NCBI RefSeq assembly: GCF_006345805.1
Contig: NC_043010.1
Location: forward strand, 51,894,001 to 51,958,000
Origin: Octopus sinensis
Taxonomy: Eukaryota
Length of the DNA: 64,000 nt
Direction: 5' to 3'
The notes beneath the pieces were generated by a model that was not told where the DNA came from, searched no databases, and worked only from the letters and a program-made list of their open reading frames with translations. The stretch's first letter is position 1. Every line of letters begins with the position of its first letter. The translations under genes and the position numbers were made by a program. Below, piece after piece: positions 1-64,000 of this stretch.

Positions 1-56
1 GTTGTCCTTGTGGCAAAATTTGAAACCATTATTATTATTATTATTTTTATGGCAAG

Positions 57-415
57 TAAGGCGGCAAGTTGGCAGAATCATTAGTACGCCGGACGAAATG
101 CTTAGCGGTATTTCATCTGCTGCTACGTTCTGAGTTCAAATTCTGCCAAGGTCGACTTTGCCTTTCATCCGTTCGGGGTCGGTTAACTAAGTACCAGTTA
201 TGCACTGAGGTCGATATAATCGACTTAATCCGTTTGTCTATCCTTGTTCATCCCCTCTGTGCTTAGTCCCTTGTGGATAGTAAAGAAATAGGTATTTCGT
301 CTGTCTTCATCTTCTAAGTTCAAATGCTGCCAGGGTCGACTTTGCTTTTCATCTTTTCAGGGTCGATAAATTAAGTGCCAGTTACACACTGGGGTCGATG
401 TAATAGACTTATCTC
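57..415 (+). mobile_element. Family-A SINE plus an adjacent partial copy
   Basis: Head aaggcggcaagttggcagaatc...gagttcaaattc, body gtcgactttgcctttcatcc...gtaccagttatgcactgaggtcga. Confidence 0.8.
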
Positions 416-571
416 CTACCCCCCCCCCAAAAAAAAAACTTCAGGCTTTGTGCCTATAATAGAAAGGATTATTATGATGGCAAGCTGGCAGAATTATTAG
501 CACACCACACAAAATGCTTGGCAGCATTTCTTCTGGTTTTACATTACTGTTATCTTCTGTCATTCATCTAG

Positions 572-737
572 GCAGTAAGTTTCTGTATACAACACATGGC
601 TGGACATTGGTGAGTGCTGTCTTGGAGAAATCTTCAAATATATCTTTAACGAAGATGATGCCCTCAGTGTTCAGAGACCTCGGACTTCACAACACCTACC
701 TGGACAGGAATAAACCCATCATATATAACAGATCCAG
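572..737 (+). CDS. LACTB: LACTB penultimate coding exon
   Basis: Acceptor ctag|gc at 571/572, donor ag|gtgagg at 737/738. Encodes GSKFLYTTHGWTLVSAVLEKSSNISLTKMMPSVFRDLGLHNTYLDRNKPIIYNRSR, recognisably like vertebrate LACTB (GSQFLYSTFGYTLLAAIVE...EPVIYNRAR). Ends in phase 2. Confidence 0.93.
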
Positions 738-1938
738 GTGAGGAGAAACTCTTCCTTATTACTTATTATTATGGAATTTTTATCACTTCTTTTTAAAATC
801 TTTTTTTACTTGTTTTCAGTCATTGGACTGTGGCCATGCTGGGTCACTGCCTTGAAGGGTTTTACTCAAACAAATTGATCCCAGGAGTTATTTTATTTTT
901 TCTTTAGCTTAATATTTATTCTAGTGGTCTCTTTTGCCAAACTTGGAGATTACGGGGATGTAAACAAACAAACACTGGTTGTCAAGCATTGATGGGGAGC
1001 AAATGAAACACAAACACAATGACATACACACACTTAGATATCAATGTATTGGGGTTTTTTTCAGTTTCCTTCAACCAAATCTACTCACAGGGCTTTGGTT
1101 AGCCTGGGGCTATAATAGAAGACACTTTCCCAGGATCCTGCCATGCAGTGGGACTGAACCCCAAACCACACGGTCACTGATCTTGTTAGGAGAAAAACAA
1201 TTAGTTTTAAATCTCTGAGCGAGAAATAAGTAGTAACAATACTACAGAGTAAAGTCTATTTTCCAATATAAAGTGACAGTCCTGATTGTGATGGTGTTAC
1301 TACCTTCTTTAGCCCCAGGAAAGCATCTTTTTCAGCTGGCTATCAATGTGCAACTGTGTCCTGATACTTTGAACAAGGAATACCTGTGGACCAATGGTAT
1401 CTTCATTGGCACAAGATCACTTTTGGCTAGAGATGGCAGAACTAGGTCGTGTTCAAGAGAAATTTAAAACTAATCATTTTTCTCCTTACAAGATCAGTGA
1501 CTGTGTGTCACTTTAGAAGTATATACCTCAAGTGAAGCCTAGTGGTGCCATCTCTAACCAAGGTTATCCTGTGCCAATGAAGAGAAATGATCCAGAAACC
1601 ATTGGTCCGCAGGTATTATTTAAGGCTGAGTGGGGACATTAGCTCCCTTGCTCGAGGTGTCACACAAATGGCACCCATGCCAGTGGAATGTAAAAGCACC
1701 CATTTCACTCTTGGAGTGGTTGACATTAGCAAGAGCATCCAGCCATAGAAACGATGCCAAATCAGACTGGAGTCTGGTGCAGCCTTCCAGCTTGCCAGCC
1801 TAGGTCAAACCGTCCAACCCATGCCAGCATGGACAATGGATGCTAAATGATGATGATGAATTGTAATAAATATGTGTAAATGTAATAAAAGGAAAAAAAT
1901 TTAAAGTGCATATAGATTTTTGGCCTACCCTGTATATA

Positions 1939-2940
1939 CAGGGGTTGGGCAAAATAATGGAAACACCTTAAAATTTCAAACAAATTTATTTTAGTATGGG
2001 GTAGGACTAACTTTGGTAGTAATTACAGCTTGAATTCTATGAGGTATGGACTCATACAAAGTTGTTCATTCTTCAGCTAAAACAGTCTCCATTTCTTGTA
2101 GTGATGATGGTGGAGGACATCAACTCATTTGTTTTTCTAAAATGCACCATAAATTTTCAATAATTATCTCGTTACTGCCCACAGGGGGCTAAACATAGAG
2201 GGGACAAACAAGGACAGACAAAGGGTTTAAGTCGATTACATCGACCCCAGTGCATAACTGGTACTTATTTAATTGACCCCAAAAGGATGAAAGGCTAAGT
2301 CGACCTTGGTGGAATTGAACTCAGAACGCAACGACAGCCGAAATACTGCTAAGCATTTCACCCGGCATGCTAACGTTTCTGCCAGTTCACTGTCCTAAAT
2401 GTTCGATAATACTGAAATCTGGGAACTGTAGTGGCCAGATAAGATGTTCAACTTCACTAGAATGTTCTGCCATTCAGTAGCAACTTTAGCTGTGTGAATT
2501 AGTGCATTATCATCCTGAAAGATTGTGTTTCCCTCCGGAAACAGTTCCGCAACCATAGGATGAATTTGAGCAGATTAAATACTTAAATAATCTTGACTAT
2601 TAATTCTGCCATGAAGGGAAACCATTGGGCCAGCAGATTTCCAAGATATAGCCCCCCCCCCTCCCACGATCCATGTTTAACAGTTGGAAGAAGATAGTCT
2701 GGGTCAAATGCTTCTTTTGGCTATCTTCACATGTATACTCGGCCGGTGGTCAGAATTAAGGTAAAGGATGACTTGTCTGAGAAAATAACATTCTTCCACT
2801 GCTCTAGGGACCAATTCTGTAGGTTTTTACTCCACTCTAAATGCTTTGCAACGTTTGTTTTTGAAAGTAGTGGTTTTCTGATTGCAGCCATCCCATGAAA
2901 TCTGGCTTTGTACAGCTCCCAGTGAACAGTTTTTGTGGAA
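1939..2940 (-). mobile_element. Degenerate Tc1-family transposon, 5'-truncated, in the last LACTB intron
   Basis: TA then TIR-like CAGGGGTTGGGCAAAATAATGGAAACA at 1939. Minus-strand fragments RKPLL..WKNVIFSDKS, FQDDNA..H, WPLQFPDFSIIENLW (degenerate DDE) with stops and frameshifts. Confidence 0.85.
2165..2395 (-). mobile_element. tRNA-derived SINE (family A) inserted in the Tc1 remnant
   Basis: Matches the family-A copies elsewhere in the window. Flanked by a 15-bp duplication, taaattttcaataat / taaatgttcgataat. Confidence 0.85.
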
Positions 2941-3127
2941 ACATATATATATATATATATATATATATACACTTATACCAGTGTTGTAGTTTCAGCAATT
3001 AGCACACTCTGTGACAGCCACCACTGTATGCCACTACTTCTTACACACTTTCTACCTACATACTTTTCTATCTATCTATTATTTCAATCCTGCTTTATAC
3101 CTGTTTTTATTTATGTATTCCTCTCAG

Positions 3128-3689
3128 GTTCTACAGTTTTTCAGAGAAAGGACAAGTGGTTAATGCTCCCTACGTTGATAATTCTTACAAATGGTCTGGT
3201 GGTGGATTCCTTTCAACTGCTGAGGACTTGATAAAATTTGGAAATGCCATGCTGTACAGCTTCCAGTTTGATGACTCTGGTGATAGCACATCTCCTTTGA
3301 ATACAAAAACAGAAGGACAAAGTGCACAAAACAAGAACAGCAATGAAGCCAGGTTGAAGGGCTATCTGAAGCGCAAAACAATGTTGAATCTGTGGAAACC
3401 TGTCGAAGGGACCAATACTTCTGCGGCCCCTAATATTTATTATGGCCTTGGTTGGAGTGTTATTCCTCTCAAACATGAGCATGCTTATTGCTTGAAGAAC
3501 CGTTTCTGTGCTTTCCATACTGGGAATGCTATTGGTTCTAGTAGCATTTTGCTTATGTTACCTCGAGATTCACTGCAAACGGAAGCTAACCCTCCCAAAG
3601 GAGTGGTAGTGGCTGCCATCTGCAATATTGGTGATGTTAGTTTACGTAAATTAGCCATATCTGTAGCTGATCTGTTTGATCGGGTATAG
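3128..3689 (+). CDS. LACTB: LACTB terminal coding exon, proximal copy A (186 aa + stop)
   Basis: Acceptor tattcctctcag|g, phase 2 matching the upstream exon. Encodes FYS...[32 protein letters not shown]...FHTGNAIGSSSILL...DLFDRV*. AATAAA at 3875-3880. Confidence 0.93.
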
Positions 3690-4633
3690 GAGTTTGGTGT
3701 TGTTACTGAAAGGACAAATGAAAGGGAAATCGAAGTCAGGAAGAAAATTTGGAAGAAACAAAGTAAACTTGAAGGAAAGAAAGAAAATCTAAATGAATGA
3801 AAAAGTAAATAATTGTAAGAAAGAAATAATGAACGAAAGGCTGAAAGAAAGAAATTAAAAAAAAACAACAAAGCAATAAAATTAATAACAAATAAGAACA
3901 TTTACTTTATTTCATTTTCAGTAAGACCCTGTGCAAGCATGGCTGTGTTGTTAAGAAGTTTGCTTTGCAATTGCATTGGTTTCAGGTTCAGTCTTACTGC
4001 AAGTGTCTTTTATTTACTATAACCCCAAGTCGACCAAAGCCTTGCGAAAACATCTTTCCAAGGTGCTGCATAGTGAGACTGAACCTGAAACTACATGGTT
4101 GCGAAGTGACTTCTTAACCACATAACCATATATCTGCATCGAAGGAGTAACGGGATTAAATATCGTTTATTGTTTTATCATAATGTGCTAACGAACGCGA
4201 TAGAAGAGATGTTTGAATTGGACTCGTTATATCATTGGTGCTGGGCTTTGTTTTTATTCTGTCTTTCTCTCTGGCAGCTGGGAAGGGGTCAACATGATAG
4301 CCTGATGAAATCTGAATTATCATTTTAATGTCCACTTTTCCATGCTTGCTTGGGGCAGATGGAGTTTAGTGAGGCAATACTTGCCTGTTTCTAAGCAAGG
4401 TAATATTCCCCCATGGCTAGATATGTTTACACACATTTTTGTAAAAGAATGATGCTAGGAAGGGCATCCAACCGTAGAAACAATGCCAAATCAGACTGGA
4501 ACCTGGTGCAGCTCTCTCTCTCTCTGGCTTATCAGTTCCAGTTAAACCATCCAACCCATGCCAGCATGGAAAGCAAATGCTAAATGATGATGATGATGAT
4601 GATGATGATAATACATACATACATATATATATA

Positions 4634-4891
4634 TATATATGAAAGAAAAAGGCATTCAGAATGCTAGATGGTTGTAAAAAAATATATATTTATTTACATG
4701 TCACATATTATTTCTTCATATTTTTTAGCACTTTCAACTACTCCTGTAGTTTCATCAGAAATATGACGAGACTGCAAGAGTTGTTGAAAGTGCTATAAAA
4801 AAATGAAGAAATAATATGTGATATGTAAATAAATATATATTTTTTTTTTACAACCATCCAGCATTCTGAACGCCTTTTTCTCTCATATATA
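4634..4891. repeat. Fold-back inverted repeat, ~110-bp arms
   Basis: 4640-4750 is the near-perfect reverse complement of 4771-4885; spacer of 20 nt or less. Confidence 0.9.
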
Positions 4892-5882
4892 TTAAATCTG
4901 TACATCACCCCCAATACTTCTAACATATATGTACATATATACATATATAACCCATGCTAGCATGAAAAACGGATGTTAAACAATGATGATGAGATATATA
5001 AAGAGAGGGATAGACAGGCAGCTATATATATACATATATCTTTTGGCACTGTGTATCAATTATGATGATAATTAACAATGGATTAAATTACCATTTTCTT
5101 CTGAAGATCTGGTGTTTCAAGTTCATTATGCAATTTCTGAACAACACACTAACACGTGTAAAGATTATGTAATTTATGATGTTATAATAAAAAGATAAAC
5201 TAAATTTCCTGTTTTATTCTGTTCTCCTATATATCTATATAGATAGATGTGTATGTATATATATATATATACACACCTAGCATTCTTTCAATAGTTAATC
5301 TATCTTTCCTTCTATTTGTCACCCTCCTACCTTCTTAGAACATATTCTGTGCATATCAGGCAACACATATCAAAGATGGTTAATATTGTTTATAGTAATT
5401 CTGTTCTTAGTGTATCAATTGTTTTTTCCTTTTTTCCAAATCTAATAATACAAATGCAAATTCAACAATAAAGTCAGACTGAAGTTGCTTTATGTTTAGA
5501 AATAGCTTAAAGTTTGTATGTTTATAGTTATGGCAAAGTGTGAGTTTCAGTGCTATGACAGCAACTACCATGTACCACTACTTATCTGTCTGTTCGTCTA
5601 TCTATCTATCATCCATCAGTCTATCTCTACATCTTTGTTTGTCTATTTCAGTCTGTCTGTCTCTCCATCTCTTTGTCTGTTTCTCCATCTATCTTTCCAT
5701 CTACTTATCAATCTATCTATTTACTGGTCTGACTCTTTATCCATCTGTCTGTCTAACTCTCCATCTATCTATCAATCTATTACCTTTCTATCTTTCCCTC
5801 TATCTTGCTATCTATCCATCCAATTATCTATCTGTCAATCAATCAATCCTGCTTTATACCTGTGTTTATGTATTCCTCTCAG

Positions 5883-6426
5883 GTTCTACAGTGTCTCAAA
5901 GAATGGACAAATGGTTAATGCTCCCTACATTGACAATTCTTACAAGTGGGCTGGTGGTGGATTTCTTTCAACTGCTGAGGACTTGATAAAATTTGGAAAT
6001 GCCATGCTGTACAGCTTCCAGTTCGATGATAATGTATCACCTTTGAGTACAAAAACAGGACAAGGTATGCAAAACAAAGAGGAAGCCAGGTTGAAGGGCT
6101 ATCTGAAGCGCAAAACAATGTTGGATCTGTGGAAACCTGTTGAAGGGGCCAAAGTCTCTGAAGCTAATGATATTTACTATGGACTTGGGTGGGAGCTAAT
6201 TCCTTTCAAACATGAGCATGCTTATTGCTTGAAGAACCGTTTCTATGCTTTCCATACTGGGAATGCTGTTGGTGCTAGTAGCATTTTGCTTATTTTACCT
6301 CGAGATTCACTGCAGTCAGAGACTAACCCTCCCAAAGGAGTGATAGTGACTGCCATCTGCAATATTGGCGAGGTTAGTTTGCGTAAATTGGCCTTGTCTG
6401 TAGCTGATCTGTTTGATCGGGTATAG
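5883..6426 (+). CDS. LACTB: LACTB terminal coding exon, distal copy B (180 aa + stop)
   Basis: Identical acceptor tattcctctcag|g, phase 2. Encodes FYS...[32 protein letters not shown]...[17 protein letters not shown]...DLFDRV*. Frame intact. Confidence 0.93.
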
Positions 6427-6469
6427 GAGTTTGGTGTTGTTACTGACTAACTGAACGAAAGACAACGAA

Positions 6470-7150
6470 AGAGAAATTGAAGTAAAAAAGAAAGAAAATT
6501 TGGAAGAATGAAAGGAAAATTGATGAAGAAATAAAGAAAAATGACAAAGAAAATTTAGAAGAATGAAAGAAAAAATAATAAAGAAAAAGAAAATTGATAA
6601 AGAAATAAAGAAAAATGATAAAGAAAATTTGGAAGAGTGAAAGAAAAAATGGTGAAGAAATAAAGAAAAATGATAAAGAAAATTTGGAAGAATGAAAGAA
6701 AAAATGATAAAAAAAATTTGGAAGGATGAAAGAAAAAATGATAAAAAAAATTTGGAAGGATGAAAGAAAAAAATGATAAAAAAAATTTGGAAGGATGAAA
6801 GAAAAAATAAGGAAATAAAGAAAAATGATAAAGAAAATTTGGAAGAATGAAAGAAAAAATGATTAAAGAAATAATGAAAAATGATAAAGAAAATTTGGGA
6901 GAATGAAAGAAAAAATAAAGAAATAAAAAAATGATAAAGAAAATTTGGAAGGATGAAAGAAAAAATGATAAAGAAATAAAGAAAAATGATAAAGAAAATT
7001 TGGAAGAATGAAAGAAAAAATAAGGAAGAAAGAAAATCTAGAAAAAAAATGGAAGAAAACATAAGAAAATTTGACAGAATGACAGAAAAAATAAGAAGAA
7101 AGAAATAATAAATGAAAGAAAAAATAAGAAGAAAGAAATAATGAATGAAA
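6470..7150 (+). repeat. Purine-rich degenerate tandem repeat 3' of LACTB copy B
   Basis: Recurring aaagaaaatttggaag(a/g)atgaaagaaaaaatgat units. Confidence 0.85.
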
Positions 7151-7554
7151 GAAATAAAAACGAAATTAATAGTCAAAAAACAATAACAGCATTTGATCTC
7201 ATTTTCATTAAGAATTATGACCATATTATAAATGTGGTGATAGGAGTAAATGTGGTTTATTGTTTTCTTATAATGTAATAACATTGTGGAAGTGATGTTT
7301 CAGTTGAATCTTGTTATAATCCTGGTATTGATCTTTGTTATATTGTCTTTCTCTGTTGCACCTGAGAAGGGACCAGCATGGTAAACCCTATTGAATTTGA
7401 ATCACTTTAAAAATTTATTTTTTTAATAAAGTTAGTCATTCCTGACCAAAGATATTCCAGCTGTGGCCACCCCATCTTAATCTTTTTTTTTTAACATAGT
7501 CTATCTAAGACTATATTGTTTAATGTGTTCTTCCCGTTGCTGTTTGTTTGTTTG

Positions 7555-7935
7555 TTGAGCAAAGCAGTCTTCGTCCGAGAGCTCGCAAGATCGCGCCTCA
7601 GGAGAAGTCCAAAACGTGGTCCTTTGCTATTCGTAAGAGCCGCAGAAGAGAAAGCAGGTCAGCCCCCGACACCCAGAGCATCGACGGATGGATGAATGTG
7701 CATCCAGGCTCAGCGGTTGCGTAAGTAGTCGGGGATAAGAAACAGGAAGAAAGAGTGAGAGAAAGTTGGAGCGAAAGAGTACAACAGGGGTCGCCAGCAC
7801 CCCCTGCCGGAGCCTCGTGGAGCTTTAGGTGTTTTCTCTCAATAAACACACACAACGCTCGGTCTGGGAATCGAAACCGCGATCCTCCAACCGCAAGTCC
7901 GCTGCCCTAACCACTGGGCCATTGCGCCTCCACTC
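7555..7935 (-). mobile_element. tRNA-derived SINE (family D head)
   Basis: Minus strand has A-box ggcccagtggttagg and B-box ggtttcgattccc. Shares its body with the copy at 15160-15455. Confidence 0.75.
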
Positions 7936-8249
7936 CCGTTGCTGTTGTTTAGCGTCATGATCAAAGCCATTCCAGTTGTGGCCTTTTCACCCTTAGTATG
8001 TCCTTTTTGCTTACAAGGTGACCCCACCAGTGCTAGTACCACAAAGAGCACCTAGTACACTCTGTAAAGCTTCATCATCATTTAACATCCATTTCCCGTA
8101 CTTGCTTGGGACAGATGAAATTTGGTGAAGCAAATTTTTTTACAGTTGGATGTCCTTCCTATCACCAACCCTCACCTTTCTCCATAAGGTCAGACATGCT
8201 TTCCACAGAAGACTGAAAATGAACAACATAGTTTATATGATGGTAACTT

Positions 8250-9243
8250 TTACTCTTTTACTTGTTTCAGTCATTTGACTGTGGCCATGCTGGAGCACCG
8301 CCTTTAGCCGAGCAAATCGACCCCAGGACTTATTCTTTGTAAGCCTAGTACTTATTCTATTGGTCTCTGTTGCTGAACCGCTAAGTTACAGGGACGTAAA
8401 CACACCAGCATCGTTTGTCAAGCGATGTTGGGTGGGGGGGGGGGAATAAACACAGACACACAAACATATACACACATACATATATATATGACAGGCTTCT
8501 TTCCGTTTCCGTCTACCAAATCCACTCACAAGGCTTTAGTCGGCCTGAGGTTATACAAGACACTTGCCCAAGGTGCCACACAGTGGGACAGAACCCGAAA
8601 CCATGTGGCTCATAAGCAAGCTACATACCACACAGCCACTTGTTTACAATCATCACATGTCAAGACATGAGTACACACATACAGAATGGGCTTCTATTTT
8701 CCGAATCCACGCACAAGGCTTTAGTTGGCTCATGGCTATAGTAGAAGACACCCAAGTTACCACCCAGTGGGATTGAACCTGAGACCATATGGCGAGGAAG
8801 CAAGTTTTCTTACCAGACAGTCACACCTGTACCCAAAGGTGGTGGGTAACTGATTTGAGTAGCGACAACTCAAGTTCTTGAGAGGGCTTTTTAATATTGC
8901 TGACGGCAAGGTAACCTCTGTAGAGTTGGTGCCATGAAAAAATATCCCCAGTACACTCTGTAAACTGGTTGGTGTTAGAAATGCTTTATAGCCATTGCAT
9001 TATGTCAAACTGTCCAAATGGATGTAAAATAATGATGGTGTATACTCTTTTACTTGTTTCAGTCATTTGACTGTGTTCATGCTGGAGCACCGCCTTTAGT
9101 CGAACAAATTGACCCCAGGACTTATTCTTTGGAAGCCTAGTACTTATTCTATTGGTCTCTTTTGCCGAACTGCTAAGTTACAGGGACGTAAACACACCAG
9201 CATCGGTTGTCAAGCGATGTTGGGGGGACAAACACAGAAACAT

Positions 9244-9274
<31 letters not shown>

Positions 9275-10365
9275 CATATATACGATGGGCTTCTTTCAGT
9301 TTCCGTCTGCCAAATCCACTCACAAGGCTTTGGTCGGCCCGAGGTTATAGTAGAAGACACTTGCCCAAGGTACCATACAGTGGGACTATTCACTTGTTAC
9401 TTGTTTGAGCGAAGCCATGCTGTTAATGTTCATTATTGATATGACATTGACCAGTTGATCTGTACTTTCAAATAACATCTAGCCATTAAAATCCTGGCCA
9501 AAAGTCATTTCTCATCCGAGCCTTGGAAGGAAGCAAAAAAAAAGAATTTTTTTAAGCAAATGAGCACACACTTTTTCACACAAAATAGTTTTCTGATCAA
9601 CCCAAGGCTAAAATACATAAAAAGAAGACACTTGTTCAAGGTTCCACACAGCCACACAAACTCTGAACCATAAGGCTGTGAAAAGAACTTTACTATATTT
9701 ATGCCTATACCTTAAAAAGACATCAGTTTATAACATTCATTATTGTTTGACATCCACTTATCCATGCTTGCATGGATCAGAAAGAATTTGTTGAGGCAAA
9801 TTTTCTATGGCCAGATGTCCCTCCTGTCACCAATCCTCACCTGTTTCCCCATGGTCAAGACATTTTCTATGGAAGACTAGAAATGAATAACATCATTTGT
9901 ATGACAACAATGTCCATGAAGGTTCCACACGGCCGATCAAATTCAAAACCATAAGGTTACTCTTTTACTTGTTTCAGTCATTGGACTGCGGCCATGCTGG
10001 AGCACTGCCTTTAGTCGAGCAAATCGACCCCAGGACTTATTCTTTGTAAGCCTAGTACTTATTCTATTGGTCTCTTAAGCCGAACTGCTAAGTTACGGGG
10101 ATGTAAACACACCAGCATCGGTTGTCAAGTGATGTTGGGGGGACAAACACAGACACACAAACATATATATACATACACATATATACGACGGGCTTCTTTC
10201 AGTTTCTGTCAACCAAATCCACTCAAGGCTTTGGTCAGCCCAAGGCTATAGAAGAAGATACTTGCCCAAGGCTATAGAAGAAGATACTGCCCAAGGAGCC
10301 ACACAGTGGGACTGAAACTGGAACCATGTGGTTGGTAAGCAAGCTACTTACCACACAGCCACTCT
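8250..10365 (-). mobile_element. Three near-full family-B SINEs in tandem (~8250-8645, ~9045-9390, ~9958-10365) plus fragments
   Basis: Repeated tactcttttacttgtttcagtcatttgactg...(CA/TA)n...ccaaatccactcacaaggc...cttgcccaagg. Other copies near 800, 28130, 30830, 35335, 36520, 49925, 60980 and 63110. Confidence 0.85.
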
Positions 10366-11641
10366 GAGCTTTACCCCATTCATAGTTGTACCCTAACAGA
10401 ACTCCATCATGTTAAGACAAGGGCACACTCAAACACACACACACACATACATACAATGGACCTCTTTCAGTTCCCATCTACTAAATCCACTCAAGCATTT
10501 GGTTGGTCTAGTACTATAGAAAACATTTGCCCAAAGTACTACAGAAAGCACTTGTCCTGCTGCACAGTGGGACTGAACCAAAGACTACATGGTTGGGAAC
10601 CAGCTTCTCAACCACACGACCAGTATATTATATATAAAAAAAAATATAGAAACATTTAGTTAATACTTTTATTTCTGTTTATGATATAAAGGGATCAATA
10701 TCTTACAGAGCAAGGGGACTGGAAAGAAAGGAAGAAAATGAGGAAAATTAATCCTGTCTGTGTTTAAAAAACCAATTAGATGTCACGGTTATAAAGTCAC
10801 TGATGTTGGAGATGATGATGATGATAAATGATGGAGACTCATTGTAAAAAAAACCAATTATTTTTTTTATATCATTCTGGCGATCTTTCGATATAGGAAT
10901 CATTTATAAACCATGTGCGTTTGTTTACATTTCTGAAGATGATAGTTGGTTTCTGTAAAAAAATTTTTATTTTTTTAATATGGTGTTGGAGGAAAAGGGG
11001 ATCTTTTGATATCTGCGTGAAAGTGAAAGAGATAGAGAGAGTGCGAATATATGAGGAAAGTTCTTATGAAGTTGGCGTGAAGCGGAAGAATTGATGTGTG
11101 TGTGTGTGTGTGTTTGATAGTGTGTGCAAGACAGAATGTGTGGTGTGTACGTGAATTGCTTTTGTTAGTGTGAGTGTGAAGAGAGAGAGAGAGAGTAATG
11201 TTGCTGGTGTGTGTGTATGTGTGTGAGAGAGAGATAACTGAAATTTTTTAATTCACTTTTTGTAGTGAGTGAATGTGTGAGTGATTGACAGAGAAAAAGC
11301 GAGAGAGAGAGAGAGAGAGGAGGGAGGGAGAGGTTATGTATGTATGTATGTATGTATGACTTCAGTGACACACACACACACACACACATGCCAACTTCAA
11401 AAGAATTTCCCTGATCAAATCGCACTCTCTCTGTCTCTTTCACTTTTATGCTGACTTCAAAAGATACCCTTTCCCTCCAACCTATATGTAAAAAAATAAA
11501 TATTTATGGAAACCGCTGATGTTATTCAGAAAAGTAAATAAACACACGTGGTTTTATAATTTTATAAGTAACAGTTGTGTTACTAGTACCGTAAGATGGC
11601 CCATTATTCCTTTTAAAATACATACATACATCTGAGAAATA

Positions 11642-11681
<40 letters not shown>

Positions 11682-11778
11682 TTAGTCGAGATGAAAAGAG
11701 ATTCTTCACTGTGTCTTTGGTTTTTTGGTAATCTATTTCTTCAGGAAATTTAGGACCACACTAGAGACTTTTTCCACC

Positions 11779-11796
11779 TCATAATTCAGTTTTTTT
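11779..11796 (-). CDS. MESD: MESD exon 5 coding part: KKTEL* (ER-retention signal)
   Basis: Acceptor tttataacag| then AAA AAA ACT GAA TTA TGA. Phase 0 fits the exon 4 donor. MESD orthologues end in KDEL-like signals. Confidence 0.8.
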   Translation of the reverse strand, partial: KKTEL

Positions 11797-12707
11797 CTGT
11801 TATAAATATATAGATATATAAAAGATAATTATATATTTGTTAATAAACATTAGATACAATAATTTATTAATAAACAGATACAATAAAATAAATGTAATTA
11901 CAATAAAAATAATTGTTTTAAAGATTTATTCAGAAAACGGAAAGGCAATGCCCTTAATTTTTTTTCAGGACTTCCAAGATTATGGGTTGGAGGTTTTAAT
12001 GAAGGAAAAAAGCAATTATTCCCAAACTGGAGACCTAGTGTGAGGGCTTGGAACAGATTAATTCTTCTAAAGACACCAAAAGGTGTTGAACAGGTAGATA
12101 GATTAATAATAACAGTTTTTTAAACTCTGAGGAAGTATTTGTAATAAAGATAGAATTAAACATAAGTAGATGCTCAAACACACACATGAAGGACTTCAGT
12201 GATGTTGAACCGGCAACCTTTTTAATATATCCTACCTACCACTTCAATTTACTTTAGATCCATGATTGCAAATTTTTACATAGCTGGATTAAGTACATGT
12301 GTTATTGGACACCAATAACTTTTTAAATGCTATATATATATATAAGGATGAAAGCACATGGCCTAGTGGTTAGAGCAACGGACACACGGTCGAGGGATCG
12401 TTGGTTCGAATCTCAAACCGGGCGATGTGTGTGTTTATGAGCGAAACACCTAAGCTCCACGCAGCTCCAGCAGAAGGTAATGGCAAACTTCTGCTGACTC
12501 TTTCCTCCTGCATCTTGCTCACCTGCGACAGACCGGCGTCCAGGTGGGGAACCTATACACCAAGGAAACTGGGAAAGCAGCCCTATGAGTCAGGCATGGC
12601 TCAAGAAGGAACAAACAATATCAGAAGGCTGCGTGTTCATATCACGTCGGGGTCACCAATTGTAACAAGATGGTCTCAGGAACACTTGATGGGTGTCTGT
12701 CTTATCT

Positions 12708-13098
12708 TGTCACATATAATTGTCGAAGGGAGAACCAAAACCCGACTGTCTTCAATAGCAATAAATAATACTTTATTTTTTGGGTTTCACAAATAAAAAT
12801 ATATACACATATATTTTCCTTAAGGGCGAACCAGTAGCCAAGTCCACAAGACTGTTCACAAATGTTCACTTGTGTGAGCCAAAATTACCATCTCCATTCT
12901 CGCTTAGAAGAGAGCTTCTCTATATGTAGGGTTTTCCCTGAGAAGGTTGGTCACGTCCACTCGGTAGGGTTGCTGATTCAAAAAGACAGATTTAGCAGGA
13001 ACGCTTTCAGCTTGCGCATGAGGGAACTTCCAGTGGCCTACCAGAAGTAATCCAACTCTGCACATGTGCGCTGAAAACTTCCAAAACGCGTCAATACA
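12708..13098 (-). mobile_element. Candidate solo LTR in MESD intron 4
   Basis: TGT...ACA termini, AATAAA about 60 nt from the minus-strand 3' end, flanks tatct/tatat (4 of 5 match). No internal ORF. Confidence 0.35.
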
Positions 13099-13713
13099 TA
13101 TATAAGTAAACTTTTTAAAAGTTAAATACTAGCCAATAACACTTCTCTCTTCTCTCCTTTTGCAACAGGAGCAACCATGTATCTATTCTACTGCAGGACA
13201 CCTGCTTTTATCCCTCTATCATAACTTTACCTCTCATCACCCAGCACAAAGCCACATCCCTTAATACTACTCAACCCTCAGCTGAGAAGTCTTGTCTTAT
13301 GAGCCACTTGGTGACCTCACTCATGCTGGTGCCATGTAAAAAGCACCATATACATTCTGTAAAGTGGTTGGCTATAGGAAGGGAATTGAACCATAAAAAC
13401 CATGCCAAAGCAGACAGTAGTGCTTGCTGCAATCCTTTGGCTCACCAGCTCCTATCAAACTGTCCAATCCATGCTCACATAGAAGGTACACATTAAATGA
13501 TGATGATTATGTGTGTGTGTGTAAAATGAGTATTAAAATTGTTTTAAAGCAGAGATGGGTGCTACAAGTAATAATTTCACTGCAAAGAAATACAGTTGCA
13601 CTAGTACACTGCATTAAAAACACATTTTCTAAATTACTTGGCCTTTCCCAACAAGCCCTCAAAAACTCACAGCCCACTTGTGGACCCATACACAGCACAT
13701 CTGATTTATACTT

Positions 13714-13925
13714 TTAACCCTTTCACATTCAAATTGCTCTGTCAAATGTAATGCTTATTCACATTGTTTCGAGTTAATCATGCATTATGTTGCAGCTTTG
13801 AGATTTCAACAATGTGATTGTTATTTTTAGAATAACATTGTAGGGTAAGTGTGATGGGACGAATCTAGCTTGTTTGAACATAAAACAGATGGGATATATG
13901 GGCAGTTCAAATGTTAAAGAGTTAA
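13714..13925. mobile_element. piggyBac-type MITE family 1 (TTAA-flanked)
   Basis: ttaaccct...a(g/a)gttaa ends. Best copy is 40379-40608; further copies or fragments near 18650-19010, 33560-33782, 35270-35860, 40850-41240, 55447-56010 and 60430-60573. Confidence 0.75.
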
Positions 13926-14079
13926 GCCCCACCACCAAGACATCGTAGTTCCTCTAAGAAAACATTGTTAGATTGGATATTTCCCAATATTGGGATTTTT
14001 TTTTTTAATCACACCTGAAAGTTTTGGTGAATTTTAATTAATGATTTAATTAATTAACAAATGAATATTTTATACTAAC

Positions 14080-14221
14080 AGGTGATCCTTTGCCAGGGAA
14101 GTCCTGGTTCTCTATGGTTACTGACAAACATCGTTCCTGCTCGACAAGGAAGTTCTTTATCTCCCATGCTTTTGAGCCATCTTTTAACATGAAAATTGCT
14201 CGGTTGTCACTGATTAAATAT
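14080..14221 (-). CDS. MESD: MESD exon 4
   Basis: Acceptor ttgcag|a, encodes YLISDNRAIFMLKDGSKAWEIKNFLVEQERCLSVTIENQDFPGKGSP, donor cct|gttagt (phase 0). Confidence 0.92.
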
Positions 14222-14502
14222 CTGCAATGCACAAAAATGAATATGTTAATAATAGAATTTAAGGACTTAGAAAACCCATGCTTGAGCTTCTTGAAAACCA
14301 AGGTTATTTATAATTTTGTTATACATGATTAATAAAACAAGAGAAAACTTGATCAGGTTTTTTTTTTTTTCATAAAATTTGGACTTTATAGGCACAGTCA
14401 ATGGCTCCATGGTCAAGAAGTTTGCTTTGCAACTATGTCGTTTTGAGTTCAATCCCATAGCCTTGTGAATGAATTTGGTAAACGGAAACTGTGCCGAAGC
14501 CC

Positions 14503-14542
<40 letters not shown>

Positions 14543-16182
14543 GGTTTGCCTCCCACCCATCCACTGTTTGACAACCAATGTTGGTTTGTTTATGTCTCCA
14601 TAAATTTGCAGTTCAGCAAAAGTCTGAAACAATTAGTACCAGACTTTAAAACAAAGAAAAAAAAGGACAAGGATCAATCTCCTCAACTAAAACTCTTTCA
14701 ATCAGTGCATCAGTGCTCCTGCATGGCCACAGTCCAATGGCTGAAATAAATAACAGAAAAATGACAAAAGATCTTCATGAACTGAAAGTCTTTAGAGTAT
14801 TGGATAGAATGCCTTGCAGTAGTTGTTACAAATTTTTGTGCTCTGAGTTCAAATCCTGCCACGGTCAACTTTGCCTTTCATCTTTTCAAGATCAAGTAAA
14901 AAAAAGTATTAATCCAGGGCAGAAGTGTTAGAGGGTCAGGCAAGATACCTTATGGTATTTGCTCTGGTCACTTTGTGTTCTGACAGCAACACCCACAGTC
15001 ACACCAATACCAGGCTGGTGGCCTTTCCCTTTGGTTAACCTTGGCACATCTTGTTGCTGTATGAGTTTTCTCTCTTCTTGATGCAATATGATGCGTCTGC
15101 AACTACAGGGGAGAAAACTGGTACAGCAACATGATGTGCCTAAATATTTTTTTCGTCCTTTTCAAGCCTAGCCAGGCTCATGGGGTCGGTTTCCTGGTTT
15201 CTATGGCATATGTGTTCCCCCTCAGCTGGACAGGATGCCAGTCCATCGCAGTGTTACTCAAGAAACAGGAAGAAAGAGTGAGAGAAAGTTGGGGCGAAAG
15301 AGTACAACAGGGGTCACCACCAACCCCTGCCAGAGCCTCATGGAGCTTTAGGTGTTTTCGCTCAATAAACACACACAACGCCTGGTCTGGTAATCGAAAC
15401 CACGATCCTCCGACCACGAGTCCACTGCCCTAACCACTGGGCCATTGCACCACCACCTAAAAGTGCCTAAATGTGCTAAAGTTTAAATATCAGTAGCATG
15501 GAAAAAGGCAACATGCTTTCACGGGCAACAGCCAATCATCCTTAGGAAATCTTGCCCAGCCCATGCCTACTCAAACAAGTACAGTGGTATGATCAACCTT
15601 GACCAATGGAGGCCCTATACCATCATTGTATCATCATCACCACTTAACATCCATCTCCGATGCTGGCATTGGTTGGACAGTCTGACAGGGACCAATAAGT
15701 CCAAGGACTGCAAAAATGCTCTAGTGTCTGCTTTAGGCATAGTTTCTATGGCTTGATGCCCTGCTTAACACAAACCACTTTACAGCATGTACTTGGTGCT
15801 TTTTTCATACCACCATCACTATTAAGGCTGCTATGCAGCTCAGAGGAGTATGAGAAATTTGTGGAGCACCAAAATCTCAAAGCTTGATCCGTTAGAATTA
15901 GTAGCTAAATCTCCTTTTAACTCTTTCATATTTAGATTACTCTGTCAAATGCTTATTTATTAACAAATGTTTTGAACTAAATGGGCAATAAAGAAATAAG
16001 AAGACATAATCCAAAGGTGCAACAAAGCGGGACTGAACCTGAAACCATGTGGCTACAAAGTGAGCTTCTTAACCACACAGCCATTCCTGCATTGATGAGA
16101 AATTGAAAAAAAAAGAAAAAAAAACAAAACATAAAAAACATAAAAACAATGACTATAAAGGGACAGTGGATTGTTTCCTTAC

Positions 16183-16264
16183 CGTGTAATATCTATGTTT
16201 GCGTTATATAAACTGCTCTGCCACAGTGACGTAATTTCTTCAGTCTCGTGCCGTGCAGGGTCAC
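16183..16264 (-). CDS. MESD: MESD exon 3
   Basis: Acceptor ctcactaacag|, encodes (G)DPARHETEEITSLWQSSLYNANIDIT(R), donor cg|gtaagg. Not in the ORF track; found by manual reverse translation. Confidence 0.93.
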
Positions 16265-17295
16265 CTGTTAGTGAGAAGAGATGTTCATGGTTGGAATGTC
16301 TTTGATCACAGGCTTGCACAATCAAGGCTAACTAGAGGCTAAACACTACCAGCAACAACATCAACAATAACACAAAGCCAACAAGGGCAGGAGCCTCCTC
16401 AAAGTCACTCAAAACATCTTTTACTTGTTTCAGTCACTGGACTGCAACCATACTGGACTGCTGCCTCAAAGAGTTTTCAGCCAAACAAATTGACTCTTCA
16501 TCATCATTGTCATCATCACTTAACATCCATCTCCCATGCTGGCATGGGTTGGACAGTTTGACAGTTAAGGCAGCAAACTGGCAGAAACGTTAGCGTGCCG
16601 GGAGAAATACTTAGCGATATTTCGTCTGCCATTACGTTCTGAGTTCAAATTCCGCCGAGGTCAACTTTGCCTTTCATCCTTCCGGGGGTCGATAAATTAA
16701 GTGCCAGTTTTGCACTGGGGTCGATGTAATTGACTTAATCCCTTTGTCTGTCCTTGTTTGTCCCCTCTATGTTTAGCTCCTTTGGGTAATAAATTAAATA
16801 AGTTTGACAGGCTCCAATAAGTCCAAGGACTGCAACATGCTCTAGTGTCTGCTTTAGGCATAGTTAGACTCACTCGTTAACAAAGGGAAGGGTGGTCACA
16901 ACAACGACAACATCATCATTTTAAAGTCTACTTTTCCATGCTTGCATAGGTCAAATGTATGAATTAAATGTCTGAGACAAGTTGTTATTAATAAGATTAT
17001 AATTTTTCAAAATTTTTCAAACTGATGCAGATTTTTTACTATAGCTAGATGTTCTTCCTGTTGTTGCCAGCTTGCACCTGTTTCCAAGTTAGGTAATATT
17101 TCCCCATGACCAGACAGGTTTTCATGAAAGATTGTAACCACAGGATACTGCTTGTATGAGGATGACACACATTCACAGCTACTGTGCACTGTCAAAGTAA
17201 GAAAATAGTTACACACACACACACAACAGGAATTTTTTTTGTTATTTATTCACCATTACACACGTTTCGTTTGCTAATAGGAATCTTTAAAAGGA

Positions 17296-17615
17296 GCACT
17301 CCGCCAGTTTTGACGACGAGGGTCCTGATATGATCAATGGAACAGCTTGCTCATGAAATTAACGTGCAAGTGGCTGAGCACTCCACAAACACGTGTACCC
17401 TTAACGTAGTCCTCAGGGAGATTCAGCATGACACAGTGTGTGACAAGGCTGGCCCTTTGAAATACAGGTACTACTCATTTTTGCCAGCTCAGTCAACTGG
17501 AACAATGTGAAATAAAGTGCCTTGCCCAAGGACACAACATGCCACTGGGAATTGAACTCACAACCTTTCAATCATGAGCCAAATGCCCCCTAACCACTAA
17601 ATCACGTGCCTTCAC
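17296..17615 (-). mobile_element. tRNA-derived SINE (family E)
   Basis: Reverse complement of the copy at 17935-18255. Confidence 0.8.
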
Positions 17616-17934
17616 CTAATAGGAATTACACCTAAATCATCATAGTTAACTCTGAAGTCACCTATAGAAAACTTCAAAAGGAATATAAAACATTATGTTA
17701 CCAGACAGTAAATTGGTGGATTGGTTACAGAATCAAATAGAATGCCCTGCAGTATTTCTTCCAGCTCCCTGTACTCTCAAGTTCAAATTCCACCAAGGTC
17801 AACTTTGCCTTTTATTCTGTAGAGGTTTTTTTAAATAAAATACAAGGGCAATTTTTCTCTCTCTTTCTCTCTTCCTTTTCTTCCTTCAATTTCCCCACTT
17901 CACTCTCTGTTTAAATCAGACTATTTTGCACTGT

Positions 17935-18255
17935 GTGAAGGCGCGTGGCTTAGTGGTTAGGGGCATTTGGCTCATGATCGTAAGGTCGTGAGTTCAATTC
18001 CTGGCGGCGCGTTGTGTCCTTCAACAAGACACTTTATTTTCATGTTGCTCCAGTCCACTCAGCTGGCAAAAATGAGTAGTATCTGTATTCCAAAGGATCA
18101 GCTTGTCACACTCTGTGTCACTCAATCTCCCCGAGAGCTATGTTAAGGGTACACGTGTCTGTGGAGTACTCAGCCACTTGCATGTTAATTTCACGAGCAA
18201 GCTGTTCCGTTGATCGTATCAGCTGGTACCCTCGTCGTCGCAACCGATGGAGTGC
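17935..18255 (+). mobile_element. tRNA-derived SINE (family E)
   Basis: A-box ggcttagtggttagg, B-box gagttcaattcc, then ttgtgtccttcaacaagacact core. Confidence 0.8.
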
Positions 18256-18433
18256 ATTTTGCACTGCAAGAAGAGTTGCTGGGAAACTGCTTACAGCGTC
18301 TCCCGTTATCCAAAAATAGAGAAGGGCTGAGTGAGGGGCTGCCAACCTCTTAACAAACTGTATGCCACTAGAACTGTCCAAAGATAGACCAATATCCAGG
18401 CCAATATGGAAAAAGGAAATAAAGAATACTTAC

Positions 18434-18587
18434 CAGAAACTGACACAAACATCATTAAAGTTTTGCCTTTTTTGCTCATCATGAGAAGTTCTTCAGGTTT
18501 ATTGGAGTCATACTTGGAGAAATCAACTGCTGGTGCTTCTCTTTTCCATTCTGGAAGTTCATCTGGTTCCAGTTCTTCATCTCCTTC
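18434..18587 (-). CDS. MESD: MESD exon 2
   Basis: Acceptor ttcttgtag|, encodes EGDEELEPDELPEWKREAPAVDFSKYDSNKPEELLMMSKKGKTLMMFVSVS, donor g|gtaagt (phase 1). Confidence 0.95.
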
Positions 18588-21366
18588 CTACAAGAACAAA
18601 CACTTGATGGTTAATAAATAAATTATTACAAAAAAAAAAAAAAGTGTGAAACCCTTCTTAACAGTTCCTTTCTATAACCCTTTAGTGTTTAAACCGGCCA
18701 TATCTGGCCCAAATAATCCCAAATATCCGGCCCAAATAATCTACCTGTTTTCTATTAAAACAGCCCAGGTTTGGTATCTCACACCAACCTATAATGTCAA
18801 TCTAAAAACAGGTAATAACATCATCGAAATCTTGAAGATACAGGATTATGCATGATTAATTATGCATGTAGCTATAAGATTTTGATGATGTGACTGTTTA
18901 TTTTTAGAATGACATTGTAGGGTAGGTGTAAGAGGTTAGATCTGACCAGTTCAAACATAAAACTGGAAGAATATTTTGGGATAGATGTGGCCAGTTTAAA
19001 TGCTAAAGAATTACAGAATATAATCCAAACCTTTCTTCTATATTTCTTTTTACTTTTTTATACGTTTCAGTCATTGGACAGTGGCCATGCTGGGGCAGTG
19101 CCTTGAAGGGTTTAGTCGAACAAACTGATCCTAGAAGTTATTTTATCAATTTCTTTTGCTGAACTGCTAGGGTATGGGAATGTAAACAAACCAGCAACGG
19201 GTGTCAAGCAGTGTTGGTGCTGGCTAACAGAAAAACACATACACACACACTAGCCATTACACATTATTTTTTCTCCTTGTTTCTTTCTGTGTTCCTTCCT
19301 GAAGAAGAGTGTAGGCTCGAAATGTTAAAGACTTTTTCACTTTCCGAGCATTATAATAATACATCTGTTTGTTGTCTACACCACCTGTCTTCGTCTTTTG
19401 TTTTTTTTGTGAATTCTCCCTACATATATACAGGGGAGGAGTATTTGTCCCCTACTAGTGCTTGATACCAACTGCTGTTAGTTCATTTATATCCCTGTAT
19501 CAGTGGTTCAGCAAAAGAGATCAATAGAATAAGTAACATACTTTTAAAAAGAAGTACTGGGGTCGATTTGTTCAACTAAACTCTTCAAGTCGGTGCCCCA
19601 GCATGGTCACAGACCAGTGACTGAAGTAAAAGAAAATAGGAGAAAAGATCTCTATACTATCTGGTAAAACTTCATGGCCACAGCGAGGGGGAGAGAGGAA
19701 GGTAAGAGGGAATAGAGGGAGAGAGAGAGAGAAAGAAAGGGAGCAGAGTGTGGTAGAGAGAAGGGGGAAGTAGAGAGAGAGAGAGATAGACAGACAGAGA
19801 GGGTGAGAGAGACAGACAGAGAGATAGAGTTCCAAGAATGAGATCAAGAGGGGAAGTAACAAAAGTGAAATGCAAATTAATTAACTGAGATGGTGGTGAC
19901 AGGCACAAGAGCCAAGGTTTCAGAGAAACTTGGTACCAGGCACAGAACATGGTATGAAAGAGAAGCAACAGAGAGAAGAGGACAACAACAACACAACAAA
20001 CAAGGAACAAACCAGAAACATTCATAATCATCAAATGTCTGTAAAATGATACAGGATGTCTAGATAATTACTTTATGATAATTCAATAAGGTGGAGGCAC
20101 GTGGTTTAGTGGTTAGGGTGTCAGCATCATGATCGTAAGATTGTGGTTTCGATTCCTGGACCGGGCGACGCATTGTGTTCTTGAGCAAAACACTTCATTT
20201 CACGTTGCTCCAGTCCACTCAGCTGGCAAAAATGAGTAACGCTGCGATGGACTGGCGTCCTGTCCAGCTGGGGAACACATACGCCATTGAAACCAGGAAA
20301 CCGGGCCCATGAGCCTGGCTAGGCTTTAAAATTGCACATTTATTATTATTTTTTTTAATTAATTCAATACATCTGATTGCAAACATGGCTGTGTGGTTAA
20401 GATGCCCACTTTGCAACCATGTGGTTTGTGGTTCAGTCCTACAGTACCTTGGGCAAGTGTCTACTATGGTCCCAGGCTCACCAATGTCTTGTGAGTGAAT
20501 TTGGTAAATGGAAACCATGTGGAAGCCTGTTGTTTGTACATATCTATGTGTGGGGGTGAAAGTGGATGGCTGAGTGGTTAGGGTGTTGCACTTACGAGCA
20601 TAAGATCATCATCATCATCATCATCATTTAACATCCGTTTTCCATGCTAGCATGGGTTGGACGGTTCGACTGGGGTTTGGTAAGCCATGGAGGCTGCACC
20701 AGGCTCTAGTCTGATTTGGCAGTGTTTCTACAGCTGGATGCCCTTCTTAATGCCAACCACTCCATGAGTGTAGTGGGTGCCTTTTACGTGCCACCAGCAC
20801 AGGGGTCAGAGCAGACTGGCAAACGGCCACGATCGTTGGTGCTTTTATGTGTCACCGACATGGACGCCAGTCGGGCGGTGCTAATATCTGCCACGTTCGG
20901 ACGGTGCTTTTTACGTGTCACCGGTACAGGTGTCTTAACTACAATTTCCATTTGAATCTTTATTTTGATGCTGACGTACTTGACTCAAGAGGTCTCCTCA
21001 AGAACAGCGGGTCACTCTACGATCCAAGGTTAGCACAGCAGGCCATCCTGCAAGCCATGAACTCACTTCATTTGTCAGGTCTTCGAAGTCACAGCATATC
21101 TCCAGATCATGGTTTCAATTCTCAGACCAGCACTGTGTTATGTTCTTGAGTAAGACACTTCATTTCATGTTGTTCCAGTCCACTCAGCTGTAAATGGCTG
21201 ACCCTGCAATGGACTGGCTTCTTGTTCAGAGCCACTTAAAGTGTCATACTGCATTACTACTTAATATTCTGTTGCTTATTTTGATTTTATTTACCTTACT
21301 TCGAGCTGTGCGGATAATACCGGACTGACTTGGTGCTTCAACATAAGTACCTAATTCAACTGAATC

Positions 21367-21409
<43 letters not shown>

Positions 21410-22540
21410 CATACATACACATGTGAATGTGTGCATGTCTGTTGCGCTTGTCATCCATCACTGCATGTTTGTGGCCCCCGTAACTAAGCAGTTCAGCAGA
21501 AAAAGACTGACGGAATAAGTATCGGTCTTTACAAAAAAAGATAAGTACTAGAGTCAGTTTGTTAAACTAAAACCTTCAAGGTGGTGCTCCAGCATAACCA
21601 CAGTCCAACGACTGAAACAAGTAAAAGAATATAAAGAATATAAACAAGACCAAAAAGTTGATTACATCGTTTCTCATTATTTTACTAGTACTGTACTTCA
21701 TTTCCACAGGAGACGCAAAGCAAAATTGACCATTGCTGGATTTGAACTCAGAATATCAAGAGTTAGAACAAATACAGCAAGGAATTACGTCCAGTTCAGC
21801 CGGGGCACCGCCCACTTTGGATAATAATTGTTCCCGATTTGGACACAAGGCTAACAATTTCAAGGGGGAAAAGTTAGTCGATTACAATTGACTCTAGTAA
21901 CAGATTGGTACTTTATTTTATCGACCCCGGTTTGACATCAGTAGAATTTGAATACAGAACATAAGGAATCAGAAGAAATACCGGTGCCTAAACAGAAATA
22001 TTGTCAAAATAATCCTTAAAACATTTTGTTTGATCCTACCAAAGCATCGTCCATTTCTATTGATAATAACGATGGCCTGAAATTTTAAGGAGTGAGTTAA
22101 GTACGCGATATCATCTACCATAGTATTTCACAGGTATATTATTTTATCGACCGTGAAAAAATAAGAATGTGATCTAGTCGGGGTTTGGACACAGAACATA
22201 AAACTCTGGAAGAAATACGGCAGAGCATTTCTTCTGACGCTCTAAAGAATCTGCCAGCACGCTGCCCTGCCATAAATAACAATAATTCTTTTCTACTACA
22301 GACAAATTTTGAGGGAGACGGGTTAGTCGTTAACATACATTCCGGTATTTACATGGATACTTATTTTATCGACCCCGAAAGGATGAAAGGCAAGGTTGAC
22401 CTCGGCGGAATTTACACTCAGAACAGAAAAGACGAACGAAATGCCACCATACATTTTGTCCAGCGTGTCAACAATTCACCCATCTCGTGCCTTATCCTAC
22501 CATTAGGAATAATAACAATAGTAAACAAACATATACTCAC

Positions 22541-22720
22541 CTCCCACTGTTCATATAATCGCTCCAGGTCAGCTTCGCTGTAGTCGCGGATGTCTTTCTT
22601 CTTCCAGCTGTCCGCGCTATCCTGATCAGTTGACTTCAGTTTGGACTTCTCTGCTGTCGCCGCAACATTATGTAAAAGCGAAAACAGGCACAAAATATAG
22701 AAGCAGACAATCTTGGACAT
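22541..22720 (-). CDS. MESD: MESD (LRP chaperone) exon 1, with signal peptide
   Basis: ATG at 22720. Encodes MSKIVCFYILCLFSLLHNVAATAEK...WKKKDIRDYSEADLERLYEQWE; KKKDIRDY..AD..RL.EQWE is the MESD hallmark. Donor gag|gtgagt. Confidence 0.95.
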
Positions 22721-22789
22721 CGTGAAGGAATGACACACTATAAATGGAATTCCTCGCCTTGTCTTTTAATGAACACGCCGTCTCTTTTG

Positions 22790-22794
22790 ATTGG
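22790..22794 (-). promoter_or_regulatory. CCAAT box in the putative MESD promoter (CpG-enriched 22.5-22.9 kb)
   Basis: AACCAATCA on the minus strand 70 nt upstream of the ATG; local CpG enrichment. Confidence 0.4.
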
Positions 22795-25216
22795 TTGTTT
22801 GGCATTACAGTAAAGTTGACCGTAGATTCCTAACCACACACTCGTAATGGAACAGTAAGTGAATGTGCGCGTATGCGTAATTGGGTGTAAGTGCGCGCGA
22901 GCATATATGTGAAAAATACAGCCAAAATGTCAATAAAGTAAAAATTAAATAAATACATAAAACAGTTAATGAAATTCGAAAAGTAGTTCTTTATATTCGC
23001 GAAAATATCCACTTCTAAAAACAAGCCAACCTATTATACTAATTGTATTTGTAAGATGTCAAGTACACACTAATTGCTTTATAAATTTCTCCTTGTCCTC
23101 TTGTTATTTTTGCTTAGAAAAAAATCTTCAACGCTTGTAATTAACGAATAGAGTATTCTATAGATATTTTTAAAATATTTTCCTTTTAATTACTTTTACT
23201 CCCTGGTGATTGCTAATTCAAAGTATTAGATTAGTAGAACTGTTAGTATTTAGTTTCAATTTCTAAGGTTCTAAGTTCGAATCACACCGAAGTTAATTTT
23301 GTAGGTAAAACTACAGATGCGTACCTCTCTGCCTCACCCACCCACCGATTTTGTTTCGTTATGACTTTCTGAATAATGAATATAATTTTATTATAATTTT
23401 CCAGAGTTACATTTTAGATAGTGTAAATTAAAGTTATACTGAAACTTTTAGCGAAAAGCTTTTTTGGATAGTTGGAGAGGAATTTCGGATAATTCACACA
23501 ACTCTTATTAACTTTCTGAAAAATGGATAGTTTTTTATAAAATTTTCTATAAATATGCTTCAGATGGTAGAGATTACGATTATGTCTGAGTTTGAGGTGA
23601 AAAAAGAAAACTGTGGGTAGCATCGCGCGACGGATAATTCACATAGTCCAACTTTATTTTCTGTTATGTGAAATAGCCGCTCCGCCCACTTTTTTTTTTT
23701 TTTTTTACTCATCAAATTCCGTTATAATAATAGTCTGAAACGTATTTGTTCTTTTACTTGTTCCAGTATTTGTGTTGCGGCCATGCTGGAGCACTGCCTT
23801 GAAGGGTTTATTCAAACAAATCGCCTCCACCCCCGCTGTACTTATTTTTTAAGTCTGATACTCACACACTCTCTCTCTCTCTCTCTCTCTCCATCTCTCA
23901 AACCTTTAGGTTACAGTGGCGTAAACAAACCAACACTAGCTGTCAAGCGGGGGGGTGGGACTAACACACACACACACATGCACAGTGGGCGTCCACATAG
24001 TTTCCTTCAACCGAATCCACTCACAGGGCATTGATCGACCCAGAACTTATAGCAGGAGACACTTGTCCAAGGTGTCACAAAGTGGAATTGACTTCCTTAG
24101 TTTTGTCAATAATGGACTCTCAACTGCTAGAGAAAGCAGCAACTCATCTCCTTGCAAGGGACATATACAAAAACAGTGCCAAAACAGGCACTGGTGTCAC
24201 CATTAGCTAGTGATTAACCCCCTAACCATCAACTATCCATCTGTCACAACTTCAAACAACCCCCCCACCACCTGCACTTTATCCTAACCTTCAGCAGCCA
24301 AGCGTCATCCACGTGCAACTGAAACACTTCATGTGAAATCTACAGACTTCGACATTTAGATACCTCAAAAACATCCCCTAATGGAATCATACCAATCTTG
24401 TCCCCTTTGAGAATACAATCCCTATACACATCTCATTCTAATTTTGACACAAGGCTAACAATTTTGAGGGGAGAGAGCAGTCAATTACATCCACCCAAGA
24501 GATTGACTGGTACTGGTTTTATTGATCCCAAAAGGATGAAAAGCAAAATTGGACTTGGTAGGATTGGAATTCAGAATGAAGAGTCCCAAAAAATACTCCT
24601 ACACAGCACTTGTGCTAGTAGCATGTGAAAAAACATTTGAGCGAGGTCATTGCCAGTGCTGCTGGACTGGTGGCACATAAAAAACACCATTTGAGTGTGG
24701 CTGTTGCCAGTACCGCCTGACTGGCCCTTGTGCCGGTGGTATGTAAAAGCACCCACTACACTCTCGGAGTGGTTGGCATTAGGAAGGGCATCCAGCTGTA
24801 GAAACTCTGCCAGATCAAAATTGGAGCCTGGTGCAGCCATCTGGTTTGCCAGTCCTCAGTCAAATCATTCAACTCATGCTAGCATGGAAAGCAGACGTTA
24901 AACGATGATGATGATGATTTTGTCCAACTCACTAACAGTTCTGCCCGCTTACCTCCTTACAATCGCTATAAATATCCTCTCAACTAAAGCAAAAAAGGCC
25001 TGAAATTTGTGGAAAGGGTGATAATTGATTACATCAACCTGTGTTCAACTAGGGTTGATGTAATCAACCTTGAAAGGCAAAGTTGATCTTGGCAGAATTT
25101 CAACTCAGAATGTAAAGATGGGAGAAATGCCACTAAGCATCTTGTCCAGGATGCTAACGGTTCTGCCAGCTCACCCCCTTCACAATCACTACATATATAT
25201 ACACCCGTCTACCACC

Positions 25217-25563
25217 CACCTTTTCAAACTCCACCCGTGGACATATTTGCAAGGTCAGAAAACAGCACAGCTCCCATGACTTTAGGAAGCATTTTTTTCA
25301 TGCTGAGAGTTGCTGAAGCATGGAACAAACTGCCGGCATCAGTTGTTAGTTGTTGGAGCACTGCATCCTTCAAAACTTCCATGCTTCCTGAGATTTGCCA
25401 ACACTACACCTGATTTTCTCCCCTCCATACACACATAAGCATGTATCTGACTCATACATTGTTCGCTTCCCAGACATTTGTACATTACTGCATATACTTA
25501 ATATGCACTTTTGACAAGTTGTGGTGTACCTGAGCACTGTATACAATAATTTCATTATTATAT
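25217..25563 (+). mobile_element. CR1-type LINE 3' fragment
   Basis: TRGH..KVRKQHSSHDFRKHFF..RVAEAWNKLP-like C-terminus, shared 3' UTR, (ATT)n tail. Other copies at 26711-26990 and ~56610-56926. Confidence 0.8.
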
Positions 25564-26412
25564 AAACACAGGATGTGTGTATATCTGTGTTTGTCATGTC
25601 ATTAAAACTCAAGATCCACCTGACAGGTTTTAATGAAATTTTATACATGCATTACATAGGGTCCATGGAGTGTCATGGGCCAAAAAAATTTTCAACTTCT
25701 TGCCTAATGCGGGCCTAAGGGGCAGATAAACCACAATTTTAAAGCATTTTCTCAGCGTTAAGGCCCATAACTTGAAGAGTATCCAGTCACTTTCCTCCAA
25801 ATTTGCAGCAAACATTAATCAGGCTCCTCAAATTGCTGTTGTCTAAAAAAATTTCTGACACCAACTATGGGGCCCGCCAAAAATGCAGATTAATCAGATT
25901 TGAGTATACTGCACTGAGTTTTATCTTTGTTTTAGGCCATTTTCCTACGATAAAATATTGACACTACTCATGCATTATAAGTAGCGTATAATATTTCATG
26001 AAAATCTTTTTGCCTAATTTGGCAGAGGAAATGAGAAGAACATTAAAATTTTTGTCAGTGCCCTGTTGATGCTTCATGTTATCATCCCATGTACCACCGG
26101 GCCTTGTGTATGTGGCTGGGTAAAGGTACAACAAACCCACTCGTCCATTCTGCAGAAGTGCCCCGTTGTTGTTTCACGTTTCCGATCCTGCGCAACACAG
26201 CATGGCCTTCAACAGCATGTCTGCTTTCTATGCCATCCATGTCTGAACTATATAATGCAAAATGTTCATACAAAAAAATAAACTGCTGTTGTGACTCACA
26301 GCCAATTGAGTTTCACCACGTGACCACTTCTGGAATCTACACTTGCCACCTGCAATTAGTCCCCCCACCCCACCTGTGTTCCCTCCCCGTTTAGTTTTAG
26401 TCAGAGTAAATA

Positions 26413-27171
26413 CAGGGTGTCCCAGAATTTATGATGATTTGAGTGAAATCAGATGCATATTTTTTAAAACTCACTTTTATTTACATTTATCATGTTTAAT
26501 ATGTGTTGAAAGTGTATAAATTTTGAATTTTGTTTATAATTCTATTTTCGTTCCTGTTGGACCCCTCTTATTTGTCCATGACAGTTTTTATCCAATTTGG
26601 CAGCAATCATTTTTCTTTTTACCTCCATCCCCATGATGGAGCAATTGTTTAGGTGAGCTTAAAGAACACATTCAGTTAGCAGTGGAGGAGTTAACTCCTG
26701 AAATGTTTCAAAATGAACACCTTTTTGATCTCCATGTGTCTAACACACGTGGACATGCCTACAAAGTCAGAAAACAACACAGCTCCCATGACTTTCGGAA
26801 ACATTTTTTCACGCTCAGAGTTGCTGAAGCATGGAATAAACTGCCTGCGTCAGTTGTTGACTGCCATGAACTGCATCCTTTAAGGCCCTCATGCTTTCCG
26901 AAATCCGCCGAAACTACACCTGATTATATATACACTTTAGATGAGTTGTAGTGCACCTGAGCACTGTACACAATTATTATTATTATTATGTGTTTCACAA
27001 CACTAAGGAGAGATTTGAAGTATGCAGGGATACAGACATGTTGAAAATTTTCAATAAATGTCTGACGTAAGATTTATAAATTTGTTTTGTTTAGGTAATA
27101 AACATAAAATCTCGTCAGTTTTTTAAGCCTTTCCTCAATTTTATCAAAACTGATAATTCTGGAACACCCCG
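26413..27171 (+). mobile_element. Internally deleted Tc1/mariner-type element with nested CR1 fragment
   Basis: TIRs CAGGGTGTCCCAGAATT / AATTCTGGAACACCCCG (2 mismatches), left TA. Remnant LKEHIQLAVEELTPEM..FHNTKERFEVC is interrupted by CR1 (26711-26990) with TSD TGTTTCA. Confidence 0.7.
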
Positions 27172-27678
27172 TGTGGTGTAGTGTTGCTAGTCGTTGCATT
27201 GCTCGAGTAAATATTAAAATCAAAGGTCTTCTTGCCATAAACATCTCATCTTGTTAAGCATAATGTATCAAGGAGTCTATCAACCAAAATGTATCTCTCC
27301 TTTATGGCTGTATGGTTGAGAAGGTTGCTTCCCAACCATGTCGCCTTGGGTTCAATCCCACTCTGCAGCATGTTGGGCAATACCCTTTCACTGCAGTTCT
27401 ATGCCAACCAAAGCCTTGTGTATTATATAATTGCCATTACTGTATTGATAAATAAAATAACACATACAACTCACTTATTATTGTCATATAATAAACAAAC
27501 AGAAGCTCATGTATGAAATTGATCTTTTTTCTACTTCAATTATTAAATGATTTTTTCTTATAAAATACACACATACAGGAGGAGTAAATCTATATATATA
27601 ATAACACTTTGAATGTGACTCCCAAGAAAGAGTAAAAGTAATTACCCGATCAACAATGGGTATTACTGCTTGTATGTG

Positions 27679-27729
<51 letters not shown>

Positions 27730-29235
27730 CATCAAGAAAATATTACCAATCCTTCCCCAACAAAAATATATAACTAGAATGAAAAACATGCAATTAGAAC
27801 CTTCAGCGTTGCTACAAATACTCGGCCTCACCACCCTTAAAAAGCTCTCCTAAGCATAGTTGGCCTGTGCATATCCTCATCAACACATATCCTCATCATA
27901 GCAAAGACTGCCCCTTTCCCTCTTCACAACTAGAAAATACTTCAAACCCTAACAACTAACCCTCAACAACTCAGGTGATACCCACAATAGGATGCTGCTC
28001 CCAGTCTGGGAGAATGCTGGTTACACATTATAGGATGTCTATGTGTAACAATTAGTTACCTTTGTTCTGGGCTTGTCTTTAAACTGCATCCAGTAGTGGG
28101 GACTTCGGGAGTTCCAGGGTTTTAAGAAGTGGGAACCACACACACATGTATATATATATATATATATATACAGCAGGCTTCTAGTTTCTGTCTACCAAAT
28201 CCACTCACAAGGCTTTGATCGACCTGAAGCTATAGTAGAAGACACTTGCCCAAGGTGCCACACAGTGGGACTGAACCTGGAACCATGTGGTTGGTAAACA
28301 AGCTACTTACCAGACAGCCACTCCTGTGCCTTGTTTGTTAATAACTTTAATTTCAATGTTTTGTTGTTTTTTTTTTAAATACATTTTCTATTAGAACAAA
28401 AAGAAATGGTGTCAAAGTAAAATAACATTGCAAGTTTTAGATTAAAATGATTTTATTTTTTAATATGGTATTATAGTTTTTTTTATTAAGGCTTTCATTA
28501 ATCTGAATTTTAATTATTTTCTTTCAACCTTTGAGATGAGGATTTTCGGTATGTAGTGACCCATATTTTCCAGCATACAAGTTGACAAAGCATAATATAG
28601 CATAAATATTCAAACATTGCCATTATCCTTTCAATTGCTGCTGCATGTCAATGGAATTTATGGCCCTCCAAAGTTGTATAATTTGTCCTACATTTTTTTG
28701 GCAGTAAACTTTGGTCTGAAAAATTCAATTTTTATACCAGAAAATATGTTCCTGCTTCCACAGAAAATTGCATTTGATTGAATGGTCTGAAGTCATTCAC
28801 CAACACATTTCAACTACTTTCCCTCAGGCATGCTGTGTCTTCTCTCTGTCTTTTCTACCACTACTGCTGTGGTCTATGCTCTTCAAAGCCTGCTGGTGTC
28901 ATGTCATGTCCACTCAAGAATTTTTCTCCTCTCACAAAAACATAGTTTCTGTCCACCGATGCCTTACACTAACCATTATACTTTCTGAAGTTGATCTGAA
29001 GAACATGAACCATGATGTTGTATGTCGTGAAGGGTTTGAAAAGGCCATGGGTGGGATCAGCCCATCCCCTTAAAAAAGACTTTCATTTTCATATTGCTCT
29101 GTAAATTATGATTTTAACAAAACTGTTTTCATTTTCATATTTACTGTATTTAATCTTATCTTTTACTTGTTTCAGTCATTGGACTGCAGCCATTCTGGAG
29201 TACTACCCTGAAAGATTTTAGTTGGCCAGTGCATA

Positions 29236-29305
<70 letters not shown>

Positions 29306-29744
29306 GAAAGGAGTACAGTGAACTTGCTGTGAGGAGTGGAATATCCAACGTATCGGATTCAATAGAAAATTTTCCTCAATGAATCCATTTATGCAAACTT
29401 ATAGTTATAGACTTTTAAAATGATGGTGATGGTGATGGTAGTGGTGTTGATGATGGAATGAGCAGTACAATATTCAAACTTAGTTGCTACTTGACCACAA
29501 TTATTACAGTGTTTTTTTTTGTTTTTTTTTGTCTTTGGTCAGTGTTATTTCCTATTGGTTCCATCTAGAAATCAAACGAAATGACTACTATTCCTTTCAA
29601 ACTTTGTTTTTCTGACCTGGACATCAATGTTTTCAAAATAACCCATTTTCCATTACATTTCAGACAGATTTGGTGCCGAGTTACTGAAGCAGAAATATCA
29701 TTACAGCAAATATTTTGCTCAATACCACAGATTTCTATGTCAAC

Positions 29745-29916
29745 CTAGGCCCCCATATCTACGGCATTCGCCGCTGGAATAAGGAGTGGTTGGAGATCAC
29801 GCAGTCATTAGCCTCAAATCGCCAGGCCTGGTTGGCATCTGTGAAAGATGCAGCATTGGGGATGAATGAAGCCAGCTCAACCCATCCCGGGTGAATGCTG
29901 TCAAGTCAATTCAGTC
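29745..29916 (+). mobile_element. RTE-type LINE 3' fragment with 14-bp TSD
   Basis: Encodes ...EITQSLASNRQAWLASVKDAA...STHPG*. Flanked by atttctatgtcaac at 29731-29744 and 29917-29930. Confidence 0.65.
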
Positions 29917-31519
29917 ATTTCTATGTCAACTGCTTCACGTCAACCACTTGAGCATGTCCCTTAGTGACTGACAATACGTGCATCTTCAATTATGAGGAAT
30001 AGCAGGAGACTTACCAAGTCTCTTCATCAGTAGCAGACATCCGGTAGCTGCACAGCAACTGAATCTCACTGTCATAAAAAAATTGTTTGATGTTTGTAAA
30101 ATTAGTAGCAATTAATTTGAAGAAAGAAGATGGGGAGGCTGGATACGTTAAACCATGCTGTCTGTGGTGGGCAGAAGCATTCTTATTAACAAGCACAGTC
30201 TTTTGAGATGAGAGATAAAAAATATAGACACTAGATGCTGTGACACTAGATGTGTGGGTATCCATATTCAGTGTCAACATCCCTGTCATTATAAAACCAC
30301 TTCCAGCTGGCCAATGTGATCCAGAGGAAGGCATGGCTATGTAGTTAAGAAGCTCAATTTGCAACCACAAGGTTTTGGGTTCAATTCCAATGCACGGGAT
30401 CTTGTGCAAGTGTCTTCTACTATAAGCCTCAGCTCAACCAATGCCTTGTGAGTGAATTTGGTAGAGTGGAGATGGTATAAAACCTTGTAGTGTGTGTGTG
30501 TGTGTGTGTGTGTACAGGTGTTAGCCCACCCTTACCAAATGACAACTGATTTTAGTTTGTTTACCTCTATAACTTAGAGATTCAGTAAAAGTGACTGATA
30601 AAATTAGTATGAGATTTTACAAACAAAATAGCTGCACCAGCATCTGGTTGGTACTCATTTTTCAGTCAAGCAGACTGGAGTGATAATGATATGAAGTGCT
30701 TTGCTCAAGGACACAGTGCACTACCTTGTTCAAGAATTGAACTCTCAACTTTATGAACATGAGCCCAACATTTAACCACTTGGCCACTCAACTTCACAAT
30801 TAATGGAATAATTAATATAAAAAATAAACAGCCGACCAAAGCCTTGTGAGTGGATTTGGTAGACGGAAACTCAAAGAAGCCCGTCGTATATATGTATGTG
30901 TGTGTGTGTGCGCGTATGTTTGTGTGTCTCTGTTTGTCCCCCTAGCATTGCATGACAACCGATGCTGGTGTGTTTATGTCCCCGTAACTTAGCAGTTCAG
31001 CAAAAGAGACCGATAGAATAAGTACGGGGCTTACAAAGAATAAGTCATGGGGTCGATTTGCTTGACAAAACGTGGTGCTCCAGCATGGCCGCAGTCAAAT
31101 GACTGAAACAAGTAAAAGAGAGCAGAAAGAACTACAAAGAAAAAAAAAAAAAAGAGAAGAAAAGGAAGAGACAGACAGACAGACAAACAAACAAACAAAC
31201 AAAGGACAAAGAAAAATGAAAACAAAACTTTTTTAAAAAATCGAAGTGAAATTACAACAAAATTTATACCCATATTGAAAAGGAAAAAAATATTTAAAGG
31301 CAGAAACAAATTATAAAAGCAAAATAACAATAATGATAATTTTTCGGTCTAATAAAATATCAAGAGCGAAAAAATATGCAGCTAATGTTTGGCTGATGGT
31401 AGCGCAACCAAGTGTGTATGTATGTATATAATAGCTGTGTGTGTCTGTGTGTTTATGAGTAACATTGTTGAGTGGAGTGGAGCGAGGTGCAGTTTAACTA
31501 GGAAAAAAAGTACTCAGTT

Positions 31520-31686
31520 ATCATAGCAAAGTGTAGAATACATACATATATACACGCATGCACACACACACACACACATACTGATACATATATTTATTAT
31601 GTATACCTCTATATTGTATACTTACATATAATACATATACACACATATAATACATACATACATAAATATATTGTATGTGTGTGTAT

Positions 31687-31721
<35 letters not shown>

Positions 31722-31960
31722 CACAAACATACATATATGCATGCATATATAAACACATTTTATATATATACATAATATATACATACACACATACATACAT
31801 AAATATATTGTATGTGTGTGTATATATATACACACACACACACAAACATACATATATGCATGCATATATATTTTATATAAACATAATATATACATACACA
31901 CATATACATATATATATGTATATATGACATACATACACACACATTTTGAGTACTCTTTTT
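31520..31960. repeat. Compound (TA)/(CA)/(TACA) microsatellite with internal duplication
   Basis: Low-complexity tract just 3' of NUP155; source of several spurious ORFs. Confidence 0.85.
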
Positions 31961-32241
31961 CCCGTTTGTATCTTTAAATGTATATACCAATATATACACA
32001 CACAAGCAGTTATTATTGTCATTGTTGTTGACGTTAGCTACCACTAATGGCCAGCAAACTTCCACAGAGTGGTCCTTATGAATAGGTCGGCTTTAGATGA
32101 GAAGGAAAGTGATCAGGCCCTTTAACAAGAAATCAGCTGCTGGGTCGGTAAGTCCCCTAGGGAGAGGGGGGGAGAAGGCCATCATCGTTGTTGGTGAACA
32201 ACAAATAAGCAGAGGTCAGCCAGGTTCCACTGAAATTTTAT

Positions 32242-32380
32242 TTACATTCGTTCCAGTTTCGCCTGAACTGAGCGGTATTTGTTTACAAGTTGGCGCACTT
32301 CAGGGTCTGTGCTGCTGATTGCTTGTAGCTCCACCTGGTAGCTGGACACTGCATCAAGGCAATAAGTGAAAAACTGCCTC
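32242..32380 (-). CDS. NUP155: NUP155 last coding exon
   Basis: RQFFTYCLDAVSSYQVELQAISSTDPEVRQLVNKYRSVQAKLERM*, matching the Nup155 C-terminus (...LQAKLERL). Confidence 0.95.
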
Positions 32381-34790
32381 CTGCAAAAAGAAGAAAGAAA
32401 GAAAGTATAAAGACCAAATGTCATAAAATATCATTCGTTTTAAAATAATAGCTATCATTGATGATAATCATGATGTCTATAATTAATTACATATGCTTGG
32501 TTTTGGGCATCCTCCCTACTCAAGCCAACCCTCCCAATCTCCTTCTCCCTTCACGTTTTCCTCAGACTATCTTACTTTCAAGGTCTGTTTACCTCAAACC
32601 CAAGCACCCTCCTCAGAACATGCACCTCATCCCTCCTCATCCCATACCAATTTCTTTACTACCCACAAGGGAGCTAAACACAGAGAGGACAAACAAGGAC
32701 AGAGAAACGGTATTAAGTCGATTATATCGACCCCAGTGTGTAACTGGTACCTATTTAATCGACCCCAAAAAGATGAAAGGCAAAGTCGACCTCGGCAGAA
32801 TTCGAATGTTGCGGCAGACGAAATACTGCTAAGCATTTCGGCTGGTGTGCTAACGATTCTGCCAGCTCACTGCCTTCCATTCATTTTAACATAATAGCTA
32901 TCAATGATGATAATCATGATGTCTATAATTAATTACATATGTAATATCAACACAAACATTATTACGATATACAACAGTCAAACATTTTAGTCAACACTCC
33001 ACTAAAAAAAAAAAGGGTAGATGCAAAAAACAAATCGTTAACTCTTTTGATATCAAACCACCCAAGACTGTATCTATGATACAAATTTCTTATTTTAAAG
33101 TCAGCTAAATTAACCCTTTAGCACCATCCAAGCGTGATTGTTGCCAGGGCAGCTAACTGGCCTCCGTACCGGTGGCACGTAAGAGGCACCATTCGAGCGT
33201 GATCGTTACCAGCATCACCTTACTGACACCTGTGCCGGTAGCATGTGTAAAAAGATTCGAGCGAGGTCGTAGCGAGTACTGCCTGATTGGCCCCCGTGCT
33301 GGTGGCACGTAAAAGCACCCACTACACTCTCGGAGTGGTTGGCGTTAGGAAGGGCATCCAGCTGTAGAAACTCTACCAGATCAAGATTGAAGCCTGGTGC
33401 AGCCATCTGATTCGCCGGCCCTCTGACAAATCGTCCAAACCATGCTAGCATGGAAAGCAGACGTTAAACAATGATGATGATGATGATGATTTCTGTTGAA
33501 ATACACTGCCTTCGTTTCAATAATTTTTGAAACCAATGAAGAATTTATCAAAATAATTGCACTCTTAGTATTTAAACCAGTCAAATCCAGTCAAAATATT
33601 CTGTTTTATCTTCAAACTGGTTGAATCCGGCCTTTCACACCTACCCCCAATAGTGTTACTTTAAAAATAAACAATTACATCATCAAAATCTTAAGACTAT
33701 GAGACAAAGCATGATTAATTCAAAACAATGTGAAGAAATAAGCATTACATTTGACAGAGTAATGTGAATGCTAAAGGGTTAAACTTGTGTTTGGAATATA
33801 AATTAACATGGAATTTTGATGGGGGATTTTAATTTAGATCATTTTAAAACAGTGAATTTGTATCATAGGAGCAGGGGCAGTCTTACGTGGGTTGCTATCA
33901 AAAGGGTTAAAACCCCCCACAAAAATTTCATATTAATTTATCTTTCAAATACCAGCTTTATTATGATAAAGGTATTTTACTAAATTCTTCATTATTACCA
34001 AAATTAATTAAAACAAGGACAGTGTGTTTTAACAGAACTTCGGTAATGAAAAAGATTTTTTTAAAAAGTGGGTGGTAGTTACATTAACCCTTTCGATACC
34101 AACCAGCCTGAAACTGTCTCTGGCTCTGTAGTACAAATGTCATTTTCAAAAGGTTCTCAATTAAAATCTTCTACCAAACCTTTGTCACAATTTATGTTCC
34201 TAACACTAGCTTAATGATAAAGTTATTTTACTAAATTCTTTGTTATATTTAATGTAATTGAAAGAAATACAGAGCATCTCAAAATAAATACAGTAACAAA
34301 ATCACGACAAATTTATGCTATAAGTTACTTGGTGACCCTGCCAGTGCTGGTGCCACATAAAAAGTATATAGTCCACACTGTAAAGTGGTTGGCATTTGGA
34401 AGGGAAGCCAGCTGTAAAACCCACATCAAAACTGACCTTGCCTGTGCTGGTGCCAAAATATATATATATATATATATACACGATATTTACCACATGAACT
34501 ACGATGAAAAAAATGATGAAAAAAATGAGAAAGATATGCATATAATTTTTTTGTGCAGGGATTCCTTGAGACGTAATTTAATTTAAGGGTTATGCAAGGG
34601 TAAAAAGGTTGAGGAACACTGCTCTATAGAATGGCTGGCATTAGAAATGGCACGTATTGTGTTCAAAAGCCAAGTATATTACTATGTTAGAAACCAGTTC
34701 ATTCTTTAAAGGAAGAACTCAAAGAAATGCACACACACACAGGCATAGGTAGGTAGGGAGTCAGACAGATAAAAAGAGGTTTAAACTTAC

Positions 34791-34897
34791 CGTTCTGCTG
34801 TCGGAATCAAGTGGATCATGTTCGTTAATTTATCAATAAGATGGTATAAAACTGTGAGAATGTGTAATGGTTTGTGGTATTTCTGCCAGCTTGGACC
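34791..34897 (-). CDS. NUP155: NUP155 exon
   Basis: GPSWQKYHKPLHILTVLYHLIDKLTNMIHLIPTAE(R) (compare DPFWNRMKKPLHLL). Confidence 0.9.
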
Positions 34898-35484
34898 CTA
34901 GTGAAATAAACGATAAAGACAACGTAAATATATTTACACAGAATCTCACTTGAAACCAGTGCCAGGTTTACCATTGTGCTTAGGTGAGCTCTGTGGCTGT
35001 GCCACACAGCCACACCCCACTTACGAATATAACATTTAAAATGTCATTGATCTTTAATACTTGGTTGCTGGTTCTAAATAAACCATGAAATATCTATGAG
35101 GTCAGACATATATATAAACTGCAACCTTCGTGTTTCCAAGCAAGGTAATATTTTTCCCCGTAACTGGAGTGTCTCCACAGAAGACTGGAAACAAACACTG
35201 ACTGTATGATGGTAATGCTGATCTTTTACTTGTTTCAATCATTGGACACTCCCCTACTTATTTTTTAACCCGTTAGCTTTCAGGTTACTGTCAAATGTAT
35301 TGCTTATTTATTTGCATTGTTTTGAATTAATCTCTTATCTTTTACTCGTTTCAGTCATTTGACTGGCCATGCTGGAGCACCACCTATAGTAGTACTTATT
35401 CTATCGGTCTCTTTTGCCAAACTGCTAAGTTACGGGGGACGTAAACACTCCAGCATCGGTTGTCAAGCGATGTTGGGGTGACAA

Positions 35485-35533
<49 letters not shown>

Positions 35534-35951
35534 CACACATATACGACAGGCTTCTTTCAGTTTCTGTCTACCAAATCCACTCACAAGGCTTTGGTCGGCC
35601 CGAGGCTATAGTAGAAGACACTTGCCCAAGGTGCCACGTAGTGGGACTGAACCCAGGACCATGTGGTTCGTAAGCAAGCTACTTACCACACAGCCACTCC
35701 TATGCCTATCATATATAATTTTGTAGCTTCAAGATTTCAATGATGTGATTGTATATTTTTAGAATGACATTGTAGGGTAGGTGTCAAAAGCTAGATCCAG
35801 TCAGTTTGAACATAAAACAAGTAAAATATTTTGGGCCAGTTTAAATGCTAAAGGATTAAACTTAGCACTTATTTTATTATTTACTTTTGCCAAACTATTA
35901 ACCCAAAACAGGCATTTTTTACCCACAAGATTCTAGTATGAAGAGGCTCAC

Positions 35952-36088
35952 CCGAAATTTGAAGATGGAATCGTAAACCTGTAGCAACTTTGTAGGTTTC
36001 ACGCCAAAATCGAGTAGTGTGTTGAAGACCCATATTGGAGACAGATCATGCTGACAACTGCACTGCTCCAAGTATTTTGTGATGAAGG
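35952..36088 (-). CDS. NUP155: NUP155 exon
   Basis: (A)FITKYLEQCSCQHDLSPIWVFNTLLDFGVKPTKLLQVYDSIFKFR; donor |gtgagc. Confidence 0.92.
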
Positions 36089-37911
36089 CTGTTGTATAGA
36101 ATGAGAAGGAAGAAAAATATATTAAGGCAAAAGAAAAAAAAACAGAACAGAACACAAACAGCAACAGAAGAAATTGTTTTAAATGAAATTAGACATTTTC
36201 AATAATATTAATAATAACAATAACTATAAATACCTATTTCTTTATTGCCCACAAGGGGCTAAACATAGAGGGGACAAACAAGGACAGACATAGGTATTAA
36301 GTCGATTACATCGACCCCAGTGCGTAACTGGTGCTTAATTTATCGACCCCAAAAGGATGAAAGGCAAAGTCGACCTTGGCGGAATTTGAACTCACAACGT
36401 AACGGCAGACGAAATAATGCAAAGCATTTCGCCCGGAGTGCTAACGCTTCTGCCAGCTCGCCGCCTAATAACTATGAATACCATCATCACTATCTTCCAC
36501 AGATTAAATTTATATTTACAAGGAGTGACTGTGTGGTAAGTAGCTTGCTTATGAACCACATGGTACTGGGTTCAGTCCCACTGCGTGGCACATTGGGCAA
36601 GTGTCTTCTACTATAGCCTCGGGCTGACCAAAACCTTGTGAGTGGATCCGGTAGACGGAAACTGAAAGAAGCCCGTCGTATATATGTATATATATGTGTT
36701 TGTATGTATGTGTGTGTTTGTGTCTGTTCCCCCCCCCCTCAACATCACTTGACAACCATTGTGTATATGTGTACATGCACACACACAATGGGGTTCTTTA
36801 AGTTTCTTATTTCTTTATTGCCCACAAGGGGCTAAACAGAGAGGGGACAAACTAGGACAGACAAAAGGATTAAGTCGATTATATTGACCCCAGTGCGTAA
36901 CTGGTACTTAATTTATCGACCCCGAAAGGATGAAAAGCAAAGTCGACCTTGGTGGAATCTGAACTCAGAATGTAACAGCAGACAAAATACCGCTAACCAT
37001 TTCGCCCAGTTCACCACCACCTTTAAGTTTCTGTTTACCAAATCCACTCACAAGTTTATAGTAGAAGACATTTGCCTAAGGTGTCATAAAATGAGACTGA
37101 ACACAAAACCATATGGCTGGGAAGCAAACTTTACCACACAGCCATTTCTTAGTCTACAGAAGAAATCAGATAAAAGCATCCACATCAACACACACGAAGG
37201 ACATCCAGCTGTAAAAACCATGCCAAAACAAACCTCACCTGTGCTGGTGCCATGTGACAAGCACTCAGCCCACTCTGCAGAGTGGTTGATGTTAGGGAGG
37301 GCATCCAGTTGTAAAAATCATGCCAAAACAGACAGAGTAGCCTGGTGCAGTCTTCCACTTGGCCAGCTCCTGTCAAACCGTCCAACCCATGCCAGCATGG
37401 AAGGCAGATGTTAAATGATGATGATGATGATGATAAATACACCTGAGACCCCCTTCAGTCATGACTGACTGTAGGATTGCACCTAGAAAGTTACCCTCCC
37501 AGGCACAGGTCCGGGCAAGGTTGTTTATGGAAGACCAGCAGTCGCCCATGCATACCGGCCTCCCCTCTCCAGTGAAGGTACATGGTTCAGTGGTTAGAGT
37601 ATCAAGCTTACGATCGTGATGTCGTGAGTTTGAATCCCAGACCGGGCTGCATGTTGTGTTCTTGAGCAAGACACTTTATTTCATGTTGCCCCAGTTCACT
37701 CAGCTGTAGAAATGATTTGCGACATCACAGGTGCCAAGCTGTATTGGCCGTTGTCTTTCCCTTGGATAAATACACCACAAAATAATTATTTAGGTGTGAG
37801 TGGATGTAGATTCAAACTTAGATATTTTTAAAAGTATATTACCACAGTACATCCACCAGACTTCTTCAAATACAAAAAACACTGGGGGACTGTTTTCATA
37901 GTTTAACTTAC

Positions 37912-38022
37912 CAAGAGGGAAGTAGCGGTCAGCAGACACATATTGTTTGCCGATTGGAAGTAACTGGTTGGATATATTCACAGGGTTTATGACACTAGAT
38001 GCTTTCTTGGCTGAATCTATCG
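37912..38022 (-). CDS. NUP155: NUP155 exon
   Basis: IDSAKKASSVINPVNISNQLLPIGKQYVSADRYFPL; ttttttccag| and |gtaagt. Confidence 0.9.
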
Positions 38023-38268
38023 CTGGAAAAAAAAGATAAGAAAAACCACATGCTAATACTTCTCTATATGTCTGTCAATATGACAATTAATAACACAAAA
38101 GATACATTTTTAATTAATTGTTAATTATTCACTACTAAGTTTAAAATTGAAAATTAATTATTTTTAAAATAAAAAAAAACATTCATTTCATTACAGTTAG
38201 GAATGAATTAAGAACTGCAATTTTCAAAGACATAAACACAAATTAAAAAGAGAAAAACAACAAGAAAA

Positions 38269-38497
38269 TTAACCCTTTCGTTACCAAGCCGGCTGACACC
38301 GGCTTTTTCTTTCAGTATAAATGTCTTGTTTTCATAAGTTTTGAATTAAAATCTTCCACCGAACCTTAGTCACAATTTAATGTTCCTAACACTAGCTGAA
38401 TGATAACTAAGTTATTTTACTAAATTCTTTGTTATATTTAAAATAATTGAAAGAAACACAGAGCATCTCAAAATAAATACAGTAACAAATGGGTTAA
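38269..38497. mobile_element. piggyBac-type MITE family 2
   Basis: TTAA-CCCTTTCGTTAC ... GTAACAAATGGG-TTAA. Other copies at ~34084-34300 and, inverted, at 54182-54410. Confidence 0.75.
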
Positions 38498-39480
38498 GGG
38501 ACTGAACAAGATAAAACTCATGGGACAACAATAGGATAACAAAGAGGACTGAACAACAAGACTATTAAGGGACTGAATGGATAGGATAACTCAGGGAACT
38601 GAAAAACAGGATAACAAAGAGGACTGAACAGCTGGCAATAAGGGGACTGGATGATAGGACAAGGGGATTAAATATCAGGCCAACTAGAGGACTAAAAAAC
38701 AGGACCACTAAGGGAATATTATGTTTCTCTAAGTCTGTCTAAGGCAGTGAAACATACAACTGGTAGAGTGTCTTACAGTGTTAACTTGACAAAATGCACA
38801 TGTGTGTACTTCAGAATTACAAGTACAATCTATCTGAGGTTCTCGTACTTTCTGTCTCCTGTCAATATTCAGTGATAAGGTTTGGGACAACCTGAGGCTA
38901 TGTTAAGGGTACTTGCCCAAACCTGTGTTCACAGGATTGTCAAGTGGACTTCTTGGCCACTGTAGCCATGTCTGCATTCATCTCTGCTGTCTAGTTTCTT
39001 TTTGTATTACTCTTGCTCTTTGGCCGAGCTGCAGCAATTTTTGTCAGGTTCCCAAAGCATCAAGTGCCGAAAATGAACTTTCTTATCTTCCATTTTAAAG
39101 GGTTACAGAATTAACACAGGTTATAGGAACATAAACCTTCTTCCACGAAAAGATAGCTTAAACTGTGCTCTAAATGGAGGTGTGGTCAAATCATATTTTA
39201 TGGACTCAACCATGTTCTAAAATAAGTCGAAAGGTAAGCTACTATAAATCGGCACAAACTTTCCGGACAACCCAATATTTCCCTATGACTGGACATGATT
39301 TCATGGAAGAATCGAAACAAAGGATGCTGCTTGTGTGATGATGACACAACAATCATGTGATGTTAATTACAAAGAAACAGACGCACACACACATAGATAT
39401 GACAGGCATCTTTCAGTCATGTTGAGGTTCACCTCGTTGGCTCAGGCTCAGTTTGGTGGTGAGAGTGTCTTGAGACTTAC

Positions 39481-39601
39481 CTGAATCTATAATACTTTGC
39501 CAAAGATTTTCAATGAGAGCTGGATCAAAGAGGCCAGCAGAATGGACAATAGCCAGCTTGCATTCATGCAGGCCGTATGGATCAGCAAATTTTTCATAGA
39601 G
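39481..39601 (-). CDS. NUP155: NUP155 exon
   Basis: LYEKFADPYGLHECKLAIVHSAGLFDPALIENLWQSIIDS; hallmark FADP..L.ECKLAI. Confidence 0.95.
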
Positions 39602-40097
39602 CTGAAAGGGAGAGGATATAAAAAGTATTAGAGAGAATGAGAGAGAGAGAGAGAGAGAATGATAGAGAGAGAATGAGAGAGAGAGTGAGTGAGAGAGAGA
39701 GAGAGTGAGAGAGAGTGTGAGTGAGTGTGAGTGAGTGAGAGAGAGACTGTGAGTGAGTGAGAGTGAGTGAGTGAGAGAGAGAGTGAGTGAGAGAGAGAGA
39801 TGATTGTGAAGAAGAGAGAACTGTGAATAAAAAAAAGAAATAAAGAGTGTGAACGAGAGAGAGAGAGGCAAAGAGAGGGATAAACAATTATGCATGAGAA
39901 ACAGAGAGAAAGGCAAAGAGTGAAAACTATGAATGAGAGAGCAAGAACAATGAACAGTTAAGAGAGAGAGTGAGCAGAGAATTGAAAGAGAAAAAAGAGA
40001 AAGAAAATGGGTGCAAATGAAAGGAGGAGAGAGAGAGAGAGATTGAAAAAGAGTAGGAGATAATGAGACACAGAGTGTATTAATAGGTGAGACTTAC

Positions 40098-40199
40098 TGA
40101 TGAAATATCTAAAAGATCAGAATTCAAAGCAGTCAACACTTCGTTGTTGCACTGCATAGTGCAGAAAGCATTGTAGACCATCATCTGTAACTTAGCAAC
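40098..40199 (-). CDS. NUP155: NUP155 exon
   Basis: VAKLQMMVYNAFCTMQCNNEVLTALNSDLLDISS; gttgcag| and |gtaagt. Confidence 0.9.
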
Positions 40200-40378
40200 C
40201 TGCAACGGAGAACAAACCATGTGGGAAGGAAATTAGTTTCATAATTAATAACTGTGTGCGCGTGCATGCGTACACACACAGCTGTTGGTAATATGTTTGT
40301 GGATTTGGCAGAACTACATACAAACATTTAAGTGTGGTGGGGGCCAACAGGCATACACAGAAACATATGTAGTCACTC

Positions 40379-40608
40379 TTAACCCTTTAGTGTTCACATT
40401 ATTCTACCAAAATTAATCCTTTTTTCATCCAAATTGTTTTGAACTAATCATGCGTTATCTTGTAGCTTTGAGATTTTGATGAGGTAGCTGTTAATTTTTA
40501 AAACGATATTGTAGGGTTGGTGTGAGAGACCAGATCTGGCCAGTTTGAACTTAAGACAGGCAGAATACTTTTGGCCGGATATGGCTGGTTTAAATGCTAA
40601 AGGGTTAA
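40379..40608. mobile_element. piggyBac-type MITE family 1, intact copy
   Basis: TTAA-CCCTTTAG ... CTAAAGGG-TTAA terminal inverted repeats. Confidence 0.8.
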
Positions 40609-41247
40609 GTTGTTTTTAAGTTATGTCCTTTTCTACTTTTTTTTTTTAAGAAAGTAATGGAAAAAAATGAAGTTCAATTAAGTCAATTAATCTGACTTTG
40701 CATCAGTCTCAGTGAATATAATTAAAAGCATAAATACGTTTTTTTGGATCTTTACCTTTTGACGTACAGATTTAAAAAATAATTTTTTGTAACTAAATAC
40801 TTTCAAACTTCGGACACTGGTAGAATGTGTTCCCATTTTGGGAAACCACTGTCGCTTTGAGATTTCAATGATGAAATTGGTTATTTTAGAATGACATTGT
40901 AAGGTAGGTATGAGAAGCCAGATCTGTCCGACTTGAACACAAAACAAGTAGAAATCTTAGGCTGGATTATTTGAAGGCGGCGAGCTGGCAGAAATGTTAG
41001 CACGCTGTGTGAAATTCTTAGTGGGATTTCGTCTGCCGTTACGTTCCGAGTTCAAATTCTGCCGAGGTCAACTTTGCTTTTCATCCTTTCGGGGTCGATA
41101 AATTAAGTACCAGTTACGCACTGGGGTCGATGTAATCGACTTAATCCGTTTGTCTCCTCTATATCTAGCCCCTTGTAGGCAATAAAGAAATAAGAAATCT
41201 TAGGCTGGATATGACCGATTTAAATGTTCAAGGGTTAATGTACTTAC

Positions 41248-41377
41248 ATCCATCTTCTCCTCCAGTTCATGCAAGAATTCTCCTTCCGTGGCTACGCTGG
41301 TCATCAATGTGGAACCTTTAGCACAGGCTATGGCACGAGATAAGTACTCAACACGCTGTGACAGGGTGAGATCAGAC
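41248..41377 (-). CDS. NUP155: NUP155 exon
   Basis: SDLTLSQRVEYLSRAIACAKGSTLMTSVATEGEFLHELEEKMD; hallmark GEFLHELEEK. Confidence 0.95.
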
Positions 41378-41828
41378 CTGAAATACAAACACACACGTAG
41401 TCATGAATTCGTTTAACTTCCATTTGTTTTGTTTTTTGTTTTTTAACCATACTAAAATGGGATGGACAGAGACATATTTGAGGCAGGATTTTACAGCTGG
41501 ATGCTCTTCCTGTTCCCATCCGTTGCCTGCTTTACAAGTATGGGAATATCAGCATTCACATACATTTCCTCACACACACAATCCTTTTACGACTCTCTCC
41601 TTCATGCTAGCATGGGTTAGATAAATATGTTATGAAGGCACTGATTTACATTTGGATACTCTTCCTACCACTAATCCTTATCTGTTTTTCAAATAAGGGA
41701 TTTCTTATTCCATAGGCTCTTCAAAGCAACAAATGAATGAGTAATCTATTCACTAGAGAAATTTCAACAGAAAGTGCAAACCTTGTGACTTTTGAATAAC
41801 TGGGGAAAAATATGTAAAGAAGCTCATA

Positions 41829-41871
<43 letters not shown>

Positions 41872-41879
41872 CACTTGTG

Positions 41880-42456
41880 AAGACCTGTTGAGGCAAGTGA
41901 AAATCAAATCAAATCAAATCAAAATAGATGAACATCAATGGAATTTGAAACTTTGTGGTACCAGTGCCGGTGGCACATAAGAAAACCATCCGAACGTGGC
42001 CGTAGCCAGTACCGCATCGACTGGCCTCCGTGCTGTGGGCACGTAACAAACACCATCCGATCGTGGCCATTTGCCAGCCTCGTCTGGTACCTGTGTCAGT
42101 GGCACATAAAAAACACCATCCAAGCGTGGCTGTTCGCCAGCCTCGTCTGGCACCTGTGTCGGTGGCACATAAAAAACACCATCCGAGCGTGGGCATCTGC
42201 CAGCCTCATCTGGCACCTGTGTCGGTGGCACATAAAAAACACCATCCAAGCGTGGCCATTCGCCAGCCTCGTCTGGCACCTGTGTCGGTGGCACATAAAA
42301 TCACCCACTACACTCTCGGAGTAGTTGGCGTTAGGAAGGGCATCTAGCTGTAGAAACACTGCCAGATCTGACTGGCCTGGTGCAGCCTTCGGGCTCCCCA
42401 GACCCCAGTTGAACCATCCAACCCATGCTAGCATGGAAAGCGGACGTTAACGATGA

Positions 42457-42460
<4 letters not shown>
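41880..42460 (+). mobile_element. (GAT)n-tailed SINE (family C) with internal 63-bp tandem repeats
   Basis: cactacactctcggagt..gttggcgttaggaagggcatc..ccaacccatgctagcatggaaagcggacgttaa(cgat)n. Internal 63-bp period (anchors at 42058, 42121, 42184, 42247). Many other family-C copies (near 1670, 20610, 24590, 33125, 37190, 54835, 62150, 63885). Confidence 0.8.
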
Positions 42461-42496
<36 letters not shown>

Positions 42497-42929
42497 TATT
42501 ATATTATATGATCATCATCATCTTAATGTCCTCTTTTCCATCTCACATGGGTCAGATGGAATTTGTTGAGCAGATTTGACAATGACTGGATGCCCTTCCT
42601 GTTGCCAACCCTCATCTGTTTCCAATAAGGTAAATTTTCCCATGGTTAGACAGGTCTTCACAGAAGATTGGAAACAAAGTACACTGCTTATATGACAGTG
42701 ATACTCATTTACAACTATTACACTATGCCAAAACAAGGAGACATTAACACACTTACACACACATATCATCATCATTATTTCTCGTCCGTTTTCCATGCTG
42801 GCATGGGTTGGATGGTTTGACAAGAGCTAGCAAGGCCAGGAGTCACACCAGGTTCTACAGCTGGATGCCCTTCCTAACACCAACCACTTTACAGAGTGTA
42901 CTGGGTGCTTTTTACACAGCACCATTACC

Positions 42930-45190
42930 AGTGCTTTTTACGTGACACCAGCACCAATGCTTTTTACGTGACACCAGCACCAGTGCTTTTTACGTGACAC
43001 CAGCACCAGTGCTTTTTACGTGACACCAGCACCAATGCTTTTTACGTGACACCAGCACCAATGCTTTTTACGTGACACCAGCACCAGTGCTTTTTACGTG
43101 ACACCAGCACCAATGCTTTTTACGTGACACCAGCACCAATGCTTTTTATGTGACACCAGCACCAATGCTTTTTATGTGACACCAGCACCAGTGCTTTTTA
43201 TGTGACACCAGCACCAGTGCTTTTTACGTGACACCAGCACCAGTGCTTTTTACGTGACACCAGCACCAATGCTTTTTACGTGACACCAGCACCAATGCTT
43301 TTTACGTGACACCAGCACCAATGCTTTTTACGTGACACCAGCACCAATGCTTTTTACGTGACACCAGCACCAGTGCTTTTTACATGACACCAGCACCAGT
43401 GCTTTTTACGTGACACCAGCACCAGTGCTTTTTACGTGACACCAGCACCAATGCTTTTTACGTGACACCAGCACCAGTGCTTTTTACGTGACACCAGCAC
43501 CAATGCTTTTTACGTGACACCAGCACCAGTGCTTTTACGTGACACCAGCACCAATGCTTTTTACGTGACACCAGCACCAGTGCTTTTTACGTGACACCAG
43601 CACCAATGCTTTTTACGTGACACCAGCACCAGTGCTTTTTACGTGACACCAGCACCAATGCTTTTTACATGACACCAGCACCAGTGCTTTTTACGTGACA
43701 CCAGCACCAGTGCTTTTTACGTGACACCAGCACCAATGCTTTTTACGTGACACCAGCACCAGTGCTTTTTATGTGACACCAGCACCAGTGCTTTTTATGT
43801 GACACCAGCACCAATGCTTTTTATGTGACACCAGCACCAGTGCTTTTTATGTGACACCAGCACCAATGCTTTTTACGTGACACCAGCACCAATGCTTTTT
43901 ACGTGACACCAGCACCAGTGCTTTTTACGTGACACCAGCACCAATGCTTTTTACGTGACACCAGCACCAATGCTTTTTACGTGACACCAGCACCAATGCT
44001 TTTTACATGACACCAGCACCAGTGCTTTTACGTGACACAGCACCAATGCTTTTTACGTGACACCAGCACCAATGCTTTTTACGTGACACCAGCACCAGTG
44101 CTTTTTACGTGACACCAGCACCAATGCTTTTTACGTGACACCAGCACCAATGCTTTTTATGTGACACCAGCACCAATGCTTTTTATGTGACACCAGCACC
44201 AGTGCTTTTTATGTGACACCAGCACCAGTGCTTTTTACGTGACACCAGCACCAGTGCTTTTTACGTGACAACCAGCACCAATGCTTTTTACGTGACACCA
44301 GCACCAATGCTTTTTACGTGACACCAGCACCAATGCTTTTTACGTGACACCAGCACCAATGCTTTTTATGTGACACCAGCACCAGTGCTTTTTACCATGA
44401 CACCAGCACCAGTGCTTTTTACGTGACACCAGCACCAGTGCTTTTTACATGACACCAGCACCAATGCTTTTTACGTGACACCAGCACCAGTGCTTTTTAC
44501 GTGACACCAGCACCAATGCTTTTTACATGACACCAGCACCAATGCTTTTTACATGACACCAGCACCAGTGCTTTTTACGTGACACCAGCACCAGTGCTTT
44601 TTACATGACACCAGCACCAATGCTTTTTACGTGACACCAGCACCAGTGCTTTTTACGTGACACCAGCACCAGTGCTTTTTACGTGACACCAGCACCAGTG
44701 CTTTTTACGTGACACCAGCACCAATGCTTTTTACGTGACACCAGCACCAGTGCTTTTTACGTGACACCAGCACCAATGCTTTTTACGTGACACCAGCACC
44801 AGTGCTTTTTACATGACACCAGCACCAATGCTTTTTACATGACACCAGCACCAATGCTTTTTACGTGACACCAGCACCAGTGCTTTTTACGTGACACCAG
44901 CACCAGTGCTTTTTACGTGACACCAGCACCAGTGCTTTTTACGTGACACCAGCACCAATGCTTTTTACGTGACACCAGCACCAGTGCTTTTTACGTGACA
45001 CCAGCACCAATGCTTTTTACGTGACACCAGCACCAGTGCTTTTTACATGACACCAGCACCAATGCTTTTTACGTGACACCAGCACCAATGCTTTTTACAT
45101 GACACCAGCACCAATGCTTTTTACGTGACACCAGCACCAGTGCTTTTTACGTGACACCAGCACCAATGCTTTTTACATGGCACCATCACA
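42930..45190. repeat. 26-bp minisatellite, about 85-87 units
   Basis: Unit GTGCTTTTTACGTGACACCAGCACCA, head-to-tail without spacers, grown out of a family-C SINE (42765-42930). Confidence 0.97.
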
Positions 45191-45514
45191 AATACATTTT
45201 ATGTGGCACACACACACACACACACATATATACATAGGATGGGTTTCTTTCAGTTTCCCTCTATCAAATCCACTCAAGGCTTTGGTTTGCCTGGGGCTAT
45301 AGTAGAAGACATGCCCAAGGGGAACTGAACCCAAAACCATGAGGTTATGAAGCAAACTTCTTGATCACACAGCTACAATGAACATAGTTTTTTTTCTATT
45401 TCCATCGACCAAATCCACTTACAAGGCATTTGGTAGTTATGGGCTATAAGTGAAGATTCTTACCCAATTTACCACACAGTGGAATGGAACCTGACACTAT
45501 ATTGTTGCAAAGTT

Positions 45515-45747
45515 AAGGCGGCGAGCTGGTAGAAACGTTAGCACGCCGGGCGAAATTCGTAGTCGTATTTCGTCTGTCGTTACGTTCCGAGTTCAAATTC
45601 CGCCGAGGTCGACTTTGCCTTTCATCCTTTCGGGGTCGATAAATTAAGTACCAGTTACGCACTGGGGTCGATGTAGTCGACTTAATCCCTTTGTCTGTCC
45701 TTGTTTGTCCCCTCTGTGTTTAGCCCCTTGTGGGTAGTAAAGAAATA
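45515..45747 (+). mobile_element. Full-length young family-A SINE with perfect 17-bp TSD
   Basis: tatattgttgcaaagtt at 45498-45514 and 45748-45764. Confidence 0.9.
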
Positions 45748-45866
45748 TATATTGTTGCAAAGTTATCTTTTCAACGACACAGCCATGCCTATGCCTACAT
45801 ATATACATACTAACCACCTCATCCCTTTATTCCTCATACCAAAAGATAGAATACTCAAGAACTCAC

Positions 45867-46024
45867 CCGTGTTTTTCTGCCAGCCTTGATAAGATACGAG
45901 CAGCAGCAGGAAAGTTTTTGTTCTTCTGGTAGAACTTCCATAGCAAATCAAGAATCAGTGTCTTGTCATCTTGAACAATGCTGGCTTTCCATTTCAGGTA
46001 CGTCTCCAAAAATGGGCTCTTGAT
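45867..46024 (-). CDS. NUP155: NUP155 exon
   Basis: IKSPFLETYLKWKASIVQDDKTLILDLLWKFYQKNKNFPAAARILSRLAEKH(G); donor |gtgagt. Confidence 0.93.
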
Positions 46025-46366
46025 CTGCATAAGTAAAAATAAAGGTTTTATTAGATGAACAAGAAAACAAAAATTAGGGGTCAAAATGCTAGAAGAATGT
46101 CCAGATTATCTTGTAATGCTTAAGGGTTATTAAATTAGAGGTGGACACAAGGCACTTGTGCTGGTGGAATGTTAAAGGCACCCATGCTGATTGCATGTTA
46201 ATAGCACCCAATACACTCTGTGGAGTGGTTGGTATTAGGAAGGCCACACAACCATAGATAACAAGAACAGACAACTACAGCCTGGTGCAGCTCTCTAGAT
46301 TGCCAGCTCTGGCCAAACTGCCTAACCACATGCCAGCATGATAATATATATATATATATATATATA

Positions 46367-47270
46367 TTGGGTTTGCAACTAAGTTCACACCATTCTTTTA
46401 AATTTTGGAATCTGATTTGTTTTGTTTTTCTAGTTAATTTTAGTTAATTTTTGTTTATTTTCAAATCATTAAAATGGAATGTCAAGTTAAGAAAAACGAG
46501 CATTTTCGACACCACCTTTTTGCTTTTAATCAAGGTTCTAAGGCCGCAAAAGCTGCTCGTGACATTTGTGCTGTATATGGAGAGGGTGCCATAGCTGAAA
46601 GAACCACTCGTGATTGGTATGCCAAGTCCAAAAATGGAAATTTTGACCTCAAAGGCACACCTCGTTCTGGCCGTCCAGTTGAGCTCAATGAAAAGTGATT
46701 AAACCAACTTTTGTGCCGAAAATTCTCGTTAAACGAGAAAATGGAAATGCTCCCACACTGCTGTGGAGAAGCATCTTCACTCGATGGGAAAGGTTCAGAA
46801 GTATGGAGCATAGGTTCCACATGCTTTAAGTGACAACAAAAATTCAACGAGCCACAACCTCCTCTGGTTTGCTTGCTCGTCACCGCTCAACTCATGGACG
46901 CAAGCAACAATTTTTTTACCAAATAATTACTGGTGAAGGAAAATGGTGCCTGTACATCAATATGAAGCAGTGTAAGGAATGGCTTAGCGTCGGTAAACAA
47001 GCGACACCACATGTGAAACAAGATCTTCATCCGCGTAAAACGATGTTGTACGTATGGTGGGACTGGGGAGGGATTATCCATTATGAATAGCTTGAAGGGA
47101 ACCAAACAGTCAATGAGGAACTCTATGTTCAACAGATGGAACAACTCAACACGGCTATTCAAGAGAAAAGACCTAATCGGCAGCATGGAGTTCTTCAGCT
47201 GCACAACAACGCCCACCCTCATATCGTCAATATGACCAAGGAATCCATTCAAACGCATGGCTGGGAGTCA
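46367..47270 (+). mobile_element. Degenerate mariner transposon, 3'-truncated
   Basis: TA + TTGGGTTTGCAACTAAGTT TIR. Fragments MECQVKKNEHFRH..KAARDICAVYG..PRSGRP, IITGEGKW, LHNNAHPH; stops and frameshifts. Confidence 0.88.
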
Positions 47271-47674
47271 TGACCTGGGTGGGCCCAGCTCCCGTACTGT
47301 GTCAGGTATAAGGGCAGAAACACTTGCCAGATGGGAGTTCTTCTTCTGAAGATCTCTCCTGCTGTACGCTCACCTTGCGGGAAGTTTCTGGTATTTATTT
47401 ATTTATTTATTTAGCTATGAGATTTTGATGCGGTGTTAATTTTTAGAATGATATTGTAGGGTAGGTGTGAGATGCCAGATATGGCCAGTTTAAACTATGA
47501 TGATAATGACAAAAAAATGTTATTACAGTCCATTCAAAAATCTTGTATAGCCCATGTCAAAGCTTTATATGCCACCCATCTCATGGATCAGTGTATTAAA
47601 GGCGGGGTGGGGGGTATGTGATGTAAAGTAGGACCTTTCTCGAGTATTAGAAATGGTAATAGGTGTTGTTTTAC

Positions 47675-47779
47675 CTCAATGAGTTTGTCATTCAAATTGT
47701 TCTGCAACAGCCAGTCATACAGCGCCACATGAAATAACTCGTCGTCTGACTTCAAAGCTAATTTAAATACCTGCTCTTT
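47675..47779 (-). CDS. NUP155: NUP155 exon
   Basis: [35 protein letters not shown]; ttcttgcag| and |gtaaaa. Confidence 0.93.
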
Positions 47780-47861
47780 CTGCAAGAAAACAACAAAATG
47801 ATGTCACAATGTTAAAAATGGTATGTGTGTTTATATTCATACACATATACACACTAATATA

Positions 47862-47893
<32 letters not shown>

Positions 47894-48784
47894 CATACAT
47901 ACACACACACGTGAATTTTAGCCTTGCTCTCTTTAACCCAATGCAAAATTTTCCATACTTAAGTGGAAAATCAAATTGTAATGTATTATATTTCTCTGAT
48001 AGGTTATGATTACATGACTGCTGGTGCTGTTATGTAATATAAAGTTAATCCAAACAAGAAAGCACAAAAAAACACAACAACGTGAAACAAATATAGTATT
48101 ATTGGACGCTCAGGAAAGAAGGAGGGTTTAACATTTCGAGCGGAGCTCTTCGTTGGATATGGATATATATATATATATATATATATATGTGTTTCCAATG
48201 AGGAGCTCCGCTCGAAATGTTACTGAGATCTTCTTTGGTCATGACTGACCATGGGATTGCACCTAGAAAGTTACCCTGCTAGGCACAAGTCCGGGCAAGG
48301 TTGTTTATGGAAGACAAGCAGTCGCCCATACATACCAGCCACCCACCCCTCTCCACGCCACCAGTGTTATCCAAGGGAAAGGCAAAGGCTGATACAGCTT
48401 GGCACCTGTGACATCACAACTCATTTCTATAGCTGAGTGAACTGGAGCAATGTGAAATAAATTGTCTTACTCAAAAACACAACACAGCCAAGTCCAGGAG
48501 TCGAACTCACAACCTCACGGTCGTAAACTCGACACTCTAACCACTGAGCCATGTGCCCTCACCATATAAAATACAGTGTACATTTAAACACATTAAGAGG
48601 AATCCATCATAGGACTCCCTTACGCTAGTTGTAATGTGACCTTTTTCTCATTCAGTTTACTTTTTCTATCTCACCAGGAAGAAAATTCAGAGTCCTTTCT
48701 CACTCTCTCTCTCTCTCCACTCAAATTCCTTTTAGGGCTGCATTTCAGGAGATGGGAAGGAGATGAGAGAGCAACACAGGAAAG

Positions 48785-49449
48785 TAGAATCAAATGGACA
48801 GATCACAAGAGAGGGAGTAAGCAAGAGGGGTAGTAAGCAAGAGGGGTAGTAAGCAAGAGGGAGTAAGCAAGAAAGGGAGTAAGCAAGAAAGGGAGTAAGC
48901 AAGAGAGGGAGTAAGCAAAAGAGAGAGAGAGTAAGCAAAAGAGAGAGAGAGTAAGCAAGAGAGAAAGAGTGTGTATGAGTATGTGACAGACAGACAGACA
49001 TACAGGACAGAGGACAGTAAGCAAAAGAGGGAGTAAGCAAGAGAGGGGTTAAGCAAGAGAGGGGGAGTAAGCAAGAGGGGGAGTAAGCAAGAGGGGGAGT
49101 AAGCAAGAGAGGGAGTAAGCAAAAGAGAGAGAGTAAGCAAGAGAGAAAGAGTGTGTATGAGTATGTAACAGACAGACAGACAGACAGACATACAGGACAG
49201 AGGACAGTAAGCAAAAGAGGGGTTAAGCAAGAGAGGGGTTAAGCAAGAGAGGGGTTAAGCAAGAGAGGGGAGTAAGCAAGAGAGGGGGAGTAAGCAAGAG
49301 AGGGGAGTAAGCAAGAGAGGGGAGTAAGCAAGAGAGGGGAGTAAACAAGACGGGGAGTAAACAAGAGAGAGAGAGAGAGTAAGCAAGAGAGAAAGAGTGT
49401 GTATGAGTATGTAACAGACAGACAGACAGACAGACATACAGGACAGAGG
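48785..49449. repeat. Higher-order GAGTAAGCAA tandem repeat
   Basis: About 30 units of 14-17 nt built on GAGTAAGCAA, punctuated three times by a gagagaaagagtgtgtatgagtatgt..catacaggacagagg block. Confidence 0.9.
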
Positions 49450-49477
49450 CCAATGAAATTTTACTGAAGAGCTTTAC

Positions 49478-49628
49478 CTGTAGTTCAGCTTCTGATGGTG
49501 ACAGTCTGTTTGGATCAGGGGCTAGGGGCTTACCAGGTGACTTTGGAGTGCTGGGTGACTGTGGATGTGAAACGCTAGCATAAAGCAGGTAGACCAGAGT
49601 CTCTGTGATGTGTTTGTAACAATCCATT
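49478..49628 (-). CDS. NUP155: NUP155 exon
   Basis: MDCYKHITETL...HPQSPSTPKSPGKPLAPDPNRLSPSEAELQ (compare HPQSPSVPKKPGP). Confidence 0.92.
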
Positions 49629-50094
49629 CTGAAAAAACAACAAACACCACCAACGTAACAACCGGATTGCTTACACATTCTGTTAAAGTCAACAAATTCA
49701 ACATATACAATGGAACTTTTCTCTTAATGTAATCGTTTAACCTACTAGAAATAGCAACTTTATCACCCTCATATCATACCCTGCAGTCTTTAAAAAAAAA
49801 AGCATAAGAAACACATTGTACAGAATCAGTCTCAATAAAACATGGAACGACTATCATTGGTTTATCTTAGATCACAGATCTGCTCTAATCAAAGCTGAGA
49901 TGAGATTAATGAGGAAATTTCTACAGGTGTAGGAGTGGCTGTGTGGTAAGCAGCTTGCTTATAAACCACGTGGTTCTGGATTCAGTCCCACTGTGTGGCA
50001 CCTTGGGCAAGTGTCTTCTACTATAGCCTCGGGCTGACCAAAGCCTTGAGTGGATTTGGTAGACGGAAACTGAAAGAAGCCCGTCGCATATATG

Positions 50095-50136
<42 letters not shown>

Positions 50137-51250
50137 ATATGTTTGTCCCCCCAACATCGCTTGACAACCGATGCTGGTGTATTTACGTCCCCGTAACTTA
50201 GTGATTCGGCAAAAGAGACCGATAGAATAAGTACTAGGCTTACAAATAAGTCCTGGGGTTGATTTGCTCAACTAAAGACAGTGCTCCAGCACGGCCACAG
50301 TCAAATGACTGAAACAGGTAAAAGAGTAAAAGTTGCTTAACAAGCCAGAAATAACAGCTAAATTTCCCTCATACTGACTTAAAAGAAAAAGGAAGGACAC
50401 CTAAGATAACATAGTCCTAGATATAGTGAGTCTGAAAGGAAAAGAAAATATAAGACAAAGTGATCAGAGATAGATTGACTTTTATCATAAGTTAGCCCTG
50501 CAAGGGGTGAGCTAGCATTCTATGTACATTTTTATTGGTTCTAGGGTTATGAAGAACATGTTAGAATCAGATAGCAACATACATATGATGCAATGTTCAC
50601 ACCAATCCAAACACACAATCACTAAATCCTAATAAAATAATCTAAGTAAGATAATCAAAGTTCACAAAAATACCAAACGCACAATCACTTTGTTTAAATA
50701 AGATATATAAGTATGTGAGTGTGTGTGATTATGGTGTGACAGCCAGTGTTGGTTTGTTTACATCCCTGTAGCTTAGTGGTTCAACACAAAGACTGATAGA
50801 ATAAGTATCAGGTTTAAAAGTAAGTAATGGGCTCAATATGGTCAATTAAACCCTTCCAGGCAGTGCCCCAGGATGGCTGCAGTCCAATGACTGAAACAAG
50901 TAAAAGATCAAGCTGTTTACTCTGACTGGCAAGTACAACACCATTGGCCTACACAATGGATGAGAACAATGACGGTAAGTACATGGAATGATGACAAAGA
51001 GTAATTCTGCTTCATGAAAGATAGGCATGCCCCTCCAAAACTTGACAGATCACAGCAAAAAGTAGTTTCAAACATGACATTCCCCACTAAAAGATAGATT
51101 GGTATATAAAACTGCTTTCCACAGTTAAAACTAATAAAATTTTAAATTGGATATATCTGATTTCCATGGTGAAAATGCTAAACAGTTTGGTGTCAAAATT
51201 TTCAAAGCACTGACAGCAGGCAACCTGGTCACTGACACCTTTCCACTTAC

Positions 51251-51447
51251 CTGGCTTTATATGCTTGTTTGCCTTGGTTATCTTCTGGTGGCTCACCGTT
51301 TTTATGGAAATGGAGGGCAAAGTTCTGAGGGTCCCGTTTTTGTGCAATACATAGGCAGAGGTCTACTATTCCTGCATAATACTGCACAGAGCTTAACTGG
51401 TTGCACACAGCAGACAACTGAAGAGGCTGACTCACTGACTTGTATAA
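51251..51447 (-). CDS. NUP155: NUP155 exon
   Basis: LYKSVSQPLQLSAVCNQLSSVQYYAGIVDLCLCIAQKRDPQNFALHFHKNGEPPEDNQGKQAYKA(R); strong Nup155 match. Confidence 0.93.
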
Positions 51448-51494
51448 CTGCAAAGATATGGTGAATAGGAATTTTGTAACAAATTCATACATGA

Positions 51495-52135
51495 TTTACA
51501 TTCAACAGATATTTGTCCCCATCTTGTTTGTTGTTAACATGTTTCGGCTGATATACCCTCCAGCCTTCTTCTTCAGGTGTCTTGGAGAAATTTCAAACCT
51601 GGGTTCTCGTTCCTAAGGTATTCGCTGCCACCACTGCTGTTGTTGTTCAGGTCACAGCTTGGAATTGAACTCGGAATCTTGGGGTTAGTAGCCCATGCTC
51701 TTAACCACTACACCATATACCCATCAAATGTAAATAATGTACATAATTCCTCATCAGGTGTTTTGGGGAAATTCCGAACCAGGGTTCTCATTCCTAAGGT
51801 ATTCTTCAATATTATTATTATTATTATTATTCAGGTCACTGCCTGGAATCGAACTTCAGAATCTTGGGGTTAGTAGCCTGTGCTCTTAACCACCACACCA
51901 TATGCCCATGGCATAGTGGTTAAGAGCACAGGCTACTAACCCCAAGATTCCGAGTTCAATTCCAGGCAGTGACCTGAATAATAATAATAACACCAAAAAA
52001 TACCTTAGGAATGAGAACCCAGGTTCGAAATTTCCCCAGGACACTTGAAGAAGGCTGGGGAGTATATCAGCCGAAACATTGTGTTAACAACAAACATGAT
52101 GAGGACAAATATCCGACAAATGTAAATAGTGTAAA
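51495..52135. mobile_element. Three copies of a tRNA-headed element with a Penelope-like 3' part; two are head-to-head
   Basis: Head gtggttaagagc..gagttcaattcc; tail cttgaagaaggctgg..atatcagccgaaac..aaatgtaaat. Copies at ~51495-51724 (-), ~51745-51908 (-) and ~51908-52135 (+). Confidence 0.7.
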
Positions 52136-52177
52136 TAAAGTAGAGGATGGAATATTAAGAATTCACAAGCAACTTAC

Positions 52178-52255
52178 CATTAAGGCCTCTTCCAGTTGCT
52201 GTTTCTTCTTTATTTGGTCAGGATTCACTTTGGCAGCTTGTAGTAACTCTAAAGC
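52178..52255 (-). CDS. NUP155: NUP155 exon
   Basis: ALELLQAAKVNPDQIKKKQQLEEALM; ttttctag| and |gtaagt. Confidence 0.88.
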
Positions 52256-52339
52256 CTAGAAAACAGACAGATTTTACAGTTGTACTAACTACAAACACAT
52301 ACAATCATTTATAACTGCATATAATAATAATTATTATTA

Positions 52340-53915
52340 CAGTCCTTTTTACTGGAAGCACAAGACCTCAAATTTGGGGAAAGCGATTAAGTCGATTACA
52401 TCGACCCCAGTGCGTAACTGGTACTAATTTTATCAACCCTGAAAGGATGAAAGGTAAAGTTGACCTTAGCAGAATTTGAACTCAGAACATAGTGCGGAAT
52501 ATCATTAAGCATTTCATCCAATGCGCTAACGATTCTGCCAACTCACCATCTTATATAATTATGATCATTCTTTCTGCTATAGGCACAAGGCCTGAAATTT
52601 GGTATTTAATTTATTGACTTCAAAAGGATGACAGGCAAAACTGGCCTCAGTGGAATTTGAACTCAGAACATGGTGATGGTCGAAAGACCGCTAAGCATTT
52701 CTTCCAGCATGCTAAAGATTTTGCCAGCTCGCCACAAGAGCAGCCATTTTCGGAGAGGGGATGTGTCAATTACATCTACCCCAGTGTTCAACTAGTACTT
52801 AATTTATCAACCCCAAAAAGATGAAAGGCAAAGTCGACCTCGGCAGAATTTGAACTCAGAATGTAGTGACAGACAAAATACTGCTAAGCATTTCGCCTAG
52901 TGTGCTAACGATTCTACCAGATTGCCGCCTTTTTAATAACAGTAATAATCCTTTCTACTAAAGGCACAAGGCCTAAAAGATTAGGGGAAGGAGTTAGTCT
53001 TATACTTCAAATCGAGTGCTCAACTAATACTTATTTTATTACCCTTTAAAGAAATGAAAGGCAATTTTGGTAGGATTTGAACTAAGAACTGGAAGAAATA
53101 CCACTAAGCATTTTGTCTAGTTCAGTAATGATTCTACAGGTTAGAACAAAACTCAAAGAGGTTTGAAATTTTAATTAGTCAATTAATTGGATATTTCCTC
53201 TTGCAAATTTACAAGATGTGGTTTTCCACACCTAACATAAATATATTTCTTATACATATTGTATTTGATTCTAAAGAGTTGTAAATTTAAAACAGGACAT
53301 AAAAGAATTAACACCTTGATGACTTTTGGGCCATTCCATATCAACTTGCTACCTTAATAATAATAATAATAATCATTTCTACTATAGGCACAAGGTTTGA
53401 AATTTGGGGGAGGGGGATAGTCAATTACAACAACCCCAGTACTTGACTGGTACTTAATTTATCGACCCTGAAAGGATGAAAGGCAAAGTGGACCTAGGTG
53501 GAATTTGAACTCAGAACGTAACAGCAGGCAAAATACTGCTAAGCATTTCATCCAGCATGCTAAAGATTCTGCCAGTTCACCACCTTAAACAATAATGATC
53601 ATAATAATCCTTTCTACTATAGGCAAGTTCGGGGGGAAGGGGCAAGTCAGTTACATTAACCCCAGTGCTCAACTGGTACTTATTTTTTTGACTCCAAAAG
53701 GGTGAAAGGTTCAGTCAACCTTGGTGGGTTTTTGGCAAAGACTGATGAAATACCACTAAGCGTTTTGCCCAATAACTGTTTCTGATTTAGACAGAAGGGC
53801 AGCAATTGTGAGGGGAGGGAACAAATCAATTACATCGATCCCAATACTTGCATTTTATTGACCCCACAAAAAGACGAAAGGCAAAGCTAGCTTCAGTGGG
53901 ATTTGAACCTAGATT
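52340..53915 (-). mobile_element. Stack of about 7 co-oriented family-A-related SINEs filling one NUP155 intron
   Basis: Repeated ..gaccccagtg..tggtact..tttatcgaccc..aaaggatgaaaggcaaag..gaatttgaactcagaac..ctaagcattt.. modules separated by (AAT)n. Confidence 0.8.
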
Positions 53916-53979
53916 GTATAGAGCCAACAAGAGTCAGGGGGAGAAAAAAAGGAAAGGAAAGAAACAAGATGAACAGAAC

Positions 53980-54111
53980 CTTTGAACAAGTTTCATCGTC
54001 AGTGCTGTAGAGACGTGGACATATCTTCCTTAAGGTGCTACTCACAACATCAATGGTGGCGTTGTCATGTAAGTAGCGGTCAATCAGACTAGTTATCAGC
54101 GCATTACACAT
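53980..54111 (-). CDS. NUP155: NUP155 exon
   Basis: MCNALITSLIDRYLHDNATIDVVSSTLRKICPRLYSTDDETCSK (compare ICPLLYSTDDAICSK); weak donor |gttctg. Confidence 0.92.
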
Positions 54112-55113
54112 CTGTGAAAAAAAAAACAAATAACAACAATTAGGAAAAAGGCATTTAGTAGCACAGAGAGAGCAATTCAGATAAACCCTTTCGTTACCGT
54201 ATTTATTTTGAGATGCTCTGTGTTTTTTTCAATTACTTTAAATATAACAAAGAATTTAGTAAAATAACTTCGTTATCATTAAGCTAGTGTTAGGAATATA
54301 AATTGTGACCAAGGTTTGGTGGAAGATTTTAATTCAAAACTTATGAAAACAAGACATTTGTACTAAAGAGCCAGAGCCGGTTTCAGTTGGGTTGGTAATG
54401 AAAGGGTTAAAACAAGAAGAGAGGATTTACATTATTGAAGCAAGGAGAATAAAATACAATGCACTGCATATATAGCAAGTGTGTGTCCTATATGCGTGTG
54501 TGTGTGTGTGCTATATCTATTCGTGTATAAGTTGCACCTCTAATTTAGTGTTAAAACTTGGTGCAAATTTTTTTTCCTTTTATACTTTTAGCTTTGCCCT
54601 GTGTACAAGTTGCACCTTAGTTTTACAGTTGAAATGCAGTACAAAATAGTGTGGTTCATACACAAATAAACATGGTATACATGATGGACTTTGTACATTT
54701 TCCATCAATTAAATCCATTCAGAAGACATTGGTTGGTGCAAACCTGTACCAAAAGATATTTGCTCAAAATGCCACGCACTAAGACTGAACCTGAAACCAG
54801 GTGCTTACAAAACACACTGCTTGACTACAAAGCCACACATCATCATCATCGTTTAACGTCTTCCATGCTGGCATGGGTTGGACAGTTTGACCGAGGTCTG
54901 GAAAGTCAGCGGCTGCACCAGGCTCCAATCTGATCTGGCAAGGTTTCTACATCTGGATGCCCTTCCTAATGCCAACCACTCCAAGAGTGTTGTGGGTGCT
55001 TTTTACGTACCGCCAGCACAGGAGCCATTCAGGCAGCCCTGGCATTGACCATATTCGGATAGTGCTTTTTACGTGCCACCGGCATGAAAAGTAAACATGA
55101 ATTGGTTTCTTAC

Positions 55114-55173
55114 CTCACGTCCTGATACCACTAACTGCTTAAACGTCATTGCCTTGAGATGGGCCTGTTGATC
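55114..55173 (-). CDS. NUP155: NUP155 exon
   Basis: DQQAHLKAMTFKQLVVSGRE (compare QLKITTFKDLVIRDKE); tttcttcag| and |gtaaga. Confidence 0.88.
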
Positions 55174-56286
55174 CTGAAGAAATTAATAAGAGAATATAGG
55201 AATTGTTTAGAAACAAAAACACTGCAAAAAAGTAAAACTGGATTAGAAATAAAAACAAATTCACAAATTATACAATCAGGGTTTCAATTCCTGGGTCAGG
55301 CAGTGCATTGTGTTCTTGAACAAAGCACTTCATTTCCTATGACTCCAGTCCACTCAGCCGTATATGGGTTCCAGCAACTGCTGGGAAGTAAACTCTGCGA
55401 CAGACTAGCATTCTGTTAAATGAGGGGTGTTGCAACCTCAAACACTTAACCCTTTAGCATTCAGATTATTCTGTTAAACGTAATGCTCTTTCATTCACAT
55501 TGTCTTTAATCAACCATGCATTATCTCATAGCTTTCAAATTTTTATGATGTGACTGTCATGTATTGATAGTCACATGATAAAAATCACAAATATACAATG
55601 CTGTATATTTGTTTAAATAATTAAAAACCACCAGTCACATGGCAAATGTGAGTTCTATGTGGACTTGTCCGCTTTTTTTTCTTATATATAATACAATTAA
55701 AAATAAATGGGGACACACAATTGATTCCACTGCTACAGGGTCATGGTTGATATTGTTACCCCCTTCTCATACATTCTGCTTTTGGTTCTACTTCTGCTAT
55801 GGCGAGATAGAAATTCACAGTTTGCGGCTATTTGATCCTTGTTCCTATCCCCGTGCTTTTAAAATAAGCAAATCACAAAACTTGACAGTGATAGTATATT
55901 TTTAGAATGGCATTGAAGGATAGATGTAATAGGCTGGATCTGGCTGGTTAGAACATAAAACAAATAGCATGTTTGGGCCGGATATGACTGGTTTAAATGC
56001 TAAAGAGTTAAATGGAAACTAAGTCAAGCACTGGCCTTATGAGTCCTGAGGCTCATGAAAGATCTAAGAAATGAGAACAGAGAGATTGATCTAAGTTCTA
56101 CATCACCCACCTAGAATTACAATTCATCTCAGATATAATGAATCATAATAATTACCAACATCATCAACAACAAAATCTAACAGTCAAGACTGTCTACAGT
56201 GTATATGTAAGTATGCATGCAGGTACTTCTAAATACATAGACAAATTGTGTGTGTGTGTATCAGAAAGTGAGAGACAGACATTTAC

Positions 56287-56420
56287 CTGATTCAGTTCTC
56301 TGGCCAACATGTGGAACTGGTGATCAACTAAGACTTTGAGTAGACTGAGGACCTGCTCCACTTGGGTGATCAACTCTCGGACATTCTGTAAAGATGCTCT
56401 TTCAACATTCTGGCACTCAA
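56287..56420 (-). CDS. NUP155: NUP155 exon
   Basis: ECQNVERASLQNVRELITQVEQVLSLLKVLVDHQFHMLARELNQ (compare Nup155 EKISLQ...EHQF); GT-AG. Confidence 0.9.
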
Positions 56421-57234
56421 CTAGGGAAGAATAACGGATGAGATTTAGAATTATTTATAGGAAATACACATTTAAAACAATGGCAAAAGACATCAGAAAT
56501 GATGCATAGGTATAACATATAATAGACAGACAAATATATTGGTACATAGAACAATATAGACCAGTGCAGAGAGGTGGATGGGGAAAAAAAGAGACACAGA
56601 TGGAAGAGTAAGTCAGAAAACAGCACAGCTCCCAGGATTTTTCAGAAACATTTTTTCATGCTAAGAGTTGCTGAAGCATGGAACAAACTGCCAGCATCAG
56701 TTGTTAGTTATCAGAGACTGCATCCTTCAAAACTTCCATGCTTCCTGAGATTCGCCAACACTATACCTGATTTTCTCCCCTCCATACACACACAAGCATG
56801 TATCTGACTCATACATTGTTCACTTTCCAGACATTTGTATATTACTGCATATACTTTATATGCACTTTTTGACAAGTTGTGGTGCACCTGAGCACTGTAT
56901 ACAATAATTGCATTATTATTATTATTAAAACAAAATAGAGAGTTGGAAAAGCAAAAACAGACAGAAAAGCAAAGACAGACAGACGGAAAGGCAAACAAGA
57001 AAGACAGGTGGAAGGGCAAATGAAATAGACAATTAAAAGGGGTAAGAAGACAGACAGGTGTAAGGGCAAATGAGACAGACAAATAAATGTATAGCAAAGC
57101 CAGATAGGTGGATGAGTAAATGCATGGACAATCAAAGAATAGAGGTAAGCAGTGAAAGACAGAAAATTAGATGAATGGAAAAAGACAGAGACACATGAGA
57201 GAGAGACAGACAGACAGACAATGAAATAACATAC

Positions 57235-57326
57235 TTTGCCATTGCTTTCTTGTCTGTTCATCCATGTGGTGACCATCATAATGGGGGCCAGTCATTCTCA
57301 AAGTTGTTGGGTGCCCAGCTGTAGGA
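57235..57326 (-). CDS. NUP155: NUP155 exon
   Basis: (S)PTAGHPTTLRMTGPHYDGHHMDEQTRKQWQ; cttttcag| and |gtatgt; phases 2/1 bridge the neighbouring exons exactly. Confidence 0.8.
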
Positions 57327-58084
57327 CTGAAAAGCAATACAAAACATGATGATGACGACAGACCTAACAAATACCAAAATATACCAATAATGTTTGTCAA
57401 CAATACTAACACACAAGGTCAGAAATATTATACGGAAGGAGGTGAAGACATTTGCTCAAAACCCTTATTATTTACTGCTCTTTTACATCTCTACTTACAA
57501 ACTCTACTTTCTCTGTCGACCTTTTTGTGATTCCACTGCACCTCTCATGTGTCTATAGTCAACACTGAACACACCATAAGGAGTTTCTATCTACACCTTG
57601 TCTACATATAGAACAGGGCCATTTACCTGAAGGGATCATTGGGCTGTGTGTTTTCCTGCTAATTAGAACTTTAGTTGTTGCTAAGTTAACTTTAACAATC
57701 CTTTGACTTCAGGTTTTGTTTCCACATTTGGAATTTTAATTCTAATTCTACACTTTCTGCTGTAAGGAGCATTGAGGAGTTCCTATACAGTTAAATCTAT
57801 TGACCTCAGTACTTAACACATATTTTATTTTATTGACTTTGGAAAGATGGAAAGCAACATCATCCATGCCGGGATTTGAACTCACACTGTAAAATGACAA
57901 AACTAAACACAAGGTATTTTCCCTGCTGCTCTATTAATTATATATATTAACTAATATATACTAGATTCAGTGAACTTTTATTAATTGAATAACTGTGATT
58001 GTCTTTTTGAATATTTAAATATTTTTTTTCCACTGAATCAGATAAATAAGGGTAGGACAAGAGGATACATTATATGTATGTGTG

Positions 58085-58119
<35 letters not shown>

Positions 58120-58420
58120 AAGTGAGTGTGTGTAAGAGAGAAAGAGGGAGAGAGAAAAGTGAATATGTGAAAGAGAGAGAGAATGTGTGAGAGAGAGAGA
58201 AAGTGAGTGCATGAAAGAGGGAAAGAGGGAGAGAGAAAAGTGAATGTGTGAAAGAGAGAGAGAGAATTTGTGTGAAAGAGAGAGAGAATGTGAGTGTGTG
58301 AAAGTGAGAGTGTGTGTGTGTGAAAAGAGAGAGAGAGTATGTGTGTGTGTGAAAAGAAAGAGAGAGTATATGTATGTGTGTGTGTGTGTGTGAGAGAGAG
58401 AGCATATAAAACTGACTTAC

Positions 58421-58533
58421 CTGTCGGCTGCTAAAGGTGAATCAAGTCGGGAGTTGAAATCTATGAAGTCTGAGACATTGCGCACCAGAATTGAGGTGTG
58501 CTGTAGTTGCTCACTGGTGAACTTGCATACTAG
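58421..58533 (-). CDS. NUP155: NUP155 exon
   Basis: LVCKFTSEQLQHTSILVRNVSDFIDFNSRLDSPLAAD; ctttgtgcag| and |gtaagt; phases 0/2. Confidence 0.85.
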
Positions 58534-59132
58534 CTGCACAAAGGAAGGAACAAACAAACGGTATAAATATACAGAACATTCAGAGTAGCCCACCGCGCGC
58601 GCGCGCGTGCGTGTGTGTGTGTGTGCTCCTGTCTAGACATGACATGATGGTTGTAAACAAGCATCACCCTCATACAAGTCAGAACATGGGGAAAAAAATA
58701 ATACCATGCTAGGAAACAGGTGAGGGTTGGTGACAGGAAGGGCATCCAGTCATAGAAAAGTCTGCCTCAACAAATTCCGTCTGACCCATGTTAGCATGGC
58801 CATTAAGACGATCGTGATGATAATAGGACACCCTATTCAAAACCAACAGGATCTAGGAGAGGAAAAGACAGACCAGGTTTGAGACCTGTGGAGAAAAGTC
58901 ACTGATGGCCAAAGGTTCCATACAGTCAAGTGATTAACCCTCTCTGACCTGGGCCCCGGTGTCTAACTTTATAATAGTTGCATAGACAGCTCAAGAGTAA
59001 TGATTGCAGGCAAACTAATGGACAGAATCACTAAAAAAAATTCAGGAGAATAACAGTAATAGGCCTACCACTTGGGATGTGTGACAAAAGATTGCCAGAG
59101 AATGGATATAGGATAAAATAAGAACAATAAGG

Positions 59133-59507
59133 AACAAGAGCACTCAGAGAGCACAAACCTCCACCAAAGCAACACCAACATCCTCTCAACGATTAGCTGG
59201 AGATGCTTTTTTAAAATGAGAATATCTGAAATAAACTCAACTGCTCTCACAAATGAGAATACTAAAACTGAACCTGACCACTCTCAAGAATTCAGTAAAA
59301 AAAAAAAAAGAAAACGGAAAAATTATCCATAATCTTTGACCGGTACTAGATTGATCCCAAGATCTAATTAGTTCATGTGCTAGTCACAAGGCCAAACATC
59401 CCTGGAAGTTTCATCCGAATCTATCCAGTAGTTCTTGAGATATCTTGTCCACAGACAAACAAACATGACTGAAAACAATACCTATGCCTTTGCTAAGGCC
59501 GAGGTAA
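59133..59507 (+). mobile_element. Candidate non-autonomous Helitron/Helentron-associated element
   Basis: Start aacaagagcactcagagagcacaaacctccaccaaagc; end agttcttgagatatc..acagacaaacaaac..gcctttgctaaggccgaggtaa. Architecture recalled from such elements, not verified by search. Confidence 0.4.
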
Positions 59508-59696
59508 CGAGTGAAGAATGAATACATAGTGCATGTGTTTATTTGGCAAGAAAAAAAAATGACCATCTTGGAAAATAACAATATCTGTTTCAACATACGA
59601 TTTCACATAAAAAAAAACTCGCAACACAAATTCATAAATGGAAGAAAAAAATAAAAGGGAAAAAAGAAAATGAAGCAACAAAACCTGTATACTTAC

Positions 59697-59763
59697 ATAA
59701 GTAATGGATTCACCATCAGTTTTACAGTGATATTCTGAGACTATATATTGATCCCAAATAGGC
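59697..59763 (-). CDS. NUP155: NUP155 exon
   Basis: (R)PIWDQYIVSEYHCKTDGESITY; tttcacag| and |gtaagt; phases 2/0. Confidence 0.85.
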
Positions 59764-60007
59764 CTGTGAAATATAAAATTGAAATATAGAATTGAAAGAG
59801 GCAGTGTAGTTAGAATAACCAGGCTTTTAACAACCAAATCAGCAACACATGTAATCTAATCACCATTTCAAATACCAAATCAGCACCATACTTACCCTTA
59901 TTGCTATTGAGGAAATTCTATTGAGGAAAGATTTTGAAGAAAAAAAATGTCTGATAAAACTGGAATTCTTACACAGAACTGAACTACACACAGTGAAATA
60001 ATAATAT

Positions 60008-60255
60008 GTCCATTCGAAAGATTTATAAGTCAGGTCACTATATGTAGTAGCGCTACCAATAATAATGTGAGATTTGGTACTACCTGCGGGCATTTTGAAA
60101 AAAAAAATCAAAAAAACTATGGAACAAAAATATAATGGTAACAAGTCCGTCCAAAGGATTTATAAGTCAGGTCGCTATATGTAGTAGCACTACCAGTAAT
60201 AATGTGAGACTTGCTACTACCTGTGGGCATTTTGAAAAAAAAAACTATGGTACTG
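60008..60255. repeat. Two-copy tandem duplication (~137-bp period) with internal hairpins
   Basis: gatttataagtcaggtc(a/g)ctatatgtagtagc..ctacc..taataatgtgaga..tactacctg(c/t)gggcattttgaaaaaaaa occurs twice. Confidence 0.8.
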
Positions 60256-60611
60256 TGTGGAAAAAAAAATAATAAACCCATGTGAAGGATTAAATAATTC
60301 TGTGTGGATCAAAAAAATAATTCTGGTTAGAAGGAAAAAAAATTAAGAATTTATATATTTAAAGCAAGTCATACCAGAAGATTTCAAATGTAAGCAGATA
60401 TCATCTGTTGAAACTGAAAACGAACCAGTAGCTTTGAGATATCAATGATGTGATTGTTTATTTTTAGAATGACATTGTAGGATAAGCATGAGGGGCCAGA
60501 TCCAGTCAGTTTGAACATAAATCAGGTAGAATATTTGGGCCAGATGAGGCTAGTTTAAATGCTAAAAGGTTAAATAATCAACTAAATAAAGTTGGGTGTC
60601 TTCGTGCTTAC

Positions 60612-60801
60612 CTGAGGATCCGTGACAGGTAGAGGCAGATGCCGTTGTGTTTGCCAGAGAAGACCACATCATGACCAGCAGCTGAGCATCGTCCCAATAT
60701 ACTTGAGTGGTAAGACTGGGAGAATGGTTGCTGCTGCTGCTGTTGAGGCTGCTGAGGATGTGGCTGAACCATAGGTGTGGAACTATGAATTGGTGCAGAC
60801 C
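60612..60801 (-). CDS. NUP155: NUP155 exon
   Basis: Encodes SAPIHSSTPMVQPHPQQPQQQQQQPF...HDVVFSGKHNGICLYLSRIL, matching Nup155 IVYSGKHNGICIYFSRI. GT-AG sites. Confidence 0.92.
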
Positions 60802-62748
60802 CTAAGATGGAGAGTAAAGGAGGGAAGAAACAAACGTTATTACATTATAAGAGAAACAAAATACAAAAATAACAATTGTGATTTCTTACATAAATAAATT
60901 GCAAAAAAAAAACAAAAAAAAGTTGAGAAGTTTTGCTATGTTTATGTGCCTACATGTGTGTTTTGGGTATGAACATGTAAGGCATAGGAGTGGCTGAGTG
61001 GTAAGAAGCCTGCTTACGAACCACGTGGTTGCAGGTTCAATCCCACTGCGTGGCACCTTGGGCAAGTCTGCTACTATAGCCTCAGGCCAACCAAAGCCTT
61101 GTGAGTGGATTTGATAGACGGAAACTGAAAGAAGCCCGTCATATATGTGTATATGTGTGTGTGTGTGTTTCCCCTTCCCTCAACATCGCTTGACAACCGA
61201 TGCTGATGTGTTTATGTCCCCCGTAACTTAGCGGTTCGGCAAAAGAATCCAGTAGAATATGTACTAGGCTTACAAAGAATAAGTCCTGGGGTAGATTTGC
61301 TCGACTAAAGGCGGTGCTCCAGCATGGCCACAGTCAAATGACTGAAACAAGTCAAAGAGTAAATGGTATTTTCTTAACTGGCCAAGCTCTACAGCATTTG
61401 AACCCAGAATGCAATGGCAGAAACATAAGCACGCCGGAAGAAGTGCTTAGCAGTATTTCGTCTGTCTTTATGTTCTGAGTTCAAATTCCACCGATGTCGA
61501 CTTTGTCTTTCATCCTTTCGGGGTCGATGAATTAAGTATCAGTTACGCACTGGGGTCGATATAATCGACAATCCCTTTGTCTGTCCTTGTTTGTCCCCTC
61601 TGTGTGTAGCCCCTTGTGGGCAGTAAAGAAATAAGAATGTAATGCCAGGAGAATGCTGTTATGCCTTTTGACCAGCAGCAGTGCCTTCACAATAATGATT
61701 AAAATAGACAGATAAATAAAGAGAGAGAGAGAGAGTGAAGATACAGGCAAAACAGAGATACATATAGATAAAAAGAGAGACCACGGAGACAACTGGATAA
61801 AAAGAGAGAGTAAAACAGATTAAGAGAAAGATACAAAAAAAGAAATAAATAAAAGGGAAAAGAGACAGATAGAAAGAGATAAAAAAAGAGAGAGATACAG
61901 ATAAAGTGAGACAGAGATAGAAAAGGGAGAGACAGATACATGAAAATAGTGATAATGTAACGCCTTCTGATTGCACAAGGTCAGCGATTTTGGAGTTTGT
62001 CAAAATCATAGACTTCAGTAATTTATTTTATTTTATTTAGCCTGCTTGCCCTACTCTCGAAAGGGTATGGAGAAAGAATAATAAGAATAAAAGAAAAGCG
62101 AGGGATAAAGTGTTCGTAGGAAAAGTTTAACCCCTTTGTTAGCATATTCTTATTGAAATACATCATTTGAGTGTGGCCATTGCCAGTACCGCCTGACTGG
62201 CCATATGAAAAAACATTTGAGCGAGGTCGTTGCCAGTGCCGCTGGACTGGCTCCTGTGCAGGTGGCACATAAAAAACACCATTTGAGTATGGCCATTGCC
62301 AGTACCGCCTGACTGGCCCTCATGCCGGTGGTGTGTAAAAGAGTGGTTGGTGTTAGGAAGGGCATCCAGCTGTAGAAACTCTGCCAGATCAAGATTGGAG
62401 CCTGGTGCAGCCATCTGGTTCGCCAGTCCTCAGTCAAATCGTCCAACCCATGCTAGCATGGAAAGCGGATGTTAAATGATGATAATGATGATGATGACAA
62501 CTGCCTTTGTTCTAAATTAACTTTGAAAATTTTCAAGAATTTAGTAAAATAATTTTGTCGTTATTAAGTGGATGTTTGTACATAAAATTTTTGATGGAAG
62601 GTTTTAATTTAAATCACTTCAAAAGAAGAAACTTGTAGCATAGAACCAGGGGCAGTCCCAGGTGGGTTGTTATCAAAAGGGTTAAGGTAGAGCAAGCTTA
62701 AAAAGTATGTTAGCCAAGCAGGAAAGGTTAGTAAGGGTTTATACCAAC

Positions 62749-62841
62749 CTGGTGCTGGTGTTGGCATACTAGCGAGTGTTGTGTAATGGGTTGCCGGGTC
62801 ATACATCATTGAGTAGGACAGATGACCAGGTGCTGCTTGAC
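62749..62841 (-). CDS. NUP155: NUP155 exon (first in window; low-complexity loop)
   Basis: Acceptor cctttcctgttacag|, encodes (G)QAAPGHLSYSMMYDPATHYTTLASMPTPAP, donor g|gttggt. Phase 1-1 fits the next exon. Sequence is poorly conserved, so the call rests on splice sites and phase. Confidence 0.65.
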
Positions 62842-63288
62842 CTGTAACAGGAAAGGTATGGTTAACACCCAGCATTTATATGTGATGCCTACATCATATA
62901 GACCATGTGTCACACTTACACAGACACACATACATAAGAGTGCAGACAGACAAGCAGAGAGACACACATAAGAGTGCAGACAGACAAGCAGAGAGACACA
63001 CAGACAGACATGTTGGCATTTATGTCATATTTATAAAGTCAATACTTATAATGAATTTTTATTGTTCACACATATTGTAGCATAGAATGCAGTATTGTTG
63101 TAGCATATTGGCACAGGTGTGCTGTGTGGTAAGGAGTTTGCTTCTCAACCACATGGTTTCAGGTTCAGTCCTGTTGCATGGCAGCTTGGACAAGTGTCTT
63201 CTATTATAGCTTCAGGCTGGCCAAATCCTTGTGAGTGAATTTGGAAGAGGAAACTTGAATGAAAACCATCATGTGTGTGTGTGCGTGC

Positions 63289-63343
<55 letters not shown>

Positions 63344-64000
63344 AATGTATCTATGTGTGTCCCCTGCCACTGCTTGACAACTGGTGTTGGTGTGTTAGCA
63401 TCCCCTTAACTTAGCAGTTGGGCAAAAGAGACTGACAGAATGAGTACCAGGTTTAAAAAAAAATTAAGTACTGGGATCGATTCATTCAAATCAAATTAAT
63501 CAAGGCAATGCTGCAACATGGCCACAGTCTAATGAGTGAAACAAGTAAAAGGTAAGCATGTACATACACACACACACACACACTGTAGGGACACCTGTCT
63601 CACATTTATACAATGTGTATACATATAGAAGTATCACCAGGTCCAGTCCTTGTTATGTTGTGATGGCCTGTGTGCTTCAATAATTCATGATACCTAACTA
63701 GAGTTCATGTTAGTCCAACAATGAAGCCTCAACACTACACTTGATCTACTAGAAATAACAGCTAAATCTCACTCAATGCTCACCTTACTGTCTTAAAATA
63801 AGGCAAGACCCACTGGTCAATTTAGTTCTAGATACCCATTAAAAGAGTGAATAGTTGCAGCCAGAATAGTTTTGATGTCGCACCCACTAAACTCTCGGAG
63901 TGGTTGGCCTTAGGAAGGGCATCCAGCTGTAGAAACTCTGCCAGATCAGATTGGAGCCTGGCACAGTTCACCAGTCCTCAGTCAAATCGTCCAACCCATG

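What the first reader, a model, noticed from the sequence alone, without database searches (positions are those of the whole stretch)
572..6426. LACTB carries two intact alternative terminal exons encoding the C-terminal part of the enzyme
Seen: one penultimate exon (572-737, ends phase 2) is followed by two full copies of the last coding exon. Both have the same acceptor (tattcctctcag|g), the same phase, an intact frame to TAG and a shared start of the 3' UTR (ggagtttggtgttgttactga). They differ by 18 nt of indels, all in frame, and are about 82% identical in protein by hand count. No second copy of the penultimate exon was found between them. Established: LACTB is a filament-forming mitochondrial serine protease of the penicillin-binding-protein/beta-lactamase fold. 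The Y-x-T motif is in the shared exon here, the SxxK serine is expected further upstream, and the KTG-equivalent HTG strand is in the duplicated exon. Inference: one locus makes two LACTB enzymes that share the N-terminal catalytic residues but differ in the HTG-containing half, chosen by alternative 3' splicing/polyadenylation, and could co-assemble into mixed filaments. I do not recall this being described for LACTB.
Basis: partly seen in the sequence, partly recalled or inferred. Interest (0 to 1): 0.82.

Follow-up and report, generated by a model that had tools for sequence, protein, structure and literature searches.

The report
Duplicated last coding exon of LACTB
The end of this animal's LACTB gene (a filament-forming mitochondrial protease) carries two intact, diverged copies of its last coding exon that both look kept by selection, so the gene probably makes two enzyme versions, which is a well-known way for genes to gain isoforms and is still unproven here without RNA data.

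Summary
One penultimate LACTB exon (572-737) is followed by two tandem copies of the terminal coding exon: A at 3128-3689 and B at 5883-6426. Both have the same acceptor and phase and both end in TAG. They share 148 of 180 aligned residues and differ by three in-frame indels. Each ~1.3 kb copy also carries ~80 nt of intron tail, a 3'UTR and poly(A) hexamers.

Both copies look selectively maintained:
- dN/dS is 0.44.
- Polarised amino-acid changes are 9 on A and 10 on B.
- Second codon positions are depleted.
- Indels are about ten times rarer than in the flanks.
- The branch-point, polypyrimidine and AG region is nearly identical.
- Simulations reject one copy being neutral since the duplication (P<0.001).

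No upstream LACTB exon is duplicated, so B can only use the shared upstream exons. The single closer relative I could fetch has one terminal exon.

No transcript, annotation or close-relative genome was reachable, so alternative use is inferred, not shown. Mixed filaments are speculation. A and B do differ at equivalents of human filament-interface and substrate-cavity residues, but the enrichment is not significant.

Homologous alternative C-terminal exons are common (77 of 236 human tandem-duplicated-exon events), so this is a new member of a known kind, of moderate interest.

The parts
572..737 (+). Shared penultimate LACTB coding exon (SKFLYTTHGW...IIYNRS). It holds the YTT (YxT) catalytic motif at 586-594 and ends with 2 nt of a split Arg codon. 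The donor GT is at 738-739.
   Evidence: tblastn with full-length animal LACTBs ends exactly here. The same exon boundary occurs in L001.
3084..3127 (+). Conserved intron tail of copy A: a branch-point-like CTTTATAC at 3093-3100, a pyrimidine tract and AG at 3126-3127, with no AG in between.
   Evidence: There is 1 mismatch plus one 4-nt gap over the last 40 aligned nt against copy B, while the neutral flanks differ by 19-27% (P about 4e-4).
3128..3689 (+). Terminal coding exon A (186 aa plus TAG). It holds KW-SGGG, the variable loop at 3270-3347 and HTG at 3516-3524.
3690..3930 (+). 3'UTR of copy A, with ATTAAA at 3854 and AATAAA at 3875.
3932..4133 (.). Dispersed foldback repeat inserted just downstream of A's poly(A) signal. 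It is absent at the matching place in copy B.
4140..4328 (+). Downstream flank of copy A that is still homologous to 7243-7410 (73% identity). It marks the 3' end of the duplicated unit.
4329..5807 (.). Spacer between the two copies: dispersed repeats, a ~260-nt palindrome (4633-4892) and a CT-rich microsatellite (about 5580-5823). It holds no LACTB-like coding sequence.
5839..5882 (+). Conserved intron tail of copy B: a branch-point-like CTTTATAC at 5852-5859, a pyrimidine tract and AG at 5881-5882.
5883..6426 (+). Terminal coding exon B (180 aa plus TAG). It holds KW-AGGG, the variable loop at 6025-6084 and HTG at 6253-6261.
6427..7215 (+). 3'UTR of copy B, expanded by a 55-nt minisatellite (6491-7035, 9.8 copies, each unit with AATAAA). 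AATAAA at 7153 lies in the UTR tail that is homologous to the stretch holding A's 3875 signal.
7243..7410 (+). Downstream flank of copy B, homologous to 4153-4328.

Best explanation
A tandem duplication of about 1.3 kb copied the whole 3' terminal unit of LACTB: the last ~80 nt of the final intron, the terminal coding exon, the 3'UTR and the poly(A) region.

The gene therefore has two homologous alternative last exons behind one penultimate exon. The donor at 738 is spliced either to acceptor A (3127), with cleavage after the AATAAA at 3875, or past A to acceptor B (5882), with cleavage in B's own UTR.

The result would be two LACTB proteins with the same N-terminal part. That part includes the YTT motif here and, by inference, SxxK upstream of the window. 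The two proteins would differ in the C-terminal ~180 residues, which hold the HTG strand, the L15 filament loop and part of the substrate cavity.

Shown: the anatomy, the common phase, intact signals on both copies, and selection on both coding sequences.

Inferred: that both are spliced and translated today, how the choice is made, and that the isoforms differ in function. Differences in filament contacts or substrate preference are suggested only by the positions that differ.
For: Anatomy:
- The layout, phase and reading frames are as described.
- The duplicated block includes the intron tail, the UTR and the flank.

Selection on both copies:
- dN=0.10 and dS=0.23, giving a ratio of 0.44. 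Synonymous against nonsynonymous by Fisher gives P=0.005.
- Amino-acid changes polarised with L001 are 9 on A and 10 on B. If one copy were neutral, P is 3e-4 to 7e-3.
- Differences by codon position are 24, 9 and 30.
- The CDS is 88.8% identical, against 73-81% in the noncoding parts of the same block. It has 3 indels, all in frame and all in one loop, against about 4-5 per 100 nt in the flanks.
- A simulation of 'one copy neutral since the duplication' gives P(9 or fewer second-position differences and no stop) = 0.0003-0.0008 at the divergence that reproduces the third-position differences.
- Both copies score the same against a profile of non-octopus LACTBs (232.8 and 229.7 bits), against Pfam (36.4 and 38.4 bits) and against individual orthologues.

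Signals:
- The acceptor regions are nearly identical and include a branch-point-like motif.
- Each copy has poly(A) hexamers.

Context:
- No other LACTB exons lie near B.
- The only closer relative, L001, has a single terminal exon and is equally distant from A and B, at 55.8% and 54.2%.
Against: - There is no RNA, 3'-end or peptide evidence of any kind. Exact-ORF look-ups and two protein searches found no close relative or transcript.
- The two acceptors are equally strong, so the proximal exon A might take nearly all splicing.
- Synonymous differences cluster near nonsynonymous ones (P=0.017), and there are identical runs of 39-59 nt. Some gene conversion may therefore have helped keep one copy intact.
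- A dN/dS of 0.44 is relaxed compared with the deeper comparison (0.11-0.17, though dS is saturated there).
- Recent silencing of one copy cannot be excluded.
Confidence: 0.65

Rival explanations
1. Only one copy is used now. The other is an unspliced or recently silenced relic that still looks intact, either because silencing is recent or because gene conversion from the working copy keeps repairing it.
For: - Divergence is mosaic, with long identical runs and synonymous changes clustering near nonsynonymous ones.
- No expression evidence was obtainable.
- The acceptors are identical, which would favour the proximal exon.
Against: - Polarised changes are symmetric, 9 against 10.
- Second-position and indel deficits are incompatible with long neutral evolution of either copy.
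- In the most diverged segments, which are not recently converted, all indels are still in frame and there are no stops.
- The splice-signal region is conserved in both copies.
Confidence: 0.2
2. Both exons are spliced in, but the choice is unregulated noise and the two proteins are functionally equivalent. This would be a neutral redundancy on its way to losing one copy.
For: - The catalytic HTG and the equivalents of K394 and Y460 are the same in both copies, and most substitutions are conservative.
- Enrichment of differences at named interface and cavity positions is not significant (P=0.086).
Against: - Retention of both copies to dS of about 0.23 with purifying selection on each.
- Non-conservative differences at equivalents of human W454 (Ala against Glu), Y377 (Phe against Val) and E457 (Asn against Asp).
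Confidence: 0.2
3. Copy B belongs to a separate transcription unit, with its own start or foreign upstream exons, rather than to LACTB.
For: An ORF stays open from an ATG at 5518 through the CT-rich microsatellite into exon B.
Against: - No LACTB exon copies or other coding signal lie between A and B.
- The open frame runs through low-complexity sequence.
- B keeps the same acceptor, branch-point region and phase as A.
- A C-terminal half without the SxxK serine would not be an enzyme.
Confidence: 0.05
4. This is an assembly artefact: two haplotypes, or a collapsed or expanded repeat, placed in tandem.
For: None was found. It is considered only because tandem false duplications do occur in assemblies.
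Against: - The copies differ by about 11% in the CDS and 19-27% in the flanks.
- They also differ by a 540-nt minisatellite expansion, a repeat insertion and a 1.5 kb unrelated spacer. This is far beyond allelic divergence.
Confidence: 0.02

Closest known systems
Tandem duplicated exon substitution events with C-terminal swaps (human catalogue, PMC9741552; for example the three homologous 3' exons of TPM1, Tm1 and lev-11)
   Same: Adjacent homologous exons arise from a tandem duplication. They have the same phase and are used one at a time to give isoforms that differ only in a homologous region. Changes are mostly conservative and core and ligand residues are kept. C-terminal events are the most enriched class (77 of 236).
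   Different: - Those events are supported by transcripts and peptides and are mostly ancient, at more than 500 My. This one is lineage-specific, being absent from L001, and expression is untested.
- Typical C-terminal events swap tails, transmembrane helices or coiled coils. This one swaps about 180 residues, the last third or so of the mature enzyme, including a catalytic motif and filament contacts.
- LACTB is not in that catalogue.
Mutually exclusive terminal exon clusters in Drosophila (pip; the PGRP-LC 3' variable regions chosen through competing RNA structures), as reviewed in PMC9013439
   Same: Tandemly repeated terminal exons each have their own 3' end, and one is chosen per transcript.
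   Different: No docking or selector base-pairing above shuffled controls was found here. There are two copies only, and regulation is unknown.
Human LACTB (PDB 7ULW, 7V1Y, 7V21; PMC9815587)
   Same: - It is the same family, with E=7e-60 over the 241 residues encoded here.
- The YST/YTT and HTG motifs, K394, Y460 and an ungapped L15 loop are present in both isoforms.
- The terminal exon starts at the same place, human residue 373.
   Different: - Each vertebrate and arthropod LACTB protein recovered in the searches aligns to a single terminal-exon-encoded segment, and the one relative locus fetched (L001) has a single terminal exon.
- The sequence here has an 18-24 residue longer surface loop and two versions of the C-terminal region.
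- Those versions differ at equivalents of Y377, K380, L383, W454, E457 and S527.

Membership tests
LACTB (serine beta-lactamase-like protein, PBP/beta-lactamase fold) | Sequence membership in the Pfam Beta-lactamase domain PF00144, with best matches to LACTB orthologues | tested here: met
   - PF00144 scores 36.4 bits (A) and 38.4 bits (B) against a cut-off of 27.
- Human LACTB PDB chains match at E=7e-60.
- The top named database hits are all LACTB.
LACTB (serine beta-lactamase-like protein, PBP/beta-lactamase fold) | Second and third catalytic motifs (human 323-YST-325 and 485-HTG-487) | tested here: met
   YTT at 586-594 in the shared exon. HTG at 3516-3524 (A) and 6253-6261 (B). Both align to the human motifs (motifs as given in PMC9815587).
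LACTB (serine beta-lactamase-like protein, PBP/beta-lactamase fold) | Catalytic SxxK motif and mitochondrial targeting sequence | not testable with these tools
   These lie in exons upstream of the window start. Only the last two exon positions are in the window.
LACTB (serine beta-lactamase-like protein, PBP/beta-lactamase fold) | LACTB-specific filament elements encoded in the last exon (the beta3-beta4 hairpin with the Y377 and L383 equivalents; the L15 loop at 467-482) | tested here: met
   Both copies align without gaps to human 373-399 and 464-487. Filament formation itself was not tested.
Tandem-duplicated homologous alternative last exons | Two adjacent homologous exons in the same gene and orientation, with no duplicated upstream exon | tested here: met
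   tblastn of A against B gives E=1e-99. No other LACTB exon copies are in the window.
Tandem-duplicated homologous alternative last exons | Same splice phase, so that either exon continues the reading frame of the shared upstream exon to a stop | tested here: met
   Both joins read through to TAG.
Tandem-duplicated homologous alternative last exons | Each copy has its own acceptor signals and poly(A) signal | tested here: met
   - The branch-point-like motif, pyrimidine tract and AG are conserved in both.
- AATAAA is at 3875 for A and at 7153, among others, for B.
- These are consensus matches only, not evidence of use.
Tandem-duplicated homologous alternative last exons | Both copies maintained by purifying selection on the protein | tested here: met
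   This rests on one outgroup and two sequences.
Tandem-duplicated homologous alternative last exons | Both exons seen in mature transcripts, one per transcript | not testable with these tools
   No transcript data or close-relative sequences were retrievable.
Tandem-duplicated homologous alternative last exons | Regulation by competing RNA structures (docking and selector sites). This is not defining for the class and was checked as a possible mechanism. | tested here: not met
   The best duplexes between the conserved acceptor-proximal segments and intron 738-3047 are no better than shuffles.

The most novel reading that the evidence does not exclude
An octopus-lineage LACTB makes two isoforms whose swapped C-terminal region changes both a substrate-cavity residue (the human W454 equivalent: Ala in A, Glu in B) and filament-contact residues (the Y377, L383, E457 and S527 equivalents). 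Isoform choice would then set substrate preference and decide whether protomers form separate or mixed filaments. This would be isoform-level tuning of a polymerising mitochondrial protease, which has not been described for LACTB in the literature I could search.
Probability: 0.2. Interest if true: 0.55.

Novelty: new member of a known kind. Interest (0 to 1): 0.36.

Why it matters
If both exons are used, LACTB would be an example of a tandem exon duplication that swaps a large structured part of an enzyme rather than a tail. The swapped part holds a catalytic motif, part of the substrate cavity and the contacts that build the filament needed for activity.

That gives a natural pair of variants for testing how filament interfaces and the cavity rim control LACTB activity. 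It also adds a lineage-specific case to the catalogue of homologous-exon isoforms.

It does not open a new mechanism. Alternative homologous last exons are common, and the biological role of LACTB in molluscs is unknown.

Tried and rejected
1. Looking for transcripts or close relatives.
- A protein search with the penultimate exon joined to A found nothing closer than 56% identity.
- A profile search with A, B and L001 found no further cephalopod-like sequence.
- Exact look-ups of the exon-A and exon-B ORFs found nothing on record.
- A metagenome scan found only a 31% relative.
- So no junction evidence was obtained, and the duplication can be dated only as 'absent from L001'.

2. Docking or selector RNA pairing between the conserved acceptor-proximal segments and the upstream intron is not better than shuffles.

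3. Rfam gave no match in the window.

4. Enrichment of A/B differences at human filament-interface and cavity residues is 6 of 21 against 20 of 144, Fisher P=0.086. This is suggestive only.

5. AlphaFold2 on the 241-residue fragment gave a mean pLDDT of 62. That is too low for structural comparison, so I used it only to note that the indel-bearing loop is low-confidence and ran no fold search.

6. Pairwise dN/dS alone (0.44) does not separate 'both constrained' from 'one neutral'. I therefore used branch polarisation, codon-position counts, indel counts and simulation.

7. Literature: no paper contains both LACTB and octopus, and nothing on homologous LACTB exons turned up.

8. I considered and rejected a haplotype or assembly artefact and an independent gene for B. 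See the rival explanations.
Full report
**What is in the sequence**

The window starts inside a LACTB gene on the + strand. An exon at 572-737 is flanked by AG at 570-571 and GT at 738-739. It encodes SKFLYTTHGWTL...IIYNRS and ends with two bases (AG) of a split codon.

Two homologous exons follow. Exon A is 3128-3689 and exon B is 5883-6426. Each starts with G, giving AGG (Arg) at the junction, and each reads in the same frame to TAG. A encodes 186 residues after the junction codon and B encodes 180.

They share 148 of 180 aligned residues (82%, or 79.6% counting gap columns). tblastn of one against the other gives E=1e-99. The 18-nt length difference is three in-frame indels of 9, 3 and 6 nt. 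All three lie in one loop, at 3270-3347 in A and 6025-6084 in B.

tblastn with the penultimate exon, and with ten full-length animal LACTBs, finds no other LACTB exon anywhere in the 64 kb.

**Extent of the duplication**

The repeated block is larger than the exon. It runs from about 3048 to 4328 in copy A and from 5808 to 7410 in copy B. It covers about 80 nt of intron tail, the CDS, the 3'UTR and about 190 nt of further flank.

The copies have since diverged in three ways:
- A dispersed foldback repeat sits at 3932-4133, just after A's poly(A) signal.
- A 55-nt minisatellite (9.8 copies, 6491-7035) has expanded in B's UTR.
- The 1.5 kb between the copies is made of dispersed repeats, a ~260-nt palindrome and a CT-rich microsatellite.

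Ungapped identity is 88.8% in the CDS and 73-81% in the noncoding parts. This rules out a haplotype or assembly duplication.

**Identity of the gene**

The 241 residues from the penultimate exon joined to A match human LACTB structures 7V21, 7ULW and 7V1Y at E of about 7e-60. Both versions pass the Pfam Beta-lactamase cut-off.

Human LACTB has the motifs 164-SISK-167, 323-YST-325 and 485-HTG-487 (PMC9815587). YTT here aligns to 323-325 in the shared exon, and HTG aligns to 485-487 in both duplicated exons. The terminal exon starts at the equivalent of human residue 373. The SxxK motif and the targeting peptide lie upstream of the window and cannot be checked.

**Are both copies alive?**

No expression data could be reached, so I tested for selection.

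1. Nei-Gojobori estimates for A against B are dN=0.101 and dS=0.228, a ratio of 0.44. Nonsynonymous change per site is lower than synonymous (Fisher P=0.005).

2. That ratio alone would also fit one constrained copy plus one neutral copy, so I polarised the amino-acid differences with the one outgroup available (L001). Nine fall on the A branch and ten on the B branch. If one copy were neutral and the other constrained at 0.15-0.25, P is 3e-4 to 7e-3.

3. Nucleotide differences by codon position are 24, 9 and 30. I ran a simulation in which one copy drifts neutrally since the duplication, at the divergence that reproduces the observed ~30 third-position differences. It gives about 21 second-position differences and a stop codon in about 90% of runs. 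The joint probability of 9 or fewer second-position differences and no stop is 0.0003-0.0008.

4. Indels occur at about 4-5 per 100 nt in the noncoding parts of the block, with lengths of mostly 1-5 nt. The 560-nt CDS has only three, all multiples of three, and all in a loop that varies in length among animals and is low-confidence in an AlphaFold model.

5. A and B fit a profile of non-octopus LACTBs equally well, at 232.8 and 229.7 bits. They also fit individual orthologues equally well.

6. The last 40 aligned intron bases before each acceptor differ by one substitution and one 4-nt gap. The probability is about 4e-4 at the flank divergence. This stretch contains a branch-point-like CTTTATAC, a pyrimidine tract and an AG-free run to the acceptor.

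7. Each copy has poly(A) hexamers. A has AATAAA at 3875. B has AATAAA at 7153, in the UTR tail homologous to the stretch holding A's signal, plus many more inside the minisatellite.

Together these results reject the idea that either copy has been a dead relic for most of the time since the duplication.

Caveats:
- There is one outgroup only.
- Synonymous differences cluster near nonsynonymous ones (P=0.017), and identical runs of 39-59 nt exist, so some gene conversion is possible.
- Recent silencing cannot be excluded.

**Relatives**

Two database searches returned no close relative. The nearest is an unnamed 136.6 kb ENA contig (L001). It is 70% identical in the penultimate exon and 54-56% identical in the terminal exon.

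L001 has the same exon boundaries but only one terminal exon within 10 kb on either side. It is equally distant from A and B, which fits a duplication after the two lineages split. Its motifs ([25 protein letters not shown]) suggest another cephalopod, but that is my inference. I could not confirm that the window is from an octopus.

**How it most likely works**

The anatomy is that of homologous alternative last exons. The donor at 738 pairs either with acceptor A, followed by cleavage downstream of A's stop, or with acceptor B after A is skipped.

The two acceptors are practically identical in strength. The last 19 intron nt are the same. The choice must therefore depend on kinetics (A is transcribed first), on use of A's poly(A) site, or on trans-acting factors. 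I found no docking or selector RNA pairing. This step is inferred.

**What differs between the isoforms**

I mapped the differences onto human numbering. The residue lists come from PMC9815587.

| Human residue | Role in human LACTB | Copy A | Copy B |
|---|---|---|---|
| Y377 | polymer interface 1 | F | V |
| L383 | polymer interface 1 | V | M |
| S527 | polymer interface 1 | D | E |
| E457 | salt bridge, polymer interface 2 | N | D |
| K380 | listed among dimer-interface disease variants | K | N |
| W454 | near the catalytic site | A | E |

- The loop at 449-457 is the most diverged ungapped segment, and it carries four of the nine A-derived changes.
- HTG and the equivalents of K394, Y460, A413, Y416 and Y434 are unchanged.
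- Six of 21 named positions differ, against 20 of 144 others (Fisher P=0.086). This is suggestive, not significant.

**Comparison with what is known**

Tandem exon duplication followed by one-at-a-time use is a catalogued mechanism. Of 236 human tandem-duplicated exon substitution events, 77 swap one C-terminal region for a homologous one, and this is the most enriched class (PMC9741552). [quoted passage not shown]

LACTB does not appear in those papers. No paper in the library mentions LACTB together with octopus.

Two things are less usual here. The swapped part is a large structured portion of an enzyme, holding a catalytic motif and filament contacts. The event also looks young and lineage-specific. 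I file it as a new member of a known kind.

**Verdict**

Selection on both copies makes two isoforms the most likely reading (about 0.65).
- Expression, regulation and any functional difference are untested.
- Whether public annotation already lists both isoforms could not be checked.
- Interest is moderate (0.36).

Noticed in passing
window 39413-39916, minus strand: An ORF fragment matches Pfam Nucleoporin_C (E=4.8e-10) with a NUP155-like sequence (...[37 protein letters not shown]...). This is probably an exon of a convergent neighbouring gene about 32 kb downstream of LACTB.
   Followed up: partly
window 42906-45209 and 42038-42300: A 26-nt satellite of 88.7 copies at 95% match, next to a 63-nt repeat of 4.2 copies. 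Together they account for the GC-rich stretch with negative GC skew at 42-46 kb.
   Followed up: no
window 6491-7035: A 55-nt A-rich minisatellite (9.8 copies) sits in the 3'UTR of exon B, and each unit carries AATAAA. Copy A has roughly a single unit. This could give B transcripts many alternative cleavage sites or a much longer UTR.
   Followed up: partly
window 4633-4892: A ~260-nt near-perfect palindrome (arms 94-96% complementary, 6-nt centre) lies between exon A and exon B. It is single-copy in the window. It would form a long hairpin in any pre-mRNA that reads through to B.
   Followed up: partly
window 3660-3709 = 6397-6446: A 50-nt run is identical between the two copies and spans the last 27 coding nt, the TAG and the first 20 nt of the UTR. 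It is not conserved in L001. It may be a shared regulatory element or a gene-conversion tract.
   Followed up: partly
window 4456-4606 with copies at 1727-1859, 20605-20749, 24780-24918, 33346-33490, 37287-37434, 42332-42499, 54838-54968 and 62334-62497; also 3932-4133 with copies near 10558, 16000-16091, 20378, 45275, 54776 and 63121: Two dispersed short repeat families (74-82% identical copies, both orientations) populate the introns and the spacer. One of them, a foldback, is inserted just after exon A's poly(A) signal. Rfam gave no tRNA or other RNA family match in the window.
   Followed up: partly
window 5518-6426: A 302-codon ORF starts at an ATG at 5518 and stays open through the CT-rich microsatellite into exon B. 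This is most likely a chance effect of low-complexity sequence.
   Followed up: no
L001 1-666 and 2115-2348: The ENA contig carrying the single-copy LACTB relative has retroelement fragments (RT_RNaseH, Integrase_H2C2, RVT_1) about 9 kb upstream of the terminal exon. It shares no repeats with the window.
   Followed up: no
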